From Dipteris shenzhenensis (lineage: Eukaryota): a DNA stretch of 64,000 nt. Location: assembly GCA_047967505.1 (NCBI GenBank), contig CM106538.1; one strand, written 5' to 3'. The notes under the pieces are model-generated. The model worked only from the letters and a program-made list of their open reading frames with translations. It ran no database searches and was not told where the DNA came from. This document shows, piece by piece, positions 1 to 64,000 of the stretch (within the stretch, counting starts at the first letter, position 1; each line of letters opens with the position of its first letter). The position numbers and the translations under genes were made by a program.

Positions 1-347
1 CAAAAGTAGTTGATGTGCAAAGAGATGACCAAGGGAGAGCTACAACATTTATAGCGGTATGGTATGAGCCAAAGGGCAGGAAGGAGAATATGGATAACAA
101 CACATTGTATACTAATTGTATAATGAAGGAGTGGGTCCCAAATGATGAAGCGGTCTCTCAAGTTTTGACGGAGACAATCATAGTGTCTTGGCATTCAAGG
201 GCAAAGAAATCAAAGAAGTGCATGGGATATGAGGTAGAAGGAAAAATAAAAATACCACAGCAAACTATTTTGCATATACACGAATTTTTAAGGATGCTCG
301 CCATGGAGGAAGTAGAAGGAGATAGCGCAAATGAAGAATATCCATGA
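1..347 (+). pseudogene. 3' end of a second copy of the Sola1/DUF7869-like transposase
   Basis: ORF 15-347 is identical in translation to the C-terminus of ORF 26958-27806. Confidence 0.9.
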
Positions 348-462
348 TTAAAGCTTTGTATTGAAGTCCATTGAAGGATTTTATTTGGGTACTAGGCAAG
401 AAGCCAATCCAAGACAATTATAATCAGAGTCATCACCTCCTATGTCAAATGAGAGTCAAAAT

Positions 463-870
463 ATGCACTGGATGTCACCCAAGGGTCAAGGCTTGCCAAG
501 ACAATAGGGAGTTAATGCAGATGGCACTTGGCAAGGGACTATCACATTGAGCAATAAGACAATGGGGAGTCAATGCACCCAAGGGGCAAGGCTTGGCAAG
601 ATAACTTGTGGGAGTTAATGCAGATGGCACCTGTATTTTGCACTGGATGTCACCCAAGGGTCAAGGCTTGGCAAGACAATAGGGAGTTAATGTAGATGGC
701 ACCTGGCAAGGGACTATCGCATTGAGCAATAAGACAATGGGGAGTCAATGCACCCAAGGGGCAAGGCTTGGCAAGACAAGTGGGAGTCAAATTATGCACA
801 TGGCACCTGGCAAGGGACTGTCGTGACATTGAGCAATAAGACAATGGGGAGTCAAATTATGCAGATGGCA
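463..870. repeat. ~175 bp tandem repeat (about 2.3 copies) downstream of the transposase stop
   Basis: TGCACTGGATGTCACCCAAGGGTCAAGGCTTG recurs ~175 bp apart; built from AAGACAATGGGGAGTCAATGCA-like subunits. Duplicate at 27922-28329. Confidence 0.9.
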
Positions 871-1560
871 TGAATTGAGGCTCTTTAAGAGCAACAATTT
901 AAATTGTAACATATGTTCAATATAAAGACTCTAGCTGAGAGCAACGTCTCTCAATGTAATCATATAATAATAGCTATAATTGCTATCATACCTCTTTGGT
1001 TCAATACAAAACTTGGGTCTTATGGCATCATGTCTTTTTTCTATTTATTAAAAGTTTTAAAAATTTTGTGCATATTGCGAGTGACAATGTTATTTTCATG
1101 AAATATTTAAGTCTCCTTTCATGGATTTATAAATTTATCACGTCAAGGAAAAATATTAAAAATAATTAAATTAACAAATAACTTAGATATAGCTAGAATT
1201 TCTAATATAGGATTATTTCAAATTCTTGCATGTTGGTGCAAAAGTATAGATTGAAAAAACAATATTTTTATGTGAATATGATAGTGCCACAAAGTGAACT
1301 TTTGATATGGGAAGAATATTTTCAGAAAGTAAAATTTTGATTTGGGAAGGATATTTTCACAAAGTAAAGTTTTCATTTGGGAAGGATTTTTGGGCTTCGT
1401 CCAAAAACAACACAAAAGTTCCAAAATTAATGAAATAGGTGTTAAAAGAAGGACTACAATTTCCTTGGTTTATGACCAAAATAGTGCTAAAATAACTCCA
1501 ACGATCCCACCATTGTGGTTGCATGGAGATACATCTAGAAAAATACAATTAAAATTTCAA

Positions 1561-1706
1561 AAAATGCAATTGATGATATGGCCCTTGAGGGGTCCCCTCA
1601 ACATGCCATTTTATCTCGTCACATCCTAGATATTGTATAATGCACATAGGTATGGCCCTCGCCCCTAAAGGGGACCCCTCAAGGGCCATATCATCAATTG
1701 CATTTT
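1561..1706. repeat. Perfect 38-bp inverted repeat with 70-bp spacer
   Basis: AAAATGCAATTGATGATATGGCCCTTGAGGGGTCCCCT (1561-1598) and its exact reverse complement (1669-1706). The duplicate at 29020-29165 has one mismatch. Confidence 0.92.
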
Positions 1707-1829
1707 GCTTGGTTGCACAATGGAATACATTTTCCTTGGTACACAAATATATAAATCCAAGAAACAGCGTGGTAACTTTCATAGATCTCCTCCCATAATA
1801 CATAAAAATAGGTAACGGAGCTATAACTC

Positions 1830-2230
1830 CAAGAACTAGCGTAGTGATCTCTCTAAGACAACCTTGAATTCTGGGCAATGACAGGTGGTCATGCCAGAGA
1901 CTATGCTGAGATGATGCTCAGAATGATAGATTGTGTCCCATTATTACGCAAAAAACTAGCATGGTGGTCTCTCTAAGGCAACTTATGATTTGCATGGGCT
2001 GCAAGCAAAGAAGCGGCAAAAGGCTACATGATGACAAGTGGTCAGAGAGACTATGCTACGGCAATGATAGATTTCATCTAATTACTATGGCAAGAACTAG
2101 CATGGTGGTCTCTCCAAGCCAATCTTCAATTTTAATGATCTTCATGGGTGTGTGCCCAGTGACAGGTGGCAAAGTTGCAACAAAAGGCTGTGCGACAATA
2201 AATGATATGGTGGCATAGGCCAGAGACTAC
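1830..2230. repeat. Degenerate ~130 bp tandem repeat (about 3 copies)
   Basis: AACTAGC(A/G)T(G/A)GTG(G/A)TCTCTC...TGACA(G/A)GTGG...GAGACTA recurs three times. Duplicate at ~29290-29690. Confidence 0.7.
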
Positions 2231-2823
2231 ATTGCGCGAAGAAGTGTAGAGATGCCATGTGTCGAGCTATGCGGTGTTCTGAACAAATAGATTGCATTCA
2301 TTATTATGCCAGTGTGCCTTCATGACGTTGGGAAATCTTTTTTCGAGAGCGCGGGTCCATGCAAAATTCAAATATTCACCTAGAAGCGCATCGCATCGCA
2401 GCCCCAAAATGGCCTCGAAAATAGTTTCACGATTGGCTACACCCAAGCTAACGTTGACCCTTATACCTACATACTTATAAATTTTTTGAAAGAAGGGACA
2501 GAGCAATATGTCTTTTGTTTTATTGATTAAGTACCCATGAGAGGATGAACAACTACCTTGTTCAATGGGAGCTTGTTGAGATTCTCTTGATACATGCTGT
2601 AACAAACATTCACATTTTGTATATGTCACATGTACAAGCCTTGAAGAAGCCAATATTTTTTTGAATGCTAAGGATATCTATAGGAATTTCCCAAAGAAGC
2701 AAGAAGATTATTAGCAATAAGTCCAATGCTAAAGGATTATGCGCGCATAGGCATCAAGATGAACTAGATATTTTTAAGTATGTAAATCATACAAAGACAT
2801 GTCAAAGGGTCGAATAGACCCAA

Positions 2824-2944
2824 AATGACCTATTAGGCTTAATGAGAGCCTTTCAACTATGATAGGGCTAATAATACTAGCCTTAATGACCTATTAGGCT
2901 TAATGAGAGACTTTCAGCAATGCGTGGCTAATAATACTAGACCT
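2824..2944. repeat. Two-copy ~61 bp tandem duplication
   Basis: AATGACCTATTAGGCTTAATGAGAG...GGCTAATAATACTAG occurs twice. Duplicate at ~30283-30403. Confidence 0.85.
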
Positions 2945-3716
2945 AGAAAGGGCTAGATATGAACATTAAAGAAGGGTTAGGACAAAAAGGAGGTAAGAAC
3001 CACCAATTAGTGGTGGTATTAATAAGAGGATGTCAACAATCACCCATTAGGTATTCAAAATCACATATGAATGATTTGCTATTAAAGTGGAAACTTCTAA
3101 GACCTAGTAGTTGGTATCAACTACTAAAAAAGGGGAGGGGTGCTACATGCATGGTTCCATAACTATATCTTAAAGTACACATGGATTTCATATGCAAGTC
3201 TTGACCATGGGTCAAGGTTACTATAATTCAAATTGGATCAGGTGCCTTAAGTTCATTGAACTGCCAATATGAGCACCATGAAATGGTAGGATAAGAGGTG
3301 TATTGATATGAACCACGATTTTCTAGGCTACGAGGTATATTGATATACCCTAGTATGTACCATGATATGGTACATACAAGGGTGTATGAATATGTACCAT
3401 GACCATGATATGATAGGCCAAAAGGAATATTGATATACCCTTTAAATTTTCTCTATTCTAGAAATAGATAGATAGCAAGAAGAGTGATATCTAAGATTTG
3501 TAAGCCTCATCGGTGTCTCTGAGACATGGCTACAATTTTTTACAAAGTCTCGTAGGCCCCTTTCCTAACATGCTATGAGGCCATAGGGGAGGAAGTTATA
3601 CCACTAAGTATTACTAAATAGGGTTAGAATTACATGCACACCTAGTCTTAATTGTAGGAAATTCAAAGTTGAATGACAACTGCCCACAACTCTTAAAGGA
3701 AAACCAAGATCATAGA

Positions 3717-3962
3717 CTCAGGGGGGTCACTATATATAAACTCTCTATATCACGTGCATTCAATGGTTATTTGTAAAATCCCTTATGCATAGATTTTTCA
3801 TTAATAAAATGTACCCTTTTTCTATACAAATCTGTAATTTTTTTCTAAAATCATTTTAAATAATCCCTTATGTAAGTTAAATTCTATAAATTTTAGAAAT
3901 TAAAAATATCCTTTTGTTGAACTCACATGATAGGGTTACATAAGATGAGTGACCCCCTCGAG
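3717..3962 (+). mobile_element. MITE, CTC...GAG family, 8-bp TSD
   Basis: TIRs CTCAGGGGGGTCACT / AGTGACCCCCTCGAG; TSD ATCATAGA at 3709-3716 and 3963-3970; 246 bp; AT-rich interior. Confidence 0.93.
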
Positions 3963-4169
3963 ATCATAGACATGACACTTTCCAAGGTTGAAATCTACCT
4001 TGCCACACTTGAGGGCAAGCCTGACCCCAATGTTCAAGCATACAAAATTGACAATAAAGTACTAGCCAAGTCAAGGAGAAAATCCAAGCCGCCAAGGAGG
4101 AATTTATCAAAGCTAAATAAGGTATGACAAGTGAAGTTGTTTCTTGAGAGGATGATTATTGTTAATCTT

Positions 4170-4918
4170 TGTCATGCTATACATTTGGGTTGGTAGCTTG
4201 GCCAAATGATGGCATCAAGGTAATGCAATTAAGCCCAAATACATTGAAGTTGAAGAGTACATTAGTGAGGTGGAGCCAGAGCCCCTCCTCCCCTCATCTT
4301 GAAATCATGACATATGGGAGCTCCTGTCTCGCTATTCAAAAGCCCGATTTGGATGCTCTCCAAAACTTCACCAGGATGGTGCAGGAGGTGAACGTGAAGG
4401 AGGGGCAACTAGTCTGTTAAGGTCACAAGATTACCATCAATGAAAGCGTGATTGAAAAGGCTCTAGGAATTTCTGGAGGCACTACGCCAGCACACTTTTT
4501 TCAAAAGCAATGGAAAAGACATGATATTCTAGACGTATACCCCAATGCTTAGATTAGTAAAGATGGTGGAGTCAAGATTTTGAGCTTTTGCCAACACATC
4601 TCCAAGTTGTACTGAAGAAGACAATTCACTTCTTTCTTGATACGAGAGGAACCTGCAAGTTCTCGCAGGTTCAAGCGACAGTAGAGCAACTGAAAGGACG
4701 TGATGTATCTTTCTCAAGGGCGATCTCCAAGAGCATGTTAACCAACCTAAAGATTTGCATGAATGGAAAATCCCAATTGTCATCTTAGTCTGCTGGATTT
4801 GGAATGCACTTGATGGCATCCACCCTCAAAGGGATTTTTGAGCAATACGAGAAGCTAATGTCTTAGCACTCATGCAGCAAAGGTAGCGCAACTTGAGAAA
4901 AGTCTCATGGAAGGTGTA
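4170..4918 (+). pseudogene. 5' part of the coiled-coil/RING TE-accessory-like gene, truncated at the duplication breakpoint
   Basis: Same sequence as 31629-32377 but lacks the coiled-coil and RING portion that follows there. Confidence 0.6.
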
Positions 4919-5789
4919 AAGGGAATTTGACATGGTTATAACTTTTCTTTTGAGACACAAGGCAAAAACATTTTTTTTCTCAAAAAAATAAAAAACTACA
5001 CCATAAGGAGAAGTGTTTGATGTAAGGAAGAGATTCTATACAAGGAGGAATTCATAGATTGTTGTCAATGCTCCGGTCGGTGTGAGCTGCAAGATATCAT
5101 TAATGGCTAACATGGAGGCTCAAATAGTCCTAAAGAACCAGCCATATATTGATACCTTGCAACATTTGAAGTCCCAATAACTTAATTTTGGGCAACCAAG
5201 TAAGCCAGCCCCAAGACTTATGAAAGGTCATGCAGATCGCCAAAATAGAAATGTAAGTATTCCTACTTTTTTATTGCTATATTTGTCCATGAAATTTTTA
5301 AATATATTTTTTTTTCAAGTTTCAAGTTTGTTTCCTCACTTATTTTAGAGAATGGATCTAATGCCACCACACTAGTGCCATTCTGACTCTACTCTCTTTG
5401 CAGACAGTGATCTTGTCACCACAATGTAAATATCTTGAGTCAAAGTACAGTTGACCATTTATCTGATCATAATTAAAGAGTTTTCATATGTGTTAATTAT
5501 GGTTAAGAGTTCTTTTAATTGGTCAAAGAAGTGAATACGGTCAAAGGTACTTGAATCTGATCAAGTAAGCCTGATTTCAGTCAGGGAGACTTGGTTTATT
5601 ACCAAGAGGGTTAACTGTGGTTAACCAGAGAACCACAAAGCTAACTACGATCAGAGAGTGTTGACTTCGGTCAATGATACTTGGCATACGCCAAGAGGGT
5701 TAACTATGGTTAACCAAGATGTGCCAACTTCGGTTGGAGAGTTGTGGACTTGGAGTGGGTCGCTTGGGCAGGAATTGGTACATCGATCC

Positions 5790-6880
5790 CTCCATCATCT
5801 TATAGACCCCAGAGGGAGCGGTATGATGCCTTTGGATTTGGGAGGTTATACTCTTATGTGACATTCAGTGGGACCCAGGAGAGTGGTTTTGGCCTAGGAC
5901 ACTCAGACTGGATAGAGGTCTCCTTCTCGTATACCACTCGCATCGGCCATCGTCTATAACTAGAGGCAACAACATGGTCCCCTTCGAGGGAGAGACACTC
6001 GATAGAGCAAGATGTCCCAACAGAGGTCATAGGCCAATTTTCACCCCATATTTGGATGAGTTAGCATCCGCAAAAGATCCCTTACTTCTTCTGGTTGTTG
6101 GCGCAGGGTCTACCCATCAGCCCCTGGCTAGAGCAGATGCAGGTTGATGGCAGATGCATTGGTTGTAGGGAGGGAGTTTTGGAAACCATCCCGCACTATT
6201 TCTGAGGCTGCCACGCTGCACAGTGGATTTAGTTGACGACCCTCAGGATTGTTGCTAGCATACAGATGACGAGCAAGGATTTCATGTGGGGGATGGTGGC
6301 CTAGCTCATGGAGGGAGGCCACGCCTTTGCGATCGACCCTGTCATGCTGGCTTACAAGATACATGGACAGCAGGCTTCCTGGATTGAGATCCATGACACA
6401 CTTCAGCCCACCTGTTCATGCCCACCAGCTCTCTCGGAGGATGGTGTTTCGGAGACCGAACCGTCCTAGCATCATTGCCTAGAACGTATGGGTGGTTAGA
6501 TGCAGCAAGGTGATGAGGCGCCAGTTGATCCCTTCGACGGCTACTCTAGTAGCCATCTGGTAGGATATTATCTTCACATTGTAGGCCATTTGGGAGCACG
6601 GTACTCCAAGCTCGAGAGCGACTGTCGAGAGGCAGGAGCGCTTCTTGCCAGACATGGTCGGTAGGAGTTTTCTACACCCTTTTGGTGAGGGGTACTATTT
6701 GGGAATATAGACCACTAGCATGGTTGCTAGCTCCTGTTTTGGACTCTCTATAGGTGATGAACTGTGAGATTCGGAAACAAATGGTTGTTCTTGTAGCTAA
6801 CAACCGTTTCTTTTCTTGGTTTTCATCAACAACTCTTGTTGGAAGCTGGTTGTATGGTTTTTTCAAGCATTAATAGAATT
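5790..6880 (+). mobile_element. Degenerate L1-type LINE 3' fragment (zf-RVT region)
   Basis: From 6047 it reads HIWMS*HPQKIPYFFWLLAQGLP...RCIGCREGVLETIPHYF*GCHAAQWI*, matching the zf-RVT pattern W..P.K..F.W...LP...C..C....ET..H.F..C..A...W. Later IA*NVWVVRC. Boundaries approximate. Confidence 0.75.
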
Positions 6881-7540
6881 TACTTCTTCATGCCAAAAAA
6901 AATAGGAGGAGGAGGAGCAAAGTGCTCACCACAGAGCATCCACGGCAATGGATTGCTATGGATTTTTAAATTCTTTGGTGAAGCTTGTTTAACTCAGATT
7001 GCTGCAATATATTCTCGGGCATTTTGTGAACTGTTCTACCCCTGTCTCTCTCTCTTGAGTTTGGGTTCTATCTTGTGGAGACATAAGGCCAAAAGTTTTG
7101 AATTACAACATTCCCTGCTCCTCTCATAGGTGTTTCCATTGCACACACCTTAGCCATCTATTGTACCACGACGTGGAAAAACTAGCCACAAAGAGTAGGT
7201 TTTTTTCCAACACGTGAGTCTTGGCTGTGATCTAGCCCAGAAGTTCAAATACTGTCTGCCAGGGCTTCGCTCTCGCTTGGAGAACCGCCACCATAGTACC
7301 GAAACACCAAGCAAGGGCTCCCATGGATACTTGGAACTACCGCAATCTCATGATGGCCAAGAGTGCATACTAGAGATAGATCAATACCTTCACAGAGGCA
7401 CAGGGGCAATGGCCTTTGGGATAGGTTAGGTTCCAGAGACAGCACTCTACGCTATACCATTCTTAAAGACTAGATAATCTAATGAGGAAATTGCCTTATA
7501 CAATTTAACATCATTTAATATTTCAGCATTCTAATGAAAC

Positions 7541-8336
7541 GTAGTCACTAGTAGGGATTGTAAAAATGTACGCATTATGCCTTTCACATGGCACATACCA
7601 AATGAGTTGGAGACCAAATCTTGCGTGGATGTACATCTAGGGTAGCCTAAGAGCCGTGCAGAATTTGATCCCCAATAGACAAGTCCACATGCATATTTGG
7701 TTAGTACGTGCGCCATTTTTCATGCGTAGTCACTAGTAGGGATTGTAAAAATGTAGCATTATACCTTCCACGTGGCACATACCAAATGAGTTGGAGACCA
7801 AATCTTGCGTGGATGTAGGTCTAGGGTAGCCTAAGAGCTGTGCAGAGTTTCATCCCCAACAGATAAGTCAAGATGCATATTTGGTTAGTACGTGTGCCAT
7901 TTTTCATACGTAGTCACTTGTAGGGAGTGCTTGCAAAAATGTATGCATTATACCTTCCACATGGCACATACCAAATCAGTTGGAGACCAAATCTTGCATG
8001 GATGTAGGTCTAGGGTAGCCTAAGAGCCGTGCAAAGTTTTATCCCCAATAGATAAGTCCATGTGCATATTTGGTTAGTACGTGCGCCATTTTTCATACGT
8101 AGTCACTAGTAGGGATTGTAAAAATGATGCATTATACTTTCCACGTGACACATACCAAATCAGTTGGAGACCAAATCTTGCATGGATGTAGGTCTAGGGT
8201 AGCCTTAGAGCTGTGCAAAGTTTCATCCCCAACAGATAAGTCCATGTGCGTATTTGGTTAGTACATGCACCATTTTTCATGCGTAGTCACTAGTAGGGAT
8301 TGTAAAAATGTACACATTATACCTTCCATGTGGCAC
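7541..8336. repeat. ~185 bp tandem repeat (about 4.3 copies)
   Basis: GTAGTCACTAGTAGGGATTGTAAAAATG...GGAGACCAAATCTTGC recurs at ~7541, 7726, 7910, 8099 and 8284. Confidence 0.95.
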
Positions 8337-9592
8337 CAAGATATATGGGTCTATACTAGAGAGAGATCAATATCTTCACAAAGGCACAAGGTTAATAGGC
8401 TTTGGGATAGGCTAGGTTCCAGAGATAGCACTCTACTCTATATCATTATTCATAGACTAGATAATCTACTAAGGAAGTTACCTTATACAAACATCATTGT
8501 ATATTTAAACATCTAATGAACAAAAATTTAATCTTGCAATTGAAGATGGAGATAAATGACATTCATCAATGTGTATCTCAAAACACATGAAAGTCTCTCA
8601 TACCCCCAACTAGATTCATTCCATTAATTTATGCCGCAATCACACAAAAAAAGGTAAAGTCTCCTTATCATGATCATGTACAAAGACTTAGCATTGACCT
8701 TTAAAGTATCTTTTGCATCATTGAACCGAAATTATATCATATCCATAAGTTCATTGTATGAAAAGATAAAATCTCATTACAATCTTGGATCTGCAACTAT
8801 TCGGCTAGAGACCATATACAATCCATGCACGGCCACACGATCAAATGGCCATCGACGATCCATGTAGAGTGCCAAAAATGCATCGTGGGATCTCTATAAT
8901 CATCCAATGGCCTGCGATCAACGCCTTTTTATGGCAATTAGATCTTACAAAGATCTAATGGTTATTAGCCAACCCGCCTTGTGGGAGTCACCCGCCATCA
9001 ACGACATTAACGAAAGACAGTAGCTCCCCATGGCCATTGGATCATGTATGATCCAATGGATCATATTGATCCATTGAATTCCATTTACCCTTTAACATGT
9101 AATTCGATTTACATGGAGTGGGACCATTTTCTCCACCAATGAGGAGGAAGGAGAAATCCTCCATGTTTTTAATACTCCAGCCTCCTCATTGGCCTAGAGG
9201 TTAATCCAAATTCTTAAGGGCCTAATGCAAGAGGCCCTTTATGAGTACAAAGTTCCCAGAATGGCATCACCATGTTCTCGCTTGCCATGAACACCACCAA
9301 AAAGTTCCACATTGTGTCTCATGAGCTTGCGGTGGATGGTTCACACTTGGGCTACGCACTCAAAACACACACAAGGCCAAGAAATTTTCTTTCAAAATTC
9401 AGAAGGCCTCTTTTTAATGGGACTTCATCCTCACACCATTATTAGAATGCGACATGATACTGCAGATCTAGTGGTTCCATTCCTTCAAGATTGTCAAAGC
9501 ATCACTTGAACGGTATTTCTCTGATTTCCCACATCCAAGTAGCCCGAGCTGTTCACAAAGGTGTAATGTGTGCACTAGTGTAAGTCCGCTGC

Positions 9593-9839
9593 CTCGGGGG
9601 GGTCACTATGTATAAACCCTCTATATCACGTGCGTTCAAGGCCTATATTTAAAGTCCCTTATCCGTAAAAAATTTCATTAATAAAATGTACCCCTTTTCT
9701 ATACAAATCTGTAAATTTTTTCCAAAATTATTTTAGATAGTCCCTTATGTATATTTATTTCTGTAAATTTTAGAAATAAAAAAAATCCTTCTGTTGAACT
9801 CACGTGATAGGGTTACATATGATGAGTGATCCCCCCGAG
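9593..9839 (+). mobile_element. MITE, CTC...GAG family, 8-bp TSD
   Basis: TIRs CTCGGGGGGGTCACT / AGTGATCCCCCCGAG; TSD TCCGCTGC at 9585-9592 and 9840-9847. Confidence 0.93.
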
Positions 9840-9889
9840 TCCGCTGCCAACTGAATTCAATGTAGCCAGCTCCTCGTTTGGGGTAGGCC

Positions 9890-11421
9890 ATGGCTAATCT
9901 CATCCAAGATTTTCAAGATATCATGCTCCAGGACGATCCACCACCACAGCTTCTGCCTCACAAACTCGAGGATCATCGCATTGAGTTAGTCCCAGGCTCT
10001 ACCCCTCCCAGTAAGTTTTTGTATCAATTGGAGGCAAAGTTAGAACAACAGCTCACTCAGTTATTACGTACTCGATTTATCCAACCATCCTTATCGCCTT
10101 TTGAGGCTCCAATTTTATTTGTCTAGAAAAAGGATAAGTCAGCACGATTATGGGTCGACTACAAGGCACTCAATAAAATTATGAGTAGCAATAAGTTTCC
10201 AATGTCCTGCATAGAGTACATCTTAAAGCGCTTGAACGGTGCAAATATTTTTCTACGATAGACCTTAAGAGCGGTTATCATCAGGTCTGAATATTTGATG
10301 CGGACATCCCAAAGACAACATTCAAGATAGAGAGAGCTCATTACAAGTTTGTGGATGTTCTCACTGGGCATATAACAATGTGCCTATTCATCATTTTAGA
10401 TGATATCTCGATCTTCTCAACCACACACTTAAAGGATGTGCGAAAAGCTCTCCAGCTTCTATGCAACAATCAATTATATTTAACTGCCAGAAAGAGTGAG
10501 TTCAAACTGATAGAAATCCTATATCTGGGTTATATCATCAATGCCAATGGCATTAGCTTGGACCTCGAAAAGGCTTAAGCAATTGCAAGCTAGACAATCC
10601 CCATGACAACTCAAGAGATTCGATCTTTTGTAGGGCTTTGTTAGGTCTACAACTCTCACATGCCCAATTTCTCCACCACATCAGCACCCTTAACAGATCT
10701 ACTAAAAGTGATTAAGACACGTAGGCAAAAGATTTCTATCAAAGCGCAGCTTTGCAAGCCTTCCACGATCTGCAGTGGTTCGCCACTACAGCTCCTATTA
10801 TGACAATAGCATCTTGAGATGATCCATTCTTGGTCATCACAAATGCAAGCAATGTGGCCATCCAGGATAGTTTTACACCAAAAAGAAAGACTTGTGGCAT
10901 ACTATAGCAGAAATCTCAATGATGCTAAAAAGAATTGCTCGGTCTAAGACAAATAACTACTCGGCATGATCTAAGCATTGAAGCACTGGAAGCCGTTCCT
11001 TCTTGGATGGACTTTCACGGTCAAAACAAACCATCAAGCCTTACAATGGCTGCAAACAAACGGCTAGCACAGAAGACGTAGCTTGCTTATTTATCAAGTA
11101 TTGGTATCCGATTGGAGGATTGCCATGGACCATTACTATGGACATGGATTCCAAATTCACCTTGCATCTCAGGAGAGAGCTCCAAATGTCCAATGCATTC
11201 GATCCACAAATTGACGGGCAATCAGAGGCATGTAATCAATTGGCATTTGACATACTAAAATATTATTGTCATGATGCTCAGTTAAAGTGGGAGTAATACA
11301 CTTGGTATCTAAAGGGGATTCCAAATTCACCTCGCATCTCTGGAGAGCCTTGTTCGAAAACTTTCATACCAAGCTCCAGATGTCCAATGCATTCCATCCA
11401 CAAATTGACAGGCAATCAAAG
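9890..11421 (+). mobile_element. Highly degenerate Ty3/gypsy pol remnant (RT, RNase H, integrase fragments)
   Basis: HRIELVPGSTPP...FIQPSLSPFEAPILFV, then DYKALNKI, IILDDISIFS, YLGYII, and GGLPWTITMDMDSKFT...PQIDGQSE. Many stops and frameshifts; no LTRs found. Confidence 0.85.
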
Positions 11422-13089
11422 GGAGGTGCACCCTGATTGGCTTCCTTAGTGTGGTGATAAGGCCCTTTACACACCTCTTCCTCCCTTCACCTCTCTCTAA
11501 TGCAACTCCATTGTATGCCTGCAGACAACAAAAGCCTCTTTAATTGCCTTGCACAGTGGTCTACATTTACCGTGTGGGCTATGACCAATGTACATCAAAA
11601 GTTTACATGTAAGTGCATGATCAGGCATGTGAATACCCAATGTGAAATATTGTAGGCATCAAAGAAACATTGCACCATTTTGTTGATAGTGCAAATAAGG
11701 TAAAAAATGTCTAGATGTGGAATTGATCTTCCTTTATTTGCAAAACTCTACAACTTTGGTGTAAGCCAGTGTTTTCAAGCATGGTCTTGCTCATGACTAC
11801 AAAATCCATCGTTGCCAATCTTTTGAACTATCATCTTGTAGGTGCTTCAATCTTTTGAAAGCCTTTCTACGCTCCTCTAAAAGATGTTGTGCCATTCTCC
11901 AATCCATGATTCCAAAACGACATGCACCACTTTGAGTAAAATCAAGCAAGATGTTGCTAGGATGCAAGTCTATGTGAAACCGTTAGGCCTGATGGGATAG
12001 TGCTAGTCTAGCCATGAGAGCATGGATAAGATGATGCAATTAGCACAAAGAAAAGTCAATTCTTTGCAGCATGTCTTTTGAGCCTTTGATTGCATCCTCT
12101 AGTTCTTCTTCTACTTGTGACACCTTCTTTGCTCCTCCCTTCACGTGTGCATCAACTAAAGGACCCTTCATTAAATGACAGCTAGAGGAAAAATTGTGAC
12201 AGGCTCCCACCATGGAATATGGTGTGATTGTCCAAGGGGGCTCTTCTAAGGTAGCAACAACAACTCTTGTGAGCACAGGGTGTGCTATTTGCATTGCCAC
12301 CTCTCTTTGTGCTTCTCATCTATATGAGCACCAACATTGCCCTATACTACTTGCCAGCATACTAGTAGTGTTGTAACAAACTGAGACAGCCTACTAGACA
12401 AACCCAATCGATGATCTCACAATTTCTTTACCTCAAAAGATCTCTTGCTCTATGATAAATGTCACAAAAATCACATTCTTATGTGACTAGGTTGCTACTT
12501 TAGCTTTTATGTGGTACATCTAAGAATGCTTCCTTTCAAGACTACATCCTGTCCTTTCTCCTCTTGCCTAGTTCGCGCCTCTACCATTCCAAACCTTAAG
12601 GCCAACTTCTTCTCCTAGCTCTCAATTCTACGGCCCTTCTAATGGAATAGTCACATAAGAAATGTGAATTTTGCAACATTTATCATAGCAAGAGATCTTG
12701 TGAAGTTTGGAGGATGTTACTTTTATGCACAACCCATAATGCATCCAATACTGCATTGACATCATTACCAAATAATGCTCTTTTAATACACATTTCCTCA
12801 AACTGTACATGTACACTACTAATTTGGGATTCAAGCCAAAGAAATGTATCAGACTTCCAATTCACCATGCTAACAAGCTCACAGGTTGGGGCATCTTGTT
12901 ATAGCATATTGTTTGTGTCATTGTATAACCTTTATCTTGAAATTACACAACCTATTAGTGCTTTCTATTATGCTCTAAAATGACTTCTTAAGCTTGGAAA
13001 CAATCAAACATGGGGTGTGATTTCTTGAGAATGGTTATGAATTGACCACCCTGTGGGATCAGAGGCCCTTGGCAAGATATTTTATTGTT

Positions 13090-13660
13090 GGGTGTGCCAA
13101 TTAGGGTGGGGCATTTTGAAATCTTTAGAAGAATTTGCCACGGATGTAGAGGGAAAGTCCACGGTGTCATTTTGATAGGCCGGAGAGCATTGGGCGACTC
13201 TCTTAGTAGGTCACTATGGCTCTCTTATTAGGCACTAAAGGAGGGGCTTGCGATGGTGGAAAGTTATCCCAAAATTGTCAAAAATCTTGTGACAAAAGGC
13301 TTGAAGACGTTTAGGGAGATTTGGGACCTGAAAATGGGAAGTGGATGCCCATGGAAAGCATTACCAGTAGATTTTTCTCTCTAGTTGGGAAACATCTCTG
13401 ATGAGAGACTTCATGGGGAGAATCAAGGAAGACTGGCCGACTAGTTGCTCTCTAAAACATACTGATGACTTCAGAGGATTTGCAATGCCTTTAGGAAAGT
13501 TGCTTTATAGGTGCTCTCCAAAAGACTTGAGACCTCCAATGTCCTTTTGGGCACTCTCAAAATTACGCATACTGTGGAAGTTGCACGCTTCGTGGAATCA
13601 CCCTCCCCCAAAAGAAACCCTACATACACGCATTGAAAAGTGAGTGATCATTGGTCTTTG
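13090..13660 (+). mobile_element. Possible degenerate LINE ORF2 fragment
   Basis: GLKTFREIWDLKMG.W.PMES-like stretch resembles the region downstream of RT in plant L1 elements; weak match. Confidence 0.3.
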
Positions 13661-14501
13661 CTCACATCTCCTTGGATCCATTCGAGTCTTGAAGGGAGCC
13701 TAAGGTTTGAGTGATTAATGTGATGCTAACATATTCCAATATTGCCCATTCCACCAATAATGGTATTGGACCCAATGTGTTTGACAAGTAAAAACACATG
13801 TTATCATGCGAGTAATGGCTAGTGGGGGTAATGAAACATTTGTGTTGCATCAAAATCATGAAAGTGACTTGCACCATAAGATGGTTGACAAATTGTAAAT
13901 ATGCAATGGGACCAACAATGGTGAATGAACATGATTACTCTTGGTGGTGGGCTGTACTAGAGATTGGGCAACCATGTGATGTTGATTGGCTATTGATGTG
14001 AAGAAACAAATACAAAGACCTTTTCCCACACCATTTGAACTTGAGTTGCAAAAGAGTCCCATTCAAGAACCCTCAAATTTAGTCAAAAGATCCACTCTCT
14101 CCTTCGTATAATACCCTTGGAAACCAATGATTTCGCTGAAGTCCCCACTCGGCTCGCCTATTATTTGAAGTTCAAACCATTGTTTTTTCACATGCCTACT
14201 TCTCACTATTGATTACTCTTTATCCAAGTTTTAACTTGGAGTCACACACCAGCCCCCTTTAAACTAGGCCTTAAACTCACACCCTAGACTAAGACATATG
14301 AATTACTATTATAAATTTGCAAATATTTCAATAACAATCCAAATAACTTATGGTCCTTCAAACTTCACATGAAAAAGTTTTTTATTTTTTAATTGCAACC
14401 CCCAAAACCTTCCAATTTTATTTTTCATTGTTTAGCAATTCTCACATGACACCCAAGACGTTCATTATATAAAAGCCCCATACAATGATGTGTGCATTGA
14501 A

Positions 14502-14712
14502 GGGGTATTTATATACCCCTTATATCGCTTATGTATATATATTTCATGTAAGTCCACAAGATTGTTGCAGAATGCATGTGCTATCAAAGATATTGCTCAG
14601 TGAAATTGGGATTTATATACCCCTTATATCCCTTATGTATATATATTTTGTGCAAGTCCACAAGATTGTTGCAGAATGCATGTGCTATCAAAGATATTGC
14701 TTAGTGAGATTG
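14502..14712. repeat. Two-copy ~104 bp tandem duplication
   Basis: ATTTATATACCCCTTATATC...AAGTCCACAAGATTGTTGCAGAATGCATGTGCTATCAAAGATATTGCT occurs twice. Confidence 0.9.
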
Positions 14713-14766
14713 AAATCCCAGTGGCAGTGGGCCCCAGTCGCACTGGGCACCCTCTCTATGTTGTAG

Positions 14767-15000
14767 ACTGGAATAGTCACTCATGATGTGTTTCCTGAAT
14801 TCCTAGTTTTGCACGCTCCACCTTTTGATCGAAGTTGCAAGAAGAGTGCAAGGAAGAAAGAAATGGTCAAGAGGGATAGAAGATGAAGTAGTGAAGGAAA
14901 TGGAATAGTGGAGGCTTGAGATTACAAGGGAGAACAAAACGTTCGAGAGGGATATAAGAGGAAACGGTTAAGGGAATGGAATAGTCAAGTAACTGTCAAG
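14767..15000 (+). other. Putative degenerate exon immediately before the satellite array
   Basis: Acceptor CTCTCTATGTTGTAG| (14766) and donor CAAG|GTGAGA (15001). The 234 bp read as a basic peptide (…KKSARKKEMVKRDRR*…YKRKRLREW…) with two TGA stops, each compatible with CGA>TGA. Confidence 0.4.
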
Positions 15001-15011
15001 GTGAGAACCAA

Positions 15012-18000
15012 TCGACTTACATGCAAAGTGGCACTCCCATCCCATAAGTGCTTGATCGGATAACATACCTTGGAGCGTGTTTTTTTACGGATGTGCATGA
15101 CACTAGAGCAAAAATAGTATTTATTGCTCGATCGATCATGCAAAGGATATCCGATGGGCACAACACTTTTCGTACACCTCAACCTAGGTGGTATTGAAAT
15201 GTTCTCAAAGAGGCACACCCATCCGATAAGTACTTGGTCAGATAACACACCTAAGGGCGTGTTTTTTTGCGGATGTGCATATCACTCGGGAAAAAATGGT
15301 GTATAATGCATGATCGACCATGGAAAGCATATCCGATGGTGACAATACTTTGCACCCACCTCAACGTAGTTGAAATAGACTTGCGTGCAAAGTGGAGCCC
15401 TCATCCGGTAAGTACTTGTTGAAATAACACGCCTAGGACCGTGTTTTTTCATGGTTATGCATGACAGTAAGGATAAAACGGTGTTTTATGCTTGATCGAC
15501 AATGCAAAGCATATCCGATGGGCACAATACTTTGCACACACCTTCAACTAGGTGGAATCAACTTACATGCAAAGTGGCATGCCCATCCCATAAGTGCTTG
15601 ATTGGATAACATACCTAGCAGCGTGTTTTTTTACGGATGTGCATGACACTAGAGCAAAAATAGTATTTAATGCTCGATCGACCATGCAAAGGATATCCGA
15701 TGGGCACAACACTTTTCATACACCTCAACCTAGGTGGTATTGAAATGTTGTCAATGAGGCACTCCCATCCGATAAGTACTTGGTCAGAAAACACACCTAA
15801 TGGCGTGTTTTTTTGTGGATGTCCATTTCACTAGGGAAAAAATGGTGTATAATGCTTGATCGACCATGCAAAGCATATCCGATGGTGACAATACTTTGCA
15901 TGCACCTCAATGTAGTTGAAACAGACTTGCGTGCAAAGTGGAGCCCCCATCCGATAAGTACTTATTTGAATAGCACACCTACGTCCATGTTTTTTGACAG
16001 TTGTACATGACACTAAGGCCAAAAACGGTGTACAATGCGTGATCGACCATGCAAATCATATCCAATGGTGAAAATACTTTGCACGCACCTTAATGTAGTT
16101 GAAACAGACTTGCGTGCAAAGTGGAGCCCCCATCCGATAAGTACTTGTTTGAATAACACACTTAGGACCGTGTTTTTTCATGGTTGTGCATGACACTAAG
16201 GGAAAAACGGTGTTTTAGGCTTGATCGACAATGCAAAGCATATCCGATGGCACAATACTTTGCACACACCTTCAACTAGGTTGAATTCACTTACATGCAA
16301 AGTGGCACGCCCATCCCCTAAGTGCTTGATCGGATAACATACCTAGCATCATGTTTTTTTACGGATGTGTATGACACTAGAGCAAAAATAGTATTTAATG
16401 CTCGATCGACCATGCAAAGGATATCTGATGGGCAAAATACTTTTCGTACACCTCAACCTAGGTGGTATTAAAATGTTCTCAATGAGGCACACCCATTCGA
16501 TAAGTATTTGGTAAAATAACACACCTAATCGCGTGTTTTTTTGCGGATGTGCATACCACTAGGGAAAAAACGGTGTATAATGCGTGATCGACCATGCAAA
16601 TCATCTCCGATGGTGAGAGTACTTTGCACACACCTCAACGTAGTTGAAACGGACTTGCGTGAAAAGTGGAGCCCCCATCCGATAAGTACTTGTTTGAATA
16701 ACACACCTAGGACCGTGTTTCTTCATGGTTGTGCATGACACTAAGGCAAAAACGGTGTTTTATGCTTGATCGACAATGCAAAGCATATCCGATGGGCACA
16801 ATACTTTGCACACACCTTTAAATAGGTGGAATTGACTTACATGCAAAGTGGCACACCCATCCCATAAGTGCTTGATCGGATAACATACCTAGCAGCGTGT
16901 TTTTTTACGGATGTGCATGACACTATAGCAAAAATAGTATTTAATGGTCGATCGACCATGCAAAGGATATCCGATGGGCACAATATTTTTTGTACACCTC
17001 AACCTAGGTAGAATTGAAATGTTCTCAAAGAGGCACACCCATCCGATAAGTAATTGGTCAGATAACACACCTAAGGGTGTGTTTTTTTGCGGATGTGCAT
17101 ATCACTAGGGAAAAAATGGTGTATAATGCGTGATCGACCATGTAAAGCATATCCGATGGTGACAATAATTTGCAAGTACCTCAACATAGTTAAAATGGAC
17201 TTGCATACAAAGTGGAGCCCCCATCCGATAAGTACTAGTTTGAATAACAGACCTAGGACCGTGTTTTTTCATGATTGTGTATGACACTAAGGCAAGAACG
17301 GTGTTTTATGCTTGATCGACAATGCAAAGCATATCCGATGGGCACAATACTTTGCACACACCTTTAACTAGGTGGAATTGACTTACATGCAAAGTGGCAC
17401 GCCCATCCCATAAGTGCTTGATCAGATAACATACCTAGCAGCGTGTTTTTTTACGGATGTGCATGACACTAGAGCAAAAATAGTATTTAATGCTCGATCG
17501 ACCATGCAAAGGATATTCGATGGGCACAACACTTTTCGTACATGTCAACCTAGGTGGTATTGAAATGTTCTCAATGAGGCACACCCATCCGATAAGTACT
17601 TGGTTAGATAACAAACCTAATGGCGTGTTTTTTTGCGGATGTCCATATCACTAGGGAAAAAATGGTGTATAATGCGTGATGAACCATGCAAAGCATATCC
17701 GATGGTGACAATACTTTGCACGCACCTCAACATAGTTTAAAAGGATTTGCGTGCAAAGTAGAGCCCCCGTCCGTCGATAAGTACTTATTTGAATAACACA
17801 CCTACAGCCGTGTTTTTATATGGTTGTGCATGACACTAAGGCAAAAACGGTGTTTTATGCTTGATCGACAATGCAAAGCATATCTGATGGGCACAATACT
17901 TTGCACACACCTTCAACTAGGTGGAATTGACTTACATGCAAAGTGGCACGCCCATCGCATAAGTGCTCGATCGGATAACACACCTAGCAGCGTGTTTTTT

Positions 18001-21000
18001 TACAGATGTGCATGACACTAGAGCAAAAATAGTATTTAATGCTCGATCACCTAGGTTAAGGTGTACGAAAAGTATTGTGCCCATCGGATATGCTTTGCAT
18101 GGTCGATCGAGCATTAAATACTATTTTTGCTCTAGTGTCATGCACATCCATAAAAAAACACGCTGCTAGGTGTGTTATCTGATCAAGCACTTATGCGATG
18201 GGGGTGCCACTTTGCATGTAAGTCAATTCCTTCTAGTTGAAGGTGTGTGCAAAGTATTGTGCCCATCGGATATGCTTTTCATTTTCGATCAAGCATAAAA
18301 CACCGTTTTTGCCTTAATGTCATGCACAACCATATAAAAACACGGCCGTAGGTGTGTTATTCAAATAAGTACTTATCCGATGGGGGCTCTACTTTGCACA
18401 CACATCTTTTTCAACTACGTTGAGGTGCGTGCAAAGTATTGTCACCATCGGATATGCTTTGCATGGTCGATCATGCATTATACACCATTTTTTCCCTAGT
18501 GATATGGACATCTGCAAAAAAACACGCCATTAGGTGTGTTATCTGACCAAGTACTTATCGGATGGGTGTGCCTCTTTGAGAACATTTCAATACCACCTAG
18601 GTTGATGTGTACGAAAAGTGTTGTGCCCATCGGATATCCTTTGCAAGGTGGATCGAGCATTAAATACTATTTTTGCTCTAGTGTCATGCACATCCGTAAA
18701 AAAACACGCTGCTAGGTATGTTATCCGATCAAGCACTTATGGGATGGGTGTGCCACTTTGCATGTAAGTCAATTCCACCTAGTTAAAGGTGTGTGCAAAG
18801 TATTGTGCCCATCGGATCTGGTTTGCATTGTTGATCAAGCATAAAACACCGTTTTTGCCTTAGTGTCATGCACAACCATGAAAAAACACGGTCCTAGGTG
18901 TGTTATTCAAACAAGTACTTATCGGCTCGGGGCTCCACTTTGCACGCATGTCTGTTTTAACTACGTTGAGGTCTGTGCAAAGTATTGTCACCATCGGATA
19001 TGATTTGCATGGTCGATCACGCATTATACACCGTTTTTTCCCTAGTGGTATGCACATCCGCAAAAAAAAACGCACCTTAACTAGTTGAAACGGACATGCG
19101 TGCAAAGTGGAGCCCCCATATGATAAGTACTTGTTTGAATAACACACCTAGGACCATGTTTTTTCATGGTTGTGCATGACACTAAGGAAAAAATGGTGTT
19201 TTATGCTTGATCGACAATGCAAAGCATATTCGATGGGCACAATACTTTGCACACACCTTTAACTAGGTGGAATTGACTTACATGCAAAGTGGCACGCCCA
19301 TCCCATAAGTGCTTGATCGGATAACATACCTAGCAGCGTAATTTTATACGAATGTGCATGACACTAGAGCAAAAATAGTATTTAATGCTCGATCGACCAT
19401 GCAAAGGATATCCGATGGGCACAACACTTTTCCTACACGTCAACCTAGGTGGTATTGAAATGTTCTCAAAGAGGCACACCCATCCGATAAGTACTTGGTC
19501 AGATAACACACCTAATGGCGTGTTTTTTTGCGAATGTCCATATCACTAGGGAAAAAATGGTATATAATGCGTGATCGACCATGCAAAGCATATCCGATGG
19601 TGACAATACTTTCCACACACCTCAACATAGTTGAAATGGACTTGCGTGCAAAGTGGAGCCCCCATCCGATAATTACTTATTTGAATAACACAGCTACGGC
19701 CGTGTTTTTATATGGTTGTGCATGACACAAAGGCAAAAACAGTGTTTTATGCTTGATCGACAATGCAAAGCATATCTGATGGGCACAATACTTTGCACAC
19801 ACCTAAACGTAGTTGAAACAGACTTGCGTGCAAAGTGGAGCCCCCATCCGATATGTACTTATTTGAATAACACACCTAGGGCCGTGTTTTTATATGGTTG
19901 TGCATGATACAAAGGCAAAAACGGTGTTTTATGCTTGATCGACAATGCAAAGCATATCCGATGGGCACAACACTTTTCCTACACAACCTAGGTGGTATTG
20001 AAATGTTCTCAAAGAGGCACACCCATCCGATAAGTACTTGGTCAGATAACACACCTAATGGCGTGTTTTTTTGCGGATGTCCATATCACTAGGGAAAAAA
20101 TGGTGTATAATGCGTGATCGACCATGCAAAGCATATCCGATGGTGACAATACTTTGCACACACCTCAACGTAGTTGAAACGGACTTGCGTGCAAAGTGGA
20201 GCCCCCATCCGATATGTTTTTATTTGAATAACACAGCTACAGCCGTGTTTTTATATGGTTGTGCATGACACAAAGGCAAAAACGGTGTTTTATGCTTGAT
20301 CGACAATGCAAAGCATATCCGATGGGCACAATACTTTGCACACACCTTCAACTAGGTGGAATTGACTTACATGCAAAGTGGCATTCCCATCGCATAAGTA
20401 CTTGATTGGATAACACACCTAGCAGCGTGTTTTTTTATGGATGTGCATGACACTAAGGCAAAAATGGTATTTAATGCTCGATGGACCATGCAAAGCATAT
20501 CCGATGGGCAAAATACTTTTCCTACACCTTAACCTAGGTGGTATTGAAATGTTCTCAAAGAGCACACCCATCCGATAAGTACTTGGTCAGATAACATACC
20601 TAAGGGCATGTTTTTTTGCGGATGTGCATATCACTACGGGAAAAACGTTGTATAATGCGTAATCGACCATGCAGAGCATATCCGATGGTGACAATACTAG
20701 TTGAAATGGACTTGCGTGCAAACTGGAGCCCCCATCTGATTAGTACTTGTTTGATTAACACACTTAGGACTGTGTTTTTTCATGGTTGTGCATGACACAA
20801 AGGCAAAAACGGTGTTTTATGCTTGATCAACAATGCAAAGCATATCCGATGGGCACAATACTTTGCACACACGTTCAACTAGGTGGAATCGACTTCCATG
20901 CAAAGTGGCACGCCCATCCCATAAGTGCTTGATCGGATAACATACCTAGCAGCGTGTTTTTTTACAGATGTGCATGACACTAGAGCAAAAATAGTATTTA

Positions 21001-24000
21001 ATGCTCGATCGACCATGCACATGTTTTTTTGCGGATGTGCATATCACTATGGGAAAAACGTTGTATAATGCGTAATTGACCATGCAGAGCATATCCGATG
21101 GTGACAATACTTTGCACGCATCTCAAGCTAGTTGAAACGGACTTGCGTGCAAACTGGAGCCCCCATCCGATAAGTACTTGTTTGATTAACACACTTAGGA
21201 CCGTGTTTTTTCATGGTTGTGCATGACACTAAGGCAAAAACGGTGTTTTATGCTTGATCGACAATGCAAAGCATATCCGATGGGCACAATACTTTGCACA
21301 CACCTTCAACTAGGTGGAATTGAATTACATGCAAAGTGGCACACCCATCCCATAAGTGCTTGATCGGATAACATACCTAGCAGCATGTTTTTTTTACGGA
21401 TGTGCATGACACTAGAGTAAAAATAGTATTTAATGCTCGATCGACCATGCAAAGGATATCTGATTGGCAAAATACTTTTCCTACACCACAACCTAGGTGG
21501 TATTGAAATGTTCTCAAAGAGGCACACCCATCTGATAAGTACTTGGTCAGATAACACACCTAAGGGCGTGTTTTTTTGCGGATGTGCATACCACTAGGGA
21601 AAAAACGGTGTATAATGCGTGATCGACCATGCAAATCATCTCCGATGGTGAGAGTACTTTGCACACACCTCAACGTAGTTGAAACGGACTTGCGTGAAAA
21701 GTGGAGCCCCCATCCGATAAGTACTTGTTTGAATAACACACCTAGGACCGTGTTTCTTCATGGTTGTGCATGACACTAAGGCAAAAACGGTGTTTTATGC
21801 TTGATCGACAATGCAAAGCATATCCAATGGGCACAATACTTTGCACACACCTTTAAATAGGTGGAATTGACTTACATGCAAAGTGGCACGCCCATCCCAT
21901 AAGTGCTTGATCGGATAACATACCTAGCAGCGTGTTTTTTTACGGATGTGCATGACACTATAGCAAAAATAGTATTTAATGCTCGATCGACCATGCAAAG
22001 GATATCCGATGGGCACAACACTTTCGTACACCTCAACCTAGGTGGTATTGAAATGTTCTCAATGAGGCACACCCATCTGATAAGTACTTGGTCAGATAAC
22101 ACACCTAATGGCGTGTTTTTTTGCGGATGTCCATATCACTAGGGAAAAAATGGTGTATAATGCGTGATCGACCATGCAAAGCATATCCGATGGTGACAAT
22201 ACTTTTCATGCACCTCAACGTAGTTGAAACGGACTTGCGTGCAAAGTGGAGCCCCCATCCGATAAGTACTTATTTGAATAACACACCTACGGCCGTGTTT
22301 TTATATGGTTGTGCATGACACAAAGGCAAAAACAGTGTTTTATGCTTGATCGACTATGCAAAGCATATCCGATGGGCACAATACTTTGTACACACCTTCA
22401 ACTAGGTGGATTTGACTTACATGCAAGGTGGCATTCCCATCGCATAAGTACTTGATCAGATAACACACCTAGCAGCGTGTTTTTTACGGATGTGTATGAC
22501 ACTAAGGTAAAAATGGTATTTAATGCTCGATCGACCATGCAAAGCATATCCGATGCGCACAATACTTTTCCTACAGCTTAACCTAGGTGGTATTGAAATG
22601 TTCTCAAAGAGGCACACCCATCCGATAAGTACTTGGTCAGATAACATACCTAAGGGCATGTTTTTTTGTCGATGTGCATATCACTATGGGAAAAACGTTG
22701 TATAATGCGTAATCGACCGTGCAGAGCATATCCGATGGTGACAATACTTTGCACGCATCTCAACCTAGTTGAAACGGACTTGCGTGCAAACTGGAGCCCC
22801 CATCCGATAAGTACTTGTTTGATTAACACACTTAGGACCGTGTTTCTTCATGGTTGTGCATGAAACTAAGGTAAAAATGGTATTTTATGCTTGATCGACA
22901 ATGCAAAGCATATCCGATGGGCACAATACTTTGCACATAGCTTCAACTAGGTGGAATTGCCTTACATGCAAAGTGGCACTCCCATCCCATAAGTTCTTGA
23001 TCGGACAACATACCTAGCAGCGTGTTTTTTTACGGATGTGCATGACACTAGAGCAAAAATAGTATTTATTGCTCGATCGATCATGCAAAGGATATCCGAT
23101 GGGCACAACACTTTTTGTATGCCTCAACCTAGGTGGTATTGAAATGTTCTCAAAGAGGCACACCCATCCGATAAGTACTTGGTCAGATAACACACCTAAG
23201 GGCGTGTTTTTTTGTGGATATGCACATCACTAGAGAAAAAATGGTTTATAAGCCGTGATCGACCATGCAAAGCATATCCGATGGTGACAATACTTTGCAC
23301 ACACCTCAAACTATGTAGTTGAAAGGGACTTGCATGCAAAGTGGAGCCCCCATCCGATAAGTACTTGTTTGAATAACACACCTAGGACTGTGTTTTTTCA
23401 TGTTTGTGCATGACACTAAGGCAAAAACAGTGTTTTATGCTTGATCCAAAATGCAAAGCATATCCGATGGGCACAATACTTTACACACACCTTCAACCAG
23501 GTGGAATTGACTTACATGCAAAGTGGCATTCCCATCGCATAAGTACTTGATCGGATAACACACCTAGTAGCATGTTTTTTTTACGGATGTGCATGACACG
23601 AGCAAAAATAGTATTTAATGCTCGATTGACCATGCAAAGCATATCCGATGGGAACAATACTTTTCCTACGCCTTAACCTAGGTGGTATTGAAATTTTGTC
23701 AAAGAGGCACACCCATCCGCTGATAAGTAGTACTTGGTTAGATAATACCTAAGGGCGTGTTTTTTTGCAGATGTGCATATCACTATGGGAAGAACGTTGT
23801 ATAATGCGTAATCGACCATGGAGAGCATATTCGATGGTGACAATACTTTGCACACATCTCAACCTAGTTGAAACGGACTTGCGTGAAAAGTGGAGCCCCC
23901 ATCCAATAAGTACTTGTTTGATTAACACACTTAGGACCGTGTTTTTTCATGGTTGTGCATGACACTAAGGCAAAAACGGTGTTTTATGCTTGATCGACAA

Positions 24001-24235
24001 TGCAAAGCATATCCGATGGGCACAATACTTTGCACACACCTTCAACTAGGTGGAATTGACTTACATGCAAAGTGGCACACCCATCCCATAAGTGCTTGAT
24101 TGGATACATACCTAGCAGGCTCGTGTTTTTTTATGGATGTACATGACACTAGAGCAAAAATAGTATTTAATGCTCGATCGACCATGCAAAGGATAACTTG
24201 GTATGTCCATCTGATGAGTACTTGATCGGATAACT
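15012..24235. repeat. Satellite array: ~182 bp monomers in an A-B-C higher-order repeat (~546 bp), about 50 monomers
   Basis: Three monomer types are marked by GTGCAAAGTGGAGCCC, ATGCAAAGTGGCAC and CTCAAAGAGGCACACCC and alternate with ~182 bp spacing. Occasional chimeric or deleted monomers occur (e.g. ~16113, ~19828, ~21019). Confidence 0.98.
18049..19073 (-). repeat. Inverted block inside the satellite array
   Basis: Reverse-complement monomers (e.g. CCCATCGGATATGCTTTGCATGGTCGATCGAGCATT) lie between forward arrays; junctions at ~18048 and ~19073. Confidence 0.95.
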
Positions 24236-24330
24236 TCTGCCACCAATAAATTAAGTACTAACTCAATATTATTATAAATGAGTAGATTATTAAAAAGAGA
24301 CTAATATTTATGTAATTGTTGCTACTGCAG

Positions 24331-27300
24331 CTTGCTTGCGAAGGTCTCTCACAAAGGAGATGGCTATAGATTTTTTTCCAGGGATGGATGTGATTTTATG
24401 TAGCAAAAGAGTAGTTGCATTTGCTACAATCCATGATAGTGATCCCAATTCAGTTTGCCACTTTCGAAGACTTGGCGAAGATAAGGTGGCAGTTACTGTA
24501 TCAAAGATTCTTAGCGCACATGTTGAGCTAAAGTATAAATGTGGAGATATGGAAACACTTGGAGATGTTATGCCCTACAATACATCCAACAAATCATTTA
24601 TAGCATGCAACAGACATTATCAAGAATACAAAGTGCACCACCTTGGATTTTACTATAGGGGACATTTTACAAATGAGATCATTTGCAAATAAGACTGTAG
24701 CAGAAGGTGAAGTATTGGGATTTGAACAAGTGGAGCAATGGTCATTTGCACAGATGAGGATTCTAAAAGTCACTGATGATGGTATGGTTGATAACATAAC
24801 ATCATTTTGTGATCCCTACTATGAGGTAGGCAAGAATATGAGATGGAGCATGCAATTTTTAAACATGAGAAAGAGGCACGTGGTTTTCAATGATAAAGAC
24901 AAGGTATACTACAATATCAAAGGACCTAAAAAGCGTGCCCATGTGCCAGGCTCTATCACTTCAAATGTGGATGATTTCAATATACTCAATTATAGAAGTG
25001 ACATCTTATCTGGAGTGGATGAGTTCATTGGTTCCGAGAAACAAAATGATTTTAGAAGCGAAGCCTTATCTGGGGTGGATGAATTCTTGCACAGTGAGAA
25101 GGGCAAAGGTTTCAATAGTGATGTCTTGTCAAGTGTGGATGAGTTCATGCATATTAACAAACCTGGTGTCAATCAAGCTTGTGGATTTGTGACAGCCATG
25201 CAAGATGTCCCAATGAGTGATGTTCTCTCAGGAGTGGAAGAGTTTCAAGGTTCTCAATACTCTCGTAGAATATTGAATTCATTGAATGGTCCTAAGAGTA
25301 TGTTAAAAATGAGGATGAGATCAACAGAGGATTATTCAATATTTAACTTTGATTGTGATATGGACAAGGATGCAACGACCAATCATGGATGCTTGGTTAC
25401 AAACAAATGTGAGGAGAAGAAGTGCATGAATACAGATAACAACGTGCACGAGGAACGAAAACGGTCATACATATGCATGAAGAGAAAGTGAATCCAGGCA
25501 GATCCACAAAAGCAACCAAAGAGGAAGAGAGTAATGAAGGAGGAGAACATGTTAAATGCATTGGGATATCTATGTTGCAAGCGAAGATGTATGCACTTCA
25601 TTGATCCTGCAGACATCAGGGAATGTAGAGGACACGTGTGGCAAAGAAGAGAAAGCAAAAGAAATGAATACCTTCTCAAAAGTCTCTCTTGCTTTCTTCA
25701 GTATGGCAATAAAAGGCTAAGTTCAAGGCAAAAGGTAAAACCTCTCGTAAATGGAAAAAGGATTTGCAATAAGGCATATCACAATATTACTGGATTATCC
25801 CATAGTACATATTGGGATTTAGTCAGCAAGGCAAAGGGCGGCAACAAATTTAGCATTCACGGTAATAGAGGAAGGTCCAAATCAAGAATCTCAACTGTCA
25901 GGGCAGTAGCAATTTTGCAAGACTTCATACATGAAAATGCTTTACCTCAACCCCATATATCTACCAAACTCCCTAACGGTGATGCGATCACTGAAATGCA
26001 CCTTCCAATGGGCTTGACAAAGCTCGAAGTATTTGACTCTATTGCAGAAAAGCAAAGGCAAAGAGGGGATGCCGTAGCTTCTTCTCATACTTTGTATACT
26101 CTTTGGAAGAAGAACTTTGGATATGTTAAAATCCAAAGGAGGCAAAAAATGTCAAAGTGCAATGTCTGTGATGATTTAAAGCGAGCGATTGAGAGTGCAA
26201 CATGTCCAAATCAAAGGGAATTATACAAAAAAAACCAAAAATCTCATCATGACCTTATTCGACATTCTAGACAAAAATATGCATTTTGGAAGGAGCAAGC
26301 TATTTCGCATCCCGATGACTACATGTGCCTTATTGTAGATGGCATGGATCAGAATACAACAACATTGCCTCGTTTTGTTGCCACTCCACCTAAATTACAA
26401 GAAAGCACTTTCTAAAGACACATCTATGTGGAGTGTTAGTGCATGGAATTAAGTTCTTTGCAGATATATGGATTGATTCCTTGCATCTACATGATAGCAA
26501 TCAAGTTGTAACATCTATTATGAAGGCAATTCGCAATGTACATGCAGAAAAAGATCGCCTACCACCGACTTTGAGAATACAAGCTGATAATTGCTGGCGA
26601 GAAAATAAGAATGTACTCATGTTTGCATTCTGCTCCATGCTAGTTGCTCATCGAATCTTCAATGAGGTCGAATGTGGATTTTTGTATGTTGGGCATACAC
26701 ATGAGGATATCGATCCGGTTTTTAGCACAGTCTCAAGGGAGCTTAAATGCAAGGATGTGGAGACAATAGATGACTTGGTAAGAAGATGTGGTAGGCAAGT
26801 TGGTGGTCATAAGGAAAGTATAGTATGTGAGAGGCTCGAAAGAATGTATGATTGGAAGAGCTTCATTCTACCTTTCATACAAACAGGTGGTGATGCATTG
26901 ACAGGTCATACCAATCCACACTACTTTCATTTTTTTTAAAAAGATGAAAAACCCGTAATGCAATGGCAACAGTATTCTCATGATACAAAATGGGAACCTG
27001 AAGAACCTTACAGTCTCTTAACTTCAATTCCCAGCAAGGAAAGGTATCCAACATGGGCTCCTATACAAGAATTCAATGAGAGGTCTAACTGTGAAATAGA
27101 AGGATTAAAAGCATTTATTACATACAAAGAGGAAATGCTCCGGAGATATCCTGATTCGAAGCCTACTTGGAGAGAACACACTACCACTGTAATTAACAAG
27201 ACACGAAATTTAATAAAGGACCTTGAGAGAATGCGAGGCTCAAAGGATTTCAAGGAAGAATGCAATATGTTTTGGCCAAATGTTCATAACGATTTGCGCC

Positions 27301-27806
27301 CAGCTCCAGTCTTTGAAAATGAATTTGTATCATTACTCCCACGTCCATATTGTGGACCGAAGAAGAAAGAGTTTATGCCACAAGTAGATATAGAGGTCGA
27401 TTGTTTTGTTGTGGTTCGGCCATCGGATGATGAATATGAGAATGCGAAGTTTTGGGTTGCAAAAGTAGTTGATGTGCAAAGAGATGACCAAGGGAGAGCT
27501 ACAACATTTATAGCGGTATGGTATGAGCCAAAGGGCAGGAAGGAGAATATGGATAACAACACATTGTATACTAATTGTATAATGAAGGAGTGGGTCCCAA
27601 ATGATGAAGCGGTCTCTCAAGTTTTGACGGAGACAATCATAGTGTCTTGGCATTCAAGGGCAAAGAAATCAAAGAAGTGCATGGGATATGAGGTAGAAGG
27701 AAAAATAAAAATACCACAGCAAACTATTTTGCATATACACGAATTTTTAAGGATGCTCGCCATGGAGGAAGTAGAAGGAGATAGCGCAAATGAAGAATAT
27801 CCATGA
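24331..27806 (+). pseudogene. Sola1/DUF7869-like DDE transposase with N-terminal Tnp1/En-Spm-like domains (about 1150 aa if repaired)
   Basis: ORFs 24336, 24643, 25534, 26433 and 26958 are joined by two frameshifts (~24608, ~26412) and two nonsense codons (25489, 26937). Motifs: CCKRRC, KCNVCD, LIVDGMDQ, LRIQADNCWRENKN, VGHTHEDIDPVFS, DWKSF. Acceptor ACTGCAG| at 24330. Confidence 0.85.
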
Positions 27807-30800
27807 TTAAAGCTTTGTATTGAAGTCCATTGAAGGATTTTATTTGGGTACTAGGCAAGAAGCCAATCCAAGACAATTATAATCAGAGTCATCACCTCCT
27901 ATGTCAAATGAGAGTCAAAATATGCACTGGATGTCACCCAAGGGTCAAGGCTTGCCAAGACAATAGGGAGTTAATGCAGATGGCACTTGGCAAGGGACTA
28001 TCACATTGAGCAATAAGACAATGGGGAGTCAATGCACCCAAGGGGCAAGGCTTGGCAAGATAACTTGTGGGAGTTAATGCAGATGGCACCTGTATTTTGC
28101 ACTGGATGTCACCCAAGGGTCAAGGCTTGGCAAGACAATAGGGAGTTAATGTAGATGGCACCTGGCAAGGGACTATCGCATTGAGCAATAAGACAATGGG
28201 GAGTCAATGCACCCAAGGGGCAAGGCTTGGCAAGACAAGTGGGAGTCAAATTATGCACATGGCACCTGGCAAGGGACTATCGTGACATTGAGCAATAAGA
28301 CAATGGGGAGTCAAATTATGCAGATGGCATGAATTGAGGCTCTTTAAGAGCAACAATTTAAATTGTAACATATGTTCAATATAAAGACTCTAGCTGAGAG
28401 CAACGTCTCTCAATGTAATCATATAATAATAGCTATAATTGCTATCATACCTCTTTGGTTCAATACAAAACTTGGGTCTTATGGCATCATGTCTTTTTTC
28501 TATTTATTAAAAGTTTTAAAAATTTTGTGCATATTGCGAGTGACAATGTTATTTTCATGAAATATTTAAGTCTCCTTTCATGGATTTATAAATTTATCAC
28601 GTCAAGGAAAAATATTAAAAATAATTAAATTAACAAATAACTTAGATATAGCTAGAATTTCTAATATAGGATTATTTCAAATTCTTGCATGTTGGTGCAA
28701 AAGTATAGATTGAAAAAACAATATTTTTATGTGAATATGATAGTGCCACAAAGTGAACTTTTGATATGGGAAGAATATTTTCAGAAAGTAAAATTTTGAT
28801 TTGGGAAGGATATTTTCACAAAGTAAAGTTTTCATTTGGGAAGGATTTTTGGGCTTCGTCCAAAAACAACACAAAAGTTCCAAAATTAATGAAATAGGTG
28901 TTAAAAGAAGGACTACAATTTCCTTGGTTTATGACCAAAATAGTGCTAAAATAACTCCAACGATCCCACCATTGTGGTTGCATGGAGATACATCTAGAAA
29001 AATACAATTAAAATTTCAAAAAATGCAATTGATGATATGGCCCTTGAGGGGTCCCCTCAACATGCCATTTTATCCCGTCACATCCTAGATATTGTATAAT
29101 GCACATAGGTATGGCCCTCGCCCCTAAAGGGGACCCCTCAAGAGCCATATCATCAATTGCATTTTGCTTGGTTGCACAATGGAATACATTTTCCTTGGTA
29201 CACAAATATATAAATCCAAGAAACAGCGTGGTAACTTTCATAGATCTCCTCCCATAATACATAAAAATAGGTAACGGAGCTATAACTCCAAGAACTAGCG
29301 TAGTGATCTCTCTAAGACAACCTTGAATTCTGGGCAATGACAGGTGGTCATGCCAGAGACTATGCTGAGATGATGCTCAGAATGATAGATTGTGTCCCAT
29401 TATTACGCAAAAAACTAGCATGGTGGTCTCTCTAAGGCAACTTATGATTTGCATGGGCTGCAAGCAAAGAAGCGGCAAAAGGCTACATGATGACAGGTGG
29501 TCAGAGAGACTATGCTACGGCAATGATAGATTTCATCTAATTACTATGGCAAGAACTAGCATGGTGGTCTCTCTAAGCCAATCTTCAATTTTAATGATCT
29601 TCATGGGTGTGTGCCCAGTGACAGGTGGCAAAGTTGCAACAAAAGGCTGTGCGACAATAAATGATATGGTGGCATAGGCCAGAGACTACATTGCGCGAAG
29701 AAGTGTAGAGATGCCATGTGTCGAGCTATGCGGTGTTCTGAACAAATAGATTGCATTCATTATTATGCCAGTGTGCCTTCATGACGTTGGGAAATCTTTT
29801 TTCGAGAGCGCGGGTCCATGCAAAATTCAAATATTCACCTAGAAGCGCATCGCATCGCAGCCCCAAAATGGCCTCGAAAATAGTTTCACGATTGGCTACA
29901 CCCAAGCTAACGTTGACCCTTGTACCTACATACTTATAAATTTTTTGAAAGAAGGGACAGAGCAATATGTCTTTTGTTTTATTGATTAAGTACCCATGAG
30001 AGGATGAACAACTACCTTGTTCAATGGGAGCTTGTTGAGATTCTCTTGATACATGCTGTAACAAACATTCACATTTTGTATATGTCACATGTACAAGCCT
30101 TGAAGAAGCCAATATTTTTTTGAATGCTAAGGATATCTATAGGAATTTCCCAAAGAAGCAAGAAGATTATTAGCACTAAGTCCAATGCTAAAGGATTATG
30201 CGCGCATAGGCATCAAGATGAACTAGATATTTTTAAGTATGTAAATCATACAAAGACATGTCAAAGGGTCGAATAGACCCAAAATGACCTATTAGGCTTA
30301 ATGAGAGCCTTTCAACTATGATAGGGCTAATAATACTAGCCTTAATGACCTATTAGGCTTAATGAGAGACTTTCAGCAATGCGTGGCTAATAATACTAGA
30401 CCTAGAAAGGGCTAGATATGAACATTAAAGAAGGGTTAGGACAAAAAGGAGGTAAGAACCACCAATTAGTGGTGGTATTAATAAGAGGATGTCAACAATC
30501 ACCCATTAGGTATTCAAAATCACATATGAATGATTTGCTATTAAAGTGGAAACTTCTAAGACCTAGTAGTTGGTATCAACTACTAAAAAAGGGGAGGGGT
30601 GCTACATGCATGGTTCCATAACTATATCTTAAAGTACACATGGATTTCATATGCAAGTCTTGACCATGGGTCAAGGTTACTATAATTCAAATTGGATCAG
30701 GTGCCTTAAGTTCATTGAACTGCCAATATGAGCACCATGAAATGGTAGGATAAGAGGTGTATTGATATGAACCACGATTTTCTAGGCTACGAGGTATATT

Positions 30801-32377
30801 GATATACCCTAGTATGTACCATGATATGGTACATACAAGGGTGTATGAATATGTACCATGACCATGATATGATAGGCCAAAAGGAATATTGATATACCCT
30901 TTAAATTTTCTCTATTCTAGAAATAGATAGATAGCAAGAAGAGTGATATCTAAGATTTGTAAGCCTCATCGGTGTCTCTGAGACATGGCTACAATTTTTT
31001 ACAAAGTCTCGTAGGCCCCTTTCCTAACATGCTATGAGGCCATAGGGGAGGAAGTTATACCACTAAGTATTACTAAATAGGGTTAGAATTACATGCACAC
31101 CTAGTCTTAATTGTAGGAAATTCAAAGTTGAATGACAACTGCCCACAACTCTTAAAGGAAAACCAAGATCATAGACTCAGGGGGGTCACTATATATAAAC
31201 TCTCTATATCACGTGCATTCAATGGTTATTTGTAAAATCCCTTATGCATAGATTTTTCATTAATAAAATGTACCCTTTTTCTATACAAATCTATAATTTT
31301 TTTCTAAAATCATTTTAAATAATCCCTTATGTAAGTTAAATTCTATAAATTTTAGAAATTAAAAATATCCTTTTGTTGAACTCACATGATAGGGTTACAT
31401 AAGATGAGTGACCCCCTCGAGATCATAGACATGACACTTTCCAAGGTTGAAATCTACCTTGCCACACTTGAGGGCAAGCCTGACCCCAATGTTCAAGCAT
31501 ACAAAATTGACAATAAAGTACTAGCCAAGTCAAGGAGAAAATCCAAGCCGCCAAGGAGGAATTTATCAAAGCTAAATAAGGTATGACAAGTGAAGTTGTT
31601 TCTTGAGAGGATGATTATTGTTAATCTTTGTCATGCTATACATTTGGGTTGGTAGCTTGGCCAAATGATGGCATCAAGGTAATGCAATTAAGCCCAAATA
31701 CATTGAAGTTGAAGAGTACATTAGTGAGGTGGAGCCAGAGCCCCTCCTCCCCTCATCTTGAAATCATGACATATGGGAGCTCCTGTCTCGCTATTCAAAA
31801 GCCCGATTTGGATGCTCTCTAAAACTTCACCAGGATGGTGCAGGAGGTGAACGTGAAGGAGGGGCAACTAGTCTGTTAAGGTCACAAGATTACCATCAAT
31901 GAAAGCGTGATTGAAAAGGCTCTAGGAATTTCTGGAGGCACTACGCCAGCACACTTTTTTCAAAAGCAATGGAAAAGACATGATATTCTAGATGTATACC
32001 CCAATGCTTAGATTAGTAAAGATGGTGGAGTCAAGATTTTGAGCTTTTGCCAACACATCTCCAAGTTGTACTGAAGAAGACAATTCACTTCTTTCTTGAT
32101 ACGAGAGGAACCTGCAAGTTCTCGCAGGTTCAAGCGACAGTAGAGCAACTGAAAGGACGTGATGTATCTTTCTCAAGGGCGATCTCCAAGAGCATGTTAA
32201 CCAACCTAAATATTTGCATGAATGGAAAATCCCAATTGTCATCTTAGTCTGCTGGATTTGGAATGCACTTGATGGCATCCACCCTCAAAGGGATTTTTGA
32301 GCAATACGAGAAGCTAATGTCTTAGCACTCATGCAGCAAAGGTAGCGCAACTTGAGAAAAGTCTCATGGAAGGTGTA
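27460..32377. repeat. Segmental duplication, copy 2
   Basis: Near-identical to 1-4918. Confidence 0.97.
31176..31421 (+). mobile_element. MITE, CTC...GAG family (duplicated copy of 3717-3962)
   Basis: Same TIRs and the same ATCATAGA TSD, so the insertion predates the duplication. Confidence 0.93.
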
Positions 32378-33498
32378 GAAGCCAAGGTAGAGGAGGCACA
32401 AGCAAGGGCCTTATAGGCACAAGAGCAAGCTGAGGCCACCACAAAATTGGTCCACATGGAAAGGCATAGAAGAGAAGATGCAGAGAAGTGCATGAAGGAC
32501 GTCCGAGATAGGCTCGAAGAAGTGAGAAATGACAAGGACATGGCAGACAAGGAGCTAGAAAAGATGCAAAAGGACCTTGAAGATCAGAGAGCCAAAAAGG
32601 AGAGTCTTTACAAATGGCTCTGCAACATGCAAAACTCATTGAACATTTAAAAAAACGAGATGATGGAGGAGCTGAAAAGGGAGAATGCAAAACAAGAAAG
32701 GTGATGTAGGAACTGTGAGAGAGCTTCAAGGCCAGGAAGGATGGGGCAGAGAGCAGCCGGGGTGAAGAAGACAATGAGGCAGCTCCCCTGGCTAGCAAGG
32801 ATGCAGAGAGTAGCCAACACAATGGAGCAAGTTCCAATCAACACAGTGGAGAAATTTGCAGTAGCCACGGTGAGGGTTGTTTTTATGAAACATTGTTGGA
32901 AGTCCAAAGAGCAACCTACAATACCGTGCAAGAAGATCACGATAGATGTTTGCACAAGCTTGGTGTGGCTTTCAACACTTATGAAATGCAGTTCATTGCC
33001 CTACGAGATTTCCAAACTAGAGTGGAAGTCTTGGAAACTGCCCATGAAGAAGTTTTTTAGGAATTTACGAAAGTTCAACAGATGCTAAGGGATTTTGATG
33101 CAGTTGTTGCACAGAGTGAGCAAAAAGTGGAGGAGATGGAGAACATCCGCAGCCTTAGGATAAGGAAGGAAGAAATCAAGAAGCAACTTCATCATGTACA
33201 AAGCAAGACTATGGTATCGCCGATCGCAAGAGTTAAATCGGATGCCTATCCTACTATGCAACAGGGTCTGAAATGTATGGTCTGCCATACCCCCATCATA
33301 GATGATTGCTGTATCCGATGGCCTGCATGCTACCACCCTGTGCACGTTTTTTGCTTTGGAATGTGGGTGCATACAAAATTGCTATGTAGAGAATGCCATT
33401 TCCCAGATCATGGACAAATCAAATGTGCTAGTCGAGCCTGCAACCAGGAAGCTCAAATCAAGGAAAGAGGAAGTGGCATGAAGGGAAGGAGTCTTTGA
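31629..33498 (+). pseudogene. Degenerate gene with long coiled-coil and C-terminal RING-H2 finger, probably TE-borne
   Basis: EK-rich helical fragments (ERHRREDAEKCMKDVRDRLEE…) and CMVC…ACYHPVHVFC…W…CREC (C3H2C3 spacing). Several stops and frameshifts. Start uncertain. Confidence 0.65.
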
Positions 33499-33624
33499 GA
33501 TTGTAATCTATGTAATCTGTGTGTAATCTATTGAATTGTTAATCTTCTCCAGAGTTTCCTTGGGCAATGTTTTCTCAGCTAAGTGACTAGATAGTGTCCT
33601 TTGATCCATGCGAGTGTGGTGATA

Positions 33625-33797
33625 ATAATGAGATGAAAGATTTTGATTTGACACGTAATGTGAGATGAAAGATTTTGATTAGATCACTAATGTGAGAATG
33701 AAAGATTTCGATTAGTGAACTATTGTACCACGAAAGATTTCAGTTAGAAAACTAACGTGAGACAAAAGATTTATATTAGACAACTAACATAAGACTG
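33625..33797. repeat. Degenerate ~31 bp minisatellite (5-6 copies)
   Basis: GTGAGA..AAAGATTT..ATTAGA..ACTAA repeated. Confidence 0.75.
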
Positions 33798-34519
33798 AAG
33801 AATGAGAAGGTCAGGCTCAATGAACTCTCTTCCTATTTAAGTGCAGTGCAGACACAACTAAGAGCCCATTATGAAATCTAGCCCCAAAACTCTGTACACC
33901 GATCCAAACACTATACACCGATCCACCTACTCCAAATCGATGGCATACCCAAAAGACTTTGGAATGCTTTTGTTCTATCTGAAAATGATGTTGGATGGCA
34001 TCCTCGTAGAAACAAACCCGGAGAAGAAGGAGAAAAATAGTTGCAAGGAGGACATGTTTCGGTGGTGGGTGTATTACTTAAAGTCAGCACAGACGATGAT
34101 TATTAATTTCCCTGGCTATTGTTTTTTATGCTCCTTTCAGGTACTTGTCAAGCTCATGATGTAGGTTTCTTTTGGCAGGACATGAAAGAGGCTCGAAGGT
34201 GTATAGAGCACAAAGAGCAGGATGAAGAGGACCCCCAGCGAGAGGAGGAGTTACTATGGGTGTATAAGTCGGCAGAGTCAAGCAAGTAGTGTGTGATCTG
34301 AGTGTGTGAAGAGGTCTGCCATAGACTGGCCTCTAGAGCTGGGAGATGCTTGCTATAGAGAGGTTGATAAGATAGTTGGGAGTTTGGAATTTTCTTGAAA
34401 TAATAAAAATCTTGCAGACATTTCTTGAACTTGTGGATATTCTCATGGTGCTCGTAATACCTAATTTTGTATCGACCTGCTTCCATGTTAGTACTTAAAT
34501 GTTTTAAGTAGCCCGATGG

Positions 34520-35110
34520 TTGAAATTTGACGGTTAACGATAACCAGTCTAAAGGGCACTAGCACTATGCAACAAATTTTAGGATAGCACGGTAGTAGTG
34601 TAGGGATAGCACGGTAGTAGTGTAGGATAAGTTATCGCCAGCACGGTGGTTGGTTGCACTAGAATATGAATAGCCACCAACGCGGTGGTTTGCTTATATT
34701 ATTACAAGATGACTGGATTCATTATGGAAAACCAATATGGTGGTTGTTGGGATATACTGAAAGTAAGCATGGGATGAAATCTGATGGTTAACGAAACGAT
34801 AAACAGTCTAAAGTGCACTATTTTAGTATAGCATTGTGCAATACATTTTAGGATAGCACAGCAATAGTGTAGGGATAGCATGGTAGTAGTGCAGGATAAG
34901 TTATCATCAGCGTGGTGGTTGGTTTGCACTAGGATATGAACACACTAGCGCAGTGGTTTGCTTTTATTATTACAAATTGTAGGATGTGTGGATTCGTTAT
35001 GGGAAACCAGCACGGTGGTTGTTGCGATATACTAAAAACAGGCATGGGTTTTACTGTTTGGGATTTACAAAAATAATTTAATAAAACTAGCACGGTGGTT
35101 GTTTGGGATA
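34520..35110. repeat. Two-copy ~255-275 bp tandem repeat rich in GCACGGTGGTT-like motifs, 3' of the Sola2-like gene
   Basis: GGTTAACGA…CAGTCTAAAG…TTTTAGGATAGCAC…GCATGGG occurs at ~34520-34772 and ~34773-35048. Confidence 0.85.
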
Positions 35111-35203
35111 TAAGAAGTAGTCTCAATACAAATTCCATTTTGCAGGACAAGTGGACATATTGTTTCCCTGCAATGAGACTACATACATTTTCTTAGTACT
35201 ATC

Positions 35204-38200
35204 TTAGTTGTCCTCATCCATCGCTCCTAGACACCCCAAGATGTGCTCATGCATATCTAAATCCAATTTGAAGACACTCTTGCCCTTCTTTCGTTGTGGC
35301 ACAAGTTGCATCTGGAACTTAATAGCTCTTACTAGGTGAGAGTGCACACATATTTGTGGACTCTTATGTAGCAGTTTGTAATTGCGGCCTCTCTTGGATG
35401 TTTTTTAAAACCAAAAAGCTCCAACTACTACATACCACTTCTCATAGGTTGTTCCCTAATTATCCTTAAATGTTTCCTCAACCTTGTACTTAGGTTTTGT
35501 GCATTGCAATAGAAAGTATGGGTCATCTTCCTCGTTCTGCCCAGAATTTGCGACAACTGCAAAGTTATCCCCCTCTTCCGGACAATCAGTGAGGTCATCA
35601 AAACTCTCCCCAAACTATGGCGAGTCATTTGTCTCTCCATTGTTTGTGACTCCATCTAAATATAGAGGAAAAACTTGAACTCGATCCCATGTCTTCACAG
35701 TGCAATGTTCTCACAATTGTCATGATCCCCTATGATGCACGCATTGCAGAAACAAGAAAGTTTTCTCATTTTAATCAGTTGGTTGTTTGAAAAGCCCCAT
35801 ATGCTGTGTAGACCACGAACTCCTTTAATTTTCTCGCAATCGTGCTAGCTTCTCCTTTGCACTTCATCCACTTTCACTTCATAGAACACTCTGCATACTA
35901 TAGTATACTTAAGGCTTTGTTTACTGTATGTTGAATGCGCTCCTGTGGAGAGGTTGGTTGTAAGCCATGTTACAACATCATGGACATCATTGAGTTTTTC
36001 TTGGGAGCATGCTAATTGGTGTTTAAACAGAGCTTGCTTAATAATAGCACCACATCCATCATGTTCACCCTTCCATGGGTAGACCCAAAGAAATTCCACA
36101 TCATGTCTAAACCGGTCACGGATTTGAACCTTGAGACAAAGTAGAATCCACATGCTGATTTAAATTGAGAGGCAGCACCATCTGACCACACCCAATGTTG
36201 TTTTATATTTTTTGCATGGGGATTTTCCTTTTTAACCATTCCCAATGCAGTAGAAAAGCATGCTGCACAAATAGGGTGTCATGTTCCCTATCATCTGAAA
36301 TGTAGAAATGGTAAGTGTGTTGCACTGACCTAGACTCTTGTGAGTCATCAAGCAGATTGGCATTAGCCATGGAAGAATCAAGCAAATGACTATATGTGAT
36401 ATGCATAAGAATTGTTATCAGCTTGTTGTACCAGTGAGCACTTTGTTTCTCATCTTGTTTTGGTCAAAGTATCCCACTCTGGCATGGGTACCATCTGGTG
36501 CTCATACTCTCATAAAGAATAATTTTTTGCAAAATCTATGATAGATACAATAGTGTCATGGGGAAAATTGGCAAGGCACGTCCTGAATCGCTTATCCTGC
36601 CAATTGGTCGTAAAATTGTGAAGCACATATTTTGGGATGGATTGAACCACGTGACCTACAAGCTCCCTTGGCTAGGTGCTCTTATATGATAGTAGCCATC
36701 TCTTTTTATCGAATCCTTCAACATTGACATATTCAAATCTTCTCCATTTTAGAGCAATGTGGTTGTCTTCCCTCATTTCATTTGGACAGACATTGAATGT
36801 TTTCTTCTTTAGCTTCAAATTGCAATGCTTTGCATATGCCGCGAATGCATTCAATCCTGTGCCACTCATGGTCTCCTTTTGGACAAACCACTGGCTACAA
36901 AACCTGCCCTCCCTTGCAATGCATGATGAGGATCCAGGTGGCCTACAGACTGCACATTCATTGGGGAGGCATGGGCATCGATCCCCATGGAGCAATGCTC
37001 CAACATGACCAAATTTGAAGTCATTCATAGCTTCCCGGGCCAGGTCAAAGTCTATGTGTGTTTTGCAACAACAAACATTTCAATCTTTGAGTTTCCTGAC
37101 ATACTAGGGCTTACAATGCTCAAAGCTCCTTTGCCCAATTGAAATGTCTAGATTATGATCCACAACTTGAGATACAAGTTTGTCTGCTGACCAAACATGC
37201 AGGAACAACAGAACAATGAGCCCTCTTTTTGCTACTACTAAAAGAATACAAAACATGGTCTAATTAAAGTAAATAATAAAGCAAAACAATTTTCAACCAT
37301 TGCGCTAGTTTAGGATAGTCACAATTTCAATCATTGGGCTAGTTTAGGACACGTTTAGGACAGTCACAGTTTCAACCACTGGGATGGTTTAGCCTGACAG
37401 TCTCAACTTCACACCTTAGACAATAACAAGTATATTTCTTTTCATTTTTGAATTTCACCATTAGAAAATAACAATATATTGATTTTCATTTCTGAATTCC
37501 ACAATTTAATAGTGGTATATGACCCGAATAGCAAGAAATTAAATTTAACGAATTTAGTACAAAGAAACACAATAATTTCAACCATTGGGTTGGTTAATAA
37601 CTAATGTCTATCCAACCACGCTGGTTCAGGACAATCACATAACTGGTGATTGAGCTGAAGCAACCACAGTTGCATGATGTTCCAACCACCGGGCTGGTTT
37701 AGTAAAATAACAATATATTGCAAAATATATTGCTGTTAACAACTAATGTCTGTCAGCCTGTCTGTTCAGCCATGCTGGTTTAGGACAATCATATCACTGG
37801 CTATTGAGTTAAACCAGCCTACTGTTGCATGATGTTCCAACCACTGGGCTCAATCGCATTTAGTCCAAGCCTAGTTTAAGAAAAGAAACAAGTAAACTAT
37901 CTCAAAGCTCAATCACAAATAACCATCGGGTTGGTTTAGGCACCACTAACCTGCGTTGTATCTAGCATGTGTATGATGTGCTCCTCAAACATTTTTTGTC
38001 CTGTCTGCTTCTTACAGATGTCCTTTCTATTTGGAGAAACTCTCGTATTTTCGTGCCAAAACATCATAACTGTAGCAATGAGTTCCGCACTTAGACTGTC
38101 TCTCCTTTTCTTGCGTTTTGTTGAAGCCCACAGACTTCGAGCAGACTTCTCGGATCGAGATGATCGTGCATTGCTTTTGCTCTATGTTCAACCGCTGGAG

Positions 38201-38813
38201 CCATGTTGGTCCTTTTGATTGACAACATCTTCGACATTGTGCGCCCAAGCCATTTCTCCTTTGTTTCAGGGGACACCAACATAGCTAATGTCACCCTCTT
38301 TGCAGCTAGTTGATCTAAGTTGTGCACCCCTTTCACTTTCTATAGGCCATTTCTCAAGTGAGAGAAGATCGCCTCTTGGGCCTGTATCTCCCGAGGTGTT
38401 GGTAGGGTTGTTACTCTATGAATTTTAGGGTGTAGGCTAAAGCTTGTGAAGACTCGAGACTGGTAATCACCTGAATGGCCTGATGAACATTGCTGCATCG
38501 AATGCTCCCACCAATCCTGACACCACAGCTCGTGTTCTTCGCTCCGATGGCAATGATCGAATGCATGCATCTGCAACCGCTTTTTGTTGCTGCTTTGCAA
38601 GGAGTCTTCTTTGTTCTCATTGTTTCTCCCTTCGTAGATGTTGCAAAAGTGTCTTCCATTGCCGATTCGATACTGTGCTAGTGCTTTCCTCGACCCACAC
38701 TCTATTCCTTGTGCCTTGACTTGGCTTTTTGGCTTTCCTGTCTCGTAGCCTCTATTTGCTTCTCTTGCAAGCCATGGTGAGCTGCATGTTGTCATTGACG
38801 CCATAGAATACAC
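35204..38813 (-). pseudogene. Sola2-like DDE transposase, degenerate, with an intron at ~37200-37950
   Basis: Minus-strand fragments: IVSIIDFAKNYS, QSAHWY, ISDDREHD, WVWSDGAASQFKS, WNFFGSTHG/KGEHDGCGAIIK, RKLSCFCNAC, ending HEHILGCLGAMDEDN* at 35204. Donor CGCAG|GTTAGT near 37950. Confidence 0.8.
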
Positions 38814-39899
38814 CTAGAGAAGCTAGCTTTGGTGAGAGGAAAGCAAAGAATAGAAGACAACTTACCCGAAAGAAGACAATGGCAAACCAAAGTTTGCACA
38901 CGGTCATGTCGAGGTGCATGCAGGTTGCAGGGAGTTTGCAAGGTGGGGGTAGGTTGCAAGGACTTAAATCTTTCAAGATTTGATGGGTGGGAGGTGTGAA
39001 AATTCAAAATTTGTGGGAATAGCAAAATTTCAGCCGCCGGTTGTTCCCCCTCTAACAATACATGTCAGTAGAATTGGATATACCAAACAAGTGCAATGTG
39101 GCCTAAAATGCTTCAAAACACAAATAGACCAAAGGGCACGCTATCAGGTTTGATGCTATGTATTATTAAATGCAATGACCTTTGGCATGCTTATGAGCCA
39201 TATAGCAAGCAAGTGCATGGAAAAAGAAACAATTCAAAATTGTAAATAGCATTGGATTTATTAAAATATCTTTGCACATGCACAAATTGGACTTTTCCAA
39301 CTTCTTCCATTTTAGGGTAAATCTAGATAACAATACCAACAACTATCAATGTTTTAAGACCACCATGCACTAGTCCCATTTGGATTCCAAATTTTCAATC
39401 CATTTTGATTTTCAACGAATCAAAAGAAAGTTATGGAGCGTACCCTCAAATGGGTATGCATCACTTTAGCACAACATTGGAGGCCCATTAACCCATGGAT
39501 AATGATCTCATTTAGGTGTGTCCTTGGGTTGAGGAGAAGCTCACATAGTGTACTTTAGAAATATTACTTGGTTGCATGTATGTATAGAACAAAATTTTGA
39601 TGTTTTTGAATAAATTGCTATATCCTATAGCCTTTAGGATGCATGCTTCACATGCAACATAGCACTTATAATGCTTTAACAGTCTCGTTCCAAATCCTTA
39701 TTTCATAATTTCTTGCTCTCATGTTCAAGTTTGGAATGTGTACTACAACTTGAAGACAAAGTTTACCAAATTCCGGTGAGTAGCAATGCATAAGTTATGG
39801 GTCATGCAAGATACCCATATATAGAAAAGTCCCTGAACGTCACCAAAAATGGCTACACACACCCAAGCAAACAAATACCCCCCATCATAAGCTAGGTCC

Positions 39900-40900
39900 T
39901 CACCTTTGCATGATACGCTACTACCTTACGTCCCACTAGGTTTTGTGGCCTGCATTACCCACTCAGATATTTGTTTGTCCCCTCCCCCACCTCATGCCTT
40001 GCCTTCTATTCTAGTGTTCCAAGTAGCCGCAGCCTTGAAAAACCCTCTTGCTCCTCTTCCGTATCCCTCACCATTGATCAACGATTCCAACCCCATCCTA
40101 GTTCCTGGTCCACTACCTCCACTCTTGGATCCATTCACCATAGAAACATTGATTTATAAGGAGCCACACACAGCTAAGTCTACATTGCCAGCACACAACC
40201 CTCCCCCATTTCATACACCTTCTTATGCCCCTACCATGCCATTGCAAGAGGGCTGCCAGAAAGAGGAAGGAGAAGAGTAGTGATGTCTAGGCAACCAGCC
40301 AAGGAGTATGTTGTAATTACCTAGCAATAGAATCAAGAAGATGGGACTACCATCTAGTAACCTCCAAATGAAAACAAAGGCAAAGCTATCACCAAGCAGT
40401 TATTGGGTGGTGACCTCGAGCCTCAACCTTAGTAGTACCCTCTCGATTAAGCTCTGTTCTAGCCACCTGGCTAAACGTGTGGAGGTATTACACACATTGT
40501 TTTTCGTTCACCATATTGTAAAGCATTCGCTACCCGCATAAATGCACAGAATTGTCCATAGGCAATACTACTTCTTGCAATATAGCAAATCAGGTAGACA
40601 TCAATCAATTACAAGTGCAATACGATTCTCTAAAGGTGGCATTTGCTTCTCTCATAGAGTATCATGAGAAGCTATCGGTAGAGAATGGCTTTGTTCATCT
40701 AGCTCCAAGAGAATTAGGTGTCTCTTTAGACTGTGGATGCCAAGCTCATGGAGGTTTGTATGCAAGTGTGCTCATAGAAATAAACATTGATCCTTGTTAC
40801 AGCCTTAGCTTTTGCTACTTTAGAAGAACTTTCTCGGTTGCAGGCCAAGAATGCAAGATTAAACTCTGAGAATGGAATTCCCTAGGGCAAGTTGTGCACA
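39900..40900 (+). mobile_element. Possible L1 LINE ORF1 remnant
   Basis: Pro-rich stretch followed by …RELGVSLD…GGLYASVLIEINID, resembling the ARVLVEID motif of plant L1 ORF1; weak match. Confidence 0.35.
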
Positions 40901-42626
40901 TTTGAATAGATTGAGAGATTGATGCGGATGTGCTTAGCCCCTGATCAGCATCCAAGCAAGTAGCCACTCTGACATGGACCTGATGATGAATATGACCCTT
41001 CTAGCCAAAAAGGCCATTGGTTTGCCATGCAAACTCTATCAAATGTCCACACTCTGATAGTGTCCACCAAGACAACAGGGTCCAAGACTACTGCCAGCAA
41101 AGGTACCATGAGGGCAAGCACTCAACCCACTCCTAGTGTGATGCTTGCTTCTAATGATGGGTCCACTGCCCATGCACTACTGATGCTGGAGCCTTAACCT
41201 TGCCCTCTAGACTCTGCAGCAGGGTCTTCATCACCAGGTTTTCCCCGACCTTGTCTCTTGATTGTTATTGAGCCATTGTCTCTCACCACGTTGAGGTCTT
41301 GTCAATAGCCTCGTTTACTCTCATGAATATCTTATGGGCAATTTCGGGCAAGGAAGACTTTAGAGTAGCTTAACACACACTAGATATGACATTAGTTAGT
41401 GCCTCGAATGTTGCAAATGCCTCTTGACCTTCAAACTATCAGCCTCCAATGCTTATCATTCCTTTGGATTATCTTATGGGTGAAGTTTCATTTTATGACC
41501 GTGCAGACATGGTTCGATCTCATGGTCAAGACAAAGGTAGAGCACCAACGGGCAACCTACAAGGTAGAGTGGTGAGCCCTTATGGTACAAATTCATGGAC
41601 TTCCTCAACCTACTACTCTTTGCCAACTTATTTTGTTGAGCTCCTCTGATTCATCTATTGACAGTTGCTGCCACCACAATGTGGCTCAATCTTTTGGAGG
41701 TGTGTTGAAGTCTGATCCCCAAGTGGAGTGAGCCATACATGTAGCATTAAAAGGTATAAATATACATTTGTATACTTTGAAATTGTAGATGTAGATGCAA
41801 TACAGGTGATGGTGGACACCCTGATGAGGTGCCGGTAGGCATTAATGCCTTATTTCCTTGGCCACTGATACCAACTCAAGACGTTGAGGATCTATCTACC
41901 CCAGATCTGCTATATGATAGAGATTTAGAGGAGCCTAGTGCTTCTATAGATCCTCCACCAAGTCTACCACCCATCTCTTTGCACGCCAACAACCTCCTAC
42001 TCAACACACTAAGGCTTATTTGACATGCATATGTTTTACAAAGATTTGGCCCCGGAGTTTTGAAGAATGACTCATTTGAGCTAGTTCATGATTTTGCTCC
42101 ACATCCGCATGGACATGAGCTCAAGTGTCAAGCGCCCGAGCAACTAGGACACACAATGGATGGTTTAACAGGTGCCCCAATCCGTGCCCGCGGTGGTGGT
42201 AGAAAATTTCAAGTAAGATTTAGGAAGTTGGCTCATTGAACCACCAAGTCGAGTAGGATAATTGCTTGTTATGAGTTTGAGTCCTAATGATTCAAGATAG
42301 TTCTAAGTCTTAAGTGAAGGTGAATGCTTGCAAGCACATGCACTGGTTACTAAAAATTGTTTACAGCTCTGGCTATTCATAAAACAAGATGAGACCCTTT
42401 TTCTTTATTATAAAATCTCACTGATTATGACTATGCTCTTTTACTCAGCTCATATGGTTTTGCCCTATCTATCACAATGTTTATATTGATGTCTATATTG
42501 TAAGTAATATTCACATTCATTTCAACACATGTCATTTTCAAAAAACATTTTCACATTTTGCATTTTCTATGTGAGAGAGGTTCTCGAGTGATTATAATCA
42601 AAATTGATGTGTGTTGTAGTAGCGGG

Positions 42627-42830
42627 TGTGTGCAAGCTCATTGGAAATTTATCAGACTTTTGAAAGTGCCACATTAAGTAAAGTGTATTTTATGCAACAT
42701 GACTAGTGTGCAAGCTCATTGTAAATTTGTCAGACCTTTGAAAGTGCCACATTAGGTAAAAGGTATTTTATGCAACATGACTACGAATGTGACCTTGTAT
42801 TTTATGCATCATGACTAGGGATTTGACCTT
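42627..42830. repeat. Short tandem duplication (~79 bp, 2 copies plus partial)
   Basis: GTGTGCAAGCTCATTG…GAAAGTGCCACATTA…GTATTTTATGCAACATGACTA occurs twice. Confidence 0.85.
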
Positions 42831-43333
42831 GTTCCAATTGCCCATCTTGTAATCCACATGAATGGACCATATCCAGAAGCTCTAAAGTGCTATGTCTCCC
42901 TTATTTCCTCCTAAGAAAAACTTTCTAGCAACTTCATTAACTTGGTGATCCATGGAAAGTTTATACTAAAAAGTAAAGTGAACTCCCAATCAAAATCCCA
43001 TAATGTAAGATTATGCGCCAAGAAGTTTATCTAATAGCCTACCAAATCAAGGCCCTTCATCATCTATAATATTAGCACATACTCCTCTTTAGATAATTTA
43101 ATGTGATTTGCTCCTCCCTCTTAAGAATAACATGTCTTGTTGTCCAAGATGTAGGCTTTAATGAGAAGATGATTTTAGATAATTTAATATGTGATAATTT
43201 TAGATGTGATTTGCTCCTTCCTCTCAAGAATAACATGTCTCGTTGTCCAAGACGTACACTTCAATGAGAAGAATTCAGCTCTATTTTTATGGTAGATATT
43301 GGCCATGATAAAATATAGGATTTGAGGATGGCT

Positions 43334-43578
43334 CTCGGGGGGGTCACTCATCATATGTAACCCTATCACGTGAGTTCAATAGAAGGATATATTTAATATC
43401 TAAATTATACAAAAGTTAATTTACATAAGGGAGTATTTAAAACAATTTTGGAAAAAATTTACAGATTTGTATAGAAAAAGGGTACATTTTATTAATGAAA
43501 ATTTTACAGATAAGGGATTTTAAAAATAGGCCTTGAACGCACGTGATATAGAGGGTTTATACATAGTGACCCCCCGAG
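43334..43578 (-). mobile_element. MITE, CTC...GAG family, opposite orientation
   Basis: TIRs CTCGGGGGGGTCACT / AGTGACCCCCCGAG; TSD GGATGGCT at 43326-43333 and 43579-43586. Confidence 0.93.
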
Positions 43579-44502
43579 GGATGGCTATGGATACACAAGA
43601 AGGATTTGTGACATGCAAGATGATGTATTTTGGGCCTAGAAAAATACGAGAACTGGTCTTGGATGGTTCAAAATAGGTTTTCATCCATTGCTTAAGAGGA
43701 ACAAGCTGCTCTTAAAGTGATCGCATCACTCCAACTCAACATTTTGCTTATGCTGCTAAAAAAAGTACGTTGCAGATTCCCAGCTCACAAAGCGAAGCAT
43801 AACTTTGAAGCTCAATGTGGAGTAATTCTCACCAGACACCAATTTCATTTGATTAACGTGCAACACGATCTAAAACCTTGTCGAGCTTTTACGTTTTCGG
43901 AGGTCTTCTCATTGAGTGGGAATGCGATCACCTACAGAAGCGACTTTATCCACATTTAACGTTTGTTCGACGATAACATATATTCTATATGTCTCGTTCG
44001 TAGATTGAACAAACAAGTTCCATCGAAGGGAATTAATGCTCTAAGCTAAAAGAGGCAAAGCACCATAGCAAAGCTAGAATGAATATGGAACACTACTATA
44101 CACAGATCCTATTGCGATGTTTAAGTACTGACGTTTAGCATGTGCGGGGTGCTAATCATCGGTATGGGAAGCGCGTCCTGTAAAGCGTCGCTATATAGCG
44201 ACTTTAGGCAAATGTCGCTATATAGTGACGATTACAAAAGTCACTATAGCGACTTTAAAGTGTTTCTATATAGTGACACTAAGATACTATTTTATAGTGA
44301 CATTTTCCAGAGAGATTTTTTACTCATATAGGCCTTAAAAGTTAGTTTTTTTCGATGACAAATTTTTTTAAATTCTCATACATGTTTGATCTTTTGAGAG
44401 AATAAAAGTATGAGAGCATGTACATCAAGCCTTTGAAGCTCATATATTCATGTCCAAGTTTGAGATGAAAAAAATTAATGAAGAGCATTTACATCAACTG
44501 TT

Positions 44503-47500
44503 TCATCTTAAGCCAAGTCTAAAGGTGCCAAACAAGTCTATCTCTAACTCTATACCAAGTTGATCTCTTATATCATCATCGTACTCTAGCATCGTACGTT
44601 TACCTAAAAGTACTTGATCATCTTCTTCAATAAAGCGTGGTGATTCTTGATGATCGTTGTCTTCTTCCTCAATATCGTGATCTCCATCTTCCTCCCGTAC
44701 GATGTCATTATGCGCATCTTCCTCTTGGCTCATATTGTGGTCTTCATCTTCTTCGAAAGATTCATCGGGATCAATTGGATCTGGCATTGGTAGTGGCATC
44801 TCCATATCCACCTACTCACAGTGCTCAGGAAGAACAAAAGTATCACTTTCATCGGTCCAATGTTTGGTGGAGTCTATTGCAAAGAATCCGCTACTATCTT
44901 TTCTCACTGTCGCATGGGGACCGTTGTAAATAGTTCTAAACCATTTTACCTCAAGAATGAAAATACTAAATCGTCTAAAATCAACTTCATAGATTTCGCA
45001 TATGGTTCCACAATAATCCAACTGTGAGGAGAGAAGATTGGTATCCGAAGCACTTGCTCGGCTATCTTGTGTGAAGTTAGCCATGACTCCACAATCATAC
45101 ATGACTCTCTTTGAATCGATGTGTTCCACGCGAAAATGTCATCCGTATGACCATAATACACTGTACTTTTTGTACTGTAAAAGAGCATCATTAAAACAAT
45201 GACGATGTATCTATTTTATAGCGTATATTGCCACAAATAATTACTTAATTACATCAAGAGGCAGGAAACTTACATGCATCATACATCTAGATGATAACTC
45301 TCACTTGCGCTCGTTTATTGTCTCTCCATCGCGTTCGGCTTTACGTAGAGCCAGTTGTAGCCAATCAAGTGACATGTGAGTGGGGAGAAGAGTCAGATCC
45401 CGTGGATATGGTTGCGATCGCCTGTACATTACTCTGAATCTCGTCCTTGCATTTATTCCTTCTGCTTTGGCCACTTCATATCTCTCAATCCACTTCTGCA
45501 TCTCAGGGCTATTGAGGATACAAGAATTATTGAATTTCTCCATTTGCTCTTCACTCATATTTCTTTCAATCCCTTTTCCTTGGGGAACCTTGCCAACGAT
45601 GCGATCATCATCCTTGTTATGCCAAGCTTGCAGCATATCGGGATCCATGGATGCAAGAAACTCCGTGATATATACTAATGACTCTTGCACAAGCCATCCC
45701 TCTGCCATGCTTGCTTCTGGTCTTGCTCTTTGTCTTACAAATCCTTTCAAAGTTTTCATAAACTGCTCGAGAAAAAACATCCATCGATTATGAACAGTAC
45801 TTGCAATAGCCACCTCATCAACTATGTGCACAAGCAAGTGGACTTGAGTTGTCATAATGCTCGAGGGAAAGTGCTTCTCAAGCAAGCATACAGCTTCGAT
45901 GGATTCCACCCTAGCCTTCTTAATGCTTGATATGGAGATCTCTTTTTGAGATATCCACCTATTTCACATGTCCATGTAAGATATTTTCATAATCAGTCTA
46001 TAGATTAATCAGCTTAAATTGAAGAAAATGCAATCGATGCGATTTGATGGTAAGCATACCTCACAATACCAGTGCTCTTGAATATAGCATTTCTAACATC
46101 TTCTTGTAAGCACCCTTTTATTGTAATTGGGAGGATGAACTATCAAAGCAACAAAGAAGTCATGTCAACAATATAACATAATCATAATTATGCTAATGCA
46201 TCACGATTATCGGTACACTAATTCTACAGCTTAGAATACCTGTAAGACCTTGTGCCAATCATGGGACTTGAGCCCACTAAGCTTATGGTCCTTTGAAAAT
46301 GCTCCTTTCAAGCAACACATGTACCCTATCAGTGTTTAAAAAGAGGCAATGTCTGCCTTGACCGTTGCCTCCTCCCTTGTAGAGAGGATCCACGTTGCTT
46401 TCGCGAGGACAACTTTTCCCGAAGCATGCACTTGGGGCTACAAACGAGGGGGATGAGCATTTTTCGAGCGAAATCTTCCGAGCATTTGAGCAAAGGAAAA
46501 AAAAAGCTTCCAACTATGTAAAAATATGGCAAAAATAGATCAGAACAAAACCTAGTTTCACTTAGAAATATGCAAAGTAGTATAGCAATTTCTAATTTAT
46601 ACACAAATATTTACATGAATCTTTGGGAATGGTGAGTAACATAATGGGAGGATTTTTAAGAAACCCACGTGTAGAGTAGACTTCTCTATAAAAATTCCCT
46701 TATGATCCTTCTTACAACTTTTACTTAATAGGGGGTGACATTTAAAATCCTCTCTCAACCTAGCCTATGAAAGGGTTTATCCAAAGAAACCTCATTGAGG
46801 TAAGCCATCAAGGTAGTTTCGCCAGAGAAACCCCTTTGAAGTAGGTCTTCCAAGGTACTACCATGGACAACACTTTTAAAATTGGCATAATTTTCACATC
46901 CAATGTCCAAATATAGTCATTCAACCACTTAAATTGATCGGAAAACCCCATTAGAGGACATCTCTGGGGTTATATTTTGAAAAATATTTCATCTTTAGCA
47001 TTAAATATTACATATATTATATGAGAGTGATATATAAGTTCGAATTAATACTTATTTATAGTAATTTAAACTTCTTTAGAAACATATCCATAAATATCTA
47101 GTTATCTATGCTATTAAAATGCTAGAAAGCTCTTGTCATATTGATATAAATGTGTTTAATAAGTAATTATATATGTATAATATTATTACATTGAGAGTGA
47201 TTATGAGGGATGTTTCTTAACGGAATTATTTTTCAACACTTTTTGAAGGTAATGGCAAGGGTACAAAGGATGTCTATGAAGAAGAAAATTTGTGTTATGT
47301 AAAATTGAATGAGTGACAATTCTGTATGTTTTTATGATAAAGGGATCTAGTTCTAGTGAAAATAAAAGTGTAAAAACCATGTTTCCTAAAGAAATATGAA
47401 TTTTTAAATCTCTTGAAAAACACGCTCAGATAAATCCGCTCAAAGGTTTTTGCTCGTAAAATTGACGCATCCACAAACGAGACATCCTATTCATAGCACG

Positions 47501-49430
47501 CAAGTCTTCTCGCACTCCTCTCGAGTCTTTGGAACCAACCAAGTGTGCCCAAATAGTAGCCCCCACATTCTTGAAGATATGCATGGGATCCAAGAGATGA
47601 TTGATTTGTAACTGACCCCAATAAGGAAGCTCGTGAAAGATCGATAGCCTCTTCATACCAGGAGGACGTTCCTCTCCATTCTCCCTCCAAGCTTGAATCC
47701 AGTCACTTGCCTTCAAATATGATGGTGGTGGATCAAGTTGACCTCCATGTGTGAGATGGTCCAGCGGAAGGTATCGAGCATGACCTTCATAAACATTTTT
47801 CCTCATATGTTTGGAGTATCGTGCAAGCGATTTCAAATCCGGTCCACAAACAGGACAAGCATGGTACCCACTTGTAACAAGTCCTGCACGCGTGCATGAA
47901 TGTGTTAGTATAAGACATGCATGCGAAAGAGAGTCATAAAAGCATAATCCTATATTATACTTGTAGAGACACAACCACGTACCTGCGCACTCTCCATATC
48001 TTGGGTAGTCATGCATGGTCCACATCAAGATACCCCTGACCAAAATATCATTGGTATGTCTAGGAGCTTTGGAAATATCAAAGACCCGCACTCCTCTCCA
48101 TAGTATCTGTAACTCCTCTATTAAAGGTACCATGTACACATCCATATTTTTTGACTTGTACTTCCCTGGCACAAGTAGTGCAAGCATGAGGTGTCCCTTT
48201 TTTATTGTTAGCCATGGTGGGATATTGTAATTCACCACGACTATGGGCCATGTCGACCAAGATGTCGAGCGTAATCCGAAAGGATTCACGCCGTCCATGG
48301 CGAGCCCAAGATGTAAGTTGTGTGGCTCCCTCGCAAAGTCCGACCATTGATTGTCTATGTGCTTCCAAGTTGCACAATCTAGGGAATCCTCAATGTGTCA
48401 TTAGTGGACTGATGAGATGCATGCCATGTCATCAACTCCGCTATGGATTTGCATCGGAACATGTGCTGTATTCTTGCAATGATGGGAAAGTGTCTCAAGA
48501 CCTTTACCGGTATTTGCTCACCCTTCAAGTCATCTCTATATCGTTGTTTCCCACACTTCGGACAACTAGCCAAATCTCCATGCTCATGACGAAAGAGAAT
48601 ACAATCATTACGACAAGCATGGATGGTATCATAATCCATACCTCATCCATACCCATCGTTGTTAGCATCTTTTTCGCTTCATCTCTTGATGCGGGCATGG
48701 TATTTGGTGCAGGCAACATCTTCTGGAGCAACCTATCACAATTCAAACATACATAGGCTTCGAACAATGATGATTTGGTACACTAATCCATACATGATGA
48801 TTCTCAAAATAAACAATATCCAAATAATGAGTCAAATTAATGCAAGAGCTAACCTCATTAAGGCCGAGACACTTGTATTCGACCACCCATACTTTACTTG
48901 CAGATTCAAGATTGAGAGACAAGCATGTAGTTTAGACATCCTAGCACCCTCGTACAATTGTGTTGATTGCAACTCTCGCATTTTGACCTTAGACTATGAC
49001 ATCACGTGTACATGGGATATAGTGTCCCTAAAAATAGAATCCATCATGTCGACCATACCCTCGTCAACATCCGGGAGACTATAGTCTTACTCAAAGTGTG
49101 AAGGTATATGCATACCCTCATCAGCCTCCTCATCCTATTTTAAGATTTCGTGTAAATATAAGATCTTTTCTCAAGGTTTCGTACCATAATGGTATCTAAT
49201 ATTAACCACGAACTTAAATAGCTTTGACTTACTGATAATCCATCAACACGTGCAATACCAACGGTGGGTACTGGTCCAGGCTCCTCCCCATACATCCGCA
49301 AGTGGCGCATGATAATACGACGTTGATGTCGTACTTCTCGCTTGCAACGAGTGCAATGACAATATAACCTCTCCGTAAGCCACTTTGTGCTCCTGGGCGT
49401 TTGTGCATCATTGGATGAGCTTCCACTTGT
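44503..49430 (-). pseudogene. CACTA Tnp2/TnpD transposase (Transposase_21, DUF4218 and DUF4216 regions), multi-exon, disrupted
   Basis: IHACRNDCILF…CPKCG, DGVNPFG…STWP…YNIPP, HDYP…GYHACPVC, DPMHIFKNV, GLKSHDWH, VHLLVH…WMFFLE, DYCGTI…TFVLPEHCE. Stops, frameshifts and a 1 kb insertion. Confidence 0.92.
46435..47461. mobile_element. 1027 bp non-coding insertion into the CACTA transposase with 3-bp duplication (Harbinger/MITE-like?)
   Basis: Removing it and one TTG rejoins minus-strand …RLWMRQ|VHASGKVVLAKATWIL…. TTG lies at 46432-46434 and 47462-47464. Begins GGGCTACAAACGAG; imperfect subterminal inverted GAGC/GCTC motifs. Confidence 0.7.
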
Positions 49431-50326
49431 CCCTTCTATCTACACTTATAAAATCACAACATAAGTTGCAAGGAAATATATTAACAGTTATAAAATAGCA
49501 TCTATGAGCTTCTTTTTTAACTTAAAACATAAAGTGTCCTGAAGCGTCGCTGTATAGCGACGTTTTGGCCTGTTCCGTCGCTATATAGCGATGATTTGCT
49601 CTGTTCTATCGCTATATAGCGACTGACCAGCGTTGTTATATAGCGACTGACTAGCGTCGCTATATAGCGACACTGTGGGTTAAAACTCGAACCTCGACAC
49701 GATGCACGATGCTTTCTTTAGCATTCTCTAATCTCTATTGTAAGCAAAGCAATCTCTCCTCCCACCTATTTCCGACAACCTCCCACTCTATTCTCCACTC
49801 CTCACCACTACTCACCCCTCTCCTAACACTTGTGCTTCCTCTCAACCCTTCTCTCTCTTTGGTTTCTTGAAAGGAAGTTTTTCAAGAAGGTGAGTCTCTT
49901 TGAACAATGTAGGTTCACTTTTTGTGAGATTTTGTTTTGTGAGTGTTGAAGCATGTTTGCTAAAGCTGTGTACTAGTTTTCATGCTTGATTTCAAAGGAT
50001 TGAAGACAAAAAAATGAGATTTCAAGAAAGAAAGAAGACTCATCTCTTCTAGTCTTTTTTGTATTTCTCTTCCTTCTCTTTCTCCTTGTCTAATCCAATC
50101 TCTTTGAGAAGTTGCTTTTGTAATCTCCTCCTTCCTCTAACTAGTTATTTGAAAAATGGTATGTTTCCTCTCTTTTGTAGGGTCAGTCCACAAAACACTA
50201 AGCGGGATGTACTATTCTAGATAAGTGCTTTCTCTTTTTTCCATTTGTTATTTTTGTTATTTGCATTGGCCTGCAGCTAGCGCCTTAAGCGCTAAGCGCT
50301 AGCTGCAATGATGGGCGTAGGAACCC

Positions 50327-52105
50327 TCTCTTTCCCTCTCTTCCCCTCTCTTCCCTCTTCTTTCCCTCTTCTCTCCTCTTCTTTCCCTCCTTTCCTTCTC
50401 CTTCTCCTTCAATCTTTCAATCTCTTTCTCCCTCTTTTTCCCTCTTTCCTTTCCCTCTTCTTCTCTCTTTCCCCCTTCTCTTATGCTCATGCATAAGCAT
50501 GAGCATATGTCTCTTTTTCCCTCTTTCCTTTGCCTCTTCTTCTCTTTCTTTCCCTCTTTCCCCTTTTCCAATCTCTCTTTTCTTTCCCTCTTCTTCTCTC
50601 TTCTCCTCTTTTCCTCCCTCTTTTCCCTCTTTCATGCTCATGCTCTTATGCTCATGCATAAACATAAGCATGAGCATATTGCTCCTTCTCTTATGCTTAT
50701 GCTTATGCTTATGCATAAGCATAAGAGAAGGAGACATATGCTCATGCATATGCTTATGCATGAGCATAAGAGAAGGAGACATATGCTCATGCATGAGCAT
50801 ATGTCTCTTTTTCCCTCTTTTCTTTCCCTCTTCTTCTCTCTTTCTTTCCCTCTTTCCCCTTTTCCAATCTCTCTTTCCTTTCCCTCTTCTTCTCTCTTCT
50901 CCCTCTTTTCCCTCTTTCATGCTCATGCTCTTATGCTCATGCATAAGCATAAGCATGAAAGCATGTCTCCTTCTCTTATGCTTATGCTTATGCTTATGAT
51001 ACTTATAAGCATAAGCATAAGCATAAGAGAAGGAGACATATGCTCATGCTTATGCTTATGCATGAGCATAAGAGAAGAAGACATATGCTCATGCATAAGC
51101 ATGATCATATGTCTCTTTTTCCCTCTTTCCTTTCCCTCTTCTTCTCTCTGGGCCCCCCTCTTTCCCTTCTTTCAATCTCTCTTTCCTTTCCCTCTTCTTC
51201 TCTCTTCTCCTCTTTTTCCCTCTCTTTTCCCTCTTTCATGCTCATGCTCCTATGCTCATGCATAAGCATAAGCATGAGCATATGTCTCCTTCTCTTGTGC
51301 TTATGCTTATGCATAAGAGGAGACATATGCTCATGCATAAGCATAAGCACAAGAGAAGGAGGCATATGCTCATGCTTATGCTTATGCTTATGCATGAGAG
51401 AAGAAGACATATGCTCATGCATAAGCATGAGCATATGTCTCTTTTTCCCTCTTTCATTTCCCTCTTCTTCTCTCTTTCCCCCCCTCTTTCCCTTCTTCTA
51501 GTCTCTCTTTCCTTTCCCTCTTCTTCTATCTTCTCCTCTTTTCCCTCTTTCATGCTCATGCTCTTATGGTCATGCATAAGCATAAGCATGAGCATATGTC
51601 TCATTCTCTTATGCTTATTATGTCTCTTTTTCCCTCTTTCCTTTCCCTCTTCTTCTCTCTTTCCCCCCCTCTTTCCCTTCTTCTGGTCTCTCTTTCCTTT
51701 CCCTCTTCTTCTATCTTCTCCTCTTTTCCCTCTTTCATGCTCATGCTCTTATGGTCATGCATAAGCATAAGCATGAGCATATGTCTCCTTTTCTTATGCA
51801 TAAGCATAAGAGAAGGAATCTCTCTTCCAATCTCTCTTTCTTTCCCTCTTTCTTTCCCTCTTTTCTTTCCCTCTTTCATCCCTCTTTCCCCTCTTTCCTC
51901 TCTTGAGCATATGTCTCTCTCTTTTCCCCCCTCTTTCCCCTCTTTCATGCTCATGCTCTTATGCTCATGCATAAGCATAAGCATAAGCATGTGTCTCTTT
52001 CTCTTATGCTCATGCATAAGCATAAGCATAAGCATGAGCATATGTCTCCCTCTTTCAATCTCTTTTTCACTTTCCCTCCCTCTTTTCCCTCTTTTCCTTC
52101 TATCA
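50327..52105. repeat. Low-complexity block: CT-rich tracts alternating with palindromic (ATGCTY)n/(RAGCAT)n hexamer arrays
   Basis: Directly visible; it generates the spurious MLMLMHKHK and FPLS ORFs. Confidence 0.95.
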
Positions 52106-52766
52106 TGAGCACACCAATGTCGCTATATAGCGATGTTTACCAGTGTCGCTATATAGCGACAATTATCAGTGTCGCTATATAGCGACGGTTTATAGCGACC
52201 ATTCTTTTCCGATGCTTTTAACGACTTTAATAACGACATTTGCAAAAGCATTGGTATTTTCGTCAGAAAAGAGCCTATGCCTTGTAGTGGAAATCACCAC
52301 CAAGGTCTAGTTTATTTCTCACGTCATCCCACACACTCCTCCACGGCTGAATACAAGGAGGTGAACCAGAAATAGCGTCGACTACAGGTTTTTTGCAAAA
52401 GATACGATGTAAGTGTACACAACCTTAGTCCTTATCAGGGTTAACAAAGCATCCAGAACAGGAATAGTCTCAGCCTAGTCAGTTGAACATAATTTTTTGG
52501 AGACGGAAAATCGTTTCTTCTCGAGGGAGCTGCTCTCTCTACTGTCTCTGCTGATAGTAGGCAAATGTGCGCTAAATGTTGAAGAAGATTCTGCGCACCA
52601 ACGAGTATCTCAGCTCCATGTTCGCAGCGCCAGCTCGTGCGCTTCCATTTTCGATGGTTGGAGTCTGGACCCGGCAAAATCCCACTCACCAATTGCGGCA
52701 AACAGTGTGTCCATCCCGACCCGGTGCAGAAGGAGACAGAGAGTTTGAATTTCTATCAATCGGTTG

Positions 52767-53653
52767 TCAACCAGACGTCAGTTGTACGACCTCATAGATC
52801 GCAAACTTTGATTTGGCGCCTAAGCTCCTCCAGTAGGATTCTGCAGGCGAACCCCCTGGTCTACTGAAGAATGCGTAGGCTGCCTGTTCATTCTGCCAGA
52901 TTCCCAATCCTATCATTCTCGCACCGTCGGACGATTGATAGAAATTACAAGCCCTCAACGTGCTCGAAGTACGCCTTTAAGATGGCCAAGCACGAATACG
53001 AAAGCATTTCCTTATATTCCGGTTCGCCGACGATTCCCCGTAGGTGCACTACATCTCCTTGTGTTAGCTGTACTGGAAGTAAATTCTTCGCAGCTTTACT
53101 CTCCCAGCAAGATAACTTGTACCAGCCAACGTCTACAGTTTGTCCTATTGGCAAAATCGCCTTTTCAAAAGCATCAAGCTGCAAATAAACCAGCTTCAGC
53201 GTTAGTTTGGCAGATTGCCAACTTTTACATACAAACTACCACAGCCCTTACATAAAAGCTACGCAGAGTCCATGGGGTGTGAGGGGCTATGTCGAATATT
53301 AAGTTGCTCACGTTTGGATGCGTGTCTGCAGCGGTTGCTTGTTCCCAAATCGAGTACAAAGCCACCTGTGCAGCGCAAGAGAGGCACAGTGAGCGAAAGC
53401 TATAAACGAGGGGCACGAATCAAAGAGGAGGTATGGAAGATAGACGGAATATTGAGGAGGCGGCGGAATGAGCACTCACCCAAGAGGAAGTGGAGTTGCT
53501 GAGGCTTTTGAGGATGGCGGATCGGACGAAATGGGTGCGATGGAAGGAGAGGGAGATGGAGGAGAGGCGAGAGAGGAGTTGGAGAGTGGTGAAGGGAGCG
53601 CGCGATTTGAAGATGGCGACGGAGATCCAAGAGCAAGGGTGGGTAAGGGCCAT
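52767..53653 (-). pseudogene. Plant tandem dimeric alpha-beta barrel (ABM-like; DUF7392-like from memory) gene, 3 exons, single frameshift
   Basis: Exons 53653-53480, 53365-53312 and 53178-52767, with phase-0 GT-AG introns and branch point ACTAAC in intron 2. Protein …HFVRSAILKSL…VALYSIWE…GWYKLSCWESK…TQGDVVHL…LSYSCLAILKAYFEHVEGL/RACNFY…IGLGIWQ…KFAIYEVVQLT. Frameshift at ~52950; about 215 aa if repaired. Confidence 0.75.
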
Positions 53654-53699
53654 GGAGAAAGAAGAAGAACTACAGCCTATACACAGAAAGCAAAGCCAG

Positions 53700-53862
53700 C
53701 TTATAGGAGAAACACGAGGCCACGTGGCTTCCCCGAAGCTTCGCGTTTATCATCATTTTGACCGACGCTGATGCATTGCCCGCCCTGGTTAGCTCCGTAC
53801 GCCCACGTGGTCCCCCTTCATTGGCCTGTCTACTTTCTATTTTGTAACGCCTTTTTACCGAC
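53700..53862 (-). promoter_or_regulatory. Proximal promoter: TATA-like box, two G-box/ABRE palindromes, two DRE/CRT cores
   Basis: CCTATAAG on the minus strand (53700-53707), ~50 bp upstream of the ATG. GCCACGTGGC at 53719-53728, CCACGTGG at 53803-53810, ACCGAC at 53761 and 53857. Confidence 0.55.
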
Positions 53863-54315
53863 TTCTCCAGCAATTTAGAGTCTACTTGATCAAGGAAAGG
53901 TACATAAATGTTACGAGGCAGCTATAGACATACATTTTGATCATACTAAAGATAGGTAGCACTAAAATTAATATCTTGTGGTATTAAAGGAGTAAGATGA
54001 CTCCCCAAATTGCATAGAATATGTGTGACATCATGTAATATAAATATAATTCACTTTACTCACAATCAAACCTATTTGAAAGAGTTTAATATACCTTCAA
54101 AGCTACAAAAGTGAAAGTGAATGGTTTAAACGTGAGTATGTGATCTCTCTCTAATACTAAGGGCCTTTAAGGTCTAGGAACAAAGATAATATGACCTTTG
54201 TACTTGAGGACAGTGAATCGTTTCTCTCCTCTTTCTCATACTCATGGCAGTATGTTTCGGGGGGGAAACACAAAGAGTTGATATGCTTGGGGAACTATGA
54301 ACCTATACGTCCATG

Positions 54316-54658
54316 TGTTACGTCAACTATAATACCGTGTGACCACGGTATAAGGCGGGAAGCCAGAGGGCTTGACAGCACTTGCATTAATAGGGCCTAA
54401 AGGGCTTAGATCTAGGGTCACTAGCCATTTATGAGGTGGTGCATAAGGAGTCCTAGAGAGGGCTATAAAGAGAGGAGTCCCTTGTGGGACATGTGGCACC
54501 AAAGTTGGAGGCCAAGTGGCAAGTGCTGGGCTAGGAGGGAGGATTCTAGAGGGAGCCAAAAAAAGAAAGGAGGTTTAGGGGGCTCCAAGAGAAGGGAATC
54601 CGTGGTCCGGTGGATGATTATGACAGCAGAAGCCCTCGAGGTTTGAGGACCCGCAACA
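54316..54658 (+). repeat. 5' LTR
   Basis: TGTTACGTCAAC…CCGCAACA, 343 bp. Confidence 0.95.
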
Positions 54659-55585
54659 TTGGTATCAGAGCTTGTGTAACTGAGTTAGTCTTGGCCATCA
54701 CGGAGAGGAGCCATCATCTTTATTGCTGTGAGCTTCATTGTGAAGGAGCCATCACGGGAGTATCATGTACTGTTGTACGTGCCGCCGTACGTGCCGCCGC
54801 CACACAACGCTTGAACAAAAGCAAAGTAGGAAACGGAGAATAGCGAGCTCAACAAATTTTTGGAAGGCTGAAGCAGAATTGAAGAGTCGACTAGTCACTG
54901 TCGTGCGACCTACAGCAACAGTTCAGTAGCGTAGCCCAGGACAATGGGCTTTGGAGGCCAATAGTACTAAATGACAGTACTACTATCACACAGGTGCATA
55001 GTAGGGTTGCGAGACTCAGAAGCACTGCAAGCTTGCGAAGGCTGCGAGTCTGATTTTGTCTGAAGCTTTTCAATTTCCAAGGCTACGTGTAGCCATCATC
55101 ATTACTGTGGGGCCGAGAGTAGAGAGAGTATCATTGGTGCAGCCTTTGTCGACCTACACCTTGCATAAACACACGGAGATTCATTGAAAGCCACATCATC
55201 TAAGGTCTTTTGACCTTTAGAAAAAGCCACATCATCTTTTTTTTTTTTTTTTTAAACCCCTCTCTAAAGTCTAAAACCCCCCTCTCTTTTCAAAGTCTTT
55301 TCACCCCATTCTTCTTTCCAATCTCCTTAGCCTCGCCAAACTCAAAGAAGAAGATCGAAGAATAGGTCGAAAAGTTCGAAGCAAAGAGTATAAAGAAGAG
55401 CGGGATCGGGACGAGAGATCAAGAATTAAAAGCGTGAGAGGACGCGTCAGCTTCAAAGACAAATTCAAGACCATCGAACAAATACCAGGGAAGTGGGCAT
55501 CATATTTTTCTCTCTGATATAAAGCGCTTTGCTTTACATTTTTTGGAAAATATACATTTTTAAAATAACTCCAAAAAGGGATGGT

Positions 55586-58500
55586 ATGAATAGGGAGGCT
55601 GAGGAAAGGGCTAGAAAGGGAAAAGCAATAGTTAGAGAGGAAATACATGAGGAGGTACAAACTGAAACTCAAGAGGATAATGTAGAAATGGAGGATATTG
55701 ATTATGGTGATTATGGAATTCCATATGCGAATTTCACTAAACTTGAAACTCGAACGCAAAATATAGAAACACAGTTAGGGGTTATCAGTGAAACATTAAA
55801 AACCCTAGCTGAAGCTATAACTAAGATAGCTGATTCTCAATCGGTATCTATTACTGAAAAATCATCGATTCCTCCTAATCAAGTTGAGAGGTCTACCTCT
55901 CGACTTAGAGGAACCTCAAACATCCTTAAGGACTTAAAACCACCAATTTTTAATGGGGAAGAAAAGGAGCGTAATAAAGATGCGATTAATACGTTCTTGC
56001 AAAAATGGCAAGACTTTCATCGACTCAAGAATACACCTCCTGAAAATCAAGTCATGGAAGCAAGTCTTTCCCTTGGAAATAAAGCCTATAAATGGTGGAT
56101 GAGCCTCAAGGAGAGTGATAAAATTCCTAGATATTGGACTGAGTTTGAACAAGCCTTCCTAAAAGAGTTTTTACCCGAAAATGAATTAGAAAGAGCGTGG
56201 GAGGCTTGGGACAATTGCACTATGGGTAAAAACACTCTAGTCTAGTACATAGCGAATTATAGGGAGGCAGTCCTTAAGCTGAAGGGAATTAATGAATTCC
56301 AAAAGATAAGGGGTTTCGTGAGAGGTCTCAAAGACACTTATAAGGTTGAGGTGAAAAGAAATTCTCCAAAAACCTTTGAGGAAGCCATTAAGTATGCCCA
56401 AGTATATGATGATACGATGGGGAAATTCAGAATTGGAACTTCGGAGCAAACAGGTTTTGTTCCAAAGTTCAATAAATTTTCCAATTTGAAAAGGAAGGGG
56501 CACTTTAAGAAGGAGGTTCCTCAGGCACCACCTAAGAAACCTCAAACACAAAATTATCCTCTCTTGAAGAAAGAGGATTATGAAAGGGCCAGGCAATAAA
56601 GTCTTTGCTTCAAATGTTTGGGCAAAGACCATGCTGCTTGGAACTGTCCTAAAAATAAACCAGCGGGAGCTAAAGCACCAAATAGACCTCCACAAAAACA
56701 AGTGCATGCGGTGCAAGTGTTACCACTCAATGGTACTGAAAAGTACACTGAGGTAGAGGTTTATCATGAGGATAGCACCCATATGTGATGTCTATCATCG
56801 GCAATGTGGCAACCCACCTTTGGTCCTCATGATTTGATGAGGATGCATGGAAAAAGTAAGGGGCAAAGAGTAAGAGTGATGGTCAATGATAGTGCAACAC
56901 ATAATTTCTTAAACTACTCATTAGTTAAGAAATTAAAATTGTCTGAGAGTCCCAGTGCCCATAAATATGTGGTCTCTTTGGCGAAGGGCAATGATAAAAA
57001 AGTTTGGGACACCATGATATATGGTGTAGAGATGGATATTCAAGGCTATCAGGATGCCTTGGATTTCCAAATCATGCCTCTCGACCGAACAGATGTAATG
57101 CTTAGTCGAGAATGGTTGTATAGTCTTGGGCATAGCTTACATAGGAGTTATCTTAATAACTCCATTATGTTTGAAAAAGAGGGTAGAGTCTTTCAAATTC
57201 AAGGAGAACATGACGTGCCTAACTCTCCTCTTATTTATTCGATGGAATTGGAATGACTACTATACCAAGAAGAATGCGAGGTATATCTTTGTGAACTTAC
57301 TTTTATTGGTGATTTTATGTCTTCTACATCGGAAAGAAGTAATGTTGTTTTTTGTAATATTAAAAAGTATAAATCTTCTTTAAAATATTTAATGTTTGAA
57401 TTTAAAGATGTTTTTTCGTTTGATTTACCTGATGGTTTACCTCCTGAGAGAGAAGTAGATGATAAAATAGATTTAATTCCTGGATCTACCCCTGTTTGTA
57501 AACCCCCATATAGGCTTAGTCAAACGGAGGAACATGAGGTCGAAAGACAATTAACGGAATATCCTTAAAAGGGCTAAATCCAAACAAGTAGTTCACCTTG
57601 GTCTGCACCAGTTTTACTGGTAAAGAAAAAAGATGGTACTTTGCGTTTATGCATAGATTACCGAGCATTAAATAAAATCACCATAAAAAATAAGTATCCT
57701 ATGCCTCGCATTGATGAGCTCTTTGATCAATTGCAAGGGGCAAAATACTTTACTAAAATTGATTTAAGATCGGGATATCATCAAGTACGAATTAGGGAAG
57801 AAGATGTCCCTATGACATCATTTCGTACTAGGTATGGGCATTATCAATTTAAAGTAATGCCATTTGGATTAACAAATGCTCCAGCAACTTTCATGACACT
57901 TATGAATAGTGTCTTAAGGCCATATCTAGGGAAATTTGTTGTAGTATTTCTAGACAATATCCTTATTTATAGTAAAACAAAAAAAAAACATTTGGAACAT
58001 TTGCAAAAAGTGTTCCAACTGCTTAGAGATAATTCACTCTTTGCAAAAGAATCCAAATGTGAATTCTTTGCAAAAGAAGTGAAATACTTGGGACATAATA
58101 TATCCCAAGAAGGGGTTCGTATGGACCCTAACAAAGTAAGGGCCATATTGGAATGGCCACATCCTACAAATCTAGAAGAATTATAGATATTCTTAGGTTT
58201 GTCAGGATTCTATAGGAGATTCATCCAAGATCATGCTAAGATTGCTGTTCCGATGATGGACCAGCTTAAGGGGAAGGGAAGCACCTTCATATGGGATGAA
58301 CCTCAAAAGAGAAGTTTTGAAAAATTAAAGGTAGCTATAGCGACAGCTCCTGTCTTAAAAGTAGTGGATCCCAATGAACCATTCGTGGTTGAGACAGATG
58401 CGAGTGATTTTGTTGTTGGGGCAATACTTATATAAAAAGGTCGACCAGTGGCTTTTGAAAGCAAAAAGCTAGATCATGCCCAATGGAATTACTCGGCATA

Positions 58501-60242
58501 TGAGAAGGAACTATATGCTATAGTCTATGCTTTGAAGAAGTGGAGGCACTATTTATATGGTACAAAATTTGAGATCATCTTTGATCAAAAAAGCATTAAA
58601 TGGATTTGTAATCAGCCAGAGCTTAAAGGTAGAAAAGCTAGATGGGTTGAATTAATGCAAGAGTTTGATATACAATTGACATATAGGAAAGGGAAGTTTA
58701 ATGTGGTAGCAGACTCTCTTAGTCGAATGCCAATTGTTAATGAATTGAGTTTTACTCAATTTTAGAATGATTTCCTAGAGTCCTTAAAAGGGAAATGTGA
58801 ATTTGATCCTCACTTCTCTGCAATATGGAAAGCAATTAAAAACAGGGATCCAACTAATCGAGAGGCTTTCAGTGAGGAGTCACATGGAAATGGCAACACA
58901 CCATAGGTTGGTGATAAAGGACTCAAGTGGAGAAAATATACTATTGAAGAATGCTACCTACTCTACAAGGGCAGAGTATGTGTCCCGGATGATAATGACA
59001 TTAGGCACCAAATCCTTTTTGAATGTCATGATAGTCTGAGTGCTAGACACCCGGGAATTCAGAAGACATATGTACTTCTGAAAAGACAATTCTTTTGGCC
59101 TGGAATAGGTAAGGACATCCAAGATTATGTATTGAAGTGCCAAAAATTCTAGGTCTCCTACACCCATTGGAGATTCCATCTGGCAAATGGGAAAGCATCT
59201 CCATGGATTTCATTGTGGGACTACCTAGGACACAGAGGGGGCACAACCCTGTGTGGGTAATTGTGGATCGGTTGACCAAGATGGGCTCATTTTATTCCTG
59301 TCAGTGAAGATGTTAAAACTCTAGAATTAGCTAGGCTATTTGTGGAGCATATCTATAGACTGTATGGGCTACCCGCCGGTACTGTTAGTGATCGGGATAG
59401 CAAATTTAACAACCATTTTTGGAGGGCTATGTTTAAGAGGTTGGAAACTTCATTGAATATGAGCACCGCGGATCTCATCCACAGAGTGATGGTCAAACTG
59501 AAAGGGTCAATCAAATCATTGAGGACATGCTTCGAGCATATGTAAGTAAACGGCAAACTAATTGGGAGCAGTATTTGCCCATATTAGAATTTGCATATAA
59601 TAGTGCCAAACATTCAACTACAGGTTTCAGTCCATTCATGATGATGTATGGATTTCAACCTAGAGCCCCAATGACAGTGGGACTTGAAAAAGAGACGGTT
59701 CAAGCGGCCAAAGACTTTCTTAAGGATATGAATCAAATGCTTAAGTTAGCGATAGCATAAGAAGAGCTCAAGATAGAGCATGAAGTTATGCAAACCCCCA
59801 CCGTAGAAAGTTGGAGTTTGAAGTAAATGAGAAAGTCTACCTTAACGTACCTGAATCTTCAGAATCTCTAAAAACAGGTAAATGTTCGAAGTTGTCTCCT
59901 AGGTATTGTGGACCATTCACAATACTTAAGAGGATTGGAGAACTTGCTTACAAATTAGCCTCACTTGAGGGATGTAGAGTACATCCAGTTTTTCATGTTA
60001 GTAGGCTAAAAAGAAAATTAGGAGATGATGATAATCTCATTGGAAATGAAGTCCTAGTTGAACTTATTGAACCCGCATCTTTACCACATGAACCAGAAAA
60101 AATTTTAGATACACAAGAAAAAGGAACGCGACATACTATATGGAAAGAATGTCTGGTTAAGTGGAAAGATAGATCTGAAGAGAGTTCAACATGGGAAAAC
60201 GTAAGACTTTCTCCAGAGGAGGTTTCCCAATTTTGTTTTTGA
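55586..60242 (+). pseudogene. gag-pol (Gag, zinc knuckle, protease, RT, RNase H, integrase, chromodomain) with many stops
   Basis: LKPPIFNG…[38 protein letters not shown]…DLRSGYHQ…MPFGLTNAP…[29 protein letters not shown]…VHPVFHVS; EPEKILD…LVKWK…STWE. Confidence 0.93.
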
Positions 60243-60272
60243 GGACGTAAACAATTCTTAAGGGGAAGGGAA

Positions 60273-60623
60273 TGTTACGTCAACTATAATACTATGTGAC
60301 CACAATGTAAGGCGGAAAGCCAGAGGGCTTGACAGCACTTGCATTAATAGGGCCTAAAGGGCTTAGATCTACGGCCACGCCTAGGTCTAGGCATTTATGA
60401 GGTGGTGCATAAGGAGTCCTAGAGAGGGCTATAAAGATAGGAGTCCCTTGGCACCAAAATTGGAGGCCAAGTGGCAAGTGCTGGGCTATGCTGGGCTAGG
60501 AGGGAGGATTCTAGAGGGAGCCAAAAAAAGAAAGGAGGTTTAGGGGGCTCCAAGAGAAGGGAATATGTGGTCGGGTGGATGAATATGACAACAGAAGCCC
60601 TCGAGGTTTGAGGACCCACAACA
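60273..60623 (+). repeat. 3' LTR
   Basis: TGTTACGTCAAC…CCACAACA, 351 bp; differs from the 5' LTR by substitutions and small indels. Confidence 0.95.
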
Positions 60624-60749
60624 CCATGGATGTGAGTTCACTGGCCTATCAAATCATGTCTTACCTCCTTTGAAATACCAATCTTCATTGCAAACTAACA
60701 TGACTTGTAGCACTACCAAGAATGACTTATAGGATGTACTTCTCAAGGA

Positions 60750-61250
60750 ATTATTAGAATATTTAAGGAAGAGGTGACCCCTCCAATCTCTTCGATGGGT
60801 GTAAATAATTTATTGAAATTGTTCACCATGCTTGATTATTATGCATATCTTGGGGTCTCCCAATGAAGTATTCTACAGAATTTGTGGCCATCACTCACAA
60901 TTTGAAAATTTGATATTGAGTCACATTGTAAGGAAAAAGGAGAAAAGAGGGAGAAGAGAAACATAAATGTAATAAGCTATAATATGCTATCACCAAAGAA
61001 AGATATCCTACAGCCCAAGTTGGAAACCTTTGCTGATTTGATTCATTGAAAAGATGTAGATATAGATATCCATATGGTGTCAAATATAATCGAGCACTAC
61101 AATTCACCCAACTACCCATTTCTACAATGCATGATGACTTCTGGAGGAACAACCAGGTGGCCTTGCATCTGCTTTCTATGTATATCAAAACTATTCTATA
61201 ATTGATGGCCCTCCCACTTCCTATGATCAATAATTTTCTCAATAAAATCT
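60750..61250 (-). mobile_element. Possible L1 ORF1 (DUF4283-like) remnant
   Basis: PYGYLYLHLFNESNQQR…TWAVGYLSLVIAYY resembles the G.F.F.F…GPW.…L.L..W pattern; weak match. Confidence 0.3.
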
Positions 61251-62749
61251 CATCTATCCTATATCTATTTAATATAAGGCAAATGACTCACATGTGGTAT
61301 ACAATCGAGAGAAAAGCATCAAATTGGTCGATCAAATGACCAAATTAGTTTGAATAAAATCTGCATTCCTAGAGAAGATTTTATGTGCATCATGCAATCA
61401 GCCTTGCAAGCCCATGGTGGTCCTACTTGATTCTATTGACAACCTTGTGAATCAAGTACAACTTGGCACATTTTCACCATAATCCATGAATTATAGAATT
61501 CAATCATCCGCAGATCCCATTAGAAACTCAACATGCTAGAGATCAAATAGAAAATTTTGTTTTAATCACATAGGTGTCTCCAACCACCACTACTTATTTT
61601 GAAATTCCATGGTGCATAGTTGGTGCATATGTTAGTCCAATGAGTCTACCTTAAGCTCAAGAGAGAGAATCATTAGAAAATACATCTACAAAAGGATAAT
61701 TTTATGTTTTGTTATATGCTACCAAACTCGGGTTAGTTATGAGGCTTCCCAGACCTTTATGAAAATAAAGAGATAGGTAATGTAAGAAAGCTAGACAATA
61801 TGAGACACTAGCTACCAAAATAATTAATTAGTAGTACACATATGGCCACCCATTATACATGATCATATAACAAAAGATGATTACAAGACAAGAAGGGATT
61901 CAGTCTAATAGAGTCTCCCAGGGCACCAACTAACCAATTATTAAGTAAGATCTTTGGGCCATCCCTCCCCCATCTGAGGCATCAATTCTAGTTTTGAGGA
62001 ATTCAAAACTCGGGGGCTCAATGGAAGAAAATATTTAATATTATATAAGTTAACTTTCTATTTTGTTTTCCCTTGCAAGCGGAGCTACATGAAAAGTATA
62101 CAATACCAAAATGCTTTTCCAAACAGGATAATGGAAAGAGTCTAGTCAAATCAGCCTCTTTCTATTTTTTGAGCCCCACCAGTACTTTCGCCTAGAGAAG
62201 ATGAAGAAACCGCATGTCTTAGTACTGTGTAGGGTTGTTCTACCTATGACATTGGTATTGCCACGAAAGAACTCATTATTGTGTATATGCGAGGTGTATG
62301 CCTACACGTAGACATCCATACCACAAGCTTATTTTGCAAATATGTGTTTAGAACAATCACCTTATATGTCTAGGGTGGTTTGCTACTCGAAAAAAGTACC
62401 CACCACCACATAAAAATTGATGGTATTGGGATCATCATTTGGTATGCGTCAGTCTATGTTTTGATTTGCTATTATAAAAGATGAGGGTCTCACAGTTGCA
62501 ATTTTGTCATGTTTGATAGCTAGGTTAGGAATCTTCAGGTCAACATCAAGTTGGACGAGCAAGTTACTACATTCCCCAATTTAATAGTCTTGTATGTTTT
62601 TACATAGGTTAATCGCATGGTCGTTGGGTTACTATGGATTCTCCACGTAGATAAGAAAATTGTAAATCTTTATGTCCCTCAATGAAGGCATGGGCCGGAA
62701 GAGTTGTCAATGATTTCACCCCACCTTGATTGGTTGTTGTCATTGCAGG

Positions 62750-64000
62750 TCAATGAGGCATGAACATTGGTGGCATTACTTGGCCTAGAGATCCATCTTC
62801 TAGTTGATTGTTTGCTCTTTTTCTTCTTCTTGCACATGCGGTGCCATGGGATCCTCTTCCAAGAACAATACATTTATCAAGAATTTCATTCTTTGAGTCC
62901 ATGTGTTGATATTTTTGTAGCCTTGTCCAGTTCTCATGTAGTTGACAAAGACGCCACCCTCTCTTCGGGATTGAGTTTGTCTTGTTGGTCTGCTGGCACA
63001 TGGATGAGACTCAGTATCCCAAGAATTGTATGTGCATGGCATTTTTCTTGTGCGGATGCCACAACTCATACAACATCATCATCCCAATTGGAGTTGTTGG
63101 GACTCAATTAAGTAGGATCATTGTCGTGGAGGCTGCGTTAGCCCATAGAAACTTGAAAATTCTTCATGATGCAACACGCATTAGGTCATTTCTATAATGA
63201 TCATGTTGTTGTGTTCTAATATTCCATTTCTTTTTGGAGCCTTTGGTCATGAATCTGTGTTTATGCTTCAGTATTCTTGGGCCTATTGTAAAACCAGAAC
63301 CTTTTCATTTTCCTTCCCCTTCAATTCTCAATCAATGCTTTAAATTCTTTGAATTTGTGTTTTATGAAGTAAATGATGATGAACCTAGAGCAATCATCAA
63401 TGTCATTGACAAAATACCTTGATCCTTTGAGGTAATTTGTCTAAAGAGGGCTCATGTCACTATGATTCAAGTCATTCAATCCTTTTACTCGATTCCCTTC
63501 ATCTCAAGTGACAGGTTCTTTGTGGTTCTTCCTATACCTATAGACTTTGTCAAGGTTAGCTCTATTTTGATAGTTAAATCCATACTACAAGAGAGTGCAT
63601 CACCATGTTTTTGAGTTTTTTTATGCTGATGTGCCCAAAGTGCTAGTGCTAGACTCGTTCATCATGCCCCATCATGACTTGCCTTAGCAATAGATGCAAA
63701 GGACTTTTGTTGGTTTGACTTGTATGTTGTTATTACTTTTAGGTTGTGATGGCTTTTGCTTTGTCTTTCATCACAAAAATGATAATATTTTGAAGAAACA
63801 AGCATTTCCCTTCCTTAAACTTGACTTTCAACTCGTGATTATCAAGCATCCCCACCAACCTCAAGTTTTTAGAAGGTTTACAACATGTCCACTTGGGTAA
63901 CCAAATGTGTATTGTGCCCTTCTTGACTACACTGATGGATCCATTATCACCTAATCACCATGTCCTCCCCCCATGGAAGGTTTTGGCGCAAGGACAGTGC
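62750..64000 (-). mobile_element. Degenerate Ty1/copia pol remnant (protease, integrase, SH3-like region)
   Basis: Frameshifted minus-strand fragments LGDNGS, HSDM, KGSRYF, IDDCSR, FKEFKALIEN, YELW…HIQFLGY, and GVFVNY…GQGYK…NVLFLEED. Confidence 0.7.

Follow-up and report, generated by a model that had tools for sequence, protein, structure and literature searches.

In Dipteris shenzhenensis (GenBank assembly GCA_047967505.1, contig CM106538.1), a 9.2-kb satellite array is found directly upstream of a transposase-like reading frame, which raises the question of whether the array is part of a mobile element and, if so, where in that element it resides. The window analyzed here is a stretch of 64,000 nucleotides of this contig. 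A sequence-only reading of the window had placed the array within an intron of the transposase gene. The satellite itself is borne out by TRF and by a monomer HMM, but the intron is not, as there is no open exon upstream of it.

The satellite array

TRF detects the array at positions 15010 to 24195 as tandem 182-bp periods with 74 to 76% matches. An nhmmer search of the 64-kb window with the monomer HMM returns 67 matches, comprising 52 strong copies of about 181 bp each at 15011 to 24196 (plus strand) and 15 weak reverse-strand echoes, and finds no monomers outside the array. In the identity matrix, the monomers show an identity of 0.89 at lag 3 versus 0.76 at lags 1 and 2. Clustering separates them into three types with 16, 17, and 19 copies, whose identity is 0.90 to 0.92 within a type and 0.74 to 0.77 between types. 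These types recur in the order B-A-C, forming a three-monomer (546-bp) higher-order repeat, and the autocorrelation of the array peaks at 546 and 1820. The array, long and head to tail, with monomer types that recur at a fixed multimonomer period, is a higher-order satellite, just as the sequence-only reading had described it.

Within the array, a block of about 5.6 monomers (18048 to 19077) is inverted, as seen from the minus-strand nhmmer matches and the reverse-complemented TRF consensus; its autocorrelation at lag 546 is 0.91. At a relaxed threshold, nhmmer finds one more degenerate monomer fragment on the plus strand at 24200 to 24234 (model positions 21 to 55; E = 2.4e-4), and it is here that the array actually ends on the right. 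Two of the three monomers tested contain a weak internal inverted repeat, with arms of 22 to 29 nt that are 72 to 73% complementary and lie 101 nt apart; the DNA fold z-score of the monomer is −1.2, indicating that its dyad symmetry is weak. A 184-bp tandem repeat at 7539 to 8336 shows no similarity to the array by self-BLAST or the monomer HMM. The satellite is found in contigs of the public runs X1, X2, and X3, and a 20-mer present in 22 of the 52 monomers has no matches in metagenome contigs.

A DUF7869 gene with a predicted DDE-like core

The long transposase-like reading frame downstream of the array, also pointed out in the sequence-only reading, is confirmed by the ORF list, Pfam, and tblastn. 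It is a single-exon gene at 24360 to 27806 (plus strand), with about 1,150 codons from the ATG at 24360 to the stop at 27806. In tblastn searches, homologous proteins (P0003, P0005, P0006, P0010, P0002, and P0004) cover positions 25396 to 27782, reading through stops and a frameshift. A search for proteins of near length with the segment 25492 to 26415 yields a single match, P0001. When the N-terminal part (24360 to 24689) is compared with a homologue profile, the best hhalign match coincides with a stretch picked by eye but is not significant (probability, 0.33; E = 0.19).

The copy in the window is a pseudogene with four disabling lesions: a 20-bp deletion after 24604, a TGA codon at 25489 to 25491, a 1-bp deletion after 26400 inside the LPRF...FLKTHLCG stretch, and a TAA codon at 26937 to 26939, which tblastn aligns to a residue within the conserved block PH..RF.M. 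The suggestion that the transposase is kept expressible is thus not supported for this copy. Among the matches listed, contigs of both X1 and X2 contain 20 extra bases after 24604, which by frame arithmetic bring the frame opened by the 24360 ATG into line with the one running from 24604 onward, and an extra G after 26400; a C at 25489 is seen in X1 contigs but not in X2. Other copies therefore differ from the window at three of the four lesion sites and have one continuous frame from the ATG at 24360. For the TAA at 26937, no differing copy appears among the matches listed.

The gene encodes a DUF7869 domain (Pfam ID PF25273; positions 26394 to 26936, plus strand; E = 1.2e-51), known from animals, diatoms, and metagenomes. 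Of the 41 database proteins, 27 are 46 to 64% identical to the window protein over this domain, and the rest are 36 to 65% identical to it over shorter spans. All 15 aligned homologues carry DUF7869 alone, according to Pfam. No function has been described for this uncharacterized family, and "DUF7869" does not occur as a term in the literature searched. The second Asp (in RIQADN) and the Glu (in GHTHEDID) of a putative catalytic triad are located inside the domain, and the first Asp (in LIVDGMDQ) lies just upstream of it, in another frame. The residues D505/D508, D587, and E626 are invariant across 15 sequences. In the predicted structural model (mean pLDDT of 53.8, with about 60 to 89 in the core), they are found in the strand 499 to 507, after the strand 581 to 586, and at the start of the helix 626 to 641. 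This corresponds to the arrangement of the acidic triad in DDE transposases (in β1, after β4, and in the following helix), and the order of strands and helices is RNase H-like.

VIA-align matches the model to the HIV-1 integrase core (8w09_A) with a Z score of 8.8 (root mean square deviation of 2.9 Å over 131 aligned residues), and to the Mos1 core (2f7t), IstA, and Sleeping Beauty with Z scores of 8.0, 7.9, and 7.3, respectively, although Z scores of 7 to 8 are common best scores even for models with no clear match, so that the support for the fold is moderate. A Foldseek search with the predicted model returns nothing at an E value of ≤0.001, and a sequence profile search of the PDB gives only chance ribosomal L38e rows. 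With this moderate support, the core is predicted to fold like the RNase H-like catalytic domains of DDE integrases and transposases. The invariant triad, the order of strands and helices, and the fold match would place DUF7869 among the DDE transposases.

The 5′ side of the gene

Each of the sequence strings from which the intron had been deduced is present. The donor AAG/GTGAGA is found at 14998 to 15006, the branch-like ACTAAT is at 24300, and the acceptor string ...TGCTACTGCAG ends with its AG at 24330. These GT...AG strings and the branch-like motif are the only points in favor of an intron in the coding region, in which an exon at 14767 to 15000 would be spliced to 24331. The proposed exon, described as an exon-like segment of 234 bp, contains stop codons in all six frames. 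It is a low-complexity, purine-rich (66%) noncoding flank on the plus strand, with no Pfam or Rfam match near it; an Rfam search of positions 14400 to 16200 gives only a chance miRNA row (E = 0.99). The phase mismatch between this segment and the downstream frame, which had been offered as a caveat, is real. Followed upstream, the frame of the 24360 ATG meets a stop codon at 24291 to 24293, and this ATG is the first one after that stop. The homologues align only from 25396 onward in tblastn, with no alignments upstream of the array, and they are colinear with the gene, with no intron-like gaps. In 8 of the 41 database matches, the homologues are single ORFs of about 1,053 to 1,070 amino acids. 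The gene is as long as these when read from the ATG at 24360, so no N-terminal exon is missing and an extra one would be superfluous. An intron of the transposase coding sequence is thus not supported, and we regard it as improbable in the extreme.

The array might instead be a 9.3-kb intron in the 5′ untranslated region (UTR), with transcription starting upstream of 15000, splicing from 15001 to 24330, and translation from the ATG at 24360. The donor is a good match and one of only 7 AGGTRAG sites in the window, the pyrimidine-rich CAG lies 30 nt ahead of the ATG, and TATA-like motifs are found at 14466 to 14468, upstream of the supposed exon. However, the donor belongs to the degenerate tail of a truncated monomer (14994 to 15010, plus strand), as judged from an alignment by eye to monomer tails of the form ...TCAAC.TAGGTGG. 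Its AGGTG at 14999 precedes the AGGTG of the next monomer, at 15186, by 187 bp, which approximately fits the register of the AGGTG seen in the tails of most monomers, and AGGTR occurs 39 times inside the array. Acceptor-like sites, defined as at least 8 pyrimidines in 12 positions followed by N and YAG, number 276 in the 64-kb window, or 4.3 per kb, and branch-like CTRAY sites number 142. Furthermore, a simpler promoter is at hand in the unique 125-bp spacer between the array and the gene (24235 to 24359, plus strand), which also holds the claimed branch and acceptor motifs. This spacer contains, 87 bp ahead of the ATG, a TATA-like TATAAAT at 24273, one of 40 TATA-like sites in the 64 kb, and on these sequence features it probably represents the gene's own promoter and 5′ UTR. 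Splicing of the whole array from a 5′ UTR therefore seems very unlikely.

Linkage of the array to the gene family

Other copies of the gene are known from public runs; the four runs compared consist of DNA contigs, and contig depth is a rough and poor measure of abundance. Over 8.4 kb, 146 contigs of X1 and 73 of X2 match the window at 88 to 100% identity; in X1, 33, 64, 40, and 9 of them fall into the identity classes of ≥99%, 95 to 99%, 90 to 95%, and <90%, respectively. The depth of the gene is several-fold over that of its 3′ flank in both runs. By this rough measure, the gene belongs to a dispersed multicopy family. Among the matches listed, the junction between the satellite and the gene is spanned by at least one contig in X1 (record 1; 24145 to 24436, with 11 mismatches and 3 gaps) and one in X2 (record 9; 24180 to 24429). 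These two contigs have 9 to 11 mismatches and are about 95 to 96% identical to the window; their depths are 24.9 versus 44 to 61 for the gene in X1 and 11.6 versus 8 to 13 in X2. The same array-gene junction, on the right side only, is therefore found in several copies, and the satellite is linked to a multicopy family rather than adjoining this one gene by a single accident, although the bridging contigs could in principle derive from a few loci. Of the proposal that a transposon carries the satellite within an intron, physical linkage is what survives. By rough arithmetic in the bin 24100 to 24380, same-type monomers sum to about 10 to 37 times the gene depth, compared with 16 to 19 monomers per type in the window array; the satellite is thus in no vast excess over the element.

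On the 3′ side, a noncoding part at 27807 to 28877 (plus strand) is still multicopy in the public runs, as judged from contig depth, and contains two TRF repeats, one with two 100-bp units (28110 to 28314) and one with three 35-bp units (28747 to 28850). Between the bins 28596 to 28876 and 28877 to 29157, the contigs thin out, with depth going down from 47.8 to 2.3 in X1 and from 16.4 to 3.1 in X2; the 3′ end of the family is probably near 28.6 to 28.9 kb. Stretches of the region from 28.9 to 31.1 kb have no X1 or X2 contig cover, a gap that carries no evidential weight.

Self-BLAST shows that the segment at 27460 to 32377 (plus strand) is duplicated at 1 to 4918 with 99.78% identity. This segment is made up of the gene's 3′ end and 4.6 kb downstream, and extends 3.5 kb beyond the point at which the family appears to end on its 3′ side. 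Its duplicate, with tblastn matches to the C terminus at 30 to 323, indicates a second copy to the left of the window. Segmental duplication thus also copies this region. Searches for terminal or subterminal inverted repeats between the left side (4919 to 15010 and 24197 to 24360) and the right side (28300 to 29400 and 31700 to 32420), within each flank separately, and in the final 720 bp of the duplicated segment give only chance-level matches. With up to 3 mismatches allowed, the 35-bp 3′ repeat has 6 matches in the window, all on the plus strand in the two 3′ copies, and no inverted partner. The monomer HMM and consensus at relaxed thresholds find nothing in 27800 to 29500 or 12000 to 15010, and the kinship between monomer and terminal or subterminal parts of the element that might be expected of a transposon-borne satellite is not seen there.

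We consider it fairly probable that the array is a nonintronic region upstream of a single-exon gene, that satellite and gene go together throughout the family, and that the tandem region is borne by the element and has expanded there. The array is noncoding and ends about 125 to 165 bp upstream of the ATG at 24360. On this most likely reading, the element bears a tandem-repeat region 5′ of its transposase gene, which unequal exchange or replication slippage may have expanded to the 9.2-kb three-monomer array; the single inversion would have come later. The array would then be inside the mobile unit and move with the element. Alternatively, the array and the gene might be mere neighbors: a DUF7869 element would have inserted beside a satellite, or been truncated at its 5′ end by one, and the block would then have been segmentally duplicated, hence the shared junction. 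The duplication that runs past the family's apparent 3′ end, the lack of inverted termini joining the two sides in the searches above, and the unpaired subterminal 3′ repeat are all consistent with this history. Against it, the gene is several-fold deeper than its 3′ flank in both runs, many of its contigs are diverged (88 to 99% identity), as expected for a dispersed family and not for one recent duplication, and the depth at the junction is near that of the gene in X2. In addition, tandem repeats often precede the ORF in relatives elsewhere. Repeats with a period of at least 40 are found at 11 of 80 metagenome loci of relatives, a count made without a control set, and in 8 of these 11 the repeat is upstream of the ORF. 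At two near-duplicate loci (L076 and L077), the repeats stop about 75 bp ahead of the open frame, and at another (L003), a 23- to 24-nt motif of the upstream repeat unit recurs inverted downstream of the ORF. Taken together, mere neighborhood appears rather unlikely.

A bolder possibility, which we put forward only tentatively, is that in an autonomous DDE family of an undescribed superfamily (DUF7869), the stretch from the 5′ end of the element to the start codon of its transposase houses a multikilobase satellite of higher order. With every transposition event, about 9 kb of nucleosome-length repeats would be set down as a complete array, and the element would be a vehicle that spreads satellites, perhaps seeding heterochromatin or centromere-like chromatin. 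Without the intron, the association is of a familiar kind and retains a moderate interest, as satellite-carrying transposons are already known. Most documented cases are short arrays in nonautonomous elements; what stands out here is that a 9-kb three-monomer array directly adjoins a full-length transposase gene, with a junction common to other copies. Should the array and the gene prove to be mobilized together, they would clearly exemplify how a transposon spreads a mature satellite and would provide the first functional context for the DUF7869 family.

The Tetris foldback transposon of Drosophila virilis is said to have long inverted termini made of repeats, whereas here the 3′ side has no monomer copy and a long transposase gene adjoins the array. 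Internal tandem repeats of Tetris are described as a source of satellite (PMC4079207), and this general route from transposable element to satellite resembles the one considered here. According to a review, tandem repeats in mobile elements vary in the number of their copies and are able to expand into satellite arrays of the classical type (PMC12628747). Tandem-repeat-bearing MITEs (miniature inverted-repeat transposable elements) and Helentrons are reported from bivalves and Xenopus (PMC12628747, PMC7492417, and PMC3879986). The monomer described here has a weak internal inverted repeat with a MITE-like look, but those elements are short and nonautonomous with few monomers, whereas about 52 monomers lie here beside a full-length transposase-like gene. 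A close parallel is Jozin, a CACTA-like element of Chenopodium quinoa that has captured a satellite DNA array with a 171-bp monomer, located inside it or near one end, and has dispersed the satellite with the element (PMC8978399). Both cases combine a transposase-bearing element with a satellite-type array. However, Jozin encodes Transposase_21 rather than DUF7869, has its array near the 3′ end and not 5′ of the gene, and has visible termini (PMC8978399), which were not found here; the array in the window, in turn, extends over 9.2 kb and is built of a trimeric higher-order repeat.

The satellite array

An array of 182-bp periods (74 to 76% matches in TRF) spans 15010-24195. A profile made from 16 monomers yields 67 matches in the 64 kb, namely, 52 strong copies at 15011-24196 and 15 weak reverse-strand echoes, all within those 52, with no monomer in the rest of the 64 kb. 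Relaxed thresholds add one degenerate fragment (24200-24234) and no further traces in either flank. The array is real and has well-defined limits. It includes three monomer types (16, 17, and 19 copies) in the recurring order B-A-C. Identity averages 0.89 at lag 3 versus 0.76 at lags 1 and 2, and is 0.90 to 0.92 within types versus 0.74 to 0.77 between them. Lag 546 bp gives an autocorrelation peak, joined in the first block by another at 1820 bp. A block of ~5.6 monomers (18048-19077) is inverted. An Rfam search of 14400-16200 returned only a chance miRNA match (E 0.99).

The monomer contains a weak inverted repeat (16656-16684 and 16786-16814, TGCAAAGT...CCCATC.GATA), with arms of 22 to 29 nt, 72 to 73% complementary, spaced by 101 nt. 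It was found in 2 of 3 monomers tested, with like pairs in other monomers, and also surfaces as the 15 weak reverse-strand HMM matches; an old inverted dimer or a MITE-like element may have given rise to the satellite unit. Another tandem repeat, at 7539-8336 (184-bp unit, 4.3 copies, 90% matches), bounded by direct repeats 7367-7538 and 8353-8520, was considered as kin of the satellite and proved unrelated.

Several other elements are found in the window. CACTA-type transposase remnants occupy 45304-48397 (-) (Transposase_21, E 2.2e-48; DUF4218, E 4.1e-24). A Ty3/chromovirus-type LTR retrotransposon at 54316-60623 (+), with gag, protease, RT, integrase SH3, and chromodomain matches, has direct repeats at both ends (54316-54658 and 60273-60623, 87% identity). 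A dispersed repeat of ~247 bp (3717-3962, 9593-9839, 31176-31421, and 43333-43575; 86 to 91% identity, one copy inverted) is very deep in the public DNA runs (depth 209 in run X1), a depth in keeping with a MITE-like element. The low-complexity block at 50289-52122 is strongly CT-rich (GC skew -0.46) and contains 326-bp and 185-bp tandem units with embedded GCATAA/TATGCT microsatellites.

The transposase-like gene and its family

The open frame pieces 3' of the array are 24294-24692, 24604-25491, 25492-26415, 26394-26939, and 26940-27806; their sole Pfam match is DUF7869 at 26394-26936 (E 1.2e-51). A search for longer proteins retrieved 41 relatives, 8 of them 1053 to 1070 aa long. Six relatives align colinearly to 25396-27782 in tblastn, with no intron-like gap, and the alignment passes unbroken through the TGA at 25489, the frame change near 26400 (within LPRF...FLKTHLCG), and the TAA at 26937, which is aligned to a residue within a conserved block. 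Upstream, the frame of the ATG at 24360 is closed by a stop at 24291-24293; the stretch between this ATG and the stop at 27806 counts ~1150 codons, slightly above the homologue length. The colinearity without intron-like gaps, the upstream stop, and this length together argue for a predicted single-exon gene with a complete 5' end. The window copy is a pseudogene. In the N-terminal part of the protein (translation of 24604-25488), a short peptide repeat, S.(A/V)LSGV(D/E)EF...S, occurs four times; the aligned homologues do not show it.

Contigs of four public DNA runs were compared with 24100-32500. Matches number 146 in X1 and 73 in a second run, X2, with identities from <90% to >99%; the gene family is therefore multi-copy. 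Among the matches listed, the dominant contigs depart from the window at three of the four lesion sites: C replaces T in the TGA at 25489 (X1 only), and in both runs there is an extra G after 26400 and 20 extra bases after 24604. The fourth lesion is the TAA at 26937. By frame arithmetic, these 20 bases connect the frame of ATG 24360 with the one open from 24604. In both runs, depth falls sharply between bins 28596-28876 and 28877-29157, which suggests that the 3' end of the family lies near there, just past three 35-bp repeats.

Across 15 aligned homologues, D505/D508, D587, and E626 do not vary. In the AlphaFold model of a database homologue, P0005 (mean pLDDT 53.8; ~60 to 89 in the core), they lie on a strand-strand-strand-helix-strand-helix-strand-helix unit. 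Foldseek finds no match for this model at E <= 0.001, and its weaker matches abound in integrases, transposases, and PIWI domains. VIA-align superimposes it on the HIV-1 integrase core (Z 8.8, rmsd 2.9 A, 131 residues), Mos1 (Z 8.0), IstA (Z 7.9), and Sleeping Beauty (Z 7.3), values to be read knowing that Z 7 to 8 is frequent for models lacking a clear match. The predicted integrase/transposase-like fold of the DUF7869 protein is thus moderately supported; the conserved acidic triad is the stronger argument for transposase identity. Pfam assigns all 15 homologues to DUF7869 alone, with no named superfamily. The term "DUF7869" is absent from the literature searched.

Linkage of the array to the gene

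The sequence-only reading had made the array an intron between an exon at 14767-15000 (donor at 15001) and the transposase frame (acceptor at 24330). This is not supported: the exon-like segment has stops in all six frames and is 66% purine, leaving no open exon upstream; the splice phase mismatch already conceded there persists; and acceptor-like strings are common (4.3 per kb of the window, along with 142 branch-like CTRAY sites). The donor string AAG/GTGAGA is rare (AGGTRAG occurs 7 times in the window), sits 187 bp before the AGGTG of the next monomer, and falls within a seeming tail end of a truncated monomer; the array itself contains 39 AGGTR sites. An intron confined to the 5' UTR of the gene, for which the splice-like strings are all that speaks, is very improbable. 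TATAAAT at 24273, 87 bp upstream of ATG 24360, would offer a simpler promoter. This candidate is only a suggestion, since motifs of this kind number 0.62 per kb.

The proposed tie between satellite and transposon family fared better. Contigs link the last monomer to the gene across the spacer in X1 (record 1, 24145-24436; depth 24.9 versus 44 to 61 for the gene) and X2 (record 9, 24180-24429; 11.6 versus 8 to 13), with 9 to 11 mismatches to the window. The right junction therefore belongs to the family and not to the window locus alone. By rough arithmetic on the first bin, same-type monomers reach ~10 to 37 times the gene depth, contig depth being a poor measure, versus 16 to 19 monomers per type in the window array; on these figures the satellite does not appear to exceed the element vastly in abundance.

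Segmental duplication is also active here, since window 1-4918 repeats 27460-32377 (99.78% identity), a segment made up of the gene's 3' end and the 4.6 kb that follow it, and this 4.9-kb duplication extends 3.5 kb beyond the apparent 3' end of the family. This calls for a second gene copy immediately to the left of the window. The match between the duplicates breaks off sharply after ...GGAAGGTGTA, where no inverted repeat occurs. Neither inverted termini nor subterminal inverted repeats were found that join the left and right sides, and the 3' region yielded no relative of the monomer. Given this and the segmental duplication, an array inside the mobile unit is simply the preferred reading, at a chance close to even. 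Overall, the original observation holds in part: linkage of the satellite to the multi-copy transposase-gene family is supported, an intronic array is not.

Related loci and documented transposon-borne satellites

From 598 pattern matches in metagenome contigs, 437 encode relatives, and 80 loci were kept. Tandem repeats (period of at least 40, at least 2.5 copies) occur in 11 of these, upstream of the ORF in 8; there being no control set, their support for the window layout is only suggestive. Two near-duplicate contigs encoding a distant relative carry 56- to 59-bp tandem repeats in 8 to 10 copies (L076, 6730-7322; L077, 6423-7015) that end ~75 bp before the open frame, which echoes the array-gene layout of the window. 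In another locus, L003, a 23- to 24-nt motif of the repeat unit recurs inverted 3' of the ORF.

Transposons bearing satellite-type arrays are already documented, and the window case would join them. They include a CACTA-like element of Chenopodium quinoa in which a captured array of 171-bp satDNA lies close to the 3' end (PMC8978399), Tetris in Drosophila virilis (PMC4079207), and, in a 2025 review, MITE and Helitron cases (PMC12628747). The window case differs from these in its other, uncharacterised transposase family, in its long trimeric higher-order array, and in the position of that array directly 5' of the start codon.
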